Shown here: positions 1 through 64,000 of the stretch, in pieces
Layout: every line of letters starts with the position of its first letter
How positions within the stretch are numbered: position 1 is the stretch's first letter
Assembly: GCA_019828565.1 (NCBI GenBank)
Contig: JAHDYR010000005.1
Location: 1,189,842 to 1,253,841, forward strand
Origin: Carpediemonas membranifera BICM
Taxonomy: Eukaryota > Protista > Fornicata
Length of the DNA: 64,000 bases
Direction: 5' to 3'
The notes under the pieces: model-generated
The model's input: the letters and a program-made list of their open reading frames with translations, nothing else
Databases searched by the model: none
What the model was told of the DNA's origin: nothing
Made by a program: the position numbers and the translations under genes

Positions 1-158
1 GGAAGCAGTAGCACCAAATCGCTCGTTGGACGCAGCTGACAAGTTCAATCGCAGGGAGGAGGCAGCGCCCCGGGGAACTCGGCTCCAGCATTAAGGGAGA
101 TCAGCCTAAGTAACCGGGGCCCGATACCAGGCACCATAAATTTTCATTCTTTCTTTCT
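1..158 (+). mobile_element. 3' end of a non-LTR (LINE) retrotransposon with a (TTTC)n-like tail
   Basis: 78-158 aligns by eye with the reverse complement of the TSD-bounded LINE stub at 45668-45744 (ctc.gctccag...ccggggcc.gataccaggca...aaattt..ttctttctttct). Confidence 0.7.
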
Positions 159-255
159 ACCCCTTACTCCAGTTCTCTCGCGCTACACTTCACTGAGTCC
201 CTGTATCGTTAACAAAGGCGGTGGGGATAGACTCCCCCTGTGTCCCCGTAGTCAG

Positions 256-354
256 TGTGCCCTTAACCTGCGGAATTCGTAAAACAGTCTTTATCATATT
301 TCTGGGCCCTAGCACGGCACAGTATCGATACTGCCGATTCAAATGAAGACTCTT
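256..354 (+). mobile_element. Truncated Gypsy-1 copy: 66-bp LTR (256-321), palindromic leader and first gag codons
   Basis: Identical to 4648-4746; breaks off after ATGAAGACTCTT. Confidence 0.9.
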
Positions 355-364
355 CCCTTGTTGT

Positions 365-1889
365 TGTTGCAGCAGGAAACACAGAGAGTGATTTAATTGA
401 TCCGGGGTAAATCAGTCATCAATTGATTACACTTCCCCCAAGATCCGGAAATAGAAATTCGGATCTTCCAAAATCTCCAGAACCCCGAAATAAAATTCCT
501 TGGTCCAAACCTTCAGCAGAATCTATTCCCGCAGGTTATGTCTCATTGAAGGTCCCCATGCTGTGGACGCATCAAAAACAAAACATCAACGTCGTATGCC
601 GTGAATAACAACTAATCAACATCAAAACCAATGGAATCCAGCTTATTGTAGCTGAACACTGCTCCTTCCCCCATGGGTCCGAAGTTTCCAGCCTTTTCAG
701 CGAATACCGCCTTAGTTCGCTTTGAACCGCAGCATCTTCCGCTGTGCAGGCAACTTCTTCGCCAAATGAGGTACTTTCTCCAAGTATCTGTCAAGTGCTT
801 CGTTTGTCTAGCTCCAATGTGAATGGCTCCCACGTGGCTTCCTCAGGAAGGTACCCTTCCCAAATAACATGCAGTAGCAGCTTCCGTCCCTCGAACTTGT
901 GCTCGTTGATCTCCTCCACCACGTATTCGTCGTCTCGCTCCGCAGCAACCTGCTTCAGCTGATCGAGCGTCAGGCTTGTCTCGAACACCCTGAGCCTGTC
1001 AGCGTGGATGCTGTGGGTCTTCCCGGACGTCAGGTTACGGACACGATAAACGTTCGGGGACTTGTCTGGGCCTATGCACCACATCGGCCCGAGCAGAGTC
1101 GACCTCCTACCGGAGTTCGACGCCACCAGGACTGCGGTGTCTTGTAGCTCGATGTGATCGCGACTTGGCGACTCTCCATCACACAGTTGTTGCTGAACCA
1201 CGCGATTAACTTCAATCCTACGCCTAAAGAGCTCCAACGAGACTGTATCGTCACTCAACTCGTCAAGCGTCGAGTCTTGCTCCTGGTCGTACAGTACCGT
1301 CCACGGGGACATGTCCGTGGTACTATTCTTCGTCGAGTTAAGGATGAACTGAGCGTGTGGAATCAGTTTCGTCCAGTCACGTGTCTTGCACTCCGTCATA
1401 AGGCACTTCAGATGCTTCTTCAGTTCCGCGTTCTGACGTTCGACGACGCCTTGCGACGCCGGTCGGTACGGCGTACCGATATGATGTTTCATCGATAGCT
1501 TCTCCACCATGGTGTCGACGAGCTGATTTCGGTATTGGGACCCGCCGTCTGTATGGATTAAACGGGGTATACCGTAGTGGGCGACCCATTGTAATAGGGC
1601 CTCAGCTGCCTCTGCCGCAGTCGTGGAGTGGGTGGGGTATAACATCGTAAGCTTGGAGAACGTGTCGATGGCCACCACGATGTGGCGGTAACCGCCGTCA
1701 GATTCAGGTAGGGGTCCAACAGTGTCTAGTTGTACTACGTCAAATGGAAGGCGTCCCATCGTCGAATGCCGGTCCTGCGGCACTCGCTCAGCTGTCTGCC
1801 GATGGACTTGGCAGACCGGGCAGGCCTTGACGAACTGTTTCACCTCGTTGTACATCCCCTTCCACGTCTCTCCTCTTTCAATCAGGCGT
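365..1889 (-). mobile_element. 3' part of Gypsy-3 chromodomain LTR retrotransposon (3' LTR 365-431, PPT 432-440, integrase-chromodomain)
   Basis: 67-bp LTR identical to 48070-48136; PPT TGGGGGAAG on the minus strand; 1847-1889 matches 45280-45322. Confidence 0.88.
791..1855 (-). CDS. Gypsy integrase (CxxC, DDE) plus C-terminal chromodomain, 5'-truncated
   Basis: CPVC, VQLDTVGP, IHTDGGSQY, SQGVVERQN, YVVEEI...HVIWEGY...ATWEP. Confidence 0.9.
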   Translation of the reverse strand: MYNEVKQFVKACPVCQVHRQTAERVPQDRHSTMGRLPFDVVQLDTVGPLPESDGGYRHIVVAIDTFSKLTMLYPTHSTTAAEAAEALLQWVAHYGIPRLIHTDGGSQYRNQLVDTMVEKLSMKHHIGTPYRPASQGVVERQNAELKKHLKCLMTECKTRDWTKLIPHAQFILNSTKNSTTDMSPWTVLYDQEQDSTLDELSDDTVSLELFRRRIEVNRVVQQQLCDGESPSRDHIELQDTAVLVASNSGRRSTLLGPMWCIGPDKSPNVYRVRNLTSGKTHSIHADRLRVFETSLTLDQLKQVAAERDDEYVVEEINEHKFEGRKLLLHVIWEGYLPEEATWEPFTLELDKRST

Positions 1890-1990
1890 TGTTGACACGA
1901 AAGGTCTTACCTTAACCTGCTCGACTCCACCACAGTCACCCTGCTCGCACTTTATGTCGTAAACAACTCCCAACACAGCTTTATGGCACA
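1890..1990 (+). repeat. Putative 5' LTR of Gypsy-1b (101 bp, TGT...ACA)
   Basis: Starts where Gypsy-3 homology stops; shares CCTTAACCTGC and GGCACA with the Gypsy-1 LTR; followed by palindrome AATATCGATATT; no second copy in the window. Confidence 0.65.
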
Positions 1991-2744
1991 ATATCGATAT
2001 TCTGCTTCAGGAGACTCTCACAGCACGTGTAAGGTCACTGACCACCCGTCGCTACTAGCAGGGCACGAGATTTGGGCACGCGAAGTTCACAACGTTAAGC
2101 GTCCCAGATCGTTTTTACACGTATGGACTCCCGAGTCCTTAGAGCGCTTAGAAGCGGCCTGGCGGCCCACCGAGAAGTTCCCCACCTTCACTGGCATGTG
2201 GGACTCGCTCACGCCAGACGTCGTTGCTCAGGGTTCCGACCCGAAGCCAAAGACAGTTACCCCACGGGGTGATGTTATCCGCGCGCGTCATCGCGCCATC
2301 ATCGAGCTCCTCAACGATGATCTCTTCCTTCTCTGCGCTGCGGCGGCCGCCGCGTACCCCGCCCCGTCGCCCCTTCTTCAGCCGGCCATGCGCAGGGTGG
2401 ATGCCCTCTTCGCGAGCGTTTCCGAGGCTGTCCTAGACTCCAGGGAGCGCCTGCTGGCAGATCCAGAAGCGCCGCTCACCGACCTCAGCTACGTGCCGCT
2501 TGTCAGCCCCTTCGACGACAAGCCCATGAGATCTTCGGACAAAGCGGACGCCGAGAACGCCTCACTGCCATCGTTAGTAGAGCAGCAGCAGAAGACAACA
2601 CTCTCGATCCGCGAAAAGCTTCTCGCCGAGGCCGAGGAACTTCTGCCGCACCTTTCGCTCGCTCTGATGCAGAGCACCGACCGCGGTACTCGTTTGAAAC
2701 AGCTCAGCGAGATCTCCACGGAACTGTACGGCACAGCCGCTCAG
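1983..2744 (+). pseudogene. Gypsy-1b gag, N-terminal part
   Basis: WRPT, PHLSLALMQSTDRG and LYG align with Gypsy-1 gag WRPT, PYLAYTLLTSTDPG and LYG. Confidence 0.75.
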
Positions 2745-3463
2745 AGAAGAAGAAGAAGTTTAGATGGTGCTGTTATTCTCACCCCGGGCCTTCTTGCTCC
2801 CATTTTCCTGGCCTAAGGTTAACCGGGGCACTCCTGGCTCTCTCAGTGCTGGGTTACACGCTCTGAGCCAGCCACCTTACTGCGTCGGCTTTGATTCGGT
2901 TCCAATCAGTCTACGAGCTCTTCAGCTCTCTCCGTACGGTGTTGCCGTTTTCCTGTCTCTAATAGTGCCCGACACGCCATTAGGGCGTAGACATCTGTCC
3001 CCGGCACCTTCGCAGGTGGGTTCTTCCCCACAGGTCTTTTTGTCTATGGCGCTCTCCATTCTCTGATGATTCTCTGCGTTCCTCGGACATAGGCACCCTC
3101 TCTTCTGTCCGGGAGATACTCTTCAATGCCCCCACGACCCTGTTACGCGATCTACCCGAAGGCGGGGATAGCCACTATGTTCTCTGGGACAGTCTCCGGT
3201 TAGGTCGACTAGAATCTCTGAATAAGCCACGCCCGTGCTTGGGGGTCGTGTGACTCAGCGCTTCACTCCCAGGTCAGCATGGGCTGCATCTTCCGAGTCT
3301 CTCCTTTTCCGTTAACAAGGACGGCAACACTCCCATCCTGCTGTCTGTTCCCCTACGCCGGGTTCCCAGTATCTCTCAGGTCATTTCGGTCTGCTGCAAC
3401 CAGTTGTGGGTTTTCTCTGATCTCTTAGCTTTGTGGATTTTCTCTGTGCCCTCTGCGTTTCTC

Positions 3464-4647
3464 TCACACTATCTTGAAACTCTTGTAAATCTTTGCTAAT
3501 GCTTGGAGTCCAGCCCGGAGGCCTTCCCATTCTCTCTCAGATGCTTTGCTGAGGATGAAATGCAGTTCTTGTATTGGTCTTTCCTCGTACCATTGTTTGT
3601 CTGGGTTTGACCCACTTCGCAGTGGCGACTTCTCTGCGTAGCATCTTGCTTCATTCATAATTTCGGTCCAGCCGGTCCCTCTGTCCACCCCGCTACATTC
3701 GCACATTATATGGGAGGCCGACCCTAACCTCTGAGCGGCTGCCCATTCTCTAATCCATATCTCTCTCTGCGCCTCAGGTGGGTTTTCTCTGGTGATTCTG
3801 TATAGGAGATCTAGCTCCGGTTTTGCGGAGCATAGCGGACATGTTCTTTCTATGATCTCTTTGTCTCTTAGGTTCCTGGTTAACATGCACAGTGCTCTCT
3901 TGGGTCCTTGCCCTTTCCCAGCTGAGCTGGGCGATGGGCAGATATTTGCTGCCACTGTCGCTATCTTTGACCATTCTCCAAAGGATTGTCCGTTCGCAGG
4001 CTTTCTCTTGATCAGTGCTTTGCCCATAAATGCTCTGCTTGCCAGTCTCGCCCCCATTACATCCATCATTGACCTTGCAGTCTTGCTCTTCTCTCTGCTG
4101 GCGTATTCATTCCAGATGAGCTTGGTGCCCCATGCCAGTCGGCTCTCTATTGATGACTCTGGGTTGGTGTCCTTGAGGATTTGCTCTGCTCTCTTCTTGT
4201 TTTTACCCATTATTGTCTCTGGTCCCCAAACCAAATCACTTATTGGGGTGTCCCATTTCTCGAATGCTAAGTATCTCTTCAGTGCGAGGGTATCTAGATG
4301 TGTCTCCAAATCTGGCCAGCCGTTCAACAGCCTCATAGCCGCTCCACCTCCCGGGCCTGTCCCAGCTATAATGCCCTGCCAGTCGTTCCATATTTTCTTC
4401 CCTCCAGGCTCGTGTCCCCATATCTCTATTCCAAACATGATTCTGGGCCATATGTATGTCTCTAGGAGTAGTCTGGCAGTCTTTGCCGGCATTCTCTTTC
4501 GGGTCCATCCTGTCCACCTTGCCAGATTCTTATATCTTTCACTTTGATTCTTCTTTCTCATCATACAGGCCACTAGAGGGTCATTCCCACTCGACAGCCA
4601 AATTCCTAAGTATCTCGCTTCCTCTGCCGCCCACAGCGTTACCCCGC
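3464..4647 (-). pseudogene. LINE-A ORF2 C-terminal part (RT thumb, split CCHC)
   Basis: Homologous to the C-terminus of 28668-32027 (FGIEIWG, AGTGPGGG, CPLC..SHIMCEC). Confidence 0.85.
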
Positions 4648-4713
4648 TGTGCCCTTAACCTGCGGAATTCGTAAAACAGTCTTTATCATATTTCTGGGCC
4701 CTAGCACGGCACA
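4648..4713 (+). repeat. Gypsy-1 5' LTR (66 bp)
   Basis: Exact match to 9500-9565 and 256-321. Confidence 0.95.
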
Positions 4714-4734
4714 GTATCGATACTGCCGATTCAA

Positions 4735-7530
4735 ATGAAGACTCTTACAATTGACACCCCGTTCGCCGTCGAGAGAGCACTCCAGGAGTACCTCTCGGCG
4801 ATGCCCCACGAGAAGAATCCAATTTCGTTCTTTAGGGCATTGTCCCCCGAGACAACAGAAAAACTTCGCGCCCAGTGGCGCCCAACCACTCTTTTTGACA
4901 CTTTCGAGGACCTACAACGAACCGTTCTGTCCGATTCCGATGCTCGCCGCGCAGCGAACACAAGCTCTGCCAGTACTGCGGCACGAGCCCGTACAACGAA
5001 GACCGACAACCTCACCGCCATCTGGGTAGAGGAGGTACAGAAGACCATAAGAAAAGCCACGTTCGCCGCCTGTAGCGAGTGTGCAGCTAAGCACAAGGAC
5101 CCCACCCTGACAGCAATGACCCGGGAGTGCCTTGAAGCTCAACATCCCCAGATACTGACTGACTGCGGCAAGAAGGCCCGCGACTTCTTCACCCAGCTGA
5201 CCGACGACCACGACATCGCAAACGTCGAGACAGTCGCACGGCCTGGCAACCTGACCGGCCCGGACGGCGAAGACGTCTCGGTGGCGTTCGTGTATATGCC
5301 CCCAGTGCCCGAGGAGACCAAGCCCGCCCCCTCCTCGGCGGCTTGGCCAGTCTTCGATGGCGGGGACGTCTACGCTTTCCTCGCCAAGGAGGCGACCTCC
5401 ATCGCCCCCTACCTCGCATATACCCTCTTGACTAGTACGGACCCGGGCGCAAGAGCCAAGCTCCTCAAGGCAAAGCTCGACAACATCACGCTATACGGTC
5501 CGGAGCCCCGGCACCGAACGGCCGTCGAGAAGGCACGTAAGCTCATAAGCGCCCTCAACCCAGACATCAAGGACGTCCCCACCATCTCCGCAAAACTGCT
5601 CGAGCGGATCATTCGGGACTTCGCCACTAGAGGTTTCTCCAAAGAAGCCGAGGATGTATACGAAGAAGAGATTGAGGACTACTCCGACAAGATCAGCGAA
5701 CTTCTCGACAAACTACGCGACTTGGATGTTGATCACGACGAGAACATCATTATCCCATGGCGTGCCTTCAGACTCGCCAGCCCACAAGCCGACAACAACG
5801 AGCAGGCGTCGGGCACTTCAGGCAGGAAGCCGCTCGCTCGCAGGCTCGATGGTCGCGATCCGTTCCAGCAGTTCAGGGACAAGACCAAGTTCCGCATGCC
5901 TCCTTCCCACACGAGATACTGCACACAGCATGGCTGGAACCCGCACCACGAGACGAAGGACTGCAGGTTCCTCATCAGACGGGAGGCTTACAAGGCCCAA
6001 GAACGCCAGCCACAGACCGAGAAGCGTCAGGAACGCAGACCCGAAGAGCGGCAAAAGCAGCCCGGCAACCGCGCACGCCCTGTGGCGCCCACCAGTCACC
6101 AGCAGTCGGATCGCCGGGCCGGCCGCATGGACCTCCGCCCCTCGTCTACCCTGAAGAACCCCCGCCGCGTCGATGAGGTGTTTGACGCGGATGAAGCGTC
6201 TCATTCGGAGTTGGAGAACGAAGTCTACGAGATCGAGGACATCATACTCGACAAGGACCCGGTGAAGGTCCCGGCTGTTATCAACGGCCAGCACATGAAC
6301 GTCAAGTTCGACATCGGCGCTTGCACGTCGGTCATATCAGCCCCTGCCCTCGCAGCGATCCCCGACGTGACCCTGATACCGACCTCAGTCGAACTTCTCG
6401 GCGCTGGGGACGATATCATCTCCACTGGCAAAGCCGCCAAGGTCTCGCTGACCCTCCCCAGTGTCGACGGAAAGACCGTGACCACCACTGCGTTGCTCAT
6501 GGTCACGAAGGGCCAGAGGAAGAAGGTCCTCATTGGACGCGATTTGCTCCGCCGCCTCGGCTTCCTGCTGAACGACCGGCTACTAATACCGTCCGCTGAC
6601 CCGATCGATGACGACGACGGCCTGGGACAGCACCCCTACCTCGACTCGACAACAGAAGAAGTCGACCCCGAGGAAGAGTGGCGCAAGGTTAAGCTGCCGA
6701 CCGAAGAGAACCCGGAGCTGGCTGCCTGGCTGACCGACTTCCTTCGCGAGCGCAAGGCCGTGTTTGGCCCTCTACCTCCGGATGGCAGCAGGATGCCGCC
6801 ACACGAGATCGTCGTCGATCCAAGCCGCCCTACACCCAGGGCCCGACCCAGGCCGTTGAAGGGTGACCCGGGAAACTCAGCCCTCGCGGAGATCGACAAG
6901 ATGCTCAACCAGGGCGTGATCCGAGAGAGTCAAAGTCCGCACTCTAGCCCGCACGTCATGGCAAAGAAGAAGAGCGGCGAAGACCGCTTCTGCATCGCTT
7001 ACAACGTCTTGAACAACGCCACCATCGACGACCTGTACCCCACGCCGGACATCCGATCGTTTGTACACGAGGCGAGCGGATGCTCCGTGTTCGCGGCGCT
7101 CGACCTGCGCAGCGGATACTGGCAGCAGAACATGGCAACCGATAGCATCCCGCTCACCGCATTCACCGTCCCGGGCGGGCATTACGAGTTCTTACGTACA
7201 CCATTCGGGCTGAAGAACGCCCCAGCAAAGTTCCAGCGAGCCATGGACGAGATGCTCGCTGGTATCGACGGTTCGAGAGCCTATATCGACGATATCTTTG
7301 CGTACGCCCGCTCCATTCAGGATTTCAAGTCGACCCTCACCCAGATCTTCGACCAGTTGGAAGCTTACGATATCAAACTCCGCGCCGAAAAGTGTGCCAT
7401 TGGCATGAAGGAGGTTGAAGTATGTGGGTTTATAGTCAACGAGTCTGGCAGGTCGGTTTCCCCTCACGTATCGCAGCCATCCAGGACCTCACACCCCCAA
7501 CGACGACAACGGAGCTGCGCCGCACGCTAG
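4735..7530 (+). CDS. Gypsy-1 gag-protease-RT (continues into 7422-9473 across a 1-nt frameshift near 7460)
   Basis: CTQHGWNPHHETKDC knuckle-like motif, FDIGA protease, LDLRSGYWQ, PFGLKNAP, YIDD. Confidence 0.93.
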   Translation: MKTLTIDTPFAVERALQEYLSAMPHEKNPISFFRALSPETTEKLRAQWRPTTLFDTFEDLQRTVLSDSDARRAANTSSASTAARARTTKTDNLTAIWVEEVQKTIRKATFAACSECAAKHKDPTLTAMTRECLEAQHPQILTDCGKKARDFFTQLTDDHDIANVETVARPGNLTGPDGEDVSVAFVYMPPVPEETKPAPSSAAWPVFDGGDVYAFLAKEATSIAPYLAYTLLTSTDPGARAKLLKAKLDNITLYGPEPRHRTAVEKARKLISALNPDIKDVPTISAKLLERIIRDFATRGFSKEAEDVYEEEIEDYSDKISELLDKLRDLDVDHDENIIIPWRAFRLASPQADNNEQASGTSGRKPLARRLDGRDPFQQFRDKTKFRMPPSHTRYCTQHGWNPHHETKDCRFLIRREAYKAQERQPQTEKRQERRPEERQKQPGNRARPVAPTSHQQSDRRAGRMDLRPSSTLKNPRRVDEVFDADEASHSELENEVYEIEDIILDKDPVKVPAVINGQHMNVKFDIGACTSVISAPALAAIPDVTLIPTSVELLGAGDDIISTGKAAKVSLTLPSVDGKTVTTTALLMVTKGQRKKVLIGRDLLRRLGFLLNDRLLIPSADPIDDDDGLGQHPYLDSTTEEVDPEEEWRKVKLPTEENPELAAWLTDFLRERKAVFGPLPPDGSRMPPHEIVVDPSRPTPRARPRPLKGDPGNSALAEIDKMLNQGVIRESQSPHSSPHVMAKKKSGEDRFCIAYNVLNNATIDDLYPTPDIRSFVHEASGCSVFAALDLRSGYWQQNMATDSIPLTAFTVPGGHYEFLRTPFGLKNAPAKFQRAMDEMLAGIDGSRAYIDDIFAYARSIQDFKSTLTQIFDQLEAYDIKLRAEKCAIGMKEVEVCGFIVNESGRSVSPHVSQPSRTSHPQRRQRSCAAR

Positions 7531-9473
7531 GCAAGTTCAACTATCTGTCAAACTATATCCCACACCTCGCCCACGCATCAGCCCCGCTCAACGCCCTCCT
7601 AAAGGGATCGCCGCAGAAGTCGGCCCCCCTCGATTGGACTGCCACTGAGGACGAAGCATTCGCCCGTATGAAGACCCTAGTAGCCGAGCACACCGCCCTC
7701 GCGCTCCCAGACCTGAGTGCAAAGTGGACTCTCGAGACCGACGCATCGTCGACCGCCATCGGTGGTGTACTGTGGCAGGGCGAGGGTGACGAGAAGGTCC
7801 CACTCGCCTTCTACAGCAAGACCCTCGACGAGACCCAGCAACGGTGGTCCACGGTGGAACAGGAGCTTTTCGCCATTGTCTATTGTGTAACGCGACCAGA
7901 GTTTTCCCCCCTCTTCAAGCTGAAGCCGTTCGAGCTTCGCACGGACCATCGTAATCTGATATGGCTACTCAGGAAGACAGACGAGGACGGCACTAAGAAA
8001 CTGACACGATGGCGACTCACCATGACAGAGTATCCGTATAACGTCACACACATAGCTGGAGCGCAGAACCTCGTAGCCGACGCACTGTCGCGGCCATCAT
8101 CCCAGCGCAAGAACGAGGTGCGCCGCTCGATCGACCACGTCACCACGACGCGCCAAGAGCAGATCACCAGGGCGCACGCCGGTGCACAGGGCCACGTCGG
8201 CCCAGACCAGACCATCGCCAATCTGAAGCAGTCCGGTGTCACGTGGCCAGGCATGTCGGATGACGTCCGCGCGACCTTACGCCAGTGTCCAATCTGTCGC
8301 AAGACAAAGCCAGCCCGCAAGGAGCCGATCAAGTGGCACTCTACTCAGCGCATCCGCCCATTCGAGACGGTGCAGGTGGACACCATTGGCCCTTTGCCCG
8401 AGAGAGACGGTCTCAAGTACGTCATCACGGTGGTGGACGTGTTCTCGAAGTTCACCATATTGAAGCCCACACGGTCAACGAGCGCAGCCGAGGCAGCAGC
8501 CGCATTGCTGGAGATCTGGGCGACTTTCGGCGTCCCGGCCGAGCTCCAGTCTGACCAAGGTACACAGTTCAGGAATGCCCTAGTCGAGGAGATGAACGAG
8601 CGACTGAGCCTCAAGCACCGGTTCAGTACGGCATATCATCCGGCCAGCAACGGCGTAGTCGAACGCCTGAATGGTACCGTCATGAGACGCTTAAGAGCGC
8701 TCCTGCTGGACGCCCGCGACGACAACTGGCCCGCATACCTGCCCATCGCCCAGCACGTTATCAACGCCACCCGCCACTCCACCACAGGCCTCAGCCCCTT
8801 CGAACTATTGTTCGGACGCAAGTCAACCATGCTGCGCGTCGCGCCCGACGCCCTGACCAACGCAACCCAGATGCTCGAGCCGGGCTCAGTCGAAGCCGAC
8901 GACATCGTCCGCTTCCAGGCCCACGTCACGTCGCTCCAACAACTTGCCGCGATCAAGGTCAAAGCCTACGAGGTAAACAAGGCTGCAGGCTCCTCGGACA
9001 GCACACGGGCCTGGGAGAACGAAACCTACGTCCTGCTGAGATACCCGGGCAAGCCGCCGACCAAGCTACTCCCGCCTCTGCGCGGACCGCTCCGCATGGA
9101 GGGGAAGGGCGATCACCCCAACACCTACAAGGTGATGGATCTCGTGTCGAAGTGCGTCGCCACAGTCCACGCAGACCGACTCGTCACATTCCACGCCGAC
9201 GGCCTCACGGAGAAGGAGCTCGAGGAAATTGCCGCCTACGAGCAAGATGAACAACCCGTGGAGGCAGTCGTAGGCCACCGTAAGAAGAAGAACGGCTCTC
9301 TGGAGCTACTGATCCGTTGGGAAGGCCTCACCCCCGACGAGGACTCATACATCCCCTATAATCGCTACTACGACCAGCTCGAGGCTATCGACAGTTATCT
9401 CGAGCTCAATCCTGGTCTCAAGCCGATGTTTGAGAGTGCTAAGAAGAAGTTCCGCAGGAGCGGTCGCCGTTAG
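7422..9473 (+). CDS. Gypsy-1 RT connection-RNase H-integrase-chromodomain
   Basis: ETDAS, TDHRNL, ADALSR, H..GH..CPIC, SDQGTQF, SNGVVER, LLIRWEG. Confidence 0.95.
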   Translation: MWVYSQRVWQVGFPSRIAAIQDLTPPTTTTELRRTLGKFNYLSNYIPHLAHASAPLNALLKGSPQKSAPLDWTATEDEAFARMKTLVAEHTALALPDLSAKWTLETDASSTAIGGVLWQGEGDEKVPLAFYSKTLDETQQRWSTVEQELFAIVYCVTRPEFSPLFKLKPFELRTDHRNLIWLLRKTDEDGTKKLTRWRLTMTEYPYNVTHIAGAQNLVADALSRPSSQRKNEVRRSIDHVTTTRQEQITRAHAGAQGHVGPDQTIANLKQSGVTWPGMSDDVRATLRQCPICRKTKPARKEPIKWHSTQRIRPFETVQVDTIGPLPERDGLKYVITVVDVFSKFTILKPTRSTSAAEAAAALLEIWATFGVPAELQSDQGTQFRNALVEEMNERLSLKHRFSTAYHPASNGVVERLNGTVMRRLRALLLDARDDNWPAYLPIAQHVINATRHSTTGLSPFELLFGRKSTMLRVAPDALTNATQMLEPGSVEADDIVRFQAHVTSLQQLAAIKVKAYEVNKAAGSSDSTRAWENETYVLLRYPGKPPTKLLPPLRGPLRMEGKGDHPNTYKVMDLVSKCVATVHADRLVTFHADGLTEKELEEIAAYEQDEQPVEAVVGHRKKKNGSLELLIRWEGLTPDEDSYIPYNRYYDQLEAIDSYLELNPGLKPMFESAKKKFRRSGRR

Positions 9474-9499
9474 TCGTGCGACACGCATTGGGAGGGAAG

Positions 9500-9565
9500 T
9501 GTGCCCTTAACCTGCGGAATTCGTAAAACAGTCTTTATCATATTTCTGGGCCCTAGCACGGCACA
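9500..9565 (+). repeat. Gypsy-1 3' LTR (66 bp)
   Basis: Preceded by PPT, followed by TSD CCGC. Confidence 0.95.
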
Positions 9566-11346
9566 CCGCCCAGCCTAATTACTGCTGTTCTATCTCTACT
9601 TACCATCAAATTCTTTGAGGCATTTGCCCTCATTTCATGCTCTTCTATGATCTCTAGCATCCACTCCGCTAGTCTCTTTGCCTCCTCTGGTGTGTCTGCA
9701 GTGACTGCCGTGTCATCGACGAACATGGTTAGGTTGCCTGGCAGGGGATCTTACCTTGGTTCAATTCTCTTTGGTGCTTCTCTGATGTCGTAGTTCTCTT
9801 TTGTTGCTTTCTTCCTTGCCAGGTACGGCCAGTTTGCCATGTATAACAGGAACAAAGTAGGTGCAAGAACGCATCCTTGCTTCACCCCTCTGTTTGTTCT
9901 CTCCCACCTGGTAGCTCCTTTCACTGTGATCCACGTCTCCTCTAAGGTACTCTGTATTGCCCTGATGAGGTGACTCTTGACTCCCATCCTTTCCAGCTTG
10001 TCCATCAGGATGTCTCGTGGGACGGTGTCATATGCTTTCTCTATGTCTAGGAATATCGACGTGGTACCTTTGCCACTCTGGTGTCTCTGGACTATGTATT
10101 GAATCTGCTGGATCACCTCCTTCTCAGTCTGGAACCCTGCTTGTTCTCTTGGTATATAACTCTTCGTTGCTTGTTCCAGTCTGTTCTTCAGCAGCCTTCC
10201 GTAAACTCTATATAGTAACGGCGTGAGCGATATTGGCCTATAGCTCTCTGCCTTGACCTTGGACTTTCCGGTCTTGTGTATGGCCGATATGGTCGCGTAC
10301 TTCCATGTGGTCGGGATCTGGCCTTCTCTATAAATTTTGTTGATCAGCCTCGTAATTTCTCTGATGCTTTTCGTGCTTAGGTCTCTGATCATTTCTCCTG
10401 ACACTTGGTCCGGCCCCATGGCCGTGTCTCTCTTTATTCTCTTGATCGCTGCTTGAACCTCTACTGCTTGGAACTCTCTCTTTGGCGCATGCCCCTCCCA
10501 GCTTCTCCACACAGGGTCTCTCCCTTGGCTTACTGTTGCATATTGCTTCAGTCAGCCTCAGTCTCCGATGACTGTTTTGTCTGTTGTTATACATCCGTCT
10601 TTGATTAAACTGTTAGGCATTCCCTTGTATTGGTTTTCACACCACCATCTCTTGATTGCTCCTTCTATGACCACTCTGCTAGCTCTGTATCCAGCTTTGA
10701 TGCTGGACTCAACATCTTGCACCCAGTCTATGCGCATTTTTTCTCTAAAATCTCGGAGTTCTCTTTGCAATGTTTCCTTTTTCCTCAAATTCCCGTCCTC
10801 ACTCCAGGGGGTGAGACCGATTTCGGACCACACTGCTGTTGTATACACCGGGTCTCTCTCTGTTTTCCTCTTCCTAGAGCGCGGTATCTCTTCTCCTATG
10901 TCTCTCCTGACTCTTGTTTCCCATTGGTCTATTGATTGATTGGGTTTTAGGTGACTTACTCCGGCGCTGCCTTCTCTTGCCTTCATTGGCCATACATTCG
11001 CGTTCGCAATGTCAACCCACTCCTCCTGGCTATCTCTCTTGTTGAAGTCTCTCTCTTCCCAGGTGAGAATGATTCCCTCATGGGCTGAGCCCCAGACCCC
11101 CAGGTTGCCCGAATCAATCACTTCCGCCGAACAACTCTGGATATTCCTTGATACCAGTGCATAGTCTGGTGTGGTACCGGCTGAGGCGTAGGAGGGTCTC
11201 ACCGGAGCTATTACCCTGAGGCCATAGTCTCTCAGTAGCTGCCTCCATCTACCACTTCTGTTCATACCTGATGCTGGTTCGTTCCAGTCTCCAACTAGTA
11301 TGACCTCCATATTCCCTTTTGTTTCTAGTAAGTCTCTAATATCATT
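9566..11346 (-). pseudogene. LINE-A ORF2 N-terminal part (APE fragment plus RT), frameshifted
   Basis: ORFs 10558-11346 and 9751-10512: YRPISL, QAGF, DIEKAYD, GVKQG; MFVDD near 9713-9727. Confidence 0.9.
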
Positions 11347-11361
11347 GGCACAGCCGCTCAG

Positions 11362-12145
11362 CACCGCCTTGCGCTGCTCAAACTCCGCAAACACATTCGC
11401 GCTTCGAATCCCGACCTAAAAGCGCACAGCTACAGCCCACTTCCGGACCTCACCGTTCGGACCGTGATCCGCGGCCTGGCCCTGAAAGGGTACGACACTA
11501 CCGCCGAGCCACTGTACGAGGCAGTCATCGAGCGGGACGACAGCGGCACTTGGCGGACCGCCGCTGAGTGCTTACAGGCCCTCCAGGATCTGGAGATCGA
11601 CCACCAGGGCGACGTCATCATCCCTTGGCGCGCATTCGCCACTCCTGCCCCGCCAAAGACCCAGAAGAGTGACAAGAAGAAGCGTGACAACAACCGACCT
11701 CCCGGCAGCAACCAGCAAAACAACGCTCGGGAGGGGCAAGACGGCAAGCCTCGTCCTAAGATCGTCCCCGGCCCTGACCCCTACGTTCAGTTCAAGGATA
11801 AGGACCACTACACCATCAACAGCAGCAAGTACTGCGATACCCACGGATGGCAAGGACACACCACCAAGGAGTGCAAGGGCATTCTCGTCAAGCCCAAGGC
11901 CGAAGTGGATGAGGTCCTCTCGACCCCTGACGCCATCACGGTCCCGGTCACGATCGGCGGCAGCGTGACCCGCCCCAGCAAGCTCGACAGCGGTGCCGAT
12001 GTCTGTATCGCCAGCGAGGCTTTAGCCAACCTGCTGCCCACCGAAAGAGTCCCCTCGGACTTGGTCTTACGTGCTGCCGATGACCGCGTCATCTCAACCG
12101 GAGAAAAGGTCAATGTGCTCATCTCGATTGGAATCGGGACTAAGC
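11362..12145 (+). pseudogene. Gypsy-1b gag C-terminus plus aspartic protease
   Basis: IIPWRAF, YCDTHGWQGHTTKEC, LDSGA. Confidence 0.85.
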
Positions 12146-13335
12146 AGTGACAGTAGCACCAGAACTGTAGCTTCCCAACTACACTGACATACTGTTTGCC
12201 CGACACGCATGAGGCCTCCAGTAGTGCCTCTACAGCTGTCTTGTACTTGGTCGCTCTCTCCTGGGAGATCGATACCTGCTGCAGGGTTGTGTCTAGAATG
12301 ACACCCAAGAACTCGAGGCGTTGCACTGGCGTCAGGATAGACTTCTCGGCGTTGATGACGAGGCCCAAGTCCTTCATAATCCTGAGGATGGCTGGCACGG
12401 CTTGGGTCATGTGCCCTCTCGACGGGTGTAAGAACAGCCAGTCGTCGAGGTAGACGACTACGGATATCCCAGTCAGCTTCCGAACTATCTTCGCGGCCTC
12501 TATCATTATGGACTGGAAGATGAATGGAGAGGCCTGCCAGCCGAAGCCCAGCACATTGTATTTGTAGTACCCCCTGGCCGTCTGAAGGCCTAGGAGTGAG
12601 GAGTCCTCCTCCCTCACTCCTATCTGGTGGTAACCAGCTTTGAGGTCTAGTTTCATCATGTGGTAGTCCCGGCCGAGCAGAGATATGGCTCGTCGGTAAT
12701 TCCCCTCAGGCGGAACGTTTGAGTCTCCCGTGTGACTTTGTTGAGTTCTCTCAAGTCGTGAATGACCCTGATGTCCTGGAGGCCCTTTGGCACGGAGAAA
12801 ATCGGCGAGACCAGCCGAAGGGAGGCTGGGGAAACTGGGGAGAGAGCCCCCGAGAGGACCAGGTCGTCGAGGATGGCTTGGATTCGCGGACAGGAGGAGG
12901 GTTTCGACGGCGGGGGAGATGGGGGACCAGTCAGGTCTATGGGAACCTCGTCCCTTAGCCATGCCACTACCTGAGGAGACGCACCAAGGTGTTCCCACCA
13001 CACCCAGCGACGGTTCGCGGATGGGAAAGTTACTTGGCTCGGCGGTTGTTTGGATGGGGGTCCCGAAAAAAAATCCTTAGCCTTGCGCTTAACTGGGGGG
13101 GTGCGTTGCTTAGAGAGGATCGTGATGTATGTGTCCTTCACCTGCTGCTCGGTCTGGAGCTCGTCTCGAGCTAGAAGGTCGTCGAACTTCGCCTTGAGGA
13201 CGAGGGCGAAAGCGGGGTCCTCGTATGTGTCCTTGACGTAGAGGAAGTAGTAGCGACAGACCATCTTAATGGCGATCTTGTTGGGCGTGCATTTGGAGAA
13301 GAGAAAGTCCTCGAACATCTCCTCGAGGTTCTCAG
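12146..13335 (-). mobile_element. YR (DIRS-order) retroelement fragment Z: gag 3' part plus RT; gag 5' part lies at 37878-37990
   Basis: DLKAGYHQ, LGFGW..SPFIF, YLDDWL; homologous to RT at 40423-42153; gag rejoins in frame across Gypsy-2 (..GMREEA|ENLEEMF..). Confidence 0.85.
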
Positions 13336-13460
13336 TGTGGCAGTGTGCCAATCAAATATTTTATTTGATTGGCGATTCGATCCGCCATTCCGGTCGACAC
13401 TGTTGTGTCGACTTATCTTTGACTAAAGCACCAAGTTGTTTTTCCGTCCTCTCGAGCACA
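13336..13460 (+). repeat. Gypsy-2 5' LTR (125 bp)
   Basis: Matches 37753-37877 except a flipped 3-nt hairpin loop and one SNP. Confidence 0.93.
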
Positions 13461-13478
13461 GTATTAATACTCTCCATC

Positions 13479-14658
13479 ATGGTGTTGCCTACTCCCATAG
13501 AGCAGCCCAGTATCCCCTTGGCCGGTCTTTCCGCCGACTCCTGGCGGGCCGCCAAGCGCTCATTCAGAAAGTTCCAGGTATACTACCCCGAGGCCAAGAT
13601 CTCCCTGTTTTTAGACGACGACCTCTACAACGCCCTCGAGCTCCAGTTCGATGCCGATCTGGACACGCTCACTGACGAAGAGGTGGGTCACCTCATCGAG
13701 CGTCTGATCGCTCCAAGAGACCTACTCTCACTCAAGGAACGTCTCGATAAGATTGTCTGTGCCGTGGACGCAACGCACAAGAAGTCTAGAATCGTTCTAG
13801 TCCGAGACTATATCCACCGCTTCAACGAGGTTTTTAACCTGCACACCGTACTACAACGTGATGACGACAACGACTCCGACTCCGAATCCGACAGCAGCTC
13901 CGACAGCGACTACGAAGAAGCAGCCATCGTCCCTGTAAGGCACGTCGACGGTGATGCCCCTGATGACGACGATCCCGATCCTCAATCCCCCTCAGGCTTT
14001 CTGAAAGACTGTATGAGGATCTTCACCGACAACCTACGTCCGAAGCCCTTCAAGGAGGTCATGAAGTTCAAGAAGGCTGAACGCAAGCCCACCGCCATGG
14101 ATGATCTCCAGCGCCTTGCCCTCCGCGTTGCCAAACGCGACGACAACGCCCGCGAGGAGGCTCTCCGCTACGGCTACTACGCCCAGAGCTCCACTCCAGC
14201 CAACAATAACGGCAACACCGGGCCCTCGGGTGACAACACCCGGCAGCCGGCACGCCCCTGTCGCCACTGTCAGGGCAACCACTTCGACCGAGATTGCCCC
14301 TCTCGTCAGTCACGTGGTCCCCAGACACAGGTCAACTTCGCGAAAAGCCGCGGAGCCGACGCCCTTAAGGTGCCCGCCTCATGCGGCACGTCCCACTTCC
14401 AAGCCATCATTGACACGGGCGCAGCAATCTCATGCACGAGTGATCGTTACGCAAAGATATGGCAGCTCCCCCGCACCAGCATCGACCCCGTGTCGGTCAC
14501 TCTCGCCGACGGCAGCTCAATCACCGTCAATCAGGCCGTAGATGCGCCCATCCTCTTCACAGGCCTCGCCGGATTCCCTGTCGCTGTCTCCGTCCGTTTC
14601 ATCATCCTCCCTGGCCGCCAGTGTCCTCTAATCGGGTGCGACACTCTCAGAGACCTCG
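13479..14658 (+). CDS. Gypsy-2 gag (CCHC knuckle) plus protease, interrupted
   Basis: CRHCQGNHFDRDC, IIDTGA, LIGCD. Confidence 0.9.
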
Positions 14659-15333
14659 AAAGAAAGAAAGAAATTTAACGTATCCTGTACACCTGTGTAA
14701 ATCAGGGAATTACCAGTTTGCACCACCCCATGTCCCCGGGAACGCCTTAGCGTGTTGACTTCCCTTCGTGAGCGAGCCTGATACTACGTTGGGGGCGTTA
14801 GCACCATCACCGTCAGGGTCCAGCTGGTAAGGCTGGGTAGTCCCTTGCATGTTGACCTATCAACTGGCTGGCCCGATACCCCCAAAGTCGGGATAACCCA
14901 GGTCTTACTCTTGGGGGTCCTTCGGGCCCCCGTTCTGCCTGGCACCCGCAAGGCCTTGCCCTGCACACCCGCCACCGGGGCCTTCTGCTCGGTTTCCCCC
15001 TACAGGGCTCCTCTCAGGGATATGTTCTCCATACCATTCGACCCAGTTTGCAATTTTTCAGGCACCCGCCGAAGCGGTTTCGGGCTTGGCGTTTGCCGTA
15101 CCACGCAATTGGGCCAGTTATGAAACCCACCGATCATCGCTGGGTAGCTATATGATTCACGGCTGCGTTCGGGCTCTTCCACACTTTCCGTTCCGGCATG
15201 GATCCCCTCTTCAAGGATTTGTTCCCTATAGGGCTTCTTCCTAGCTTCCGGCTGGTTCCAAGTTTTGGGTGCCGGGCCGTTCGGCGCAGCTCTGATTTGG
15301 TCCAGGTGCCGCCCAGGTGGTATTGTTGCCATG

Positions 15334-15385
15334 CAGTCAATTCTGGTACCTTTTCTGGAACAAATGGTTCCAGAATTGGTTCCAG
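15334..15385 (+). repeat. Left TIR (52 bp, CAGTCAATTCTGG..)
   Basis: Perfect inverted match; internal TTCTGG(A/T)AC subrepeats. Confidence 0.93.
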
Positions 15386-16624
15386 AATGCCAGAAAAAAT
15401 GGCATTTGCAAGAAAAACTAAACGCGTTCAAACAATTTAGCGACGCCTTGCCACGGGGTGTAAAGCAATATGCAACTAATACTGGGCCCAAGGAACGTTG
15501 ATACGTACTGCTCTCATGAACTCACTCACTTTTCAGCAGAGCTCGACCAAAAACTAACAGAGGCTTGCCCGAGGTGTGCTTAAGCCAGCTCCAACTCTCT
15601 CTCAGTCTGTGACAGCTCCCCCAAAAAATTATTCTTGCTCAAAGTTGAGGTTTTCGGGAAATACTGCCAAAAAGTTTGCTTCTGCTCAAGAACGGGGGAT
15701 GCGCGTTGGATACCGACACCGTTACGTAACAGTTTAACATTCATTATAACAGCGCTAGCCTCCAGATTTCCTTGCGCACGCCTTTATCTGGAGAAAATAG
15801 CACAAACTTTCGCAAGCAAACGCAAATCGATGAAAAATATGTTTCATGTCCAACGGGCTAAAACTGAGCACAGTGTTATTCATCCTTCTATTCTACTAGT
15901 TTATCACTTCAAAAGGATCTGAACTTCAGTATTGATGGTGTTATAGGCACTGGTTCGGTTCGAGTCAAAACTGACTAAACTGTGACGACGGCTAGGTGTT
16001 GAAACATGCCATACTCACTCGTAGCGTGGCGCTTAATAGTGCCAGAATTGCTTCACTGCCACAAATCAATGGAGGTTCATGTTTGTGCATAAAGTACACA
16101 AACATGAGAAGACACGAATTCGTCACTGAATTAGAGACGATGCGCATAAGAATCAAAGATTTGGTTCAAATAGAGGAATACTACCTCTTTGCAGACGATA
16201 TCGCGAAGGAATACCTTGATGTTGCGTCCATATACCTGATGAAGGCAATCCTACGTTCTCAGTGAGGCAACTAGCAAACATGAACCGTATCAAGAGACAA
16301 ATATTGAAGCACTCCCCGTCCACATCATGTTTGATAAATTTTCTGGTGTCATTCTGCTGTTAATATCAGACAAGCAAACAACGTAGTGATGCGGAGAGAC
16401 CGCGTGGCAGGGCATGATGCACCTGTTGATACCAGGAGCGCTGTCTGGTATGATGATTAATTGCAACGAACGCGATCACCGGAAATTACCTTACCTTACC
16501 TTACCTGCAGGTACCATGGGTGTTCGTTTTCGTCTCTAAACGCCATCGTGTAAGAGCATAAAGAGCATTTTCTGTTTACTGTGCCGTTGGGGGATTGATG
16601 GCGCTGGCGTAGGGGTGCTGTGTA

Positions 16625-17619
16625 GGCGCCAGGGATGAGGCGCCAGAGATGAGGCGCCATGAATGAGGCGCCAGGATGAGGCGCCAGAGATGAGGCGCCA
16701 GGGATGAGGCGCCAGGATGAGGCGCCAGGATGAGGCGCCAGGGATGAGGCGCCAGGGATGAGGCGCCAGAGATGAGGCGCCATGAATGAGGCGCCAGGAT
16801 GAGGCGCCAGGGATGAGGCGCCAGGATGAGGCGCCAGAGATGAGGCGCCAGGGATGAGGCGCCAGGATGAGGCGCCAGGGATGAGGCGCCAGAGATGAGG
16901 CGCCATGAATGAGGCGCCAGAGATGAGGCGCCAGGGATGAGGCGCCAGGATGAGGCGCCAGAGATGAGGCGCCAGGGATGAGGCGCCAGGATGAGGCGCC
17001 AGGGATGAGGCGCCAGAGATGAGGCGCCATGAATGAGGCGCCAGAGATGAGGCGCCAGGGATGAGGCGCCAGGATGAGGGCGCCAGAGATGAGGGCGCCA
17101 GGAATGAGGCGCCAGGATGAGGCGCCAGGGATGAGGCGCCAGAGATGAGGCGCCAGGGATGAGGCGCCAGGAATGAGGCGCCAGGATGAGGCGCCAGGAT
17201 GAGGCGCCAGGGATGAGGCGCCAGGATGAGGCGCCAGGATGAGGGCGCCAGAGATGAGGCGCCAGGATGAGGCGCCAGGATGAGGGCGCCAGAGATGAGG
17301 CGCCAGGGATGAGACGCCAGAGATGAGGCGCCAGGGATGAGGCGCCAGGAATGAGGCGCCAGGATGAGGCGCCAGGATGAGGGCGCCAGAGATGAGGCGC
17401 CAGGGATGAGACGCCAGGGATGAGGCGCCAGGGATGAGGCGCCAGGGATGAGGCGCCAGAGATGAGGCGCCAGGGATGAGGCGCCAGGATGAGGCGCCAG
17501 GGATGAGGCGCCAGGATGAGGCGCCAGAGATGAGGCGCCAGGAATGAGGCGCCAGAGATGAGGCGCCAGGGATGAGGCGCCAGGGATGAGGCGCCAGGGA
17601 TGAGGCGCCAGGAATGAGG
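16625..17619. repeat. Minisatellite A1, 13-15-bp unit GGCGCCAGGGATGA
   Basis: About 70 tandem units visible. Confidence 0.97.
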
Positions 17620-17984
17620 AGTACAGTATTAGAACCCCGAAAACACCATAATACCAACACCAATGAGCTTCATCAAAGAAAAGATATGCTCACTGGCGCC
17701 GGTTATGGCGTTTTCGGGGTTCGTCGACCATTCTGCTCCCAAATCTGCACCTGTATTTTCGTGAGCATGCCCGGGAGCTGGGCCTGACGAGTGATACCGC
17801 AGGGACCACGCTCAGATGCTCAGGCTCTGCCAGGCGGCACTCGTCAGAATTCTGCACGAAAAAATTCAGACGACGAATGATGGGCAAGGGCCGCGAAAAC
17901 GCTGAAGTACCAGCGCAAGTAGAGCGGTTTGCAATAAAATAGCTTACTTGCGCTGGTGCTGGCGTTTTCGGGGCCCTGAATTGC

Positions 17985-19010
17985 CTCCGGGCGCTCTCCC
18001 GGCGCTCTATCCCCCGGGCGCTCTCCCGGGCTTCTCTCTCCAGGGCTCTTCTCCCGGGCTTCTCTCTCCCGAGTTCTTCTCCCCCGGGCGCTCTCCCGCC
18101 GCTCTATCCCCCGGGCTCTTCTCCCCCGGGCGCTCTCTCGGGCTTCTCTCTCCAGGGCTCTTCTCCCGGGCTTCTCTCTCCCGCGCTCTTCTCCCCCGGG
18201 CGCTCTCCCAGGCTTCTCTCTCCCGGGCTCCTCTCTCCCGGGCGCTCTCCCGGGCTTCTCTCTCCCGGGCTCTTCTCCCCCGGGCGCTCTCCGCCGCTCT
18301 ATCCCCCGGGCTCTTCTCCCCCGGGCGCTCTCCCGGGCTTCTCTCTCCCGCGCTCTTCTCCCCCGGGCGCTCTCCCGGGCTCCTCTCTCCCGGGCTCCTC
18401 TCTCCCGGGCGCTCTCCCAGGCTTCTCTCTCCCGGGCTCCTCTCTCCCGGGCGCTCTCCCGGGCTTCTCTCTCCCGGGCTCTTCTCCCCCGGGCGCTCTC
18501 CCGGGCTTCTCTCTCCCGCGCTCTTCTCCCCCGGGCGCTCTCCCGGGCTCCTCTCTCCCGGGCTCCTCTCTCCCGGGCTTCTCTCTCCCGGGCTCTTCTC
18601 CCCCGGGCGCTCTCCCGGGCTTCTCTCTCCCGCGCTCTTCTCCCCCGGGCGCTCTCCCGGGCTCCTCTCTCCCGGGCTCCTCTCTCCCGGGCGCTCTCCC
18701 AGACTTCTCTCTCCCGGGCGCTCTCCCGGGCTTCTCTCTCCCGCGCTCTTCTCCCCCGGGCGCTCTCCCAGGCTTCTCTCTCCCGGGCTCCTCTCTCCCG
18801 GGCGCTCTCCCGGGCTTCTCTCTCCCGGGCTCTTCTCCCCCGGGCGCTCTCCCGGGCTCCTCTCTCCCGCGCTCTTCTCCCCCGGGCGCTCTCCCGGGCT
18901 CCTCTCTCCCGCGCTCTTCTCCCCCGGGCTCCTCTCCCCTGGGCTCTTCTCCCCCGGGCTCTATCCTCCGGGGCTCCTGTCCCCAGCGCTGTTTCCCAGG
19001 CGCTCTGCTC
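17985..19010. repeat. Minisatellite B1, 12/15-bp units CTCTCCCGGG(CG/CT)-type
   Basis: Tandem pyrimidine-rich units. Confidence 0.97.
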
Positions 19011-19473
19011 TCTCCAGCGTCCTCACTCGTAAATGTACGTTGCTGTCTTGTCTGCTTGATCTGATTTCATTTAGTGTGCACTTTAGGGGATAGTTTCATT
19101 GCAACGCCAAAATGGCGAGTTCAGGTTGTAGCAATGATCTGATGCGCGGAATGTACTAGAAAACATTGCAATTACAACGCAAAGCAGCGAAAAGCGGAGA
19201 AATCAACATCAATAACAACATCAACACCAAAAGAACAGTATCCCAAAGAATTGTGGGCGTTGCTGCGCCAAAGAGCAATAAATGACCACAAAGCATTCGC
19301 TTATGCACAATTAGCTGCCAGAAAGAACACTACACCGTTACTTTGGATCATCCCAGTTCGCCGGAGATGACGCAGGTCCAGAACGCTGCCTTGGAGGGCT
19401 GGTGAAGCGGTTGTGTAGCGCTTACTCGCCTGGCCTTTGGGGCTCTCTCAACATCCTTCCAGACTACTGCATT

Positions 19474-19887
19474 GTCATTCACCGGAGGAGCAGGCCAGAG
19501 TCACTTGCCATCTGGCGCATCATGAGGAGATATTGGAATGTGTTGATGTGTTTATTGACTAAATGAGCTGGAATTAGGCGGGTTTGATGTTGCTTACATG
19601 TTCTGTGGCATGCCTGATGTCCAAAGATGTATTTTGGCACAGTGATGTTGTTTAGTGTGCTCATAGCTGACCGCATAGTTATCTGACGTCAATGTGTCGT
19701 GTTGATGGCAACAAATCGATGGTAGCTCGCACGTTTGAGGTAGTTGCTTGTTGCATCGATGCAACGCACTTTAAGGATTAACCACCTGCACCCCATAGCC
19801 GTTTCCTAAGGCCAGATACGGTCCTCTGTAGCGTATATACACGCGTGAATTGGGACTAGATGGGACTAGATGCAGTGTTGTGGCATG
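19474..19887 (+). repeat. 414-bp direct repeat S1 (S2 at 24520-24933), bounding the YR-like/OTU-like cassette
   Basis: Near-identical copies. Confidence 0.93.
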
Positions 19888-20020
19888 CCCGGTCTAGCTG
19901 AATCCACAAATGTGGATCGGCTCGGGCTGCCGTATAGGTGGCCTGCTCTGGACTTATGGCTGGAGATACAGTTGGCAGGTAGTTGACTCGTACATGCTCA
20001 TATGGACAACCGACGGCCAT

Positions 20021-21415
20021 TTACTTCTGGTGCTTTTCCTGCTCTCTCTTCTCCATCAGGTCGTCATACTCGGCCCTCGTCAGCCTCACAGTTGTCATTC
20101 CGGCATCACGGATGTGCTGAAAGGCCTCATCGGGCAGCTTCGGCATCCCGTCCTCGCTGTCGCTGCTGCTGCCCAAGTCTGACTCGCTCTCGTGATAGCG
20201 GCGAAGGCGAATGCGTCTGCTGGGCACCCTGGTCTTCATTGAGTCATAGAGCGGAGCGAGCCCACTTCCATTGGCCCCGCTACGGACACCCTCATCGGTA
20301 TCTCTCTCAGACATATCACACTCAACCTGTTGTGACTGAACAAATGACAGGTTGTCGACGAGGCTATCCTCGGCATCGCTGTCTGAACTCTCCTCATCCT
20401 CCCACTCTCCTTCCAGCATCTCCAACCCGGCCTCATCGTCAGACTCGCCCTCCACCGCGGTCTCCGGCATCTCTGCCTCGCCAGCTGTCTCGTCAAACAG
20501 CGCCTCATCGTCAGACTCCCCCTCCCCCGTGTCGTCCCCCTCGGGCTTACGCTGGTCGTGGAGCTGGACCATCCTAATCCTGAGCTTGTTGTAAAGCCAG
20601 TCATCGAGCATCGGCGGCACCAGGTCGGCAGAGCTTCGGATCTCCGGGTTGAGATCGAGGATCGTTGGGCGCCGCGTGGTCGTTAAGTGACTGGACGCCA
20701 ACTGGCGCCTGAACTGCTCATCGGTCAGGCTGATGCGCTTGTCCTTAATGACCTTACGAACCTTGGTCGGATCCCTGGGCCTGCCAGTCCGTCTTTGTGT
20801 CTCAATCACCCGCTTCTTGAGCTGATTGAGATCGACATGCACAGTGGGCGCATAGCGAAGCTGGTTGACACTGAGCCCGACCTGCTTGAGAGCCTCCGAG
20901 AAGGTGCTCGGCGCTACATGAGACAGTGCGGATGAGGCCTTGGAGAATACTATCCAGGCAGCGAGCTCTTCAGGAAGCTGAAGAGCTCGCTCGCTCACAT
21001 CAATATCGCGGGCTGATGTGGCAGTCATGCCTGTGTGGCTGATGATAAGAGCCAGCGCATTGTAGGGGAAGACTAGTCGGACAATAGCTTCCAATTCGAC
21101 AGGCTCAAACTGCCCAAGCGGCTTGACATTGTCTCTGCCGGAGTTTCGGAATGAGTTGACGGCACTGAGAGTGACAGCAGCGGTTGCCTTGCTCAATGAT
21201 GCAGCAAAACCGGGCACAAGCGATCTAACCTCCTCGGACCGGATCACGGAGAGCGCTTCGTCCTCGGTACTCCCTCGCTCACGTTGTACGAATTGAACGA
21301 ACCGCGAAAGGTTGTTTGCGGCCGCTTTCCGGGAAGATTTCTTGCTGATGGTGCACAACCAAGCATTCTTCACGTCTTGCATGCTTGTTTCCATCTCCCG
21401 CGGGCTTCCTTCCAT
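20021..21415 (-). CDS. Degenerate tyrosine-recombinase-like protein with acidic C-terminal tail
   Basis: Core-binding-like N-terminus (NNLSRFVQF..ATAAVTLSAVNSF); LIISHTGMT at the TGxR position; SVNQLR at the HxLR position; catalytic R and H appear lost. Confidence 0.5.
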   Translation of the reverse strand: MEGSPREMETSMQDVKNAWLCTISKKSSRKAAANNLSRFVQFVQRERGSTEDEALSVIRSEEVRSLVPGFAASLSKATAAVTLSAVNSFRNSGRDNVKPLGQFEPVELEAIVRLVFPYNALALIISHTGMTATSARDIDVSERALQLPEELAAWIVFSKASSALSHVAPSTFSEALKQVGLSVNQLRYAPTVHVDLNQLKKRVIETQRRTGRPRDPTKVRKVIKDKRISLTDEQFRRQLASSHLTTTRRPTILDLNPEIRSSADLVPPMLDDWLYNKLRIRMVQLHDQRKPEGDDTGEGESDDEALFDETAGEAEMPETAVEGESDDEAGLEMLEGEWEDEESSDSDAEDSLVDNLSFVQSQQVECDMSERDTDEGVRSGANGSGLAPLYDSMKTRVPSRRIRLRRYHESESDLGSSSDSEDGMPKLPDEAFQHIRDAGMTTVRLTRAEYDDLMEKREQEKHQK

Positions 21416-21416
21416 C

Positions 21417-21746
21417 GATATACGGATTTCAGACTTTCGTCATGCACAAAAATTCGAATCTCTCCAAATGCCCAAAACAGTGGTCAAACCGTGTTCAGGG
21501 GTACAAAAGAGTGCCATAGGCACGTTCTTGCATTCAAAAATATTCTAGAGGTCGTTCATAAATTCTCAGATGGCCAACAGTACGAAAGTCTGAAATCCAT
21601 TTATCATGAGACCCGACAAATTTGAAATCCATTTATCGGGTGGATACATCACTGTAGAGGGTATTCATGGATATAGGTGCCTTTTCGGTGCCGAGGGGAG
21701 TCAAAATTTGAGGTCGTGCAGGCAGAAAGTCTGAAATCCGTATATC
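21417..21746. promoter_or_regulatory. 330-bp segment bounded by perfect 22-bp inverted repeats, abutting the YR-like start codon
   Basis: GATATACGGATTTCAGACTTTC (21417-21438) vs GAAAGTCTGAAATCCGTATATC (21725-21746); partial copies at 21582-21598 and about 21623. Confidence 0.55.
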
Positions 21747-22651
21747 TCATCACTGCTTATAGATCCTGGCAGACAACGGCCTCTTGGCAACGCCTGAGGT
21801 GTAAGGATTCGCTTGCCTCTGTGTTGTCGCATCAGCTTCGCTGAAAACGGGGGAACTGACCCGCGCATTCGCGCACTTTATGCTCGCAACGAGACCGAAA
21901 TGACGAACTGAAGAATAGGAAGAATACTGGCGGCTTTAACGATACAGGCATGCACTTATCACTAAGAAACATCAGTATGCGGGCGCAGAGCATCATTAAA
22001 GCAACAATTATCTCTAAACAACATCAAGTACCAAAAGTCCATCAGGACGAAACGATATGAACTATAAATGGAGCACAGATCAGTACAGATGATTTGAGAG
22101 TACCAGGCATGGCCAGAATACCGTAATTATCGTCCGTTGATCCACGTGACCTCCATCTTGGTCGGTATCCAGAGAACGCCCGTCAGACGCTTGCAACGGA
22201 ACATTTAGGGGGTGCATCCTGAATGGGGCCAGATTTGAGGGACCCTTGGTCTGACATGCCATGACCGAGTACTCTAGGGGCCTCCACAGTGCGTCCCGAG
22301 GTACGTTAGAGCACCACAGACCTTCCCCCAAAAGCTGACTCCTGGACCCCTTGGCCGGAGTTCGCCCGAAGCGTGCCTCGGCTTGAACTAACGGCAAGAG
22401 AGCATAAAATCAGCCCTTTCGAACCGTGTTTTATGCTCTGCTGCCGTTATAGAATTATTCAAAGGGCCCTCTCTTTGCGCTTTTTTTCTGGTTCGTGGGA
22501 CGAAGTAGGGACGGACAAAAAAAGCACATACGGAAGGTATTGGAGGTACTGAGGCCGCCTAGGTACATAGTTGCCGTGTGGATGGTTTCAGTTTATTACT
22601 TTTGGCACTCTATGTCCATTTTTTTATGCTCTCTTGCTGATAGTGCCGAAC

Positions 22652-24404
22652 ATGGACTTGCTAAAGTGGATTGAGAGCGCTAGCAAGGAACAGTACGATG
22701 CGATATTGGCTGCATACACCAAGGCAACCACCAATCATGCCAAATGTGCTGTCCTTCGCGCGGTTTTGCTGGATGAACGGAAACTGCTCGATCTAGTCAT
22801 CAGGAAGCGTTTGTAGTCATAGCAATGCTTATATAGGAATCAACCTGAACCATATCACCACGAAATTCCGCCTCACGAAGGACGAGAAGGAGGAGCTCCA
22901 TGATAAGTTGAAGAAGCAGTTTATGGCACTCGCCGGACCAAGAAGTTCCAAGAAGCTCGGCGCGCTGGCGAAGTGGGTTGACGACAACCAGGCTGATATC
23001 GTGTATAGCCAGGAGAAGCGCAAGGCGCGTAAGGCCATTATTGAGGCCATTGACGCCGAGGAGAAGGACAAGGGCAAGGGCAAAGCCGAGAGCGCTAAGA
23101 AAGAACCCGTCGACGATGAGAGTGGCGTGGACAGTGGTGAAGAGAGCGGCGTCGACGATTCTGAGTTGTGCGACAGTGAGAGTGAGGTGGACTTTGACAA
23201 CGAGTCCGACGATGAGATTAGAGAACGCGCGATCAAGCGCCGGCGCGAGAGAAAGATCGCCCAGAAGCTCAAGGAGTGGGAGGACAATAACGCTCGCAAC
23301 TACGTCCTGTGGCATAGAGTCCAGAAGGAGGTGCACGGCGAGCTTCGCATTCGCGCCTCTCGAGAGTCAGCTTCGGTTGCTGGGGACAACCACGTCGACG
23401 TCCAGTTCGACAGATACCTTCGCGTATCCAAGCTGCTCGAAATGAAGGACTGGATTCACAAAGACCTCCCATCTCTTCCGATGGAGGCACGAGTGCTCCA
23501 TCACAAGGCGCAGAAGAGAGTACTCGAGCTGGAGGAGACCGTCACGAGGCTGCTGCAAGACGTGGGGTACGCAGCTGACATCTCCATGGGTGCCAGCCCG
23601 ACACCCGCGCCGTTTCGCCGCGACCTACCCCAGTCGGGCACACACCAAGCACGAACGAGTACCCCCCGCCGTACGGGGAAGAGCGACACAATCCACATGA
23701 AGCGCAAGGCCCTCATGACAATCCCTCAGAAGATCGCTGATGTCGATAGCAACTCAGAGGAGTCAGACGAGGAGGAGATGGTGACAGAGGAGAAGAAGCG
23801 CGAGGCACACGAGGAGGTGGTGACAGAGGAGAGGAAGGGTGAGTCACATGAGGAGGACGTGACCAAATGCGACGCCTGCATCCAGACTGAGCCGGAGACT
23901 CAGACTCGCATCACCTCTGAGGCCGCGGTGCAGACGTGCATCAACGCGGAGGCTCTCACGGCTGGCTGTACCGCGATTCATGTCAAGAGTGACGGCAACT
24001 GCGTTGCATATTGTCTCCAAGCCATTGAGTTGGGTGGCAGAGTTGATGGCGACTTCGAAAGGTGGCAGCGTGGCCTCTGCCAGTCAGTGAAGGCCAAGTA
24101 CTGGTCTAAGAAGAATTTCACGGAGCGTAGCCTGACAGATCCGGACTCCGGCTACTATAACTCGAACGCCATCCGAGTCTGGGCGAGGAAACAGAAGCGG
24201 AACATCCTTGTTGTCCAGTCATACGACGGATACAACGGCATGCAAGGCATCTCCGCCATCTTATACCTGTTTGATGGCACCACCATGCTTGCACCCGATG
24301 CAGACTTGTGGGGGTTGACAGATAATTTCGCTATTGTCATCGAAGGCGATCCGGCTCACGCCACGCTGTACCAGAAGAAGTGCGAGGTCGTTGAGATTGA
24401 ATAA
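22652..24404 (+). CDS. Charged/coiled protein with C-terminal OTU-like cysteine protease; 28-nt intron at 22809-22836
   Basis: VKSDGNCVAYCL..GDPAHATL; removing GTTTG..TATAG joins ORFs 22652 and 22908 in frame. Confidence 0.7.
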
Positions 24405-24519
24405 AGATTTGGATATGCCCGTGTAGCCAGCGGTTCATGACCTGCAGCAGACATTTGGACGTACAGCGGGATACCACATCAATTAGGTCACTTGCGGGCT
24501 AAGATTGTCGTTGTCGATC

Positions 24520-24933
24520 GTCATTCACCGGAGGAGCAGGCCAGAGTCACTTGCCATCTGGCGCATCATGAGGAGATATTGGAATGTGATGATGTGTTTA
24601 TTGACTAAATGAGCTGGAATTAGGCGGGTTTGATGTTGCTTACATGTTCTGTGGCATGCCTGATGTCCAAAGATGTATTTTGGCACAGTGATGTTGTTTA
24701 GTGTGCTCATTGCTGACCGCATAGTTATCTGACGTCAATGTGTCGTGTTGATGGCAACAAATCGATGGTAGCTCGCACGTTTGAGGTAGTTGCTTGTTGC
24801 ATCGATGCAACGCACTTTAAGGATTAACCACCTGCACCCCATAGCCGTTTCCTAAGGCCAGATACGGTCCTCTGTAGCGTATATACACGCGTGAATTGGG
24901 ACTAGATGGGACTAGATGCAGTGTTGTGGCATG
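24520..24933 (+). repeat. Direct repeat S2
   Basis: Matches 19474-19887. Confidence 0.93.
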
Positions 24934-25001
24934 ATCTGCAAGATCGACCAGCCCCTGGATCACTTGGGCCTGCCTCCGTGCCCGGCCTGTTGCGATCAAT
25001 G

Positions 25002-26798
25002 ATGGTGATTACTTGCAACGAACGCGATCACCGGAAATTACCTTACCTTACCTTACCTGCAGGTACCATGGGTGTTCGTTTTCGTCTCCAAACGCCATGG
25101 TGTAAGAGCATAAAGTGCATTTTCTGTTTACTGTGCCGTTGGGGATTGATGGCGCTGGCGTAGGGGTGCTGTGTGGGCGCCAGTGATGACGGCGCCAGGG
25201 ATGAGACGCCAGGGATGAGGGAGCCAAGATGAGGGAGCCAAGATGAGGGCGCCAGGGATGAGGGCGCCAGGATGAGGCGCCAGGGATGAGGGCGCCAGGA
25301 TGAGGGCGCCAGGGATGAGACGCCAGGGATGAGGCGCCAGGGATGAGGCGCCAGGGATGAGGCGCCAGGGATGAGGCGCCAGGGATGAGGCGCCAGGATG
25401 AGGCGCCAGGGATGAGGCGCCAGGGATGAGGCGCCAGGGATGAGGCGCCAGGGATGAGGCGCCAGGGATGAGGCGCCAGGGATGAGGCGCCAGGGATGAG
25501 GCGCCAGGGATGAGGCGCCAGGGATGAGGCGCCAGGGATGAGGCGCCAGGGATGAGGCGCCAGGGATGAGGCGCCAGGGATGAGGCGCCAGGGATGAGCG
25601 CCAGGGATGAGGCGCCAGGGATGAGGCGCCAGGGATGAGGCGCCAGGGATGAGGCGCCAGGATGAGGCGCCAGGGATGAGGCGCCAGGGATGAGGCGCCA
25701 GGGATGAGACGCCAGGGATGAGGGCGCCAGGATGAGGCGCCAGGGATGAGGCGCCAGGGATGAGGGCGCCAGGATGAGGCGCCAGGGATGAGGCGCCAGG
25801 AATGAGGAGTACAGTATTAGAACCCCGAAAACACCATAATACCAACACCAATGAGCTTCATCAAAGAAAAGATATGCTCACTGGCGCCGGTTATGGCGTT
25901 TTCGGGGTTCGTCGACCATTCTGCTCCCAAATCTGCACCTGTATTTTCGTGAGCATGCCCGGGAGCTGGGCCAGACGAGTGGTGCCACAGGGACTAAGCT
26001 CCGCTGCTCAGCCTCTGCCAGGCGACACTCGTCTGAATTCTGCACGAAAAAATTCAGACGACGAATGATGGGCAAAGGGCCGCGAAAACGCTGAAGTACC
26101 AGCGCAAGTAGAGCGGTTTGCAATAAAATAGCTTACTTGCGCTGGTGCTGGCGTTTTCGGGGCCCTGAATTGCCCCGGGCGCTCTCCCGGGCTCCTCTCT
26201 CCCGCGCTCTTCTCCCCCGGGCTCCTCTCCCCTGGGCTCCTCTCTCCCGGGCTCCTCTCTCCCGCGCTCTTCTCCCCCGGGCTCTATCCTCCGGGGCTCC
26301 TGTCCCCAGCGCTCTTCTCCCCCGGGCTCTATCCTCCGGGGCTCCTGTCCCCAGCGCTGTTTCCCAGGCGCTCTGCTCTCTCCAGCGTCCTCACTCGTAA
26401 ATGTACGTTGCTGTCTTGTCTGCTTGATCTGATTTCATTTAGTGTGCACTTTAGGGGATAGTTTCATTGCAACGCCAAAATGGCGAGTTCAGGTTGTAGC
26501 AATGATCTGATGCGCGGAATGTACTAGAAAACATTGCAATTACAACGCAAAGCAGCGAAAAGCGGAGAAATCAACATCAATAACAACATCAACACCAAAA
26601 GAACAGTATCCCAAAGAATTGTGGGCGTTGCTGCGCCAAAGAGCAATAAATGACCACAAAGCATTCGCTTATGCACAATTAGCTGCCAGAAAGAACACTA
26701 CACCGTTACTTTGGATCATTCCAGTTCGCCGGAGATGACGCAGGTCCAGAACGCTGCCTTGGAGGGCTGGTGAAGCGGTAGTGTAGCGCTTACTCGCC
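25002..26798 (+). repeat. Long direct repeat copy 2 (VNTR-A2 about 25176-25808, VNTR-B2 about 26173-26385)
   Basis: Matches 16450-19430 with shorter arrays. Confidence 0.9.
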
Positions 26799-27072
26799 AA
26801 GCGGGCGATGGTCTCGACGGGACGGTTGACGGTCTCAAGGTGGCCCTGCTCTTCGACGTACCAGGCGGACATGCCGATGACGGAGCGGCGCTGACCCTGG
26901 CGGACGTTATCCTCGCCCTGGGTGAAGCTGTTCTTGCCGCAGTACACGTCGATACCGATGGTGAGGCAGGGCTGTAGCATGGAGGCCGAGAAACCATAAA
27001 CTGCACGGATCCACAAACGTGGATTGGCCTGAACGACAGCGCTGATGCCCAGACAGTCAGATATACATTCAT

Positions 27073-27896
27073 TTATTCCTGTCTCGCTCTCTTGCCTGTC
27101 GGATCGCGACGCTTGACCCACTCAAATGCCTCATCTGTGAGGTAGACAGACATGCCGCTGTCCTTATCCTTCCGAGTCGAAACCTTCTGTTTCGAAACCT
27201 TCCGAATCAAGGTTCGGCAAGGGTCTTTGGGTCTCGTTGTTGACATGCGACGGCAAGCCCACTCTGAGGTCTCGCATGAGCCCCCCGCACACGATGCAAT
27301 GCCCTGACAGGACAAGCGGGGGGTCATTTGTATCGGCCATATCTGTCTTAAGCTGCTCCACCTGGCTAGGAGTCAGGTTGCGGGCCTTGATCGTACCCCC
27401 GGGTCTTGCCTGTGTCTTCGGGCCTGGGCCTCGGCTCATCCTGGTCTCTGACGTCCGAAGTCGTCATCGTTGCCTGCTCCAAAGTGGTGGGCTCCGGCTG
27501 AGACCTGACGCCTGGCAGCCTGCGCATGGTCTTACGGCCGCCGCTACGCAGCCTCTCAATATCCTTCTCAAGACTGTTGACCTTCGTCGTCAGCGCATGA
27601 TGTTCACTTGTCGCGAACGAGCGACACTGGCGACTTAAGTAGCGCGATGAACGTCTTGCCTGTGTCTTCTGGCCTGGAAGAATAGCCCAAATGACCTCAG
27701 ATGCAGCAAGTTCCATACATTCGATGCTTTCTGGAGTAAAATAGAAGCAAGCTGCCATAATCGCTGCAACAATCTTCCGCAAAAGGTCTCTGTCACGTGT
27801 ATTATCAGCCATCGTACTGTCACACCATTTTGAACTCATCAAATATTGAGCGTACAATATCACGTAAAGGGGGGCGTTTTGGAGGAAATGACGCAC
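27073..27896 (-). pseudogene. Frameshifted gene ending in the shared CxxC-WAC-C-VYLT module
   Basis: CIVCGG/SCETSEWACRRMSTTRPKDPC..VYLTDEAFEW, homologous to the C-terminus of 53659-54588. Confidence 0.6.
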
Positions 27897-28261
27897 AATA
27901 CCGTTGCTTTAGCACTAGTTTGATATTGAAGGTTCACTTTCAAGACTTTTTGCGTGGTCACCTTTGGAAGGTGACAGTGCAACACCCGAAATTTTGTCTA
28001 TACACGTCATATACAAGGTCTAATGCATCTTTGCCAACCACTTTTAGCGTTTGTATGTGTCAGACGATCGAGTTCTGAAGAGCGACTTTGGCCAAGTCAT
28101 GCGACCTTATCCTGCACTGACGATACGAAAACCGATCATAAATATTTATTGAGACATCTGCATGCAGTATTAATGTGTCCAGAGGTGAAGCTAGGTCTAT
28201 AGAGTACGCACACCAACTTTAGAACTGATCCGCGAGATTCGATCAAAATCGATCAAAGAAA

Positions 28262-28313
28262 CTGGAACCAATTCTGGAACCATTTGTTCCAGAAAAGGTA
28301 CCAGAATTGACTG
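28262..28313 (-). repeat. Right TIR (52 bp)
   Basis: Reverse complement of 15334-15385. Confidence 0.93.
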
Positions 28314-28667
28314 CATGGCCTTATGGTTACCCTCCTGTTTGGCTGCTGCGCCCCGATACCTCGCACGTACGTGTATACATGTGCATACGTGCCCCGCCCT
28401 ATGGCTCTGGGTTGTTTCTTATACGTGTGAAGAGTGTGCCGGTTCTGCCGGCTGAATGTTGTCTACGTTCCCAGTATGGGTGAGCGTTTGTGTGTTAGCG
28501 AGATTAGTGTTCGGGGTTGAGTCCCCCTTCCGCGGCTGGGTGCTACCGGGATACGTGGGGCTTGCGTCACCCGCTGATCCCAGGAGCGCTCCGCTTCGGT
28601 TGAGGCGGGGGGTTGGGTCCCAGTTTGACCCTGGTCCCTGAGGTCATAGGATTCTGGGATGGTGTAC

Positions 28668-31600
28668 TTACCCATCTTTCCGGAGGTTCAGAAGGGCACG
28701 TCTGCCGTTCTGCAGTCCCTCTCTGACGGTATGGTCCTCGCTGCGGAGGAGCCAGAGCATTTCCAGGATTGCCCTTGAGTTGTACCACTCCGCCTCCTGC
28801 CCTTGCCTTAGGGCGTGGTACTGTGTGCGTAGATGCGCCTCCGCCAGGATGTCATTCCATCCTTCTGGGCGTTCTACCGCCTTGCATTGGCAGATGATGT
28901 GGCTTTGTGTTCCCAGGGGCTGGTTGTATGCCCATTCTGAGAGGATTTTGGTGGTTTCCGCCGCGGTTCTGGTGACAGTGTACAGGCGAGTAATGGTGTC
29001 ACCTTCTGAGTCCAGGGTACATAGGGGGCAACACCGCTTGATCCTGCTCAGGAGGGCCTGGGGCTGGCCGATCGCGCTCCCAAGTATGGCTCTGCTTCTG
29101 CCACTGTTGCTGGGGGAGGGGAGTGTGTTGGATGCAGTCATGATTACTCTCTTGACTTCCCGTCTGGTTATCATCTCACCCTTGATCATTCCTGGTTTCT
29201 TGGGTCTCTTCCCTTGCTGCATGCTGAGGATGACTTCCGGGGCTAGTACTGTTGCCACCCCTTTGGCCGTTCGGCTCCCGGTGTGCAGTAGTTCTTCTGC
29301 TGTGAGGGTCCAGCCTCCCCTCTTTGCTCTTTCCCTGGCGGGCATCTCCTCCTGTGTGCTCTGGAGGACGCTTCGTCGCCATTGGTAGAGGCGATGTAAG
29401 ACCGATCCTCTCTCCGCTGTCGCCCAGTCCAGATTCCCTAGGGGGGTCGGACGGTCCGGGTCGTGCGCAGACTCATAGAGCCTCACCGCTCTCTGCCCCA
29501 TATCTGCCTCCCAGCACATCCATCCCATTAGTACACGGGCGGCTCCTCCTCCCCCTGGTCCTGTGCCTGCCATTAGGCCGCGCCAGTTGTTCCAGATGGC
29601 TCTTCCCCCTGGCGCTTGGCCCCAGATCTCGATCCCGAACTCGATCTTGGGCCAGAGGAAGGTTCTGAGGATGGATTCCGAGGTGGCGGCCGGGGTGGAT
29701 CCTTTGGTCCACCCTGCTCTCCTTGCCAGGGCTAGGTATTTCCGGGATTGTGACGTCTTCATTTTGATGCATGCTGCCAACGGATTCTTCCCGCTGGCTA
29801 GCCAGAGTCCCAGATACCTTGCTGAGTCTGACGCCAGTGTGGGAGTTCCTTGGATACTGACCGCTGCAGTTACGTCGGTACTTATCACCACACTTTTGCC
29901 TGGGCTGGTCTGGAGTCCATGGGCTTCAATTACCCTGACCACTGCGTCTGTGCCTTCTTCGGCGAGCTGCGGGGTCTCGGCTGAGATGCTTGTATCATCT
30001 ACAAACATTGCAATGAGGCAGTTTTTGGGCCTATCGTCCGTTGGAGGGAGGCAGGGGTCCGGGATCTCTCTATGCCGGAGGTACAGTGCCGCCTGGCTTA
30101 GCCAGTTAGCTGTGAAGAGAATGAACAGAGTGGGGGCCACCACACATCCTTGCTTGACCCCCATGTTTGTTCTGGACCATGTGCTTGCCCCTCGTACCGA
30201 GATGTACGTTTCTGTAAGTGTATTTCGGATGGCCCTCGTCAGTCTTGGGTGTACCCCCATGAGCGTCAACTTGTTCACCAGCAGGTCCCTTGGGACCGTA
30301 TCATATGCTTTTGCTATGTCAAGTAGGACGCTGGTACGGTTTCCGGACTGGTGTAGTTGGGCTAGGAGGGCTATGTGATCCACTACAGTTTTCCCTTTCA
30401 TGAACCCAACTTGCTCTCTGGGGATGAACTTCTCCACCGTCGGCCTGAGGCGCCATTTCAGTATCCTCCCGTAGGCTCTGTATAGGAGGGGGGTGAGGGA
30501 GATCGGTCTGTACGAGCTGGGCGTGAGCTTGTCCTTCCCAACCTTGTGGATAGGCGACACCGCTGCATGCTTCCATGTGGTTGGCATGGTCCCGCTGTCG
30601 TATACTTTCGCGAGCAGGACTGTGATTGCCTCGTACGCTGACTCGGGGAGGTCCCTCAGACAATCTCCAATAATCCCGTCCGGGCCTCCGGCCGAGGACT
30701 TCCTTATGGACTTGACCGCCGCTGTCACTTCTTCAAGCGATGGCGGATGGTCCTCAATGTCCGTTTCCGGCTCGGTTTCCCAGGTGGGTTCCTTCCCGGA
30801 GCTTACCTTCGCGTACTGCTCCTGGAGGGAGTCTGCAATCTCCCTCTGCCTTGCTAGAATCTTGTTTCCAGCCTTCAGCATCACCGGGAGACCGGCGTGC
30901 TGCTTCTCGTTCCAGAAGCGGAACACTTGGTTTGCGAGGATCCTTTTTGTCGTTTTGTACCCATCACGGGATCCAACCTCAACCTGCTCATTCCAGTCAT
31001 GTTGGAAGGTCCTCCATGATCTGCTCAGTGCTCCGTTGAGGGACTTTTTGATATCTTTGGCGGCGGTTTTGCTCCAGGTGGAGGCTTTGGCCAGCCGTTC
31101 CCATACCTCACTAGGGATACGTTCCTGGTTTTCTACAGCGAATGGGTGCCTTCTGGAGGTAGCAAACCCGGTGGACAACCATTTCCTTATGAGAGTCTCC
31201 ATCTCGTCCACTGGTATTTTGCTGTCTAGTGGTGGCCACTCTTCTAGCTTGGGCCCTGTTCTCCTGGGTTTGACCAGCCACGTATCGATCCGTGGGATTT
31301 CCAGTCTCTTTGATATCTCTGGTTTCCCTGTCGGGTTGCTATCCCAGGTGAGCTCTATGGCTTTGTGTGCCGACCCCCAGTGCCCGATTGTGGTCTTGTC
31401 TATTACCCTAACAACCGGGTTTTGGATACCCCCTGTTACCGCTGCATAGTCTATTGTGGACGTTCGGGAGTTAGTCCCGTACGTCGGTGCAGTTGGTGCT
31501 ATTGGGGTGAGGTTCCATCGCTGGAGGGTCATCGCAGTTGCTTGCCTGAGTTTCCCTGGCCTCCTGTTCCAGTCCCCGATGATGATGATGTCACACCCCT

Positions 31601-32027
31601 CATAGTTCGCGACGGTTTGCTCTAGCATCCGGTCGAACTCCTCAATCTCGGGTCGTGCACATCCACTATCGGGAGCGTAGATATTGATGACTGCCGTGGC
31701 CCTCGATGCTTTGAGGATGCTTACTTGGATTCGTGGGTTCGTCCCGTCGGACACGCCTACGTCCCATTCCGCTTTGGAGTGCGGGCTAATCAGTGTGGCC
31801 AGTCCCTTTGTGGGTCGCTTGCGCGTTGCCTCTAATGGCTTGACCTCTCCTGCACAGGCGTACTGGAGATCTACCCAGCAAGGGATGGTGGTATTACCGT
31901 ACCGCTTGGTTTCCTGGAGGAGGATCGCATCAGTCCTTATCCTCTTGCGGATGGATAAAGCTATGGATCCGCTGTAATCGTTTGCGCCCGCTAGGTGCCC
32001 TTCGCTGTTTAGCGATATTATTCTCAT
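28668..32027 (-). CDS. LINE-B ORF2: APE endonuclease, reverse transcriptase, split CCHC
   Basis: SLN, LQET, NIYAP, GDWN, TIDY, SAH; YRPISL, DIAKAYD, GVKQG, FVDD; CPLC..HIICQC. Confidence 0.96.
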   Translation of the reverse strand: MRIISLNSEGHLAGANDYSGSIALSIRKRIRTDAILLQETKRYGNTTIPCWVDLQYACAGEVKPLEATRKRPTKGLATLISPHSKAEWDVGVSDGTNPRIQVSILKASRATAVINIYAPDSGCARPEIEEFDRMLEQTVANYEGCDIIIIGDWNRRPGKLRQATAMTLQRWNLTPIAPTAPTYGTNSRTSTIDYAAVTGGIQNPVVRVIDKTTIGHWGSAHKAIELTWDSNPTGKPEISKRLEIPRIDTWLVKPRRTGPKLEEWPPLDSKIPVDEMETLIRKWLSTGFATSRRHPFAVENQERIPSEVWERLAKASTWSKTAAKDIKKSLNGALSRSWRTFQHDWNEQVEVGSRDGYKTTKRILANQVFRFWNEKQHAGLPVMLKAGNKILARQREIADSLQEQYAKVSSGKEPTWETEPETDIEDHPPSLEEVTAAVKSIRKSSAGGPDGIIGDCLRDLPESAYEAITVLLAKVYDSGTMPTTWKHAAVSPIHKVGKDKLTPSSYRPISLTPLLYRAYGRILKWRLRPTVEKFIPREQVGFMKGKTVVDHIALLAQLHQSGNRTSVLLDIAKAYDTVPRDLLVNKLTLMGVHPRLTRAIRNTLTETYISVRGASTWSRTNMGVKQGCVVAPTLFILFTANWLSQAALYLRHREIPDPCLPPTDDRPKNCLIAMFVDDTSISAETPQLAEEGTDAVVRVIEAHGLQTSPGKSVVISTDVTAAVSIQGTPTLASDSARYLGLWLASGKNPLAACIKMKTSQSRKYLALARRAGWTKGSTPAATSESILRTFLWPKIEFGIEIWGQAPGGRAIWNNWRGLMAGTGPGGGGAARVLMGWMCWEADMGQRAVRLYESAHDPDRPTPLGNLDWATAERGSVLHRLYQWRRSVLQSTQEEMPARERAKRGGWTLTAEELLHTGSRTAKGVATVLAPEVILSMQQGKRPKKPGMIKGEMITRREVKRVIMTASNTLPSPSNSGRSRAILGSAIGQPQALLSRIKRCCPLCTLDSEGDTITRLYTVTRTAAETTKILSEWAYNQPLGTQSHIICQCKAVERPEGWNDILAEAHLRTQYHALRQGQEAEWYNSRAILEMLWLLRSEDHTVREGLQNGRRALLNLRKDG

Positions 32028-32599
32028 TCAGGTTGTTCTGACATAAACTGCGGGAGTTACCCTGCGCGCACTAATCTGCTCTTTGTAGACATTCCCTTTT
32101 TGGGCGTACCTTTTGGTGGGTTGCTGAGGCCTCTAACCGAGCAGTCGTTTCCTTTTGGGCAGGCTTGTGCCTGTATTCCCTTAGTTCCCGGCCTAGGGCA
32201 TACCATTCCCTTTCACAGTCGGGGCCTCACGATGCTTGTCGGCATTGCTGCCGGTCTCCGCTTAGCTTCCTTCCTCGCCGCATGGCAGGACCATTACCTA
32301 ACGAGCTTAGGTGGGAGCGACAGTGGTTGTTGCCCCTCCCAAGGCTGGAGTTACAGCCTGCCGGACAGGCAGGGCTCTTTTTACCTTTTGGTAACCCTGC
32401 CCCCGGCCCCTGTGGGGCACAGGGGTTTGTTGAAAAAGAATGTGTTGCATTTTTGCTCCCGCCGGAATGGTTCGCCGGTGTCCATTTGGACTTTAAGGCC
32501 CTACTAGTCACAGCCTGGCCATACATGCTGGTTCATATATACACTTTTAGCTCAGACTTATATCACACTACCCTCTGCACCTCTTACTTATGATTGTTT

Positions 32600-34713
32600 C
32601 TACTCTCCTTCCTTCTCCTCGCCTCTCTTCCTTCTCAGGTCAGACCTGAAGTTATCCATCTTGGCTGCTAGGGTGAAGCTGAGGGCTTCGTTGGTTGCCG
32701 AGAGTCGGGCCGCGCGGCTGAGTAAGTCCTCGTTCTCTTCGGTTAGAGACGAGCACTTCTCCGTTGTCTTCCTGAGGTCCTTCCGCATCTCGTCCAACGC
32801 AGCTTGGGCTGCTCTCCGGGCTTCCCGTTCTTCCTCCAGCTCCTGGCTTTTTGGCCTTGAGCTCGTTGATGGTTCTGGCTGCAGCTTCTTCCAGCTGTTG
32901 TCTGACCTCTGCTTCTCGCCGGGCCATGGCTTGGTCCAGCAGGGCCGCTATGCCTCTGCCCAGGTCGGTGTCCTCCTGTCGTGCTCTTTTTGGGCTGCAG
33001 GTCCTCTTGGTCCACCTGTCTGACCTGGCGGGTCTTGGCTGATGGGTTGGGGGGTATGGGGGGGGCACAGCTCTTAGTTGGAGGGGGCCCGGGCTCTGTT
33101 CGCTCTGTCCTGCTACTTTGCGGTTGTTCAGTGACAATTTGCCCGCGTGGAGGGCCATATAGGCCCCCTATGCCGCCATTCGGCAGGTAGACCTCCGTCC
33201 TCCTGTGGAGCATCTTGGCGAGTTCAGTAGCCCTTCGTCTCACCTTTGTTCGAAGCGCCTGCTTCCTCTCGGTCCTCAGTCTGTTCTTGGCGTTAGTGCT
33301 GGCGCCTTCCGGGAAAACACAGTTCAGCGTGTCCCATGGCTTCCCCCCTTTTGGGTGTTCCACGCCTGAGCCCGCCAGGGCGAGTTTGCCTATCCAGGAG
33401 GCGCTCCTCAAGGTGCCCACTCGCCTCTTCCCTCTTTCTGCTGGTTCATCCGTGATACCCCAGTCCCGGGGGAGGAACGAGGGGAGGAAGTTGATGGAGC
33501 CTGTCTCCGGGTCGACACACATGTTGGCCAGGGAGTTCTCGATCGTCGGCTGGGACCTCCGTGAAGTAGTTGAAGATCTTCTTCCTGGCTTCTCTGCCCA
33601 TGTGGCCTCCAGCTATGTCGAATTTGTGGACGGGCATCAAAGACGCCGCTTGGGATAGGGTCATCGTTTTGGTGTCGCTGACGTCTAGAGTAAGCATCTT
33701 TTCCGCGTCTATTTCCGTGGGCTCCCCCTCAGGTTCGCCCAAGGGAAACCGTCTTGGACAGCGTGGCGGCGCCCGTTCCACTCTGAGTGGATTTCCAGGA
33801 GGATGGGTCGCGCTGGTTCGCCTACTCTCGCGAGCGATTCTGGGTTTCCGATGATCACGGCTGTTCCTTCCAGGGCTCTGGTGATACCCTTTCCGGAGCT
33901 GAAATCGTTTTCCTCCCAGTTGGTCATGATAATCTGGCCCCGTTTGGGGTTCTTGGTGCCAAAGAGGTTGACTTGTTGGGACAATGGGGTTAGGCGACCG
34001 GCCGCCACGGTGCCGAGGCCGTGTCTGGCGTTGACTTTGGTCGCCAGGTCCTTGTATTCATCATGGTACGGCGACTCCCTGCCCATGAGCATGCTTCCTA
34101 GGGCTGTGAGGTGGGCTTCTACCTGCCCCCAGTCCCAGCCTGGGTTGTCTCTCATCCAGAACGCTGTTGCTAGTCTGGCGTAGAATATGGAGACATCTGC
34201 TAGGGCGCAGTGGCAGTGGTGGGGTGCGTGCTTGTGATAGGGGCACACCAATTTTGCCTCCGGGCGCTGTTGGTACCTTCTGGTCCAGGTCCGGCCCAGT
34301 TCGGACTGGGGTCGGGAGGGGAGGCCGGTGAGGCTCTTCTCCCCACTATTGGGGTAGAACCAGGTCAGCGTGTCGAGGATGTTGGGGAAGATCGTGTTGA
34401 GGTCAGTTTCATCCATGAGGCGTAAGCTTAGCCAGGTGCGGAGGTTCCCGTCTGGGACGAACTTCTCACTGGTCAGGATGCTTCTCTCAGCCTCGACTCC
34501 CTTAGCCACGATGTGGACGTGGGTCTTCTGTGGCCCCGAGTCGTCTTCCAGTCTCTTCAGCTCTGTAGCCATCTCGGTGCACCATCGCTTGGCGTGGGGG
34601 AAGTCTGCTTCGTATCCCTTGGGGGCTTTGCCCGTGGTGACGTCGACAAACGTAGCTGGTGGGCAGCCATGGATGTAGTGCCTGGCCCACAGACATTGGT
34701 CCAGGGCATCCAC
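32600..34713 (-). pseudogene. LINE-B upstream ORF(s), frameshifted: degenerate UPF1-like helicase motifs then coiled coil
   Basis: Chain of overlapping minus-strand ORFs inside the TSD; LTPLSQQV and ITRALEGTAVIIGNPESL; C-terminal heptads. Confidence 0.5.
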
Positions 34714-34740
34714 TGTGATGTCTCACTCTCAGAGACCTCG

Positions 34741-37524
34741 GCGTTCTCACTTCAGACGGCCTATCGCTTGGGCTCACACACTCTACGCCAGCGGCTGACG
34801 ACGTCGTCCTCCCAGTGTTCTCGGTGTCCGGATCAAGGCTACAGTCAGCCCTTGCAGACTACCGCTCGGGCTGGCAGTCAGTCCAAATACCCTCGGACGA
34901 GCTCCGCTCTCGCGTCGTGCCACTTCTGCGAGAGTTCTCAGACATCTTCGAGCCGCTCGGTCCTGAACCGGCCAACGTTCCCCCCATGGTCTTGCACGTC
35001 AAGGACGATACCCTCGTGCAGATTAAGCCGCGCCGCCTCTCGCCTGATAACAGGAAGAAGACGAAGGAGATCGTAGCGGAGCTCGCCCAGAATGGCATCG
35101 TCACTCCCTCCAAAGGCCCTTTCGCCTCACCTATCGTCCTCGTCAAGCAGAAAGACAAGACACGCATGTGCGTCGACTACTCGGAGCTGAACAAGCACCT
35201 CGTGGAGGATCACTTCCCGCTACCTAACATCAGAGAGTTTCTGATGTCCATGCGCGGCGCGAAGTGGTTCGCTGCTCTTGACCTCGTCAAGGGATATCAC
35301 CAGCTTCCCCTCCACGAAGATTCACAAGCCCTCTCCGCCTTTGTCACGCCAGACGACTACCTACAGTACACCCGCGTCCCGTTCGGCCTTGCCTCGGCGC
35401 CCTCGTACTTCCAGCGTACCATCCAGGCTGTCATAGCACCCGCCATTGCCACCGGCCGCTGCAAGGCGTACCTCGACGACATCCTCGAGGCCGCCCACTC
35501 AGATGACACGTTCATCGACGACCTGCGCACCATATTCATGGCCTTGCGGGAGCATAACCTCAAGCTCTCGCCCGCAAAATGCGTCATCGGCGCCTCCGAG
35601 GTCAGATCGGTCGGCTTTATCGTCGACCGAAATGGCATACATGTCGACCCCGACCGCATCCAGGCCATCGTCAGCCTCAGGCCCCCCCGGGACCAGTCTG
35701 AGTTGAAGTCAATCCTCGGAAAGATCAACTACATCGCACAGTTCCTGCCTGACGCCACCAAGTCACTCGCCACACTCAACCGGTCACTCAGAGCCGGCGA
35801 GTTCGTCTTCGGCGAGGAACAACTGACTGCTTTTGACGACATCAAGTCCCAGTTGGCGCTTCACATCAGCCTAACATACCCAGACCTCGATAGACCCTGG
35901 CACATTTACACCGACGCTTCATCACTTGGCGAAGGAGGCGTGCTAATACAAGATGAGGGAGGACGGTACTCGCTCAATTCTGGCCTGTTTCCAGAAGACC
36001 TACGACAAGACCATGTCGAATTGGTCAACATACGAACAAGAGTTGCATGCCGTGATCTCTGTCCTCACCAACAAGGTCTTCGAACCCCTCTTCCAGATCA
36101 AGTCTGACCTACATGTCCACACCGACCATAGCAACCTCGTCCAACTCAGACGGAAGGCCCCGACTGTCAAAAAGCTTCTCCGCTGGGCCCTACGACTATC
36201 CGAGTTTCGCTTCACCATTCAGCACGTCCGTGGCGTCGACAACGTCATTGCAGACGTCCTCTCCCGGATCCTCCCCGACGCGCCTGTAGTCAACGCTGTC
36301 GTCCAAGAGCCTCACTTCGACAAGTTCTCCGCCGTCCACAATGACGCGGTCGGACACTTCGGCGTCGACGAGTGCATTCGCCGTGTCAAAGCCGCCAAGA
36401 CCACGTGGCCTGGCATGTACAAAGACATCAGACGCTGGATCAAGGCCTGCCCCCACTGCCAGCTGCATGCCCCTGCCAGAGAGTGCCCCATCGCGTATCA
36501 CCCATCCTCCTCGGACGCTCCTTTCCACAGAGTTCAGGTCGACACTCTTGGGCCCCTACCCACCACGCCGTCGGGAAACTCCTACATCATCTCGATCGTG
36601 GACACCTTCTCCAGGTACATCAGACTGTTCCCAGCCACGTCCACTGACGCCCTCGCGGCCGCTCGCGCACTTTATGCTTACTGCGGTGCCTACGGCGTAC
36701 CTCGCGAGATCCAGTCCGACAACGGCTCGCAGTTCACAGCGAAGCTAATAGATGAGCTTACATGCGCACTCTCGTTGAATCACCGCTTTTCCGCCCCTTA
36801 CAGCCCACAGTCCAACGGCATTGTGGAAAGGTACAACTTCGAGATCGAAAAGATCATCAAGCCCGCTACGATGCAACCCTGGGACGAACATCTGCCCTCT
36901 GTCGAGCTTATCCTCAATTCCAAGCAGGTTTCGTCCACCAAGGCCTCTCCTCTGGACATCCTCTTCCCATTCACCGAAGGGAAGGCCGATCCTTCGCGCC
37001 TAAAGGCCGCCCGCGAAGCCCTCGCTCGCTACGCCGCCAAGAAGGCTGCAATTCCCACCAATGTGCCCCCCACGCACGAGCCCGGCTCTCTCGTACTCCT
37101 CCTTCGCCCGAAGTCCGCCAAGATCGAGGCAAACTGGCGCGGTCCGTTCAGATATCTGCGCCGCGGTGACCACACGTCGTCGTCGATCATCCAACACATC
37201 ACGACCGATAAGACCATGGAAGTTTCCGACCGCCGCATCAAGGCCTGGACTGGCTCCACGGACCTCGACGAGCTCAAGACCCTAGTCGCCGAGCAAGAGG
37301 GGGAGTACGCCGTAGACCACATCGTCTCGGCCCGTCGTCCAGCCAGATCGAAGACCATATACCTCCTAGTCCACTGGGCCGGGTGCGAGTCAGCAGAGGA
37401 TTCGGAGGTCACGCTCAACGCTGAGACAGCCCAGATGGCCGCTCTCGACGACTTTCTCAACGTCAGCCCTTCATGGAGACAGCCAGTCGAGGCCGCCTGC
37501 CGCCGCAATGGCTGGCAACTCTAA
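34741..37524 (+). CDS. Gypsy-2 RT-RNase H-integrase-chromodomain (1-nt frameshift near 35970)
   Basis: LDLVKGYHQ, YLDD, YTDAS, TDHSNL, CPHC, SDNGSQF, SNGIVER, YLLVHWAG. Confidence 0.93.
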
Positions 37525-37752
37525 GCTACTGTCAAGGCAGGACATTGGTTCAGCGTCCTGCCCAAACAAATAAACGATCCGTGCTAGTACAAGTTGTCTC
37601 TACTCTCCCACCCGTCAGAGCCTTGAGGGAAGGTGTGCCCGGCCAAGATGTCCGCCCGTGTCCTGCTGCAGGACCCGCTGTGCGCCTGTCGCCAGGCGGA
37701 AATGAGCTTTGACCGCTCTTGAAGGTCTCGGGCTCCGCCTCTGGGGAGGTAG

Positions 37753-37877
37753 TGTGGCAGTGTGCCAATCAAATAAAATATTTGATTGGCGATTCGATCC
37801 GCCATTCCGGTCGACACTGTTGTGTCGACTTCTCTTTGACTAAAGCACCAAGTTGTTTTTCCGTCCTCTCGAGCACA
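37753..37877 (+). repeat. Gypsy-2 3' LTR
   Basis: Follows PPT, precedes TSD TCAG. Confidence 0.93.
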
Positions 37878-37990
37878 TCAGCCTCCTCTCTCATACCAAT
37901 AGACTTCAAGGTAGCCCACTTTTTCCGCTGCTGGATCGCGAGGAGCGCCGAAATGGTGTAGTGGGTCTTACCCAATACTTACATAGTCAT
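37878..37990 (-). pseudogene. 5' part of YR element Z gag
   Basis: KKWATLKSIGMREEA joins ENLEEMF at 13335. Confidence 0.75.
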
Positions 37991-38089
37991 ACGTATATTT
38001 ATACAGTCAAGGAGTTTCTACTCGACACAATTGTGTCGAGTCTTCTTCTTTATAAACTGTTCTCTTAAGCCATACAGGCCACATTGAAT

Positions 38090-38614
38090 TCAATCCCACC
38101 CAACAATGGTTGAAAAGAACAAGCTATACGTACCTTTACTTAAGTCGGTGGGGGCGACTCTGGCACTGGAGCGGGCCTCTGCGATGAGGACGGTGAAGCT
38201 CTCGGAATCACGGATCCTGGAACGTCGGGCTCTGACGTAGTCCTTGACTGCGTCGGCGTAGTGAAAGCCATTGATGTCCTTAATGAGGAGAAGCTCATGA
38301 CGGAGCATTAGCTGAAGCTTGATCGTCTCGGTTGTCCAGCTCGGGTGGAGGACGATGTCCCTGTAGAGCATCTGCAGCCATTCGGACTCGTTACGCATGG
38401 CTAGTGAGTCCGGGTGGCGCCACTCCAGCGACATTAAATCTCGAAGCGTCAATAACTCGCCTGTTAGTTCGTTGATGCGCTTCTGCGGATCTGGGATCTT
38501 CTCTGCTTCAGGCGTGCGGTCCCCGGTGTTGTTCTCGGTTTCTTCAGCCATCTGGCCGTAATTGATTCGATCCCGATTCGTTCGGCTCGAATAAATCGAA
38601 TCAGGCAGATCCAT
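38090..38614 (-). CDS. gag-like ORF of another YR retroelement (Y), remainder missing
   Basis: WRHPDSLAMRNESEWL..LRHELLLIKD aligns with WKRPASSTMREEAEFL..LRHRVLWVKD of the gag at 42348. Confidence 0.7.
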   Translation of the reverse strand: MDLPDSIYSSRTNRDRINYGQMAEETENNTGDRTPEAEKIPDPQKRINELTGELLTLRDLMSLEWRHPDSLAMRNESEWLQMLYRDIVLHPSWTTETIKLQLMLRHELLLIKDINGFHYADAVKDYVRARRSRIRDSESFTVLIAEARSSARVAPTDLSKGTYSLFFSTIVGWD

Positions 38615-39367
38615 CGCCCATGCTCCATTATCTCACGCCGGAGCTGACGTCTCCGTCAGACAGGCTGACGATCCGGTAGACTCCGTCCATTCCCACAGGG
38701 GGGGGTAGGTAATTTATTGTGTCGCGTTCTCGCATCGTCCCGGGTCTATCTCTGTGTAAGCCGGAGTAAATTACCTCGCTCGACCTTACGTAATGCCGAG
38801 CGTCACCCTCCGAAGGAGGGGATCGGGAGCAAGGCTGCCCCGCGGTTTCAGTTCGCTCTTGAACAACTGAACCGCCCTTATGAGACGCACGATCCCGTCT
38901 TTGAGATCGTATCGAATCATCCTCGACCTCTCGCGCCGAAGTTTTGGCTCCGCTGGCCTTGCCAGTCAGACAGGCTGACGATCCGGTAGACTCCGTCCAT
39001 TCCCACAGGGAACCAGTCGCCGCCCAAGCGATTGCAGCCGATCGGTGCACTTTAAGACACTCTCGATGTCTTTCATGCAAGCTGTGCCCCGGCTGCAATT
39101 CATTGCATATGCCAACACAAAGAGCTCAAAACGAGGGTCTATAGCCCTCAACGGCGCTTCGTTGAGGAGTTCTAGCGATTTTTCACTTTTGTTGCGCAAT
39201 TTCTTCATCTGATGCGCAATTATTGAACCATCGAGCCTAAAAGAGACTCTAAAGCCTTAACGGCTTCCAAATAGCCAATATCACCTTGTCCATCAAGGTT
39301 TATGATTAGCCTCACTAAGGCCCACAATCATACCCCTCGCAGCCACTCCTCAATGGCTTTGAGGGGC

Positions 39368-40234
39368 TTATCTCTTCTTATCCTTCTCTAATAAGGCTCT
39401 GAACGGGGCTACGGACGTGCTGTAGTCCAGGCGAAGCACGTCTTCCACATAACGGATCAATGAGTTCTGGTCAGCCCATGTGCCCTTCGCCGCAACAACC
39501 GGGATAGGGATACCCATCAGAACCAGGTCAGCCGCGCTCCCGCGGCGCAGACCGTGCAGTCGAGCCTGCGTGGAGATGATGCCCTTCACCTGGTCCTCAA
39601 TGACTGAGTAGGGGTGCGACCAGAGAGGGTCTTCGGCCACCGCGCCTGCATCTATCCTATTGACTAGGACCTCAGATAGCCAGTGAGCCGGGTCTAGCTC
39701 CCCGTCGACTCTCGGGACGAGCTTCTCAACGACCACTCGCCGGGTCTTAGTGCCGTGGATGGAGATTCTTAGCCCGCGGCGCGCGCTCTCCGCTCTAACG
39801 TCACCAACATGCAGGGCATAGATCTCTCCTGGCCTGGAGGTCGTGGCGTAGGTGGTCAGTGCAAAGGCGAAAGCCTCCTTCCAAAGGTCGTCGTCTCGAG
39901 ACTGAGGGTGGGCAGCCCGAAGCCTGTCAACCAGAGTGTGCGCGCGAATCGGGAGAGCAGGCCCTCTAAGCTTCCCAAGAGCGTTCCTTGCCTGCTCTTT
40001 GATGACTGCGTCGGCGTCCAGCGGTGGTTCCCATGATGACACCCGGCCGAAGAAGCGACGGATTAGGCTCCACTTCGAGGTGATTGTATCCTTGGTGACC
40101 CTCGAGGCTTGGTCCTTGGCCCATGCTCTTATGACTTCGATGCTGCTAGTGTCAGGTGGAAGGGCACCCCAGAAACCCGAGAACTGTTGGAGCACACCCG
40201 CGACGTGGCGCTTGTCTACGAATCCACTTAACAT
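39368..40234 (-). CDS. Tyrosine recombinase of element X
   Basis: TTSRPGEI, HGLRRG, GTW, RY: full R-H-R-W-Y set. Confidence 0.92.
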   Translation of the reverse strand: MLSGFVDKRHVAGVLQQFSGFWGALPPDTSSIEVIRAWAKDQASRVTKDTITSKWSLIRRFFGRVSSWEPPLDADAVIKEQARNALGKLRGPALPIRAHTLVDRLRAAHPQSRDDDLWKEAFAFALTTYATTSRPGEIYALHVGDVRAESARRGLRISIHGTKTRRVVVEKLVPRVDGELDPAHWLSEVLVNRIDAGAVAEDPLWSHPYSVIEDQVKGIISTQARLHGLRRGSAADLVLMGIPIPVVAAKGTWADQNSLIRYVEDVLRLDYSTSVAPFRALLEKDKKR

Positions 40235-40448
40235 GTCACCCTCGAGGGAGATGGTGAAGATGTCACTCCCACAAACAGGGCCGCCAATCGGTATGTGCCG
40301 TCCGCCTGCAGGGGGGTGATCGCTGATAGGTCCGCGTCCTCCGCTTTGACTCTGAAGAACATGCGGTGCGGAGTCAGCTCTCTCAGCGCAACTGCTGTGC
40401 CGGGGCGAAGAGATTGGAACATTTACATAAACTGCGGACGTGGATGCC

Positions 40449-42153
40449 TTATGACACTGCCGTCGGCGATCTGCAGTCGGACACTAGCAGGACGAGGGCA
40501 CTTGGTAGGGATCTCGGCTGTGTGGTCCTTGCAATGTGGAGGTGGCACAGCTTTGCATATACTGCTGATAGGAGCGCGAAGGGTGTCACTGCTAGCCACC
40601 TTCCTGTCGACCAGTCCATGTCTATGAACCTGCTGTCGTCGACCGTCGACGGGCTGTGTTCTACTCGAGCTCCAAGCCACTCGGAGGGCCAGATCTCTTT
40701 CTGCATGGGACCCCACTCGGCTGTGATCCTGTCGATGATCCGACGAGGCGCTGAGAGCGTTTCGGACCTCGACAATGCGTCGGCTTGGACGTTCAAGTGA
40801 CCAGAGACGTGAAGGAGCCTTATGCTGATGGCCCTTTCGCTCAGTGTGGGTAGCAGGTCCCGTATGACTGAGTCTACAAACTGCGGAGCCTTGGTTGAGC
40901 CTTGCTTGTTCCACCAGCTGACTGCTGCCACCGAGTCGGAGTAGATGGTGACCTCCGCGTCTGTCAACGGCTCTGCTAGGATCAGTCTCACTGCTTGTTC
41001 CACTGCTCGGAACTCGAGCAATGTGATGTGCTCGTCCACCGGGGCCGGCCTGGTGAAGGTGAAGGGTTGACGGCCCGGGATTGTGATCACTCCGCCGAGT
41101 CCTGAGTGAGAGGCGTCTGTCATCGCTGTGATGTGGAGCGTCGGAGACAGACCCCACAGGTGAAGCAGCTCTTGGAAGGACCTTATCGGAGATGGCCGTG
41201 ATAAGCGGCGCTCCCATTGGATCAGTGCTTCTCTCGCTTCGCCGGATATGAGTGTGCGGTAGCGGTCCTTCAGTTGGGCTCTCTGGAGGGGTCTGATAGC
41301 GGCTCGGCCCTCCGGCCAAATGATGGCTGCAAAGCCGAGATTGCCCAACAACCGCTGCATGCTGTGTCGTGGCCCCCGATGCCAAGGCCTCCCTGACTCG
41401 TGAGAGGTACTTCTGCCGCTTGCTGTCCTGCAGAGCGATCCCCCGCCGGCCAGAGTCCATAACGAAGCCAAGGAAGTCGGTCTGCTGCGTGGGTGAGAGC
41501 TGCGATTTCTTCCTGTTGATGACCAGGCCGAGGTTCTCTAGGAGCTGTAGTATGCCGGGCATCGCAGCGGTCAGTGTCTTCTTGTCCCCGGACAGGAGCC
41601 AGTCGTCGAGATAGATGGTCAAGTTGATGCCTGGGAACATCCGTGCTACGATCTGCGCTGCTGTCAGCATCACCCTTTGGAAGAAGAATGGCGCTGGGCC
41701 CCAGCCGAAGGGTAGGACGTTGAAGGCATAGGGTCTCCCGTCGACCACGAAACCCAGCAGCGGGCTGTCCGAGGCCCTGACCCCTAACTGGTAGTAGCCC
41801 TTGACTAGGTCCAAGCGTGCCATGTAGTCTCCTTCGCGAAGCTGGGCCATCGCTTGCTTGACTCCCTTCAGCCGAAAGGTTCGATGTTCCGTTGACACTG
41901 CGTTCAATGCCCTTAGGTCGTGGATCAGACGCGTCTCTGGTGGCGTCTTCGGCACAGTGAAGATAGGTGAGATCAAGCTGGGAGACCGGCATGGGCCTGC
42001 CGCGCCCAGGCTCAGGAGGGTTTTCAGGTGGTCGCGGAATGCCTTGCGGTCCTTGGCGCGAGTTGGTGGTAGGCGCGGATGACGAGGGTGCGCTCTTAGG
42101 GATATCGGGACGCCCTCGCGTAGCCACGTAACCACCTCTGATGGCGCGCCCAA
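40449..42153 (-). CDS. RT-RNase H-degenerate methyltransferase of element X (frameshift near 41360)
   Basis: DLVKGYYQ, LPFGW, YLDDWL; TDAS, HITLLEF, YSDS, NVQADALSR. Confidence 0.9.
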
Positions 42154-42347
42154 GTGCCTCCATAGGCGCCACTGCCTGTTGATGCAGGGAAATGGTGGAA
42201 CTGACGGGGGAGGAGGTGCTGTGGACGGGGGAGGAGAAGGCGTCGGTGACAGGGGAGGAGATTGAGGAGTAGTGGGATTTGTGGTTGGATGAGGAGTTAG
42301 GACCTGTGGACCGGGGCGAGGATCCTTGATGGGTGGTTTCTTTTGAC

Positions 42348-42923
42348 TTAGTTTGAGTTCTTCGTGCCGGCGCGCTTCGGCTTCTTCCCGTGAAAACCCC
42401 GGTTGCCGCCGTCATGTCCGGTGCCGGGCTTGGTGTTCTTCTCGGTCAGGCGGGGGATCTTGGACAGGGTGCGGAGGACGAGAGTCTCGATCTCCGTCTC
42501 GTTCATCTCGTGGCGCTCGGCAAGGGCGGCCATGCCCGCGGTGGAGACAGCAGAGGCGGCTAGGTAGCCGTAGCGGTCCTTCACCCATAGGACTCGGTGA
42601 CGGAGGAAGATGCGAGCGAGTACGGCGAAGCCACTGATTCGATTGAACTTGAAGCTGCGGTAGATCTCCTCGAGGAACTCCGCCTCTTCGCGCATAGTGG
42701 ATGAAGCAGGACGCTTCCAAGTCATGGTGGTCTCTTGCCGAAGCAGATCTACTGTCTCTCGGACGTTGCCGCCGGCAGTAAATGCGTCTTGAAGCTGTTG
42801 AACGGTGGCTTTGAGCTCTGCGATCTCTTGGGCGGCGTCTCCCATCTGTTTCAGTTCGCTCTTGAACAACTGAACCGCCCTTATGAGACGCACGATCCCG
42901 TCTTTGAGATCGTATCGAATCAT
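42348..42923 (-). CDS. gag-like ORF of element X
   Basis: First ORF of the element; coiled coil; homologous to gags Y and Z. Confidence 0.75.
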   Translation of the reverse strand: MIRYDLKDGIVRLIRAVQLFKSELKQMGDAAQEIAELKATVQQLQDAFTAGGNVRETVDLLRQETTMTWKRPASSTMREEAEFLEEIYRSFKFNRISGFAVLARIFLRHRVLWVKDRYGYLAASAVSTAGMAALAERHEMNETEIETLVLRTLSKIPRLTEKNTKPGTGHDGGNRGFHGKKPKRAGTKNSN

Positions 42924-42970
42924 CCTCGACCTCTCGCGCCGAAGTTTTGGCTCCGCTGGCCTTGCCAACA

Positions 42971-43043
42971 GCTTCCATAGCTCAGTCGGTAGAGCGGCAG
43001 ACTGTTAATCTGTAGGTCGTTGGTTCGAGCCCAACTGGGAGCG
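42971..43043 (+). tRNA. tRNA-Asn (GTT)
   Basis: Cloverleaf: GCTTCCA/TGGGAGC acceptor, GCTC/GAGC D stem, GCAGA-CTGTTAA-TCTGT anticodon arm, GTTGG-TTCGAGC-CCAAC T arm; no CCA; TTTT downstream. Confidence 0.96.
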
Positions 43044-43049
43044 CAATTT

Positions 43050-45090
43050 TGACCATAATCAACTCGCCAGGCGCTAGACTAGGCTAGCCACCTAACTCAT
43101 ACTCCCAAAGGGGGGGGGTAAAGGATTTATTCTTCTCGGGCTCCTTTAGGCCCGATGTGCCTTCGGGCATTCGAAATTCTGATGCCATAAACTGCACGTT
43201 TCCGTGCGCCCTCTCGGGCGTCTCAGCACCCCGGGTGCCAATGGGCTCGAGTGGTACTCTTGCTGGCTAGATAACACAATCATTCCAAACGGCCCGACTC
43301 GCGGGCCACCTGACCCTCTACACTCTGTAGATCCAACGGGGTTGTCCCGCCGGCCGAGGAGATATCATTAACTCCTAGCTGTCACCTCCCGTGAGGTCGC
43401 AACAGCCTGCACCATAAACATCCCATCGAATGTTTACAGTGGCTTGCCCAAAAGAGACCTGGCGATGTCTCTCTGGACCGCGGGGTGCTGGCGGATGCCA
43501 TTGCCGGTGTACGCCAGCAGGCTCTTCGCGGAGCGCCAGTTCCCCAGTGCCATCAGCACGTGCTCAGGAGTGCCGGCGACGGCGAGCTCGGTCGCCGCGC
43601 CCTTTCTGAAGCTGTGCCAAGTGACGGAGTCGCCAAACACTGCTGCGATCCAGCGCCTCATTGCGCCTTCTGACAGCCCCTCTGTCTTGCTGATCGTGTC
43701 TCCGTTGACCTTCCTCCATAGTGAATCCGTGTCGCGCTTCGTGGCCAAGTTGACCCAAAGCTGGAGCGCCTTCGCGATGTTGAATGAGTCAAAGGTGGCG
43801 TTGACCACGAGCTTCTTCACCTCTGTGGTAGTCTTGGTGCGTGCCATGAACAGCGTCGCGTCGCCCTCTGGGCTGAACGTCACGTCTCCCCTCGTCAGTG
43901 TGAAGATTTCCTTGCCGCGGCTGACAGTTTGGAAGCAGAGTGCGGCGAACAAGACCGCCTGGAACGTCTTCGGATCTTGTTTCCAACGTCGGAAACCCGA
44001 CCGGATTATGTCGCTCGTCACCGGTCGAGCCCCGCCAGTCAGTCTGGTGGTGGATGCTACGTTGCGGACTGATCGGATGATCTCGCTGCTGTCCTGCGGG
44101 GGGGTCCAGTCGCAGATCAGTGGGGCCGCTTTGCAAATCCAGTGTCCCTTCTTGCCGATCGTGTCGGGCCCCGAGGTCTTGGCTTCGCTCATGAGGTGCT
44201 GCCTGAGCTGCGCCGCGTGTGATAGCGTGGTGTCTCTCGACGCGTTGAACTTGACGAGGTTGCCCGCGACTGCCCTGCGTGACGCCTCTAGGCTCAGATG
44301 TGAGAGCCTGTCGTGGTGGAGGAGGAACTCGAAGTCCTGATGATCATCGCGATGAGCCTTATCCTGCCCCTCTCGGCCAGCCGCGACAGCTCGGAGTCCG
44401 ACAGAAGATCTTGGTTCACTCTGAAGTACATCTTGGGAACTGATGAGAGGGCTAGCAAGCGGCGGAGTTCTGGTGACGGGATGTCCGGAGTCACTATTAT
44501 CGCAGCTGACCTCCACGTCTGAGGGGATCCAGTCTGGGTCGGCGACCGAATCGTCCGAATATGCAGATATGTCGCTGGAATCATCGCTACTGGAGGAGCT
44601 GCGAAGACTCTCATCCCCGTCCAGTCCCGAGACAGGCCGTGTTCTGCGAGAGTCCATCCGTGCTGAGCGAATCCTGGGAGGGCCAGGCGGCGAGTGGGAG
44701 CGGCGGTCGCGTCGACCTGCACTGGTCCCCAGTTGCGCTGGATTCGCTCGAGGACTGAACGCGGGGTCGACCACTCGAGCTTCATGAACCGGCTCAGCCT
44801 GTCCGGCTCCACGTTGAGGTGTCCTGCGATGTGAAGACATTGAGCCACGAGGTTTCTGCTGTCGAGGTGTTGTTGCAGCTCGTGGAGTAGGCTCATGACT
44901 GTCTGGTCTGCTCTTGTCGATCCGCCCTTGTTGACCCACGAGACTACGGCCGAGTTGTCGCAGAAAACTGTCAGGGTGCGCACCTGCGAAATCCAAATTT
45001 CTGCGCCACGACTGACATAAACTGCCCGAGGCATCGACACCCCAGGCGTCCACGGTTCTGTGTAGAACCCTCCACAAAGTGGCTCGCTAG
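43050..45090 (-). mobile_element. 5'-truncated YR retroelement W (RNase H/MT-like plus YR); boundaries approximate
   Basis: 44294-45040: FCDNSAVVSW..NVEPDRLSR..DWTGMRVFAAPP; overlapping YR ORF. Confidence 0.85.
43434..44400 (-). CDS. Tyrosine recombinase of element W (true start uncertain)
   Basis: TVSRGKEI, HSFRKG, GNW, AY. Confidence 0.88.
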
Positions 45091-45667
45091 CTTGACTGGC
45101 AAGCCTTTCTCACATACTACGCTTGATATCCAACGGGGGGGGAGAAGATTTACTTTAGAAACCCCGGTCTCCGAAGTAAATATTCGGGACTTACCTGCGC
45201 TCCGGCAACCTATGTAAGTCGAACGTGCTCATCTTACCGGATGAGCCGTACATCGGCCTTGGCCGATGCGGGCAGACGGGTTGTACATCCCCTTCCACGT
45301 CTTTCCTCTTTCAATCAGGCGTTGTAGGGTAGCCCGAATGCCCAGATGTCCTTGTAAACCCCCATGTATGCTTTCGATCAGGTCAGTATGGCTCGTATCG
45401 GCACTTTGTAGGTGTACTAGACGGGACAAGCCGTCTGCACCGCCGTTGGCCACTCCTGGTACGTGTTCCACGGAATAGTTGAATCGTGCCATGGCCAGAT
45501 GCCACCTAACCACCTTAGCGTTGGCAGAGGTGGCCAGGTAGAGCAGATTTTTGTGGTCAGTGCGCACAACGAACTCTCGTCCGATCAGTAGTCGCTCTGC
45601 CTTCTGCATTGCGAAATAAATCGCGAACGCCTCCTTCTCATACGTCGACCATCGGCGTTGAGTAGCG

Positions 45668-45744
45668 AAAGAAAGAAAGAAATTTACGTTTGCCTGGTAT
45701 CAGGCCCCGGACTGAGCTTGCTTTCCCATTATCCTGGAGCTGAG
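45668..45744 (-). mobile_element. 77-bp 5'-truncated LINE stub in Gypsy-3 RNase H
   Basis: 16-bp TSD TCGGCGTTGAG(T/A)AGCG at 45652-45667 and 45745-45760; (TTTC)n tail. Confidence 0.85.
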
Positions 45745-46665
45745 TCGGCGTTGAGAAGCGTCGAATGTCTTCGAGTAAAAGGCGATCGGACTGGGACCTG
45801 ACGCGGATTCTTGCATCAGTACGGCACCTGCTGCGACATCACTTGCGTCGGTCTGCAATATCAGCTTCGACCCAGGCTTGGGGTGTACGAGCATTCTGTT
45901 GTCCAGCAGGCAGGTCTTGACGCGCTCAAATGCGTCTTGTTGGTCTGGTCCCCACTCAAACTTCCTGTTGGCCCGGGTGAGGGCCGCAAGGGGCTCAGTT
46001 ATGTCCGCGTAGCGCTCAATCATGGGGCGGAAGTAGTTAACAGTCCCCAAGAGCGTACGAAGCGTCGACAGGTCACGGGGGGGCGCAAGATCGTGAATTC
46101 CTTGCAGGCTATCCTCTGCGATCCTCTTGCCGTCGGCGCTAACGGTCCATCCTAGATAATCGATCTCGGACGCAGCGAAGATGCACTTCTTCGCATTGAG
46201 ACGGAGTCCTCGAGCGTGGAGTTTTCCGAGAACGGTCTCCAGGCGACGTAGAAATTCGGTTTTGTCCCGGCCGTAGACCACTACGTCGTCCACGTACACC
46301 AAACAGGGCCCGTTGGCAGTACGCTGCAGCATTTTTTAGCCCAAAGGGTATCCTCGTATAACAGTATTTGACACCGTCAACGATAAAGGCCGTCATATCC
46401 TGGCATTCGCGTTTCAACGGGATTTAAAGAAACGCCTTGCTCAAATCAAGGGCTGCAAAGTATGAGTTGCCCTGCAGCCTCTCTACGAGGTCGTCTATTA
46501 GAGGCAAGGGGTGGGTCAGGTCAGTCGTGATCTCGTTCAGACGTCTAAAGTCAAGGCACACGCGACGTGTACGGTCCCGCTTCCAAGCTAACACAACCGG
46601 GTTGTTGTACTGGCTCTCGGAACGTCTTATAACCGCCATGTTGCAAAGCTCCTCGACCTGCCGCT

Positions 46666-48057
46666 TCATCTCTTCCACTTCGCCCTCGCCGTAGCGGTAG
46701 GGCGGTACGTTGACCACTCTGTCATGTCGAAGGTCCAACCCGAATGGCTCCACATCGGCCGGCTCATCAATACCTCCGAACAACCCCCTAGCTTCGCTAA
46801 CACCTCTTCGACCTCCACGGTCAGGTCCATTATCACCGGCTTGGCATCATTGGTCTTCTGCGCGCTCGACAGGTAGACTTCTTCGTCAAACTCATCGCCC
46901 TCCAGCTCCAGGAACGTCTTGGTCCCTTCTCCAGCTGTTGGTAGATGGATTTCCACCAAGCCCAAGGCCGTTAGCGTCGGGAATCCGAACACTATCTGCG
47001 GCTTAAGCCTCGGTAGGATGTAGAGTACTAGCTTCGCCGTAGTACGGCGTCCTGTCTTCGGAATAACTCCTAGATCGATGTTGACTTCGATCTTCTCATG
47101 CACGTTGTAAACCGTCCCGCCTTGCAATCGAACCTTCACATTTGTGGGGATAATTTCATCCGCGAACCCCAACTCGTCGATCAACGTCTTGTCGACAAAA
47201 TCTGCGTCGGCCCCGGTGTCTAGCAATGTGTTAACGTCGCGACCGTCTACACACACCACGGCTTCAGGACGCTTCGCGGTCCCCTGGGCGACCAAAGAGG
47301 AAGAAGACAGAGAGAAACAAGCCTGAGTTTTTACACCCTTCTTGCGTTCGTCCCTCTGCTTCTTCCAGCACTTTGTGGCATCGTGGCCCACCTTGTTGCA
47401 GTAGGGGCACTTGGTAGACGCCTTGTCTTCATGCTTCTTCTTGGTCTTCTCGCCCTTCGACTCAACTGACTGACGCTGCGCCTCACGTCTACCCTTCTCA
47501 GCCTCCAGGGCTAGCTCAAAAGCCACCTTCATGGTCTCCTCCAGATCCTTGCTCTTCTTCTTGGCGCCGATTCGCTCTCTCAGGACTTGATAGCGGACTC
47601 CCGCGACGAACGCCTCCACGAGTTGCTTGGCTTGAGGCTGCAGCTCGCCGAAGTAGGAACACGTCTCCTTGAATTTCAGCACGTAATCGGCCATGTTCTC
47701 GACGAGATTGCCCGACTCGGGGCAATTCAGCTTCTTCAGCCATTCGATGGCCTCTAGCTCGTCGAGAGGTTGGAACATCTTGTTAATTAGGTCGATAAAC
47801 TCCTCGTTCCACTCCGTCTCACGATCGGGGTCATGCTCATCCATCGGTTCATCCACCACCTGGAGAAAAGAGCCCAGCATGGGAGAACGGCACTTAAACG
47901 TTTCGAGCACTTCGTTTGACACCAGGTCGAAAATAGCAATCGGATCACGGCACATAGCGGCATAAGCACGCCAGGACTTAACCATATGGCGCCACTCCGC
48001 CACAGAGACCTTATTAAGGTAGGGTGCGTAGTTCAGTACTGTTTCCGGTACTACCAT
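46666..48057 (-). CDS. Gypsy-3 gag-protease
   Basis: CCHC knuckle, DTGA. Confidence 0.88.
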   Translation of the reverse strand: MVVPETVLNYAPYLNKVSVAEWRHMVKSWRAYAAMCRDPIAIFDLVSNEVLETFKCRSPMLGSFLQVVDEPMDEHDPDRETEWNEEFIDLINKMFQPLDELEAIEWLKKLNCPESGNLVENMADYVLKFKETCSYFGELQPQAKQLVEAFVAGVRYQVLRERIGAKKKSKDLEETMKVAFELALEAEKGRREAQRQSVESKGEKTKKKHEDKASTKCPYCNKVGHDATKCWKKQRDERKKGVKTQACFSLSSSSLVAQGTAKRPEAVVCVDGRDVNTLLDTGADADFVDKTLIDELGFADEIIPTNVKVRLQGGTVYNVHEKIEVNIDLGVIPKTGRRTTAKLVLYILPRLKPQIVFGFPTLTALGLVEIHLPTAGEGTKTFLELEGDEFDEEVYLSSAQKTNDAKPVIMDLTVEVEEVLAKLGGCSEVLMSRPMWSHSGWTFDMTEWSTYRPTATARAKWKR

Positions 48058-48136
48058 GGCAATATATATTGTTGCAGCAGGAAACACAGAGAGTGATTTA
48101 ATTGATCCGGGGTAAATCAGTCATCAATTGATTACA

Positions 48137-49278
48137 ACAACTACCTTTTCAACCTTGAAGACGGTGGATTACTCATTGACTTCGGCTCTGCCATCAAAAT
48201 AGAGGCTCCTACTGGGATTAACAGGTATATGGGACAAGACATGAGAGGGACACCTGGTTTTATCCCCCCCGAGCTTCGTGCCGACGAGCTCAGTCGGAAA
48301 TCGAAGCATTGTACAGTAGCTATGCGGGAACCACAGAATTTGAACCCCTTCCAGGCTTCCAGGAACACCACAACCAGAAACACCAACATGCACACAGTTG
48401 ATGCGGCATACGACATCTTTTCCTGCGGCGTTATCGTCCTCATGATGGCATTGAGACTGGATAAGTCTCCATTTCGATCTGTGCGAGTGGATGGTGGCAA
48501 ACCAAGTAACCCAGACGAGCATATTGGCGCTCTATATAACATGGCGTACTTCTATGGCCGCGGAATCAAGATACACAACAAGAAGAAGAATGCAGCCCGT
48601 GGTTTGATGATCAATCCGACTCTCTGCACGAGAGGAAGCCCTCCGACACCGTATAGGAGCCTTTACGACCTTGCAATGGGGATGCTCAGCTATAATCCGG
48701 AGGATAGACCCACAGCTTTGATGTGCGCTGAACATCTCAACGATATCGCCGCCCTAGCAGTAACGTTCGCATCTACACCACTGATGATCAACGAACAGGT
48801 GACAATCTCTCAGGAAACGCTCGCTGCCGCCAAACTCACCGTTGAAGCACTTCGAGATACCCGATTTGCTGGCCGATGCATTGCATGTGGCATGTCGGTT
48901 CACGATAGTCGAGCACTAACCTGCAAGACACACCACCAAGATTAGCTACTAAACGCTGAAAGGCGGATCAAAAAGAAGCATCAAAATTCAACTGCCCAGC
49001 GGAGCAGGTTCGTCAAGTGGCCGGAGATGCCGCTTCCAGTCAAGCGAATGCCCTACAGCTCACCATTTCCGTCCCCGCAGCTGTATCCATCCCCCACTCC
49101 GCCTTCAACGACAGCCCCCGCCACGCCTCTTGCAAGTCCGCCTCCATCTCCTGTCCGCAGTTTACCGCCCAGTATCGAATCACCTCACTACCATGATTCA
49201 ATTGATGAGCACATTTACCCAAGCTCTATTTCTTCTACCGGCGGTGATGGTGGATCAAAGCACTTGACTACGCGGTAA
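48137..49278 (+). pseudogene. Protein kinase C-lobe plus CxxC module and Pro-rich tail; N-lobe cut off by Gypsy-3; in-frame TAG at 48943
   Basis: NYL..LIDFG..GTPGFIPPE..DIFSCGV..YNPEDRPTA; FAGRCIACG. Confidence 0.8.
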
Positions 49279-49762
49279 ACATCATATATATGGCTTTCGT
49301 TCCATGTCCAGACTGAACAATAACCTTCTTACACATTGGGTAAATCAGAACCTCGAGCTCTATCCTGGACCGCGGGTGAAACTCATATCTCGCACCGTTA
49401 GTGAGGTACAATGAGACTAAAGCATCATCGACGATTGCGACTTCACACTTCCTCTTTTCCTTGCACCAGGAGCCAATGGGATCATCATCACTCAATGTGT
49501 CATGATGCGTAACGGTACCAGAGACAACGTAGTTCAACACTCGAAGAAGGCCGTCAGTGCCAGTTTGACCTGAGGCACATTCTTCTCGAGTGTAGGACGC
49601 TCTTATGTCCGCAAGCAAGGCGCCATGGTCGCGATAGAGCATCTTCTTAATACTCATGATCTTATCGTTCCTCTCAGCGCTTTCCGTGTTGCTCATTGCA
49701 AGTTGCTCAAGCATGCGACAAACCCAAAATTGATAGATTACGTTAGGACGATTGGAATACAT
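49268..49762 (-). CDS. Hypothetical protein
   Basis: Open frame only; no motif recognised. Confidence 0.35.
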   Translation of the reverse strand: MYSNRPNVIYQFWVCRMLEQLAMSNTESAERNDKIMSIKKMLYRDHGALLADIRASYTREECASGQTGTDGLLRVLNYVVSGTVTHHDTLSDDDPIGSWCKEKRKCEVAIVDDALVSLYLTNGARYEFHPRSRIELEVLIYPMCKKVIVQSGHGTKAIYMMFTA

Positions 49763-49787
49763 TTCCTTACATGTAAATGACAGAAAA

Positions 49788-50345
49788 ATGGCTAGAACGA
49801 AACAAACGGCCAAGAAGAGGCAGCAGGAGCACCAACAAAACAAGCGATTGGAAGGTAAGCTCCTCTCACGCCATCGGTTGTCTTTGCCAACCAATGCTAA
49901 GGCCGTTTTCACCACCAACGCCATGATCTTGAAGAATGCTGCTGATTATGGCATTGACAGTCAAATCAAACGTCTCACTGGCCATTTCGATATCAATGTC
50001 GTCGAACGCCTGAATGGTACCGTCATGAGACGCTTAAGAGCGCTCCTGCTGGACGCCCGCGACGACAACTGGCCCGCATACCTGCCCATCGCCCAGCACG
50101 TTATCAACGCCACCCGCCACTCCACCACAGGCCTCAGCCCCTTCGAACTATTGTTCGGACGCAAGTCAACCATGCTGCGCGTCGCGCCCGACGCCCTGAC
50201 CAACGCAACCCAGATGCTCGAGCCTGGCTCAGTCGAAGCCGACGGCATCGTCCGCTTCCAGGCCTGTGGTACCCAAACAATTGAGAGAGTGAAATTTAGA
50301 AGCAGGTTTGAGATCATTGACCAAATAAGACTGATCATTAAATGA
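49788..50345 (+). CDS. ORF with histone H3-like N-terminus (MARTKQTAKK), fused in frame to a 264-bp Gypsy-1 integrase fragment
   Basis: 9/10 identity to H3 MARTKQTARK; no histone fold seen; 50001-50264 matches 8658-8921. Confidence 0.55.
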   Translation: MARTKQTAKKRQQEHQQNKRLEGKLLSRHRLSLPTNAKAVFTTNAMILKNAADYGIDSQIKRLTGHFDINVVERLNGTVMRRLRALLLDARDDNWPAYLPIAQHVINATRHSTTGLSPFELLFGRKSTMLRVAPDALTNATQMLEPGSVEADGIVRFQACGTQTIERVKFRSRFEIIDQIRLIIK

Positions 50346-50545
50346 GGTCGTCATGACACTTCCCCCCATGATCCCAAACCGTCCACAAGCTCAAACGTGC
50401 CTCCCAACCGTCAGCAAAAATTCCAACGGTTCAAGTCCGGCGAAATGCAAAACCCGCCAGACCGACTCCAGTGAAGTCAAAAACGCAATTGAGCACAATA
50501 GTCTGAAGAACGCTGTTCTAAACGAACAAATAGCGCACAGAATGG

Positions 50546-52720
50546 TGTAGAACATAAGAAATAACCAATATCAGTAACTAGATTCCAACGTTCTGCTCTT
50601 CCCCCCCTAGGCTGCGGTCACCAACTGGGCAAAACCCCAAAATGAGCCGTTGGTTATTAGCGCTGCCTATAGGAAGCTAATTTCCTTTGACCTCGGAGTT
50701 TTCTGCGCAAACTCGGTTTGTCTGCGAGGTACTCCTCAAACGCCCTAAGTTCATCAAGGTCGGCGTTGAAGCGTTCCCATGTCGCCTCTTCCTCGAGGTA
50801 CCCCTCCCACAGCACATGTAGGTGAAGGACGCCGTCCTCAAATTTGTGAGAGTCGATCGCTTCTACGACATATTCGTCAACTCTCTGGGCCGCGAGCCGT
50901 GTCAACTCAGCCCTTGTCGCGTCAGACTCAAAATGTCTTAGACGCTCGGCATGGACCTTAGCCACTACGCCTGTCGTCAGGTTCTCCACGTAGTAAACGT
51001 TCGGCGACTCTGCGGGTCCCTGGCACCACATTGGCCCAGCCAGCTTCGTGCGGCGGCCGACAGTGGTCGTTACCAGCACTGGCTTGTTCGATAGGGCCAC
51101 GTGTGATGCTTCTGATGGTGTTTGTTGTTGCAGCGCCTGGTCTTGGATGACTCTCTGTAGTTCCAGGCTGCGCTTGAAGGCCTCAAATGGCATCTTGCTC
51201 TCATTGCTCATGATCTCTTCTGGTCTTACGACCACGTCTTGGTTATAAAGCAAATTCAGTGGCGATAGGCCTGTCCTGGCCACAGATGTTGAATTAATGA
51301 TGTACTGAGCCAAAGGTAGTAGCCGCGTCCATCTAAACTCCTGCAGATCGAGCATTAGCGTCTCTAGATGCCTCTTAACCTCGGCGTTGACCCTCTCAAC
51401 TATTCCTTGAGAACCCGGGCGGTAAGGCGTGCCGACGTGATGTTGCGACCCGAGCCTTTCCATTAGAGCGTCAATCAGCTTATTTCTATACTGGCTGCCC
51501 CCGTCGCTGTGAATCACCCGGGGAATTCCGTAGTGACCCACCCAGGCCAAAATTGCCCCTGCCGCGGCATCTGCGTCCGTCGAACGCGTGGGGACCAGCA
51601 TAGTTAGCTTCGAGTACGTGTCAATTAACACGCACACGTACCGCAGACCCTCGCTCTCCGCGATGGGTCCGATCGTGTCTACCTGCACGACATCAAACGG
51701 CAGGCGACCTGCCGTACGGTGGCGCAAGTGTTGGACGGGCTTGGCCGTCTTGCGCGTGACCTGGCACACAGGACACGACTGGACAAACTCCTCTGCGTCC
51801 TTATACATGCCCCTCCACCTCCTACCGAGCGATATAAGCTTGTTCACCGTCGCTCTCGCTCCGAGATGGCCGTGTATGCCTCCGTGAACCTCGGAGATCC
51901 ACGTGGCGTGATCATCTGCCTCGACTGTTGCACCGCATAGGCGAGATAGCGCGTCGGCAGCACCGTTCGCTTGACCAGGCACGTGTACGACGGAATAGTC
52001 GAACCTTTCCAGTGCCATGCGCCATCTAGTTACCTTAGCGTTCGTGCTTGTCGCGATATACAGCAAATTCCGGTGGTCCGTTCTCACAGTAAACGGCCTG
52101 CCTACTAGGAACCGCTCGGCCTTGATCATAGCGTAATAAATGCCGAAGCCTTCCTTTTCATAGGTGCTCCACCTTCTTTGAACATCCGATAGTGTCTTGG
52201 AATAGAAAGCAATCGGACGCTCCTCCCCGTCTTCGATCTGTAACAAAACTGCCCCGACAGCGTAGTCACTCGCGTCGGTTTGTAGGATTAATTGGCAGCC
52301 ACGCTTGGGGTGACTTAACATGTTGTTCTGAGATAGGGTCGCTTTGATGTCGACTAGGGCATCTTGTTGGGCCTTCTCCCAACGGAACTCTTCCTTGGCT
52401 CTCGTCAGAGCCAGGACTGGCTCCATCATATTGCCGTAGTTCGGAATCATATGGCTAAAATAGTTCGTGAACCCGAGTAAGGTTCTGACTCCGGCAACAT
52501 CTCTCGGGCTGGTTAGGCGGTCGATGCCTTCTAGGCGGTCAGGCGCGATTCGCTTGCCGTCGCCATTCACAAGCCAGCCCAAGTATTCTATTTCTGTCAG
52601 TCCGAACTCAGACTTGGACAGATTCAGCTTCAACTTGGCCAGTTGAGCTTTCTCAAGACATAGTCCAGATTGTCGAGGTACTCTCTCTGGTTCTCTCCGA
52701 ATATTACTATGTCGTCCATA
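50546..52720 (-). mobile_element. Gypsy-4 3' part (RT from YMDD, RH, IN, chromodomain, PPT, possible 52-bp LTR 50546-50597)
   Basis: pol ORF 50657-52633; PPT GGGGGGGAAG at 50598-50607; LTR call weak (starts AG, not TG). Confidence 0.85.
50657..52633 (-). CDS. Gypsy-4 pol (RT end, RNase H, integrase, chromodomain)
   Basis: QTDASD, TDHRNL, CPVC, SDGGSQY, SQGIVER, HVLWEGY. Confidence 0.93.
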   Translation of the reverse strand: MKLNLSKSEFGLTEIEYLGWLVNGDGKRIAPDRLEGIDRLTSPRDVAGVRTLLGFTNYFSHMIPNYGNMMEPVLALTRAKEEFRWEKAQQDALVDIKATLSQNNMLSHPKRGCQLILQTDASDYAVGAVLLQIEDGEERPIAFYSKTLSDVQRRWSTYEKEGFGIYYAMIKAERFLVGRPFTVRTDHRNLLYIATSTNAKVTRWRMALERFDYSVVHVPGQANGAADALSRLCGATVEADDHATWISEVHGGIHGHLGARATVNKLISLGRRWRGMYKDAEEFVQSCPVCQVTRKTAKPVQHLRHRTAGRLPFDVVQVDTIGPIAESEGLRYVCVLIDTYSKLTMLVPTRSTDADAAAGAILAWVGHYGIPRVIHSDGGSQYRNKLIDALMERLGSQHHVGTPYRPGSQGIVERVNAEVKRHLETLMLDLQEFRWTRLLPLAQYIINSTSVARTGLSPLNLLYNQDVVVRPEEIMSNESKMPFEAFKRSLELQRVIQDQALQQQTPSEASHVALSNKPVLVTTTVGRRTKLAGPMWCQGPAESPNVYYVENLTTGVVAKVHAERLRHFESDATRAELTRLAAQRVDEYVVEAIDSHKFEDGVLHLHVLWEGYLEEEATWERFNADLDELRAFEEYLADKPSLRRKLRGQRKLASYRQR

Positions 52721-53658
52721 CTGTCAACATCCCTAGATTATCTTTGCTAAACCCTAGATTATCTTCGACCTCAAAAAGCTAGATAATCTACGGTTGCAAG
52801 AAAAAATGAACTCGACGATGAGCCGGAGCTGGATCTTCAAAGTGGTATGGTAGTACTTGGCTATACCTAAGCAATACGCATGCGCAGTATCAAACTTTAA
52901 ATCCTGCTAGAAAAAAGTAACATAGGGACAAATTGGAATTGAGAGTTGAGACTCAAAAAACGGGCAGGGGGGAGGAAATGGTCCATAAGTACGCCTTATG
53001 GGTCGCTTCCTCCCCTCTGCCCCTTTTTTTATCGCAAAATCGATTTGCCGGATTTGACACATGTTTGATGTGATCAAAATGGATTTGATAGACATGGGTC
53101 CAGATCATGCAGTTGGCCATCCTGAAGCGCTAGGGCGGTCTGCAGACCGCAGCAATGCCTCTGCTGAATGCCCTTCGCCTGACGGACAGGACGCGCGTTG
53201 ACTCTAAAGGACTGCATGTTTCGGCATTAAAAGAAGGTGTGGAATACAACGGAGTCATCGCCGAACCGCTCCGACCAAGTCGGTTATTAGGACATCGCGT
53301 TCAGACGCCCTCTGCAATTACCAAGTCAATAGATGGGAGTCGACCTGATCAGCACGTCATTCGGGGTCTCAGGTGACCCTATAGCTGAGCTTGGCTGGGC
53401 TCTGCTGCGGCCATGGGCCGCTAGCGCGCTGCTTGGCTCTTTTTCTCCTCGTAAGGCGGCCGTAGAGGTCTGATCTGAGCCTCGTTATAATAGTCTGCCC
53501 GAGTAGAGGCCAGCCATACCATAAATGCCCCCCATTCCCCCCTCCCGGTCGCTCATACCTCCAAAATGGCCTATATTCCCTGTAGGAAGCTTAATAAGGG
53601 CGGATTTCCCATAAGTCGTGGCATAGAGGTGTAAACATATCCATTGACTCTGAATCTT

Positions 53659-54588
53659 TTATTTCTCCATCTGCGAGTTAAGCCAGGCCACTGCCTTTCC
53701 CGTCAAATATACCTTACGTGTGTCGTGCGCCTTCTTTGTTGCTCTTGCGGCTGAAGCATCAACAGTGGCCTGCTTCAACAAATCTCGGCAGCTAGACTTC
53801 GGCGTCTTGGTGCCACGCCGCGTGCAGGCCCACTCTCTATCGTCCACGGACTCACCACACACAACGCATGACCCTGCGAATACGGTCGGTGGCTTCTCCT
53901 TCAGCTTCTGTCGAAGCAGATCGCACATCGCGGTCTTGACGACGCGTCGAGACAATTCATGCGTGCGCAGGGTACTAACAGGCTCAACCAACAGCTCTGT
54001 CTGAGTAGACGCCTCCTCTAGGTCTCGCACAGTCTGAGTCTCTGCATGCTCACCCTGTGGCGAAAACTGCTGGCATTTTCCCACCATCCTCGGCTTATCA
54101 GGATCAGGACCCAGCGCAGTCATGTAAACAGGTACCTCAACCCGCTTCTCGACTATCCTGACAGGCTGGGAGTCCCTGCGGGAAGGGGCTTGCGGGTGAA
54201 CTCGCGTCCTGGTCGGCCCCCCGTTCGCCTCGTTGTGCAGAGCCTCCATGAAGGCATTGAAGCCGTCATCACGGCCCACCTTCTGCGTCACAAACGACAT
54301 GACGCATGTGACCGACATCTCAAAGGATGCAAAATCGGCAGCACTGGAAACATCGCGATTGTGGCAGATTGAGTTTCGAGCTGCCAACAGCTCGCGTATA
54401 TGTCTCTTATCAGCGTGGTGAAGATCAGGAACACGATGTAGGATCGCTTGCAAAAGCATAGCCGGATCCATCTCGCCACCGTCACCACGGTACCTCGCGA
54501 TGTACTCCTGCAGCTTCGGAATCATCCTCAGTAGCGCTTCAAACATCATGCTGGCGTATCCTGCTGAATCCTTCACCCCAGAGCTCAT
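53659..54588 (-). CDS. HEPN (Swt1-like) domain plus C-terminal Cys module, copy 1
   Basis: MDPAMLLQAI..IRELLAARNSICH (Rx4H); CVVC..WAC..C. Confidence 0.65.
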   Translation of the reverse strand: MSSGVKDSAGYASMMFEALLRMIPKLQEYIARYRGDGGEMDPAMLLQAILHRVPDLHHADKRHIRELLAARNSICHNRDVSSAADFASFEMSVTCVMSFVTQKVGRDDGFNAFMEALHNEANGGPTRTRVHPQAPSRRDSQPVRIVEKRVEVPVYMTALGPDPDKPRMVGKCQQFSPQGEHAETQTVRDLEEASTQTELLVEPVSTLRTHELSRRVVKTAMCDLLRQKLKEKPPTVFAGSCVVCGESVDDREWACTRRGTKTPKSSCRDLLKQATVDASAARATKKAHDTRKVYLTGKAVAWLNSQMEK

Positions 54589-54891
54589 ATCGGTTTCTTC
54601 AGAACGAAATTCTAAAAGAAATGTTCGGTGGTAAGTGAGATCACTGCGCATCTAGAGACAGCAGAAACGTAACCTACAGCCCATATTGATGTGGGCTGGT
54701 CTTATCCGGATGTCCAAGGACCTTGATTCGCTCTGGGGTAGTCCCCCCATGACCGTCAGGCACGCGAACCGCATCCTGCACGAAGCGGGGATGCAGAGTC
54801 TGAAAAGACCCATCTCTCTGTCCGATCTGGATACCCCTGACGATAGATGGAATGAATGAAGCTGTAAACATATCCATTGACTCTGAATCTT

Positions 54892-55821
54892 TTATTTCTC
54901 CATCTGCGAGTTAAGCCAGGCCACTGCCTTTCCCGTCAGATATACCTTACGTGTGTCGTGCACCTTCTTTGTTGCTCTTGCGGCTGAAGCATCAACAGTG
55001 GCCTGCTTCAACAAATCTCGGCAGCTAGACTTCGGCGTCTTGGTGCCACGCCGCGTGCAGGCCCACTCTCTATCGTCCACGGACTCACCACACACAACGC
55101 ATGACCCTGCGAATACGGTCGGTGGCTTCTCCTTCAGCTTCTGTCGAAGCAGATCGCACATCGCGGTCTTGACGACGCGTCGAGACAATTCATGCGTGCG
55201 CAGGGTACTAACAGGCTCAACCAACAGCTCTGTCTGAGTAGACGCCTCCTCTAGGTCTCGCACAGTCTGAGTCTCTGCATGCTCACCCTGTGGCGAAAAC
55301 TGCTGGCATTTTCCCACCATCCTCGGCTTATCAGGATCAGGACCCAGCGCAGTCATGTAAACAGGTACCTCAACCCGCTTCTCGACTATCCTGACAGGCT
55401 GGGAGTCCCTGCGGGAAGGGGCTTGCGGGTGAACTCGCGTCCTGGTCGGCCCCCCGTTCGCCTCGTTGTGCAGAGCCTCCATGAAGGCATTGAAGCCGTC
55501 ATCACGGCCCACCTTCTGCGTCACAAACGACATGACGCATGTGACCGACATCTCAAAGGATGCAAAATCGGCAGCACTGGAAACATCGCGATTGTGGCAG
55601 ATTGAGTTTCGAGCTGCCAACAGCTCGCGTATATGTCTCTTATCAGCGTGGTGAAGATCAGGAACACGATGTAGGATCGCTTGCAAAAGCATAGCCGGAT
55701 CCATCTCGCCACCGTCACCACGGTACCTCGCGATGTACTCCTGCAGCTTCGGAATCATCCTCAGTAGCGCTTCAAACATCATGCTGGCGTATCCTGCTGA
55801 ATCCTTCACCCCAGAGCTCAT
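54892..55821 (-). CDS. HEPN (Swt1-like) domain plus Cys module, copy 2
   Basis: One amino-acid difference from copy 1. Confidence 0.65.
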   Translation of the reverse strand: MSSGVKDSAGYASMMFEALLRMIPKLQEYIARYRGDGGEMDPAMLLQAILHRVPDLHHADKRHIRELLAARNSICHNRDVSSAADFASFEMSVTCVMSFVTQKVGRDDGFNAFMEALHNEANGGPTRTRVHPQAPSRRDSQPVRIVEKRVEVPVYMTALGPDPDKPRMVGKCQQFSPQGEHAETQTVRDLEEASTQTELLVEPVSTLRTHELSRRVVKTAMCDLLRQKLKEKPPTVFAGSCVVCGESVDDREWACTRRGTKTPKSSCRDLLKQATVDASAARATKKVHDTRKVYLTGKAVAWLNSQMEK

Positions 55822-56364
55822 ATCGGTTTCTTCAGAACGAAATTCTAAAGAAATGTTCGGTGGTAAGTGAGATCACTGCGCATCTAGAGACAGCAGAAAC
55901 GTAACCTACAGCCCATATTGATGTGGGCTGGTCTTATCCGGATGTCCAAGGACCTTGATTCGCTCTGGGGTAGTCCCCCCATGACCGTCAGGCACGCGAA
56001 CCGCATCCTGCACGAAGCGGGGATGCAGAGTCTGAAAAGACCCATCTCTCTGTCCGATCTGGATACCCCTGACGATAGATGGAATGAATGAAGCTGTAAA
56101 CATATCCATTGACTCTGAATCTTTTATTTCTCCATCTGCGAGTTAAGCCAGGCCACTGCCTTTCCCGTCAGATATACCTTACGTGTGTCGTGCACCTTCT
56201 TTGTTGCTCTTGCGGCTGAAGCATCAACAGTGGCCTGCTTCAACAAATCTCGGCAGCTAGACTTCGGCGTCTTGGTGCCACGCCGCGTGCAGGCCCACTC
56301 TCTATCGTCCACGGACCCACCGCACACGGCATTCATGATTCCAAGGTCTAATTATTTACTCGAT

Positions 56365-57897
56365 TTATTCCGGCACCTCGTTGAGCAGGAAATAGTGCAC
56401 TTTCAGGCGAGCATATCTCACTCTAGACACGCTGCACTTGACCACCTTAGCCACGCCATCGCAGTCACCCACAACATCATACCACTGCCCTTCTGTGTCG
56501 CATAATGCGTACACACGCTCATATGTCTGATAGACAGCTGTTGCCTCAAAGGGCATATCTAGCGTACAATCGTCCTCGCAAATATGGGTGCAACCAGGAG
56601 ACACCCAAATCAGCCGCCAGGGGAAAAAACAACACCGCCTTTACATTCAAAGGGAATGCAATCGGCGTTGCTGTGAGGCATTTCTCGCGCTGCTGGTATT
56701 CAGGCAGTAGGCCAGACTGGGCGATATGTTGGGGAACCACACCGGCGAACAGGAGTTGACTGCCGCTGAGGAAGACGTTGCAGCGACAGTCTGCCATGAG
56801 CTGGTCGACCCTGAACGGCAGCTTTTCGAAGCCCCGTATACATCTATCGCGTCCAAGTCCCAGCTTATAGTGGCGGTTGAAATCGCTGATTACCTGCTGA
56901 TCGCCCGCGGAGAGGATAACTGTCCCCCCTCCATACATGATCCGATCAGGGATGAAGCCAGTGGGCACAGCGACTGGGTGGAAGACGTATCTTCTCAGAT
57001 CGTCATGAACTGTGAAGCATGCACCGTTTCCAGCCATGACAGTACCGACTGGGGTGAGGATGAACCTGCGACAAGCCTGCTCCGACACATCGATCACCAT
57101 CCTGTTCTTCTCCCAGGGGGGCAGACTGGCCTCGAGCTCGGCGATATTAGGGCAGCTGGTGAAGGTGAGGCGGGTCGCATTCCAGTGCCAGTCCAAGCTC
57201 CATGCCCACAGACCCTTAGGTGTCCTGGTAAGATGGCTGAAATTGCAACTGTAGACCTCGAGGGCCCTGGGCATCCTGGCTCTAATGAAGATGGCGAGGT
57301 TGTCTGGACGAAGCATGAATAGACGGCCCATGTACATGCGGTGATGGTAGTGTGTGTTGCCATTTGAGAATTGGTAGTACTCGCCGTCCTTCTCGGCGAC
57401 GTTCAGTGTGAAGAAGAACTTGCGGCAGAGGAACCAGAGACACTTGCCCTCGGGGGGCGAGAGCATTTCGGATGAGGTCCTGGAGGTCTGGGTTGGCCCC
57501 TCCACCCATAAGACACGCCCACACCGCGCCCTGGTTCAGTGTGTGCATGGCTGCCGGGAGCTCATCGCCAGGCGAGAGCTCGACGTTCATGGACAGCGGG
57601 GGTCCGTCTGCGAGGATCGAGCGGGCGTGATCTAGGAGGACTTGTGCGGTTGGTTCAAGCGGGGGGGATCTTGGAGAGCGTGGCGAGGAGGGATTCGAGA
57701 GAAGGGGCGCTCGCTGGTGCAGTAGTGCTCTCTGCGTTGTGGAACGAGGGCATCTCCTCGCCAAAATGCCTGGTGTAGGCGCATTGGAGCAAGGATGGTA
57801 CGTCCCCGGAGATACGGGCTGCTACAACTAGCGAGGCGCGGAATACGGAGATAAGGGCTTCTTTGATGGCTGATGGGGAGGAACTAGCACTGCTCAT
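56365..57897 (-). pseudogene. Frameshifted beta-rich gene, possibly RCC1/BLIP-II-like
   Basis: Chained ORFs 57655-57897, 57282-57764, 56546-57505; LWAW, VMAGNG and KLGLG repeats suggest a propeller. Confidence 0.35.
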
Positions 57898-58280
57898 CGA
57901 TTCCAGCGCTCAGTTCGGTGGCGACTTGTTCTCGTTCTTAAACTGCTCAATGAGAAAGGATGACAGCAGAAACGACGTCCTGGAGGACGTCCTGGTGTTA
58001 AGGAGGGGGGTGTTCTTGAGCACGTGATAGTGGACGGCCTTGTTGGTGGGCGCGGCCCATGAGAAGCACCAGCGCAAGTAAAGCATTTTGCAATATATTA
58101 CTTGCGTTTGCGCTGTCGTTCTCCGGGCGCACTTCCCCGGCCGCTCTTTGACACGGACATTGCCGTGGGGCCTCCTCCCTCGTAGCTGTTTCCTCCCCGG
58201 GTTCTGTAAATGGTGTGTTTTGATTCATCTGTCCCTTTGTTTGTCTCGGCGTTGAACTTTGAAAGCAATAAATGGCTACG

Positions 58281-58520
58281 ATCAAGATATTATTGTCCAA
58301 TGAGGCTCTTTACATCGCCTTCTAGCTCGATATTGATGTTGTTAGTGATTTTCTAGAGTACAGCACCAGTTTCGGTAATAGGGGGACAGACGAGCGCAAA
58401 CAACTACATGGCTCCGAACTACACGCGTCTTGGCGTTGATATTGGTTATTAAATGGACTGTTCGTAACATATTGAGGGATTTCGTCACTGTACTCGAATG
58501 CACAAGTGTGCAGTTTATGC
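58281..58520 (+). repeat. 240-bp direct repeat D1 (D2 at 61560-61799), bounding the SET cassette
   Basis: Near-identical copies with a few SNPs. Confidence 0.92.
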
Positions 58521-58601
58521 ATCTGCCGGAATCTCATTTAAGGGAGATAACAGCGTCCTAAACAACAGGGATCTGTCAGTCATTATCAAACTTTACTTCT
58601 C

Positions 58602-59807
58602 TCACTCAGCCTCGTTGTCCCGCTTCTCCGGAGTAACCAATTGAGCCTTCCTTGTGCCGGGACGGGTGACACCAAAGACTCGGAAGAGTAAGTCGCTCGT
58701 CTGCTCCAAACCCTGGCTTTCCTCAAGCCTCAGAATGTTGTGCCGGATCTTATCTCGGTCCTGGTCTTGAAGATGCCCGAGCTCAGCGTTCAGCCTGTTA
58801 TCAAAGGCTTGGCTGAAGATGAGCACGGAATGGAAGCCAGGGTTAGGGGCACAGCTTGGTGACTGGCGAGCTCGCGGAACTCCTTTGGCCAGAGAATGGC
58901 GTACTTGATCATTTTGGCGTACTTACGCCGCACATTGTGGGTCTTGATGGAACTCATCTCGTGGATGCGCTTGTAGATGCCATCACAGTAGGTGTTCTTG
59001 CCAACGCGCCCAGCCAGTACATCGGCACGTAAACGTTCGGCTGCGGCGTCAAGACGGGCGACCCTACCCTCATCGTCGACGGGCATCGCTCCACGCTTCC
59101 CTGCGATCGTGTACAGCTCCAGCTGCCAAGCAATCATGATCCGCAGCATCATCTCGCGTGTTGCACCAGACGTCATTGTCTCTAGCATGAGTTCCAGGCG
59201 GTGTTCATCCATGTAGCCAGACTGAATGACAGTAAGCGTCGTCATAGCACTGGATACTGGCGCGATAATGCCGCCATACCAAGGCTCCTCCTTGAGCACC
59301 GCGGTAACATCGAATGTCTCAAGGGTGAGATCAATCTTGGGCTTCTTCTTCTTGTCCTTCTTGCTCGCCGAAGGCTGCCCCTCACCCTCACCTGATGCTT
59401 CTTCGCCAGCCTTGCCCACACCCTCGGCCGATGCCTGTCCCTCCCTGGTGATAGAACCATCTACTTGGCAGCTCCGACGTGCGAAGCGCCTCGTAGACGG
59501 GATTGCTGCTTCTTGTACGTTCTCTGCAGCCACCACAACATCGCTTGTGCTCTCAAGAGGCTTTTTGCTTGCGCTCTGTCAGCATCTCGACGACGTTCTC
59601 GTGAACACGGTGCTTCAGAACATCAACAACGCCTTCAGTGCGATACTTAGGCTCAATGCTGAAGTAACAAATCAATGCATGCACGATCTGGCGCTTTGAT
59701 CCTTCCATCTCTTCGTCTCTTTCGTTCATTCGGAAACCGTTAAATAAACCATGGAATGGGTGGAACATGCGAGTGATCCAGACCTCAAGCGTGTCTACAC
59801 ACGGCAT
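58602..59807 (-). CDS. Hypothetical helical protein with NLS-like KKDKKKKPK (fragmented ORFs)
   Basis: Chained ORFs 59553-59807, 58790-59536, 58602-58826; divergent from SET. Confidence 0.45.
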
Positions 59808-59874
59808 CTTGCTTCATAAATGACTGTTTATTGCCCAAATTTTGTGTTGCGGCGTGACCGAATCGAACGAGAAC

Positions 59875-60534
59875 ATGAAGCTCACCAACAAGGCAGATAC
59901 TGTGATTACGGCGGAGGAATACCAGCAATACTACTCCTCTGATGACTTTGAGTCATTTGTTGCGGCCTGTGATGAAGCAGGCATTCGTTCTGCCCACAGC
60001 ACCACGTTCTCCGTCACAGTGGACAAGAATGGCTTCAACAGCGAGCTAGATCTGGCCATGGTGCCTCAGCATGCGCTTATGGGGCCGACAGTGGGCGATG
60101 GTATCCTTACCAACAAGAGCATCCCCAACGACGCAGTCATTGGCATATACTGCGGCAAGATCATCCCCGAGCCCGAACCTGGTGCAGTCACGACCTACGT
60201 GACGAGGCTCAAGAAGCCTAACAACTTTGCTGTTGACTCGGCCGGCCTCACGTTCGGCTGTCACAAGATCAACGATGGTGCCGCTTTCTACAACGTCGTA
60301 CCGGGGACGGCCTACGTTAATGTGCAGGTGGGGGACCAGAAGAAGCGTCTTCCCGTCATTCTTTACTTGGCGGATCGCGCTATTGCCAAGTTCGAGTACC
60401 TCTCGATCGAGTATGGCGAGCAGTACTGGCGTGGACGCAAGCCCATGGCCCTCTACCCCTTCTGTCTGGAGAAGATGCTTGCTGAGGCTGAGTATGAGGA
60501 GATCAACGATGTCTTAGACGCCGTTCTCTCCTAA
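59875..60534 (+). CDS. Stand-alone SET-domain lysine methyltransferase-like protein
   Basis: VGDGILT..IGIYCGKII..HKIND..YNV..ADRAI..YLSIEYGEQYW. Confidence 0.8.
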   Translation: MKLTNKADTVITAEEYQQYYSSDDFESFVAACDEAGIRSAHSTTFSVTVDKNGFNSELDLAMVPQHALMGPTVGDGILTNKSIPNDAVIGIYCGKIIPEPEPGAVTTYVTRLKKPNNFAVDSAGLTFGCHKINDGAAFYNVVPGTAYVNVQVGDQKKRLPVILYLADRAIAKFEYLSIEYGEQYWRGRKPMALYPFCLEKMLAEAEYEEINDVLDAVLS

Positions 60535-60760
60535 CCTAAATTGAGATCCCAACAATTCATTGCTTTCAAAAGTTCAAGGGTCCTTCTACCTGGCCCATCA
60601 TCACTGGGATCCTCGTGCTTGGCGCCCACATCCCCGATGTCACCCAAAAAGATCTAGAATTTTCCGAAAATCGGCTTCCGACAATTTTCATTGATCCCCT
60701 GACGCTCGATGGAACTGGATATTGCGTATCAACTGGTTGCTCTGAAGGAGATGAAGTCTA

Positions 60761-61543
60761 TTGAGTCTCTTAAGATCAATTCCATCACGATTCAGAAGGA
60801 AAAAGGTCCGGAAAGCTGTCATTCTTGCTTTCGCGCAGTCTCCCGCGGGTAAGAAGTGGGTAACGAGCACACTGAGGCTCTGTGCTGACCGCTACAGCGC
60901 TTCGATCCAGTACAACGTGCAGAGCATGTTGTTTGGCATGAACTCCAACGCCACATTCAACGAGGAGGCAGCAATAGCGACTCTGCGCGTTCATGAGAGG
61001 CTCGTGACCCCGCTACACCAGTCAGTCTTCGCTAACATGGTCAGGGGCCAAGCACAAGACACCGACTCTAGACGATTTCCTCGATACCGCGTGTGTCTTC
61101 CCGACTTTTTACTGAGTTGGATCGCCTTGCCGCATGGGTGGGTGAGCGCAACCCCAGTGTCTGGGTCATCATGACGGAGGCTCGTATTACTGGCGTTTTA
61201 GATGGTGAGATCTATGAGCCGCTGCTTCGGGCCGTTGCTGACGACGTTGATAGATTCACGTTCGGCAGCCCTGAAAAAGTTCCTCCAGTTAACCGACACG
61301 AGCCTTGACTATGCCGTCGAGAGTGTCCAGATCAAGGACTATGCCAATCGTCGCTGCCTTGTCAAGTGGATCGGGTATCCTGTGCCTGTCACCGTTCCGC
61401 TGACCGATACGTTGCGTGAGCTGGAGGCTGGGGAAACCTCGGGGTTTGTGGGCGTGCGACGGGAGATAACCTTCTCTGGGCGGGGTCGTACAACCGGGGA
61501 AATTCAGAACAATCTTTTTCAGGCGTCGGGAACCCGAGCGTGA
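60761..61543 (+). pseudogene. Frameshifted gene with C-terminal chromodomain-like segment
   Basis: DYAVESVQ..RRCLVKWIGY at about 61307-61380. Confidence 0.4.
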
Positions 61544-61559
61544 CGTTTCTGAGGAGTAA

Positions 61560-61799
61560 ATCAAGATAATATTGTCCAATGAGGCTCTTTACATCGCCTT
61601 CTAGCTCGATATTGATGTTGTTAGTGATTTTCTAGAGTACAGCACCAGTTTCGGTAATAGGGGGACAGACGAGCGCAAACAACTACATGGCTCCGAACTA
61701 CACGCGTCTCGGCGTTGATATTGGTTATTAAATGCACTGCTGGTAGCATATTGAGGGATTTCGTCATTGTACTCGAATGCACAAGTGTGCAGTTTATGC
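61560..61799 (+). repeat. Direct repeat D2
   Basis: Matches 58281-58520. Confidence 0.92.
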
Positions 61800-61968
61800 T
61801 TTCTCGGCCAGCCGACGATATTTACCACCACAGACAGCTGCATACAGGCTGTAGACTAGACATATACAGCAGGCTGAGTAATATAGCACCATACCCCCTA
61901 CAAACCGCGAATCAACCTCAAAGTCACATAAACATAAGCGATACGGTCGGTATATCAATCCTTTACTC

Positions 61969-64000
61969 TTACTTCTTCACTGACCATCTCCTCCTCTTCA
62001 GCCCGGGAGGAACCTTGCGCAGAGTGGCGTGTCCCCTTGTCACTTCGACCGCATACTCGATTTCCCACTCGCGACACTGTTGGGCAAAACACGCCAGGGC
62101 GCTCTGGCCGTTTTCGTTGGGCTTAAACGCGACATGTGTCACCTTGCCCTCCCTCAGACTTGCTAAAAACGTACATGCCGACGACTGGATCGATCTTTGG
62201 GTCAAAATCCCGGACAACATGGAGGTATGCAACGGACTTTCCAGTCATTGAGCACCAGGCTTCAACAGCCCACTGAGTTAACCACTTCTCCTGCATGATT
62301 GGCTTACCGATGTTGCCCTCCTCCGTGACAGTGTGTACACTGCACACTTCATGGAAAAGTTCGTCCCGGAGACCCTCCTCGGGCCGCCTGTACCCCGGAG
62401 TGGCCCGCCGGTTCATCTCTATCGCTTCCTTGTATATCTGCTCGCGGTAGTTGTCCGCCTTCGTCTCCCGCTGCACACTGCTCTTCATTCGTCATCGTCT
62501 CCCAGCTCTTGAACGCATGAGGCTCCCGTGACGCCCTCGATCATCATGAGGCAGTGTGTTATACAGTTGCCGTGGGGCAGGGTTTTGTATCTGACCCACT
62601 GCTTGCTCTTCTCCAGCTGATTGGCGACGTCAACTCTAAACTTGACTTCCCTGCTCCTCATCTGCTCGGAAGCTGGGTCGACGTGGTCGACCTGGACATA
62701 TTCAACGTCCGACTCAGCCTCCGAATGCCACCTCGTTGTCTGCCTCTTGCTCCCTTATCTGCCTCACGCTTCTCTCTGACTCTGCATTCACCTCTGACTC
62801 AGCCATCTCGTCCTCCTGCTCCTCCTCCTCTGCCTCACCCCTCCTCCACTGGCTCCCTCTTCCTCCTCTGACTCCTCCTCCGAGTCCTCTGGCCTGACCT
62901 TCTCGGGCTCAGCCTGGATGCAGGCGTCGCATTTAGTCATCCTCCTCATGTGACTCACCCTTCCTCTCCTCTGTCACCAGCTCCTCGTGTGCCTCGCGCT
63001 TCTTCTCCTCTGTCACCATCTCCTCCTCGTCTGACTCCTCTGAGTTGTTATCGACATCAGCGATCTTCTGAGGGATTGTCATGAGGGCCTTGCGCTTCAT
63101 GTGGATTGTGTCGCTCTTCCCCGTACGGCGGGGGGTACTCGTTCGTGCTTGGTGTGTGCCCGACTGGGGTAGGTCGCGGCAGAAACGGCGCGGGTGTCGG
63201 GCTGGCACCCATGGAGATGTCAGCTGCGTACCCCACGTCTTGCAGCAGCCTCGTGACGGTCTCCTCCAGCTCGAGTACTCTCTTCTGCGCCTTGTGATGG
63301 AGCACTCGTGCCTCCATCGGAAGAGATGGGAGGTCTTTGTGAATCCAGTCCTTCATTTCGAGCAGCTTGGATACGCGAAGGTATCTGTCGAACTGGACGT
63401 CGACGTGGTTGTCCCCAGCAACCGCAGCTGACTCTCGAGAGGCGCGAATGCGAAGCTCGCCGTGCACCTCCTTCTGGACTCTATGCCACAGGACGTAGTT
63501 GCGAGCGTTATTGTCCTCCCACTCCTTGAGCTTCTGGGCGATCTTTCTCTCGCGCCGGCGCTTGATCGCGCGTTCTCTAATCTCATCGTCGGACTCGTTG
63601 TCAAAGTCCACCTCACTCTCACTGTCGCACAACTCAGAATCGTCGACGCCGCTCTCTTCACCACTGTCCACGCCACTCTCATCGTCGACGAGGTTCTTTC
63701 TTAGCGCTCTCGGCGCTTGCCCCTTTGCCCTTGTCCTTCTCCTCGGCGTCAATGGCCTCAATAATGGCCTTTACGCGCCTTGCGCTTCTCCTGGCTATAC
63801 ACGATATCAGCCTGGTTGTCGTCAACCCACTTCGCCAGCGCGCCGGGCTTCTTGGAACTTCTTGGTCCGGCGAGGTGCCATAAACTGCTTCTTCAACTTA
63901 TCCTGGAGCTCTTCCTTCTCGTCCTTCGTGAGGCGGAATTTCGTAGTGATATGGTTCAGGTTGAGTTTCCTATATAAGCATTGCTATGACTACAAACGCT
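61969..64000 (-). pseudogene. Second OTU-like gene: N-terminus near-identical to 22807-23895, divergent OTU domain; frameshifted; runs off the window
   Basis: TLPHGNCITHCLMMIE (about 62540-62585) and VTRGHATL (about 62020) parallel VKSDGNCVAYCLQAIE and DPAHATL. Confidence 0.7.

Follow-up and report, generated by a model that had tools for sequence, protein, structure and literature searches.

A 13-kb inverted-repeat element of Carpediemonas membranifera with cargo genes and a piece of a host Piwi gene

Ends, target site and surrounding LINE

The window analysed here, the whole stretch of 64,000 nucleotides, contains a 13-kb element bounded by 52-bp terminal inverted repeats (TIRs) at 15334..15385 (+ strand) and 28262..28313 (- strand). 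The left TIR and the reverse complement of the right TIR are identical at 52/52 bases, after which identity ends, and the chance expectation for such a pair in 64 kb is ~1e-22. Within the TIRs are TTCTGG/CCAGAA sub-repeats that are likely transposase-binding motifs. Both flanks read CATG (15330..15333 and 28314..28317, + strand), probably the two copies of a target site duplication (TSD). The element interrupts the 3' UTR of a young LINE (14659..34723, - strand), 354 bp past the stop codon and 675 bp ahead of the LINE 3' end. This LINE, recognized by its perfect 17-bp TSD (14642-14658 and 34724-34740) and by an intact EN-RT ORF of 1119 aa, is itself inserted within the protease region of a Gypsy element. 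The perfect TIRs, the CATG flanks and the position in a LINE 3' UTR had all been part of the original prediction, and all were confirmed.

The palindromic flank fits duplications of 0, 2 or 4 bp, and the ends can be read as C with 4 bp, GC with 2 bp, TG with none, AG with 2 bp or GT with 4 bp. A sister element (52721..64000, + strand), which extends past the window edge and was recognized by its CTGTCAA end and shared genes, bears on this choice. The sister's end carries three CTAGAT sub-repeats, and its junction (52720|52721) splits a Gypsy reverse transcriptase (RT) at an xMDD motif. Because Tyr precedes xDD in 3/3 other RT motifs found in the 64-kb window, the first base of the sister is C, and the evidence, one complete copy plus this junction, therefore favours C ends and a 4-bp TSD for the 13-kb element. 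The same reading had been proposed from the sister end, and the junction in the Gypsy RT backs it.

Internal organization

The interior is built of nested direct repeats in the order A-B-[YR-like, OTU]-B'-A', as seen by repeat comparison. Module A (16450..19430, + strand) consists of a head, a 14-bp VNTR of ~72 copies (16624..17619, +), a hairpin spacer, a 15-bp C/T-rich VNTR of ~68 copies (18021..18978, +) and a tail, both VNTRs having been delimited by tandem-repeat search. Module A' (25002..26798, +) has shorter VNTRs (25176-25807 and 26182-26365), and its non-VNTR parts are ~96-99.6% identical to those of A; the VNTR modules that had been predicted are thus present, each VNTR twice. Module B (19471..19887, +) is a 417-bp direct repeat that is identical to B' (24517..24933, +) at 414/417 positions, and the pair brackets the two-gene cassette.

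RNA folding of module A predicts a hairpin of ~90 nt with a near-continuous stem of ~40 bp (17888..17977, +), and sequence comparison places a second copy in module A' (about 26077-26166, +). The module A hairpin folds at -69.5 kcal/mol on the + strand (z -10.3) and at -58.1 on the - strand (z -8.0), and it matches no Rfam family. The 64-kb window contains the core palindrome of this hairpin 3 times, versus 0 in 100 shuffles.

Cargo genes

The first cassette gene (20021..21415, - strand) encodes a 464-aa protein derived from a tyrosine recombinase (YR), as judged by structure comparison, alignment and its host protein family. It is composed of an integrase core-binding domain, a truncated catalytic core and an acidic tail. 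In the structure comparison (Z 8.2-8.3, rmsd 2.4-3.1 A, 81-92 residues) each of the best 16 rows belongs to the YR family or is of Ndc10 type, and the same YR family heads the Foldseek and Atlas lists. The C-terminal part aligns with the lambda integrase core (Z 5.6) over lambda residues 177-318 only; because the lambda nucleophile is Y342, the match ends ahead of it. Among 20 aligned sequences no Tyr is conserved beyond position 118, the C-terminal region included, and Tyr 188 is replaced by F or L in 9/20. The sequences share the Arg of the HxxR-like position without exception (20/20), and many copies keep the ORF intact. The structure comparison confirms the YR fold, and no catalytic Tyr is conserved, in line with the earlier description of the gene as a dead YR.

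Structural matches to the core-binding domain include Ndc10, SroF and MrpR (Z 6.0-8.2), which are catalytically inactive YR-fold DNA binders; the YR-like protein differs from these in having no sequence relative beyond its host among 1.84 billion representatives. Its best viral structure matches are phage integrases, and its alignment has no relatives in IMG/VR.

The second cassette gene (22652..24404, + strand) consists of an ORF (22923-24404) and an upstream part, linked by a 28-nt GT-AG intron (22809-22836) or a frameshift. It would encode a coiled, acidic protein whose C-terminal domain resembles OTU cysteine proteases (D-G-N-C...H). The part of the original prediction that named OTU cargo has some backing: the G and C motif is common to 9 aligned sequences, UniRef gives the OTU name to two members of the family, and 3/4 matches in a profile search (E 0.6-1.1) are EschOTU and two viral L-protein N-terminal domains that we take to be OTU. 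It did not hold in Pfam, where the protein has no OTU match, and the protein has no relatives in IMG/VR. The OTU assignment, like those of the SET-like and chromodomain-like genes in the sister, is sub-threshold (E 0.04-1.8) and remains weakly supported.

Nearer the right end lies a Cys-module gene (CxxC..WAC..C; 27073..27839, - strand) that is split over three frames. Sequence comparison shows that its C-terminal part shares 34-39% identity with the tandem 330-aa gene of the sister. In the sister, Cys-module genes occur in tandem, 240-bp direct repeats surround the SET-like and chromodomain-like genes, and an OTU-family gene has 1.1 kb in common with the 13-kb element at 98%; its 11 kb within the window hold no YR gene.

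Annotated host proteins include 21 YR-like and 19 OTU-family sequences. By locus-tag or accession order, genes of the two families adjoin at five loci (tags 0002/0003, 4997/4998 [KAG9393511/12], 6726/6727, 8043/8044 and 8551/8552), which supports the original view of the element as a non-autonomous member of a family, here with multiple copies.

Two pieces of a host Piwi gene

Protein comparison identified a fragment of a host Piwi/Argonaute gene (26801..26986, - strand) that abuts the tail of module A' and had escaped the original reading of the sequence. Its 186 bp correspond to aa 562-623 of an 823-aa host Piwi, with 56/62 aa identical; this protein is the sole full-length match among 3 candidates (E 3.9e-26). 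The host protein matches Pfam Piwi at 7e-38, its best PDB matches are Piwi-clade entries, and in the alignment with sponge Piwi it has Ser in place of the last catalytic His, so that it may be unable to slice.

The chimeric ORF containing the fragment occurs as 7 distinct sequences across 12 contig records, all 7 with an identical Piwi/module-A junction. Judged by accession order only, four further loci have the piece beside YR or OTU genes: OTU/YR/Piwi piece at KAG9393511/12/13, Piwi piece/YR at 9392769/70, and Piwi piece/OTU at both 9390918/20 and 9390801/03. Its GC3 of 0.89 is above that of 5 element and sister ORFs (0.57-0.72) and of the LINE ORF (0.64), which fits capture from host to element. 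The catalytic Asp is altered in 2/7 sequences, and the piece is therefore probably not maintained for protein function.

The sister carries a second piece, from another region of the same gene (58009..58056, - strand), with 13/16 aa identical to aa 745-760. The best window in this 48-bp core is 11/12 identical versus at most 8/12 in 20 shuffles, and its local score is 69 versus 22-31 in 12 shuffles. At a distance of 7 bp, the module A hairpin recurs as a degenerate copy (58063-58128), with z -1.0 on the + strand and -3.2 on the - strand. Relative to the strand that gives the module A hairpin its best fold (z -10.3), both Piwi pieces lie in antisense.

Comparison with known element classes

Outside its two long ORFs, the element's non-VNTR sequence yields 112 stop-to-stop segments of 36 aa or more; in 112/112 of these, and in the two ORFs, there was no DDE, polB, ATPase or capsid match in Pfam and no helicase domain, as the earlier reading of the sequence had anticipated for transposase, polB, packaging ATPase and capsid. 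Likewise, none of 101 sister segments contained a capsid, ATPase, polB or helicase domain, nor was a DDE transposase found in the sister's visible part. A comparison of 16 proteins with PHROG gave no informative match, and no capsid-sized unassigned ORF lies between the TIRs, divergent capsids being able to evade Pfam.

Several classes were considered and rejected. A Polinton or Polinton-like virus was set aside on finding no capsid, packaging ATPase, pPolB or primase-helicase match in the element. EnSpm/CACTA (CMC) elements have 5'-CAC termini and a 2-4 bp TSD; the TSD length is compatible, but the ends here are CAG (element) and CTG (sister). The 13-kb element shares with CMC a 5'-CA end, subterminal repeats and a probable short TSD, and has no CMC transposase domain. 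The CAG end fits the 5'-YAG-like ends of hAT elements, which have an 8-bp TSD, but flanking direct repeats do not exceed 4 bp at any of 8 end offsets. Active YRs conserve R-K-H-R-H/W-Y, and a Crypton or Starship was rejected because the catalytic core is truncated and the 20 aligned sequences have no C-terminal Tyr in common. MULEs have a TSD of 8-10 bp, in contrast to the favoured 4 bp here. For Ginger1/2, the relevant part of PMC2836005 gives termini of TGTNR; the element begins CAGTCAA, which makes a TGT start impossible, and has no rve match, whereas Ginger elements have a Gypsy-like rve integrase, fused in Ginger1 to OTU/Ulp1. Likenesses to the Ginger elements of the same source are their 4-bp TSD, TIRs of 40-270 bp and, in Ginger1, an OTU domain; the OTU-like domain here is unfused to an integrase. 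The ends match none of the superfamily rules compared, so that the autonomous partner could represent a new transposase lineage.

Other likenesses are of scale and content. The large EnSpm/CACTA families of Chondrus (16-20 kb, several ORFs), in the portion of PMC6431247 cited, are likewise large. Polintons and Polinton-like viruses, as portrayed in parts of PMC10120064 and PMC6431247, are similar-sized multi-gene TIR elements that likewise combine a cysteine protease and a YR-derived gene; they differ in capsid, ATPase, polB and rve, all absent here, where the YR also lacks a conserved Tyr. Pack-MULEs and other Pack-type elements carry host fragments between TIRs, with a transposase inferred to act in trans, and reach at most 7 kb in the account given in part by PMC6431247, versus 13 kb and whole multicopy genes besides fragments here. 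Because captured Piwi pieces are present, Pack-type capture and TART/nxf2 counter-defence would be closer precedents than the Tec and TBE elements first suggested.

One feature of TART/nxf2-type counter-defence, an element that carries part of a host silencing gene at high identity, is seen here. In Drosophila TART-A and its relatives, pieces of piwi, aub or nxf2 of 140-235 bp are amplified with the element and steer piRNAs at the host gene, according to sections of PMC7785250 and PMC13534243. The 186-bp piece here, at ~90% protein identity, is within those sizes, and, as in the Drosophila case, related element lineages carry separate parts of one gene. At about 80% identity almost no targeting occurs, as PMC13534243 reports. 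Unlike the LINE-type TART, ours is a TIR DNA element of a unicellular metamonad.

Proposed mechanism and alternatives

We lean modestly toward a transposase-less Pack-type TIR element of a multicopy family, moved by a DDE transposase acting in trans and carrying a TART/nxf2-like Piwi decoy. A DDE transposase from elsewhere in the genome would bind the TIR sub-repeats and create the 4-bp TSD, and recombination between internal direct repeats (B/B', A/A' and the sister's 240-bp pair) would shuffle the cargo cassettes; we consider these two steps probable. Transcripts of the + strand through module A and the hairpin would then run into the Piwi piece in antisense, and the resulting small RNAs might reduce host Piwi or make silencing of the element costly for the host, a step to which we give slightly less than an even chance. 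Finally, the dead YR might act as a DNA-binding protein while OTU-, SET- and chromodomain-like proteins help to hold the element's chromatin permissive, which is more doubtful.

Some observations speak against a decoy. The sister's 48-bp core is possibly too short or diverged to guide silencing, its hairpin copy folds poorly on the + strand, the host Piwi, given its Ser, is possibly non-slicing, and both pieces may be remnants of one larger neutral capture.

A more ambitious version, which we consider rather unlikely, is an undescribed giant modular cut-and-paste group (C[A/T]GTCAA ends, 4-bp CATR target) with an anti-silencing toolkit, in which hairpin/VNTR modules make anti-Piwi small RNAs from two separately captured pieces, and dead recombinase, deubiquitinase, SET methyltransferase and chromodomain cassettes are swappable. 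If true, a Piwi-decoy counter-defence would for the first time be seen in a DNA transposon, and for the first time beyond animals. Capture of silencing genes is already documented in Drosophila telomeric retrotransposons, and its presence in a DNA transposon family of an early-diverging, culturable protist would mean that this counter-defence arose independently across eukaryotes.

Similarly below an even chance, at about three in ten in our estimation, is that the Piwi pieces are neutral passengers of one ordinary Pack-type capture, with no effect on silencing. Gap repair or an ancestral insertion in the Piwi gene, for example, could have left pieces that hitchhike with the element end. A single event is enough for the main piece, given the one junction in 7/7 sequences; that piece has drifted (6/62 aa), the sister's is mostly eroded, and TIR elements routinely capture host fragments, as in the Pack-MULE material of PMC6431247. 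Against this, two non-overlapping regions of one gene are retained in two subfamilies, both oriented alike relative to the hairpin module, and 8/9 telomeric-TE captures in Drosophila are in piRNA-pathway genes and tied to targeting, in the data cited from PMC13534243. Even with neutral pieces, the family would explain dozens of 'hypothetical' genes of the host genome. It exceeds the usual Pack-type size range, is large and recently active, and is apparently undescribed, the last point being consistent with literature searches; its superfamily would be set by the transposase.

Improbable by comparison is a degenerate endogenous Polinton-like virus, virophage or transpoviron-like replicon, moved by a complete viral copy and retaining TIRs, a decayed integrase and accessory genes. 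OTU- and SET-like genes do occur in large DNA viruses, and the YR-derived gene finds its best viral matches in phage integrases. Polintons, however, have a TSD of 5-6 bp, and a Polinton-type AG end here gives just 2 bp. In size and TIRs the element fits protist endogenous viral elements, which measure 15-30 kb, commonly bear TIRs and use YR or rve for integration (PMC10120064), yet the YR here lacks the conserved Tyr, neither it nor the OTU protein has IMG/VR relatives, the element and sister segments yielded no viral core genes, and the GC content of the element (0.55) resembles that of the LINE (0.56).

Very improbable is an autonomous, Crypton- or Starship-like element that uses the YR-like protein as its own recombinase through some unusual chemistry: the clear fold, intact ORFs and invariant Arg are offset by the unconserved Tyr, the match that stops before the lambda nucleophile position, the lack of a YR gene in the sister's visible 11 kb, and the perfect TIRs with a probable TSD, a combination that is a DDE signature.

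Termini, target site and order of insertion

The window holds retroelements nested in one another, and the TIR element at 15334-28313 (~13 kb) appears to be a late arrival among them. An inverted repeat pairs 15328-15385 with 28262-28319, and the element ends within that repeat as 52 bases (15334-15385 and 28262-28313) that match perfectly and then diverge, a match with a chance expectation of ~1e-22. CATG flanks the element on both sides, so that the original prediction of perfect 52-bp TIRs at such a target holds, as does its point that a palindromic target leaves the length of the duplication ambiguous: the flank is formally compatible with C, GC, TG, AG or GT ends, which would imply duplications of 4, 2, 0, 2 and 4 bp, respectively. 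The sister, a second related element running from 52721 past the window edge, bears on this choice. Its end breaks a Gypsy reverse transcriptase at the xMDD motif, and since Tyr occupies that position in all three of the other reverse transcriptase motifs found in the window, C is the sister's first non-host base. These sequences favour ends of the form C[A/T]GTCAA and a CATR target of 4 bp, as had been proposed from the sister end. Both element and sister ends carry short internal sub-repeats; no right end of the sister lies within the window.

The element interrupts the 3' UTR of a LINE (14659-34723) whose 17-bp TSD is perfect (14642-14658 and 34724-34740) and whose 1119-aa ORF2 is intact; the LINE in turn lies within the protease region of a Gypsy element. 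This nesting gives the order Gypsy, LINE, TIR element, in agreement with the predicted insertion after the LINE, and the last step looks recent. The LINE's 3' UTR measures ~1 kb, and its 3' tail is short and of the (TTTC)n type.

A probable Pack-type element

The predicted absence of a DDE transposase, polB, packaging ATPase and capsid was borne out: a domain search of 112 segments of the element, its two long ORFs and 101 segments of the sister turned up no transposase, polymerase, ATPase or capsid. TIRs with sub-repeats and a short TSD are the mark of a DDE cut-and-paste transposase, and on this established knowledge we infer that the element, as a copy lacking its own enzyme, would borrow one of this kind. 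It behaves like a non-autonomous TIR transposon of the Pack type, without established membership of a named superfamily. From CACTA and hAT elements it departs in its ends or its TSD. Polinton-like viruses share its size, TIRs and a YR (PMC10120064, in the part consulted), but their required viral genes are absent from the element. Ginger shares a 4-bp TSD and OTU, but in the portion of PMC2836005 consulted requires TGTNR ends and an rve integrase. Pack-MULEs are alike in logic, although they measure 7 kb or less according to the section of PMC6431247 consulted. Repbase uses ends and TSD to class its non-autonomous entries (PMC4455052, in part), and the element's ends fit no such class by the end and TSD rules compared; the part of PMC5751038 consulted held nothing decisive.

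A dispersed, multicopy cassette

All named homologs come from Carpediemonas membranifera. Annotation lists 21 distinct sequences of the YR-like gene (20021-21415, minus strand) and 19 of the OTU family, two of the latter (P0017 and P0020) lacking a recognisable OTU end. The two genes are adjacent at five loci (tags 0002/0003, 6726/6727, 8043/8044 and 8551/8552, and accessions KAG9393511/12), which shows that the cassette is dispersed in the host, its other copies being known from gene adjacency and not from ends. The element observation in the original prediction is confirmed and its interpretation supported in part: the multicopy cargo and missing transposase agree with a non-autonomous member of an element family.

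Outside the annotated genome, the TIR pattern had no match in metagenome contigs and three in viral contigs, each of 17-18 bp without extension and attributable to chance. None of the 161 pattern matches to the OTU protein in metagenome contigs was confirmed, nor were any in viral contigs (159 for the YR alignment, 48 for the OTU protein). In small shares of two sequencing runs, no piece covered the TIR at the left junction; the gene cassette yielded five short pieces (36-377 bp), which bear on neither ends nor expression. The 377-bp contig (23390-23766) differs from the OTU gene at one position, at low depth, in run X2, which is listed as a sediment metagenome.

The genome paper, in the main text and 10 supplement files as far as consulted, does not mention transposons (PMC8516963). 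Within literature coverage that leaves aside most subscription journals and Repbase Reports, we found no published description of this family and no paper linking Carpediemonas to terminal inverted repeat elements or Polintons.

Modules and probable cassette shuffling

Between the TIRs the order is A-B-[YR-like gene, OTU-like gene]-B'-A'-Piwi piece-Cys gene, in which A/A' and B/B' are direct repeats. B and B' are identical at 414 of 417 bases; outside the VNTRs, A and A' share ~96-99.6% identity. Module A contains a 14-bp VNTR, a hairpin and a 15-bp VNTR, which locates the VNTR modules predicted for the element. As plus-strand RNA the hairpin folds at -69.5 kcal/mol (z -10.3; none of 200 shuffles as good), against -58.1 kcal/mol for the minus strand. 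The palindrome at its core is found again in A' and in the sister but in none of 100 shuffles; an Rfam search of the element, hairpin included, gave no match. The sister has a gene block bracketed by 240-bp direct repeats and a 1.2-kb tandem amplification. From these repeats we infer that the family characteristically reshuffles its cassettes through recombination between direct repeats.

Captured Piwi pieces and a possible decoy role

The minus-strand IGIDVY fragment at 26801-26986 resembles the opening strands of an RNase H fold. Its reading as the first catalytic strand of a truncated hAT/RuvC-like transposase is ruled out by a host Piwi match. A PDB search with the fragment alone gave no match. 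Of three candidates from a search among longer proteins, two matched: a family of chimeric 135-aa ORFs, and a host protein of 823 aa with Piwi (E 7e-38) and ArgoN domains, whose top PDB matches are Piwi-clade structures. The fragment corresponds to residues 562-623 of this host Piwi (56/62 identical), and its GC3 of 0.89, against 0.57-0.72 in six other ORFs measured, is expected if it derives from the host gene. The chimeric ORF is known from seven distinct sequences in 12 contig records, the window's own included; all seven share the same junction to the module-A tail, two have lost the catalytic Asp, and at four other loci the ORF lies 1-2 accessions from YR-like or OTU genes. The sister holds a different piece (58009-58056), matching residues 745-760 (13/16 identical, well above shuffled controls) and lying 7 bp from its hairpin copy. 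By eye both pieces seemed to continue into longer, degenerate matches, but frameshift-aware alignment did not recover such an extension.

Three Piwi-piece ORFs at other loci (P0041, P0046 and P0048) start with MDNRR, which is also encoded on the plus strand at 20002-20016, just past the YR-like stop; these starts suggest that module order may be inverted or reshuffled in other copies.

Both pieces are sense on the minus strand and hence antisense to plus-strand transcripts of the hairpin module. We propose that they would act through antisense small RNAs as a decoy, in a manner that would resemble TART counter-defence. In Drosophila, TART-A captured nxf2 (PMC7785250, in part), and the part of PMC13534243 consulted reports that eight of nine capture events by telomeric TEs involve nxf2, piwi or aub, that the captured pieces measure 140-235 bp, that antisense piRNAs derived from the TEs match the host gene, and that targeting is nearly lost at ~80% identity. 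These captures are the closest precedent for the Piwi pieces; our search for captured Argonaute fragments or anti-silencing in a protist DNA transposon returned the Drosophila paper only. By this analogy we give a decoy role slightly less than an even chance. The shortness of the sister piece, the weak plus-strand folding of the sister hairpin and a possibly non-slicing host Piwi all count against it, as does the possibility that a single neutral capture explains both pieces. The part of PMC11437800 consulted is silent on Dicer in Carpediemonas and held nothing decisive.

The YR-like protein

Among 1.84 billion representatives the YR-like protein had three matches, all from the host. A single-sequence structure model was unusable (pLDDT 39), and a model from an alignment of 20 family sequences was used (N-domain blocks ~90, mean 67.7). 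Integrase core-binding domains align with it at Z 8.2-8.3 (rmsd 2.4-3.1 A over 81-92 residues), and the top 16 structure matches are all YR-family or Ndc10-type; the next domain reaches Z 5.6 to the lambda integrase core over residues 177-318 only. Taken alone, a Z near 8 on a helical domain is modest evidence, but Foldseek, with every E-value above 0.001, and Atlas features, at 0.94-0.96, agree on the family. Since the family has no conserved Tyr past position 118, the protein is very likely catalytically dead, as predicted.

A DIRS origin is unsupported, as profile comparison with the window's two DIRS-type YRs gave no similarity (probability 0.3). Those belong to two DIRS/Ngaro-type retroelement parts at 39368-45034 with apparently active tyrosine recombinases, one of which adjoins a Dam adenine methyltransferase ORF (44294-45034; Pfam E 3e-4); a 2026 preprint, in the part consulted, names a Carpediemonadida DAM clade (10.64898/2026.05.21.726589). 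A 31-bp inverted repeat (90%) at 21417-21746, with further internal motif copies just upstream of the YR-like gene, is a possible operator for the protein. A bacterial promoter scan was uninformative.

Further cargo

For the predicted OTU gene (22652-24404, plus strand), the family has common G-x-C motif and His regions, and UniRef names among its members include OTU; of four PDB matches, three point to OTU, all weak. Together these weakly support an OTU-like domain. The family is a mosaic (P0011, P0012, P0015, P0018 and P0021), with common N-terminal halves attached to four or more divergent OTU-like C-termini; two OTU-like domains occur in one member.

The element's Cys-module gene (27073-27839, minus strand), split over frames, is homologous to the sister's tandem gene (53627-56327), which comprises ~2.2 copies with a period of 1232-1233 bp at 99.6% identity. 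The N-terminal half of the latter gives a weak HEPN-like Pfam hint (E 0.013); an Atlas search with the sister's 330-aa Cys gene gave no usable match. A beta-rich ORF of 306-329 aa in the sister (56546-57535, minus strand), without Pfam or PHROG match, looks by eye like a host repeat-propeller gene. At 58281-61799, the 240-bp repeats enclose an uncharacterised gene, a SET-like gene and a chromodomain-like end; the SET-like and chromodomain-like assignments come from sub-threshold matches only, the latter weakly to Rhino/Oxpecker chromodomains. The SET-like protein is identical on three contigs. Outside both elements, a protein-kinase-like ORF (48229-48945, plus strand; Pfam E 2.5e-4) lies among the retroelements.

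Follow-up and report, generated by a model that had tools for sequence, protein, structure and literature searches.

Among the closest described systems are the human N-terminal H3 mimicry proteins (H3TMs), such as VRK1, BCL11B and PCLAF, for which Chen et al. 2021 (PMC8166343) give the sequence rule iM-Z-R-X-K, with Z permitting removal of the initiator Met. For Carpediemonas, the Supplementary Fig. 7 legend of PMC8516963 describes three types of H3, divergent ones included. We analysed a stretch of Carpediemonas membranifera DNA of 64,000 nucleotides (the window), in which an N-terminal copy of the H3 tail had been reported on a non-histone ORF.

The decapeptide MARTKQTAKK is encoded at 49788-49817 (+ strand) and starts on the ATG at 49788. 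It matches the canonical H3 start MARTKQTARK, taken as seen at the head of 38 viral-contig loci, in 9/10 positions, with R8K as the sole change and with both K4 and K9 at their H3 positions; the original prediction was thus verified in sequence and frame. The run A1-R2-T3-K4-Q5-T6 is exact, leaving the K4 context intact, and the presumed start, the first ATG in the frame, gives M-A-R-T-K, in line with the H3TM rule. An A-rich run precedes this ATG. We favour, at a probability of about 0.55, the reading that the first 70 codons of the frame (Table 1) are a dead 5' stump, left by a non-histone gene whose first ten residues derive from histone H3. The sequence makes an H3-derived tip on a non-histone frame probable, and the present allele is probably dead.

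Table 1. Features at and around the H3-tip ORF (positions in the window).
Feature	Position	Strand	Remarks
Protein kinase, C-terminal two thirds, with Cys module	48137..48945	+	5' part cut by LTR 48069-48136
Orphan ORF, 142 codons from Met at 49696	49268..49696	-	Divergent, ~90 bp from H3-tip ATG
Native part of H3-tip ORF	49788..49997	+	70 open codons; 47% GC; basic (14 K/R, 5 D/E)
Possible 47-nt intron	49855..49901	+	AG/GTAAG donor, non-standard AAG acceptor; not adopted, rival gene model only
Chromovirus integrase core fragment, in frame	49998..50264	+	264/267 bases (98.9%) identical to 8655-8921; 64% GC
Likely 3' LTR of minus-strand chromovirus 50657-52723	50265..50358	-	TG...CA, adjoining pyrimidine run; limits read from sequence
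SET-like gene	59875..60534	+	Pfam E 0.048 (weak); 10 kb from H3-tip ORF

With six frames and the window's own composition, 2.6e-6 matches of at least 9/10 are expected per window (1.9e-6 with the Met kept), and 0.5-0.65 such matches over 250,000 windows. A chance origin within a single window is very unlikely; at the scale of a scan it is small but not nil. The match, being far beyond single-window chance, supports the favoured reading. Around K9 the ORF has A-K-K-R in place of ARKS, with R8K and S10R altering both flanks, where H3K9-type mimics require A-R-K-S/T. Chromodomains and K9 methyltransferases recognise the ARKS context. Because this context is broken, a decoy for chromodomains or K9 methylases is unlikely, and use as a target of chromodomain proteins, which had been proposed, appears from the sequence to be the least likely of the suggested functions.

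The ORF from ATG 49788 is open throughout its 185 codons and had been treated as one gene, but it is a chimera of 70 native codons, an integrase piece (codons 71-159) and a remainder that reads into an LTR. The source of the integrase piece sits within the integrase of the element at 4648-9565. GC content steps up from 47% to 64% at the 49997/49998 joint and, because there is no LTR at this left junction, we infer a deletion or recombination joint. On the right, the LTR at 50265 ends the integrase piece and gives the chimeric ORF its last codons and its stop. The native block as a whole (48137-49997, ~1.86 kb) has 49% GC, alongside the 64% GC integrase piece, lies between retrotransposon DNA on both sides and is single copy within the window. 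Its contrast in GC with the integrase piece counts in favour of the favoured reading.

Were the 185-codon chimera a live new gene, its H3 tip with attached integrase piece would serve to decoy host silencing factors or rival chromoviruses. The joint is in frame and all 185 codons are open, but a third of joins are in frame by chance. The integrase piece is recent, with 3 differences in 267 bases; it begins within the core domain and runs out in an LTR. A look-up of the exact protein also showed it to be absent from the protein collection and its K9 context is broken, and we hold this reading to be very unlikely. The original prediction of a working decoy or substrate is not supported either, the gene being broken at codon 70 and no intact copy having been found among the sequences searched.

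The statement that no histone fold is visible after the motif was borne out for the present DNA. Over three frames of the 1.2 kb that follow, an H3-fold HMM built from 10 H3 proteins gave at best 2.1 bits, compared with 121-191 bits for 35 viral H3s, and Pfam gave no histone family for the H3-tip ORF. A second weak stretch in the HMM search, at ORF residues 110-171 (4.7 bits), was rejected as it falls in integrase and LTR DNA. Similarity to H3 ends at residue 10, with nothing in frame resembling K14, K18, K23, K27 or the RPG motif in the 70 residues. That residues 11-70 are unlike H3 supports a non-histone body; that the similarity stops at residue 10 counts against the favoured reading. With the gene broken off after 70 codons, the absence of the fold is not final.

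We found no relatives of the 70 residues among proteins of 124-2000 aa (0/30 candidates), in Pfam, in the PDB, in the Atlas or in viral contigs (0/79 stretches), and nothing in metagenomes for the exact DNA of this part. The viral-contig searches gave no support to a viral origin for the H3-tip frame. When ten proteins of the window were looked up exactly, two were present in the protein collection and the H3-tip ORF was absent; since the public C. membranifera annotation was produced after repeat masking (PMC8516963), missing from it says little on repeated genes. A single-sequence structure model of the 70 residues (pLDDT 71.5, pTM 0.29) has three helices, including 35-54 and 57-64, which as modelled suggest the opening of a folded domain rather than a linker behind a tail, in support of the favoured reading. 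Searching with this model gave a best Z of 4.8 among 48,161 chains, from generic helices only. Residues 55-69 resemble the C-terminal motif of tyrosine recombinases; this candidate was set aside, the residues lying too close to the start and Pfam giving no support. That these searches found no relatives counts against the favoured reading, under which conservation of the tip and the nature of the body are putative.

The same DNA could instead be what remains of a divergent, CenpA-like or other H3 variant whose N-terminal extension was long and whose fold lay beyond the break. The decapeptide itself gives some encouragement here: of 42 metagenome loci that carry MARTKQTAKK, 24 encode H3 proteins with the fold, which also counts against the favoured reading. 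Long inserts between tip and fold occur in L036 (~170 residues) and L009, Carpediemonas is reported to have the three H3 types cited above, some of them divergent (PMC8516963), and a gene cut at codon 70 could have lost its fold. Yet in 23/24 of the fold-bearing metagenome loci the fold motifs start at most ~80 codons from the ATG, and similarity from K14 to K27 and to RPG is absent in frame. Five H3 genes and one CenpA are moreover already listed for C. membranifera, and no resemblance to the 70 residues was found among proteins of 124-2000 aa. We consider an H3 variant unlikely, though the likeliest of the rivals.

The other 18 of the 42 metagenome loci comprise two cut by contig ends, two bacterial matches and 14 without a fold, the last judged on the DNA available (567-1530 bases; 1.2-kb scan). 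These 14 form ~8 groups and may include spliced or broken genes. Of the 38 viral loci that carry the canonical decapeptide, 35 have the fold, one is cut off and two are non-histone. To judge from these sequences, H3 tips on non-histone frames are a recurring design, and this, together with the agreement with the H3TM rule, lends support to the stump of a non-histone gene.

An AT-rich, intron-free, virus-like contig encodes a 263-aa H3-tip protein without a fold (L011:742-1530, - strand), two genes away from a SET-like ORF; the protein forms a singleton cluster on 7 contigs, and the search for relatives in viral contigs gave only 1/52 stretches, an ordinary H3 matching via its tail. From giant-virus bins come L075:3098-4030 (- strand), an ORF with an H3 tip, no fold and then KKRGRPK repeats, which we presume to resemble AT-hooks, and L062:4001-4435 (+ strand), an ORF with 22 H3 residues and no fold in a cluster of 8. 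L003, L010, L017 and L035 are fungal-looking H3-tip genes, three of them (L003, L010 and L035) with a Cys-rich PHD/ADD-like finger downstream; Pfam returned no PHD match for the fingers of this set. L018, L028, L030 and L031 have a C2H2 finger, with the motif inside a longer open frame.

Prokaryote genomes (596 Gb) gave three matches to the decapeptide, two of which (L044, L045) arise opposite a conserved membrane helix, in a protein that we take to be cytochrome oxidase III. Such a chance antisense origin is a trap for six-frame motif reading. The Carpediemonas decapeptide might likewise be a chance shadow, either as the antisense of a 218-codon minus-strand membrane protein, or as an off-frame reading of a spliced gene that starts at ATG 49777. 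Consistent with the former, no stop interrupts the minus-strand frame at the motif, where it reads the hydrophobic segment FLAVCFVLAI, and its 182 open codons are the longest among 46 rows, a point against the favoured reading. Consistent with the latter, ATG 49777 and the 47-nt intron of Table 1, which has a good donor, join the later codons in frame without a frameshift. The expectation of 0.5-0.65 matches of 9/10 at scan scale also speaks for chance.

Against a shadow, a hydrophobic antisense reading arises in all 46/46 rows that code the decapeptide, and so carries no independent weight. For the 76 codons of the minus-strand extension (49697-49924) the score is -28.0 bits, on a coding model that learned from soluble proteins, is biased against membrane segments and fits the block poorly, the minus core itself scoring -4.6 bits. 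The first exon of the spliced alternative scores -0.7 bits versus +4.6 bits for the H3 frame, its intron would end in the non-standard AAG, and donor-like hexamers are plentiful, with 70 in the window. The motif, finally, starts exactly at the first ATG of the 70-codon frame. Taken with the frame scores that follow, we regard a shadow as distinctly improbable.

Across the 70 codons, the H3 frame is the best of six, with +14.0 bits versus -1.9 bits for the next, and it exceeds the antisense frame with which it shares wobble positions by ~26 bits. In calibration, the true frame came top in 116/128 windows, and 1/23 training ORFs was mis-framed. This ranking supports the favoured reading. The signal for coding versus non-coding DNA is modest, at 0.5 bits, a value attained by 221/246 coding, 12/174 non-coding and 231/1230 off-frame windows, and counts against it. 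A 107-nt intron ending at 49961 was rejected, as it would delete 20 codons of positive coding score (+3.9 bits).

A further possibility is that a longer H3 tail was shifted out of frame after K9 by loss of one base, through decay or an assembly error. The out-of-frame continuation AAGAPTKQAIG, which reaches the donor at 49855, can be aligned with a gap to H3 residues 11-23, a resemblance equalled by 67/3000 random sites, and one-base differences do occur between tandem copies in the window (near 54615 and 55848). The alignment score is, however, equalled by 242/3000 shuffles of the same 41 bases, and the coding score of this frame is negative (-3.3 bits). The resemblance was noticed post hoc and there is still no histone fold downstream, and we give this reading very little credence.

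The nearest neighbour of the H3-tip ORF is the minus-strand orphan of Table 1, whose frame stays open to 49945, across the motif. The head-to-head layout of the two start codons fits a normal divergent pair and is a further point in support of the stump of a non-histone gene. Searches with the orphan gave nothing usable among proteins of 77-245 aa; just unnamed viral clusters appeared, at 0.90-0.91 and with low recognition, and these were not usable. A structure model of the 218-residue minus-strand frame has a pLDDT of 43.

A kinase with a Cys module had been placed next to the H3-tip ORF. Kinase and module are both real, but the 142-codon minus-strand ORF lies between. Relative to P0001 the kinase lacks its first ~110 residues, and it is ~31-36% identical to members of a C. 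membranifera kinase family. Its relatives are confined to two clusters with eight named members, all from C. membranifera (among 1.84 billion representatives); the neighbouring kinase is, by these matches, multi-copy in this organism, which we count in favour of the stump of a non-histone gene. The window holds three occurrences of the Cys-module pattern C..CG.{7,11}C (48877, 53868 and 55101). Because the kinase module is found again in the tandem ORFs at 53659 and 54892, a common origin of the cargo-like genes that bear it is suggested. The tandem array itself (53627-56327, - strand) has a 1233-bp unit encoding a ~310-aa protein with a weak HEPN-like match (E 0.015), the kinase's FAG.C..CG.SV.D module and a possible short 5' intron.

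A SET gene ~10 kb away, also part of the original prediction, holds up through its paralogue P0010, a named SET protein of C. membranifera that is 76% identical and has an E of 6e-4; the window protein taken by itself is weak. Pfam gave no chromo family for the 'chromo-like' gene near 61300. The SET and H3-tip frames are 10 kb apart in a patchwork window, with at least two unrelated retrotransposon pieces between them, and nothing found in the window ties the SET gene to the H3-tip block.

Ty3-type retrotransposons with chromodomains, tyrosine-recombinase elements, LINEs, tandem arrays and gene fragments together make up the patchwork of the window. The chromovirus LTRs are very short, ~68-100 bp (254-354, 364-431, 4648-4746, 9498-9565, 48069-48136 and 50265-50358). 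One chromovirus family is split into two halves at a distance of 43 kb (364-1892 and 45229-48136, - strand), which have 46 bp in common (1847-1892 = 45280-45325), pointing to rearrangement or nested insertion. Read from their translations, the integrase chromodomains (791-1855, 7422-9473, 35953-37524 and 50657-52723) differ; the aromatic set, which we assume to be Y/W/Y, is kept in two of the four and partly lost in two. A block of short tandem repeats is present in two copies with common unique flanks (16450-19887 and 24517-26798), perhaps marking the termini of one large DNA element.

A 337-codon frame at 33709-34722 (- strand) carries the HxH motif KTHVHIV together with a helicase-like motif at its C-terminus; Pfam gave no support, and we presume it to be a rolling-circle Rep from its looks. 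Four geminivirus-like Rep sequences are described for C. membranifera in PMC8516963. The frame at 22923-24404 (+ strand) encodes a 493-aa acidic protein with no Pfam match, which has a C. membranifera hypothetical protein as a named mate in its 90% cluster; a partial inverted copy lies at 62901-64000. Near its C-terminus is a DGNC...H pattern, which we liken to an OTU protease.

If the stump of a non-histone gene is the correct reading, a gene with an H3 tip would once have been one of a block of cargo genes associated with transposons. Translation from ATG 49788 and removal of Met before Ala would expose A1-R2-T3-K4-Q5-T6, and the free ARTK end could then engage readers or writers of the H3K4 end, of the PHD, WD40 or ADD type. 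By analogy with human H3TM peptides in vitro, the tip may tether the protein to chromatin factors or titrate them. A later chromovirus insertion and a deletion would have removed the rest of the gene, leaving the present, non-functional in-frame join.

A broader reading, which we consider improbable, is that Carpediemonas harbours a candidate, hitherto undescribed mobile element with a chromatin tool kit comprising the H3-tip protein, the Cys-module kinase, SET and the OTU-like protease. Intact copies would, on this speculation, titrate or recruit the host H3K4 machinery via the free tip and thereby evade silencing; the chromosome machinery of this lineage is strongly reduced. As it stands, the locus means little, being one broken orphan frame. 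Intact copies that share a mobile unit with the kinase and SET genes would make it an H3-tip mimic carried by a transposon of a metamonad and, if true, a direct test of selfish DNA using histone mimicry against silencing; among the literature matches listed, where subscription papers are thinly covered, we found none on such transposon-borne mimicry. Of greater use than the locus itself is the census, in which public contigs commonly have H3 tips on non-histone frames and the decapeptide can also be a chance product of the strand opposite a membrane helix.

Set against the known systems, the Carpediemonas frame shares with the H3TMs an iM-Z-R-X-K start on a frame without a fold, and its match is the longer, at 9/10. 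The H3TMs, in contrast, are intact human proteins for which peptide binding and methylation are shown in vitro (PMC8166343), whereas the Carpediemonas frame is a truncated orphan in a transposon patchwork, known from sequence alone. It has the decapeptide in common with the divergent and single H3s of protists and giant viruses (PMC9145170; L001, L004, L012, L036 and L040), but the present DNA has no fold, RPG motif or distal tail. With the viral histone-mimic motifs (PMC11738798) it shares a short copy of a histone tail on a non-histone frame in a selfish-DNA setting; unlike them, its motif is at the true N-terminus, and viral origin and interference with the host are putative. Like the uncharacterised H3-tip ORFs (L011, L075, L062, L003, L010, L035, L018, L028, L030 and L031), it has a tip followed by unrelated sequence. 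No similarity to these was detected past the tip, and several of them are long and open whereas the Carpediemonas frame is cut; L011 has in addition a SET-like neighbour (Pfam E 0.0098), as does the Carpediemonas locus.
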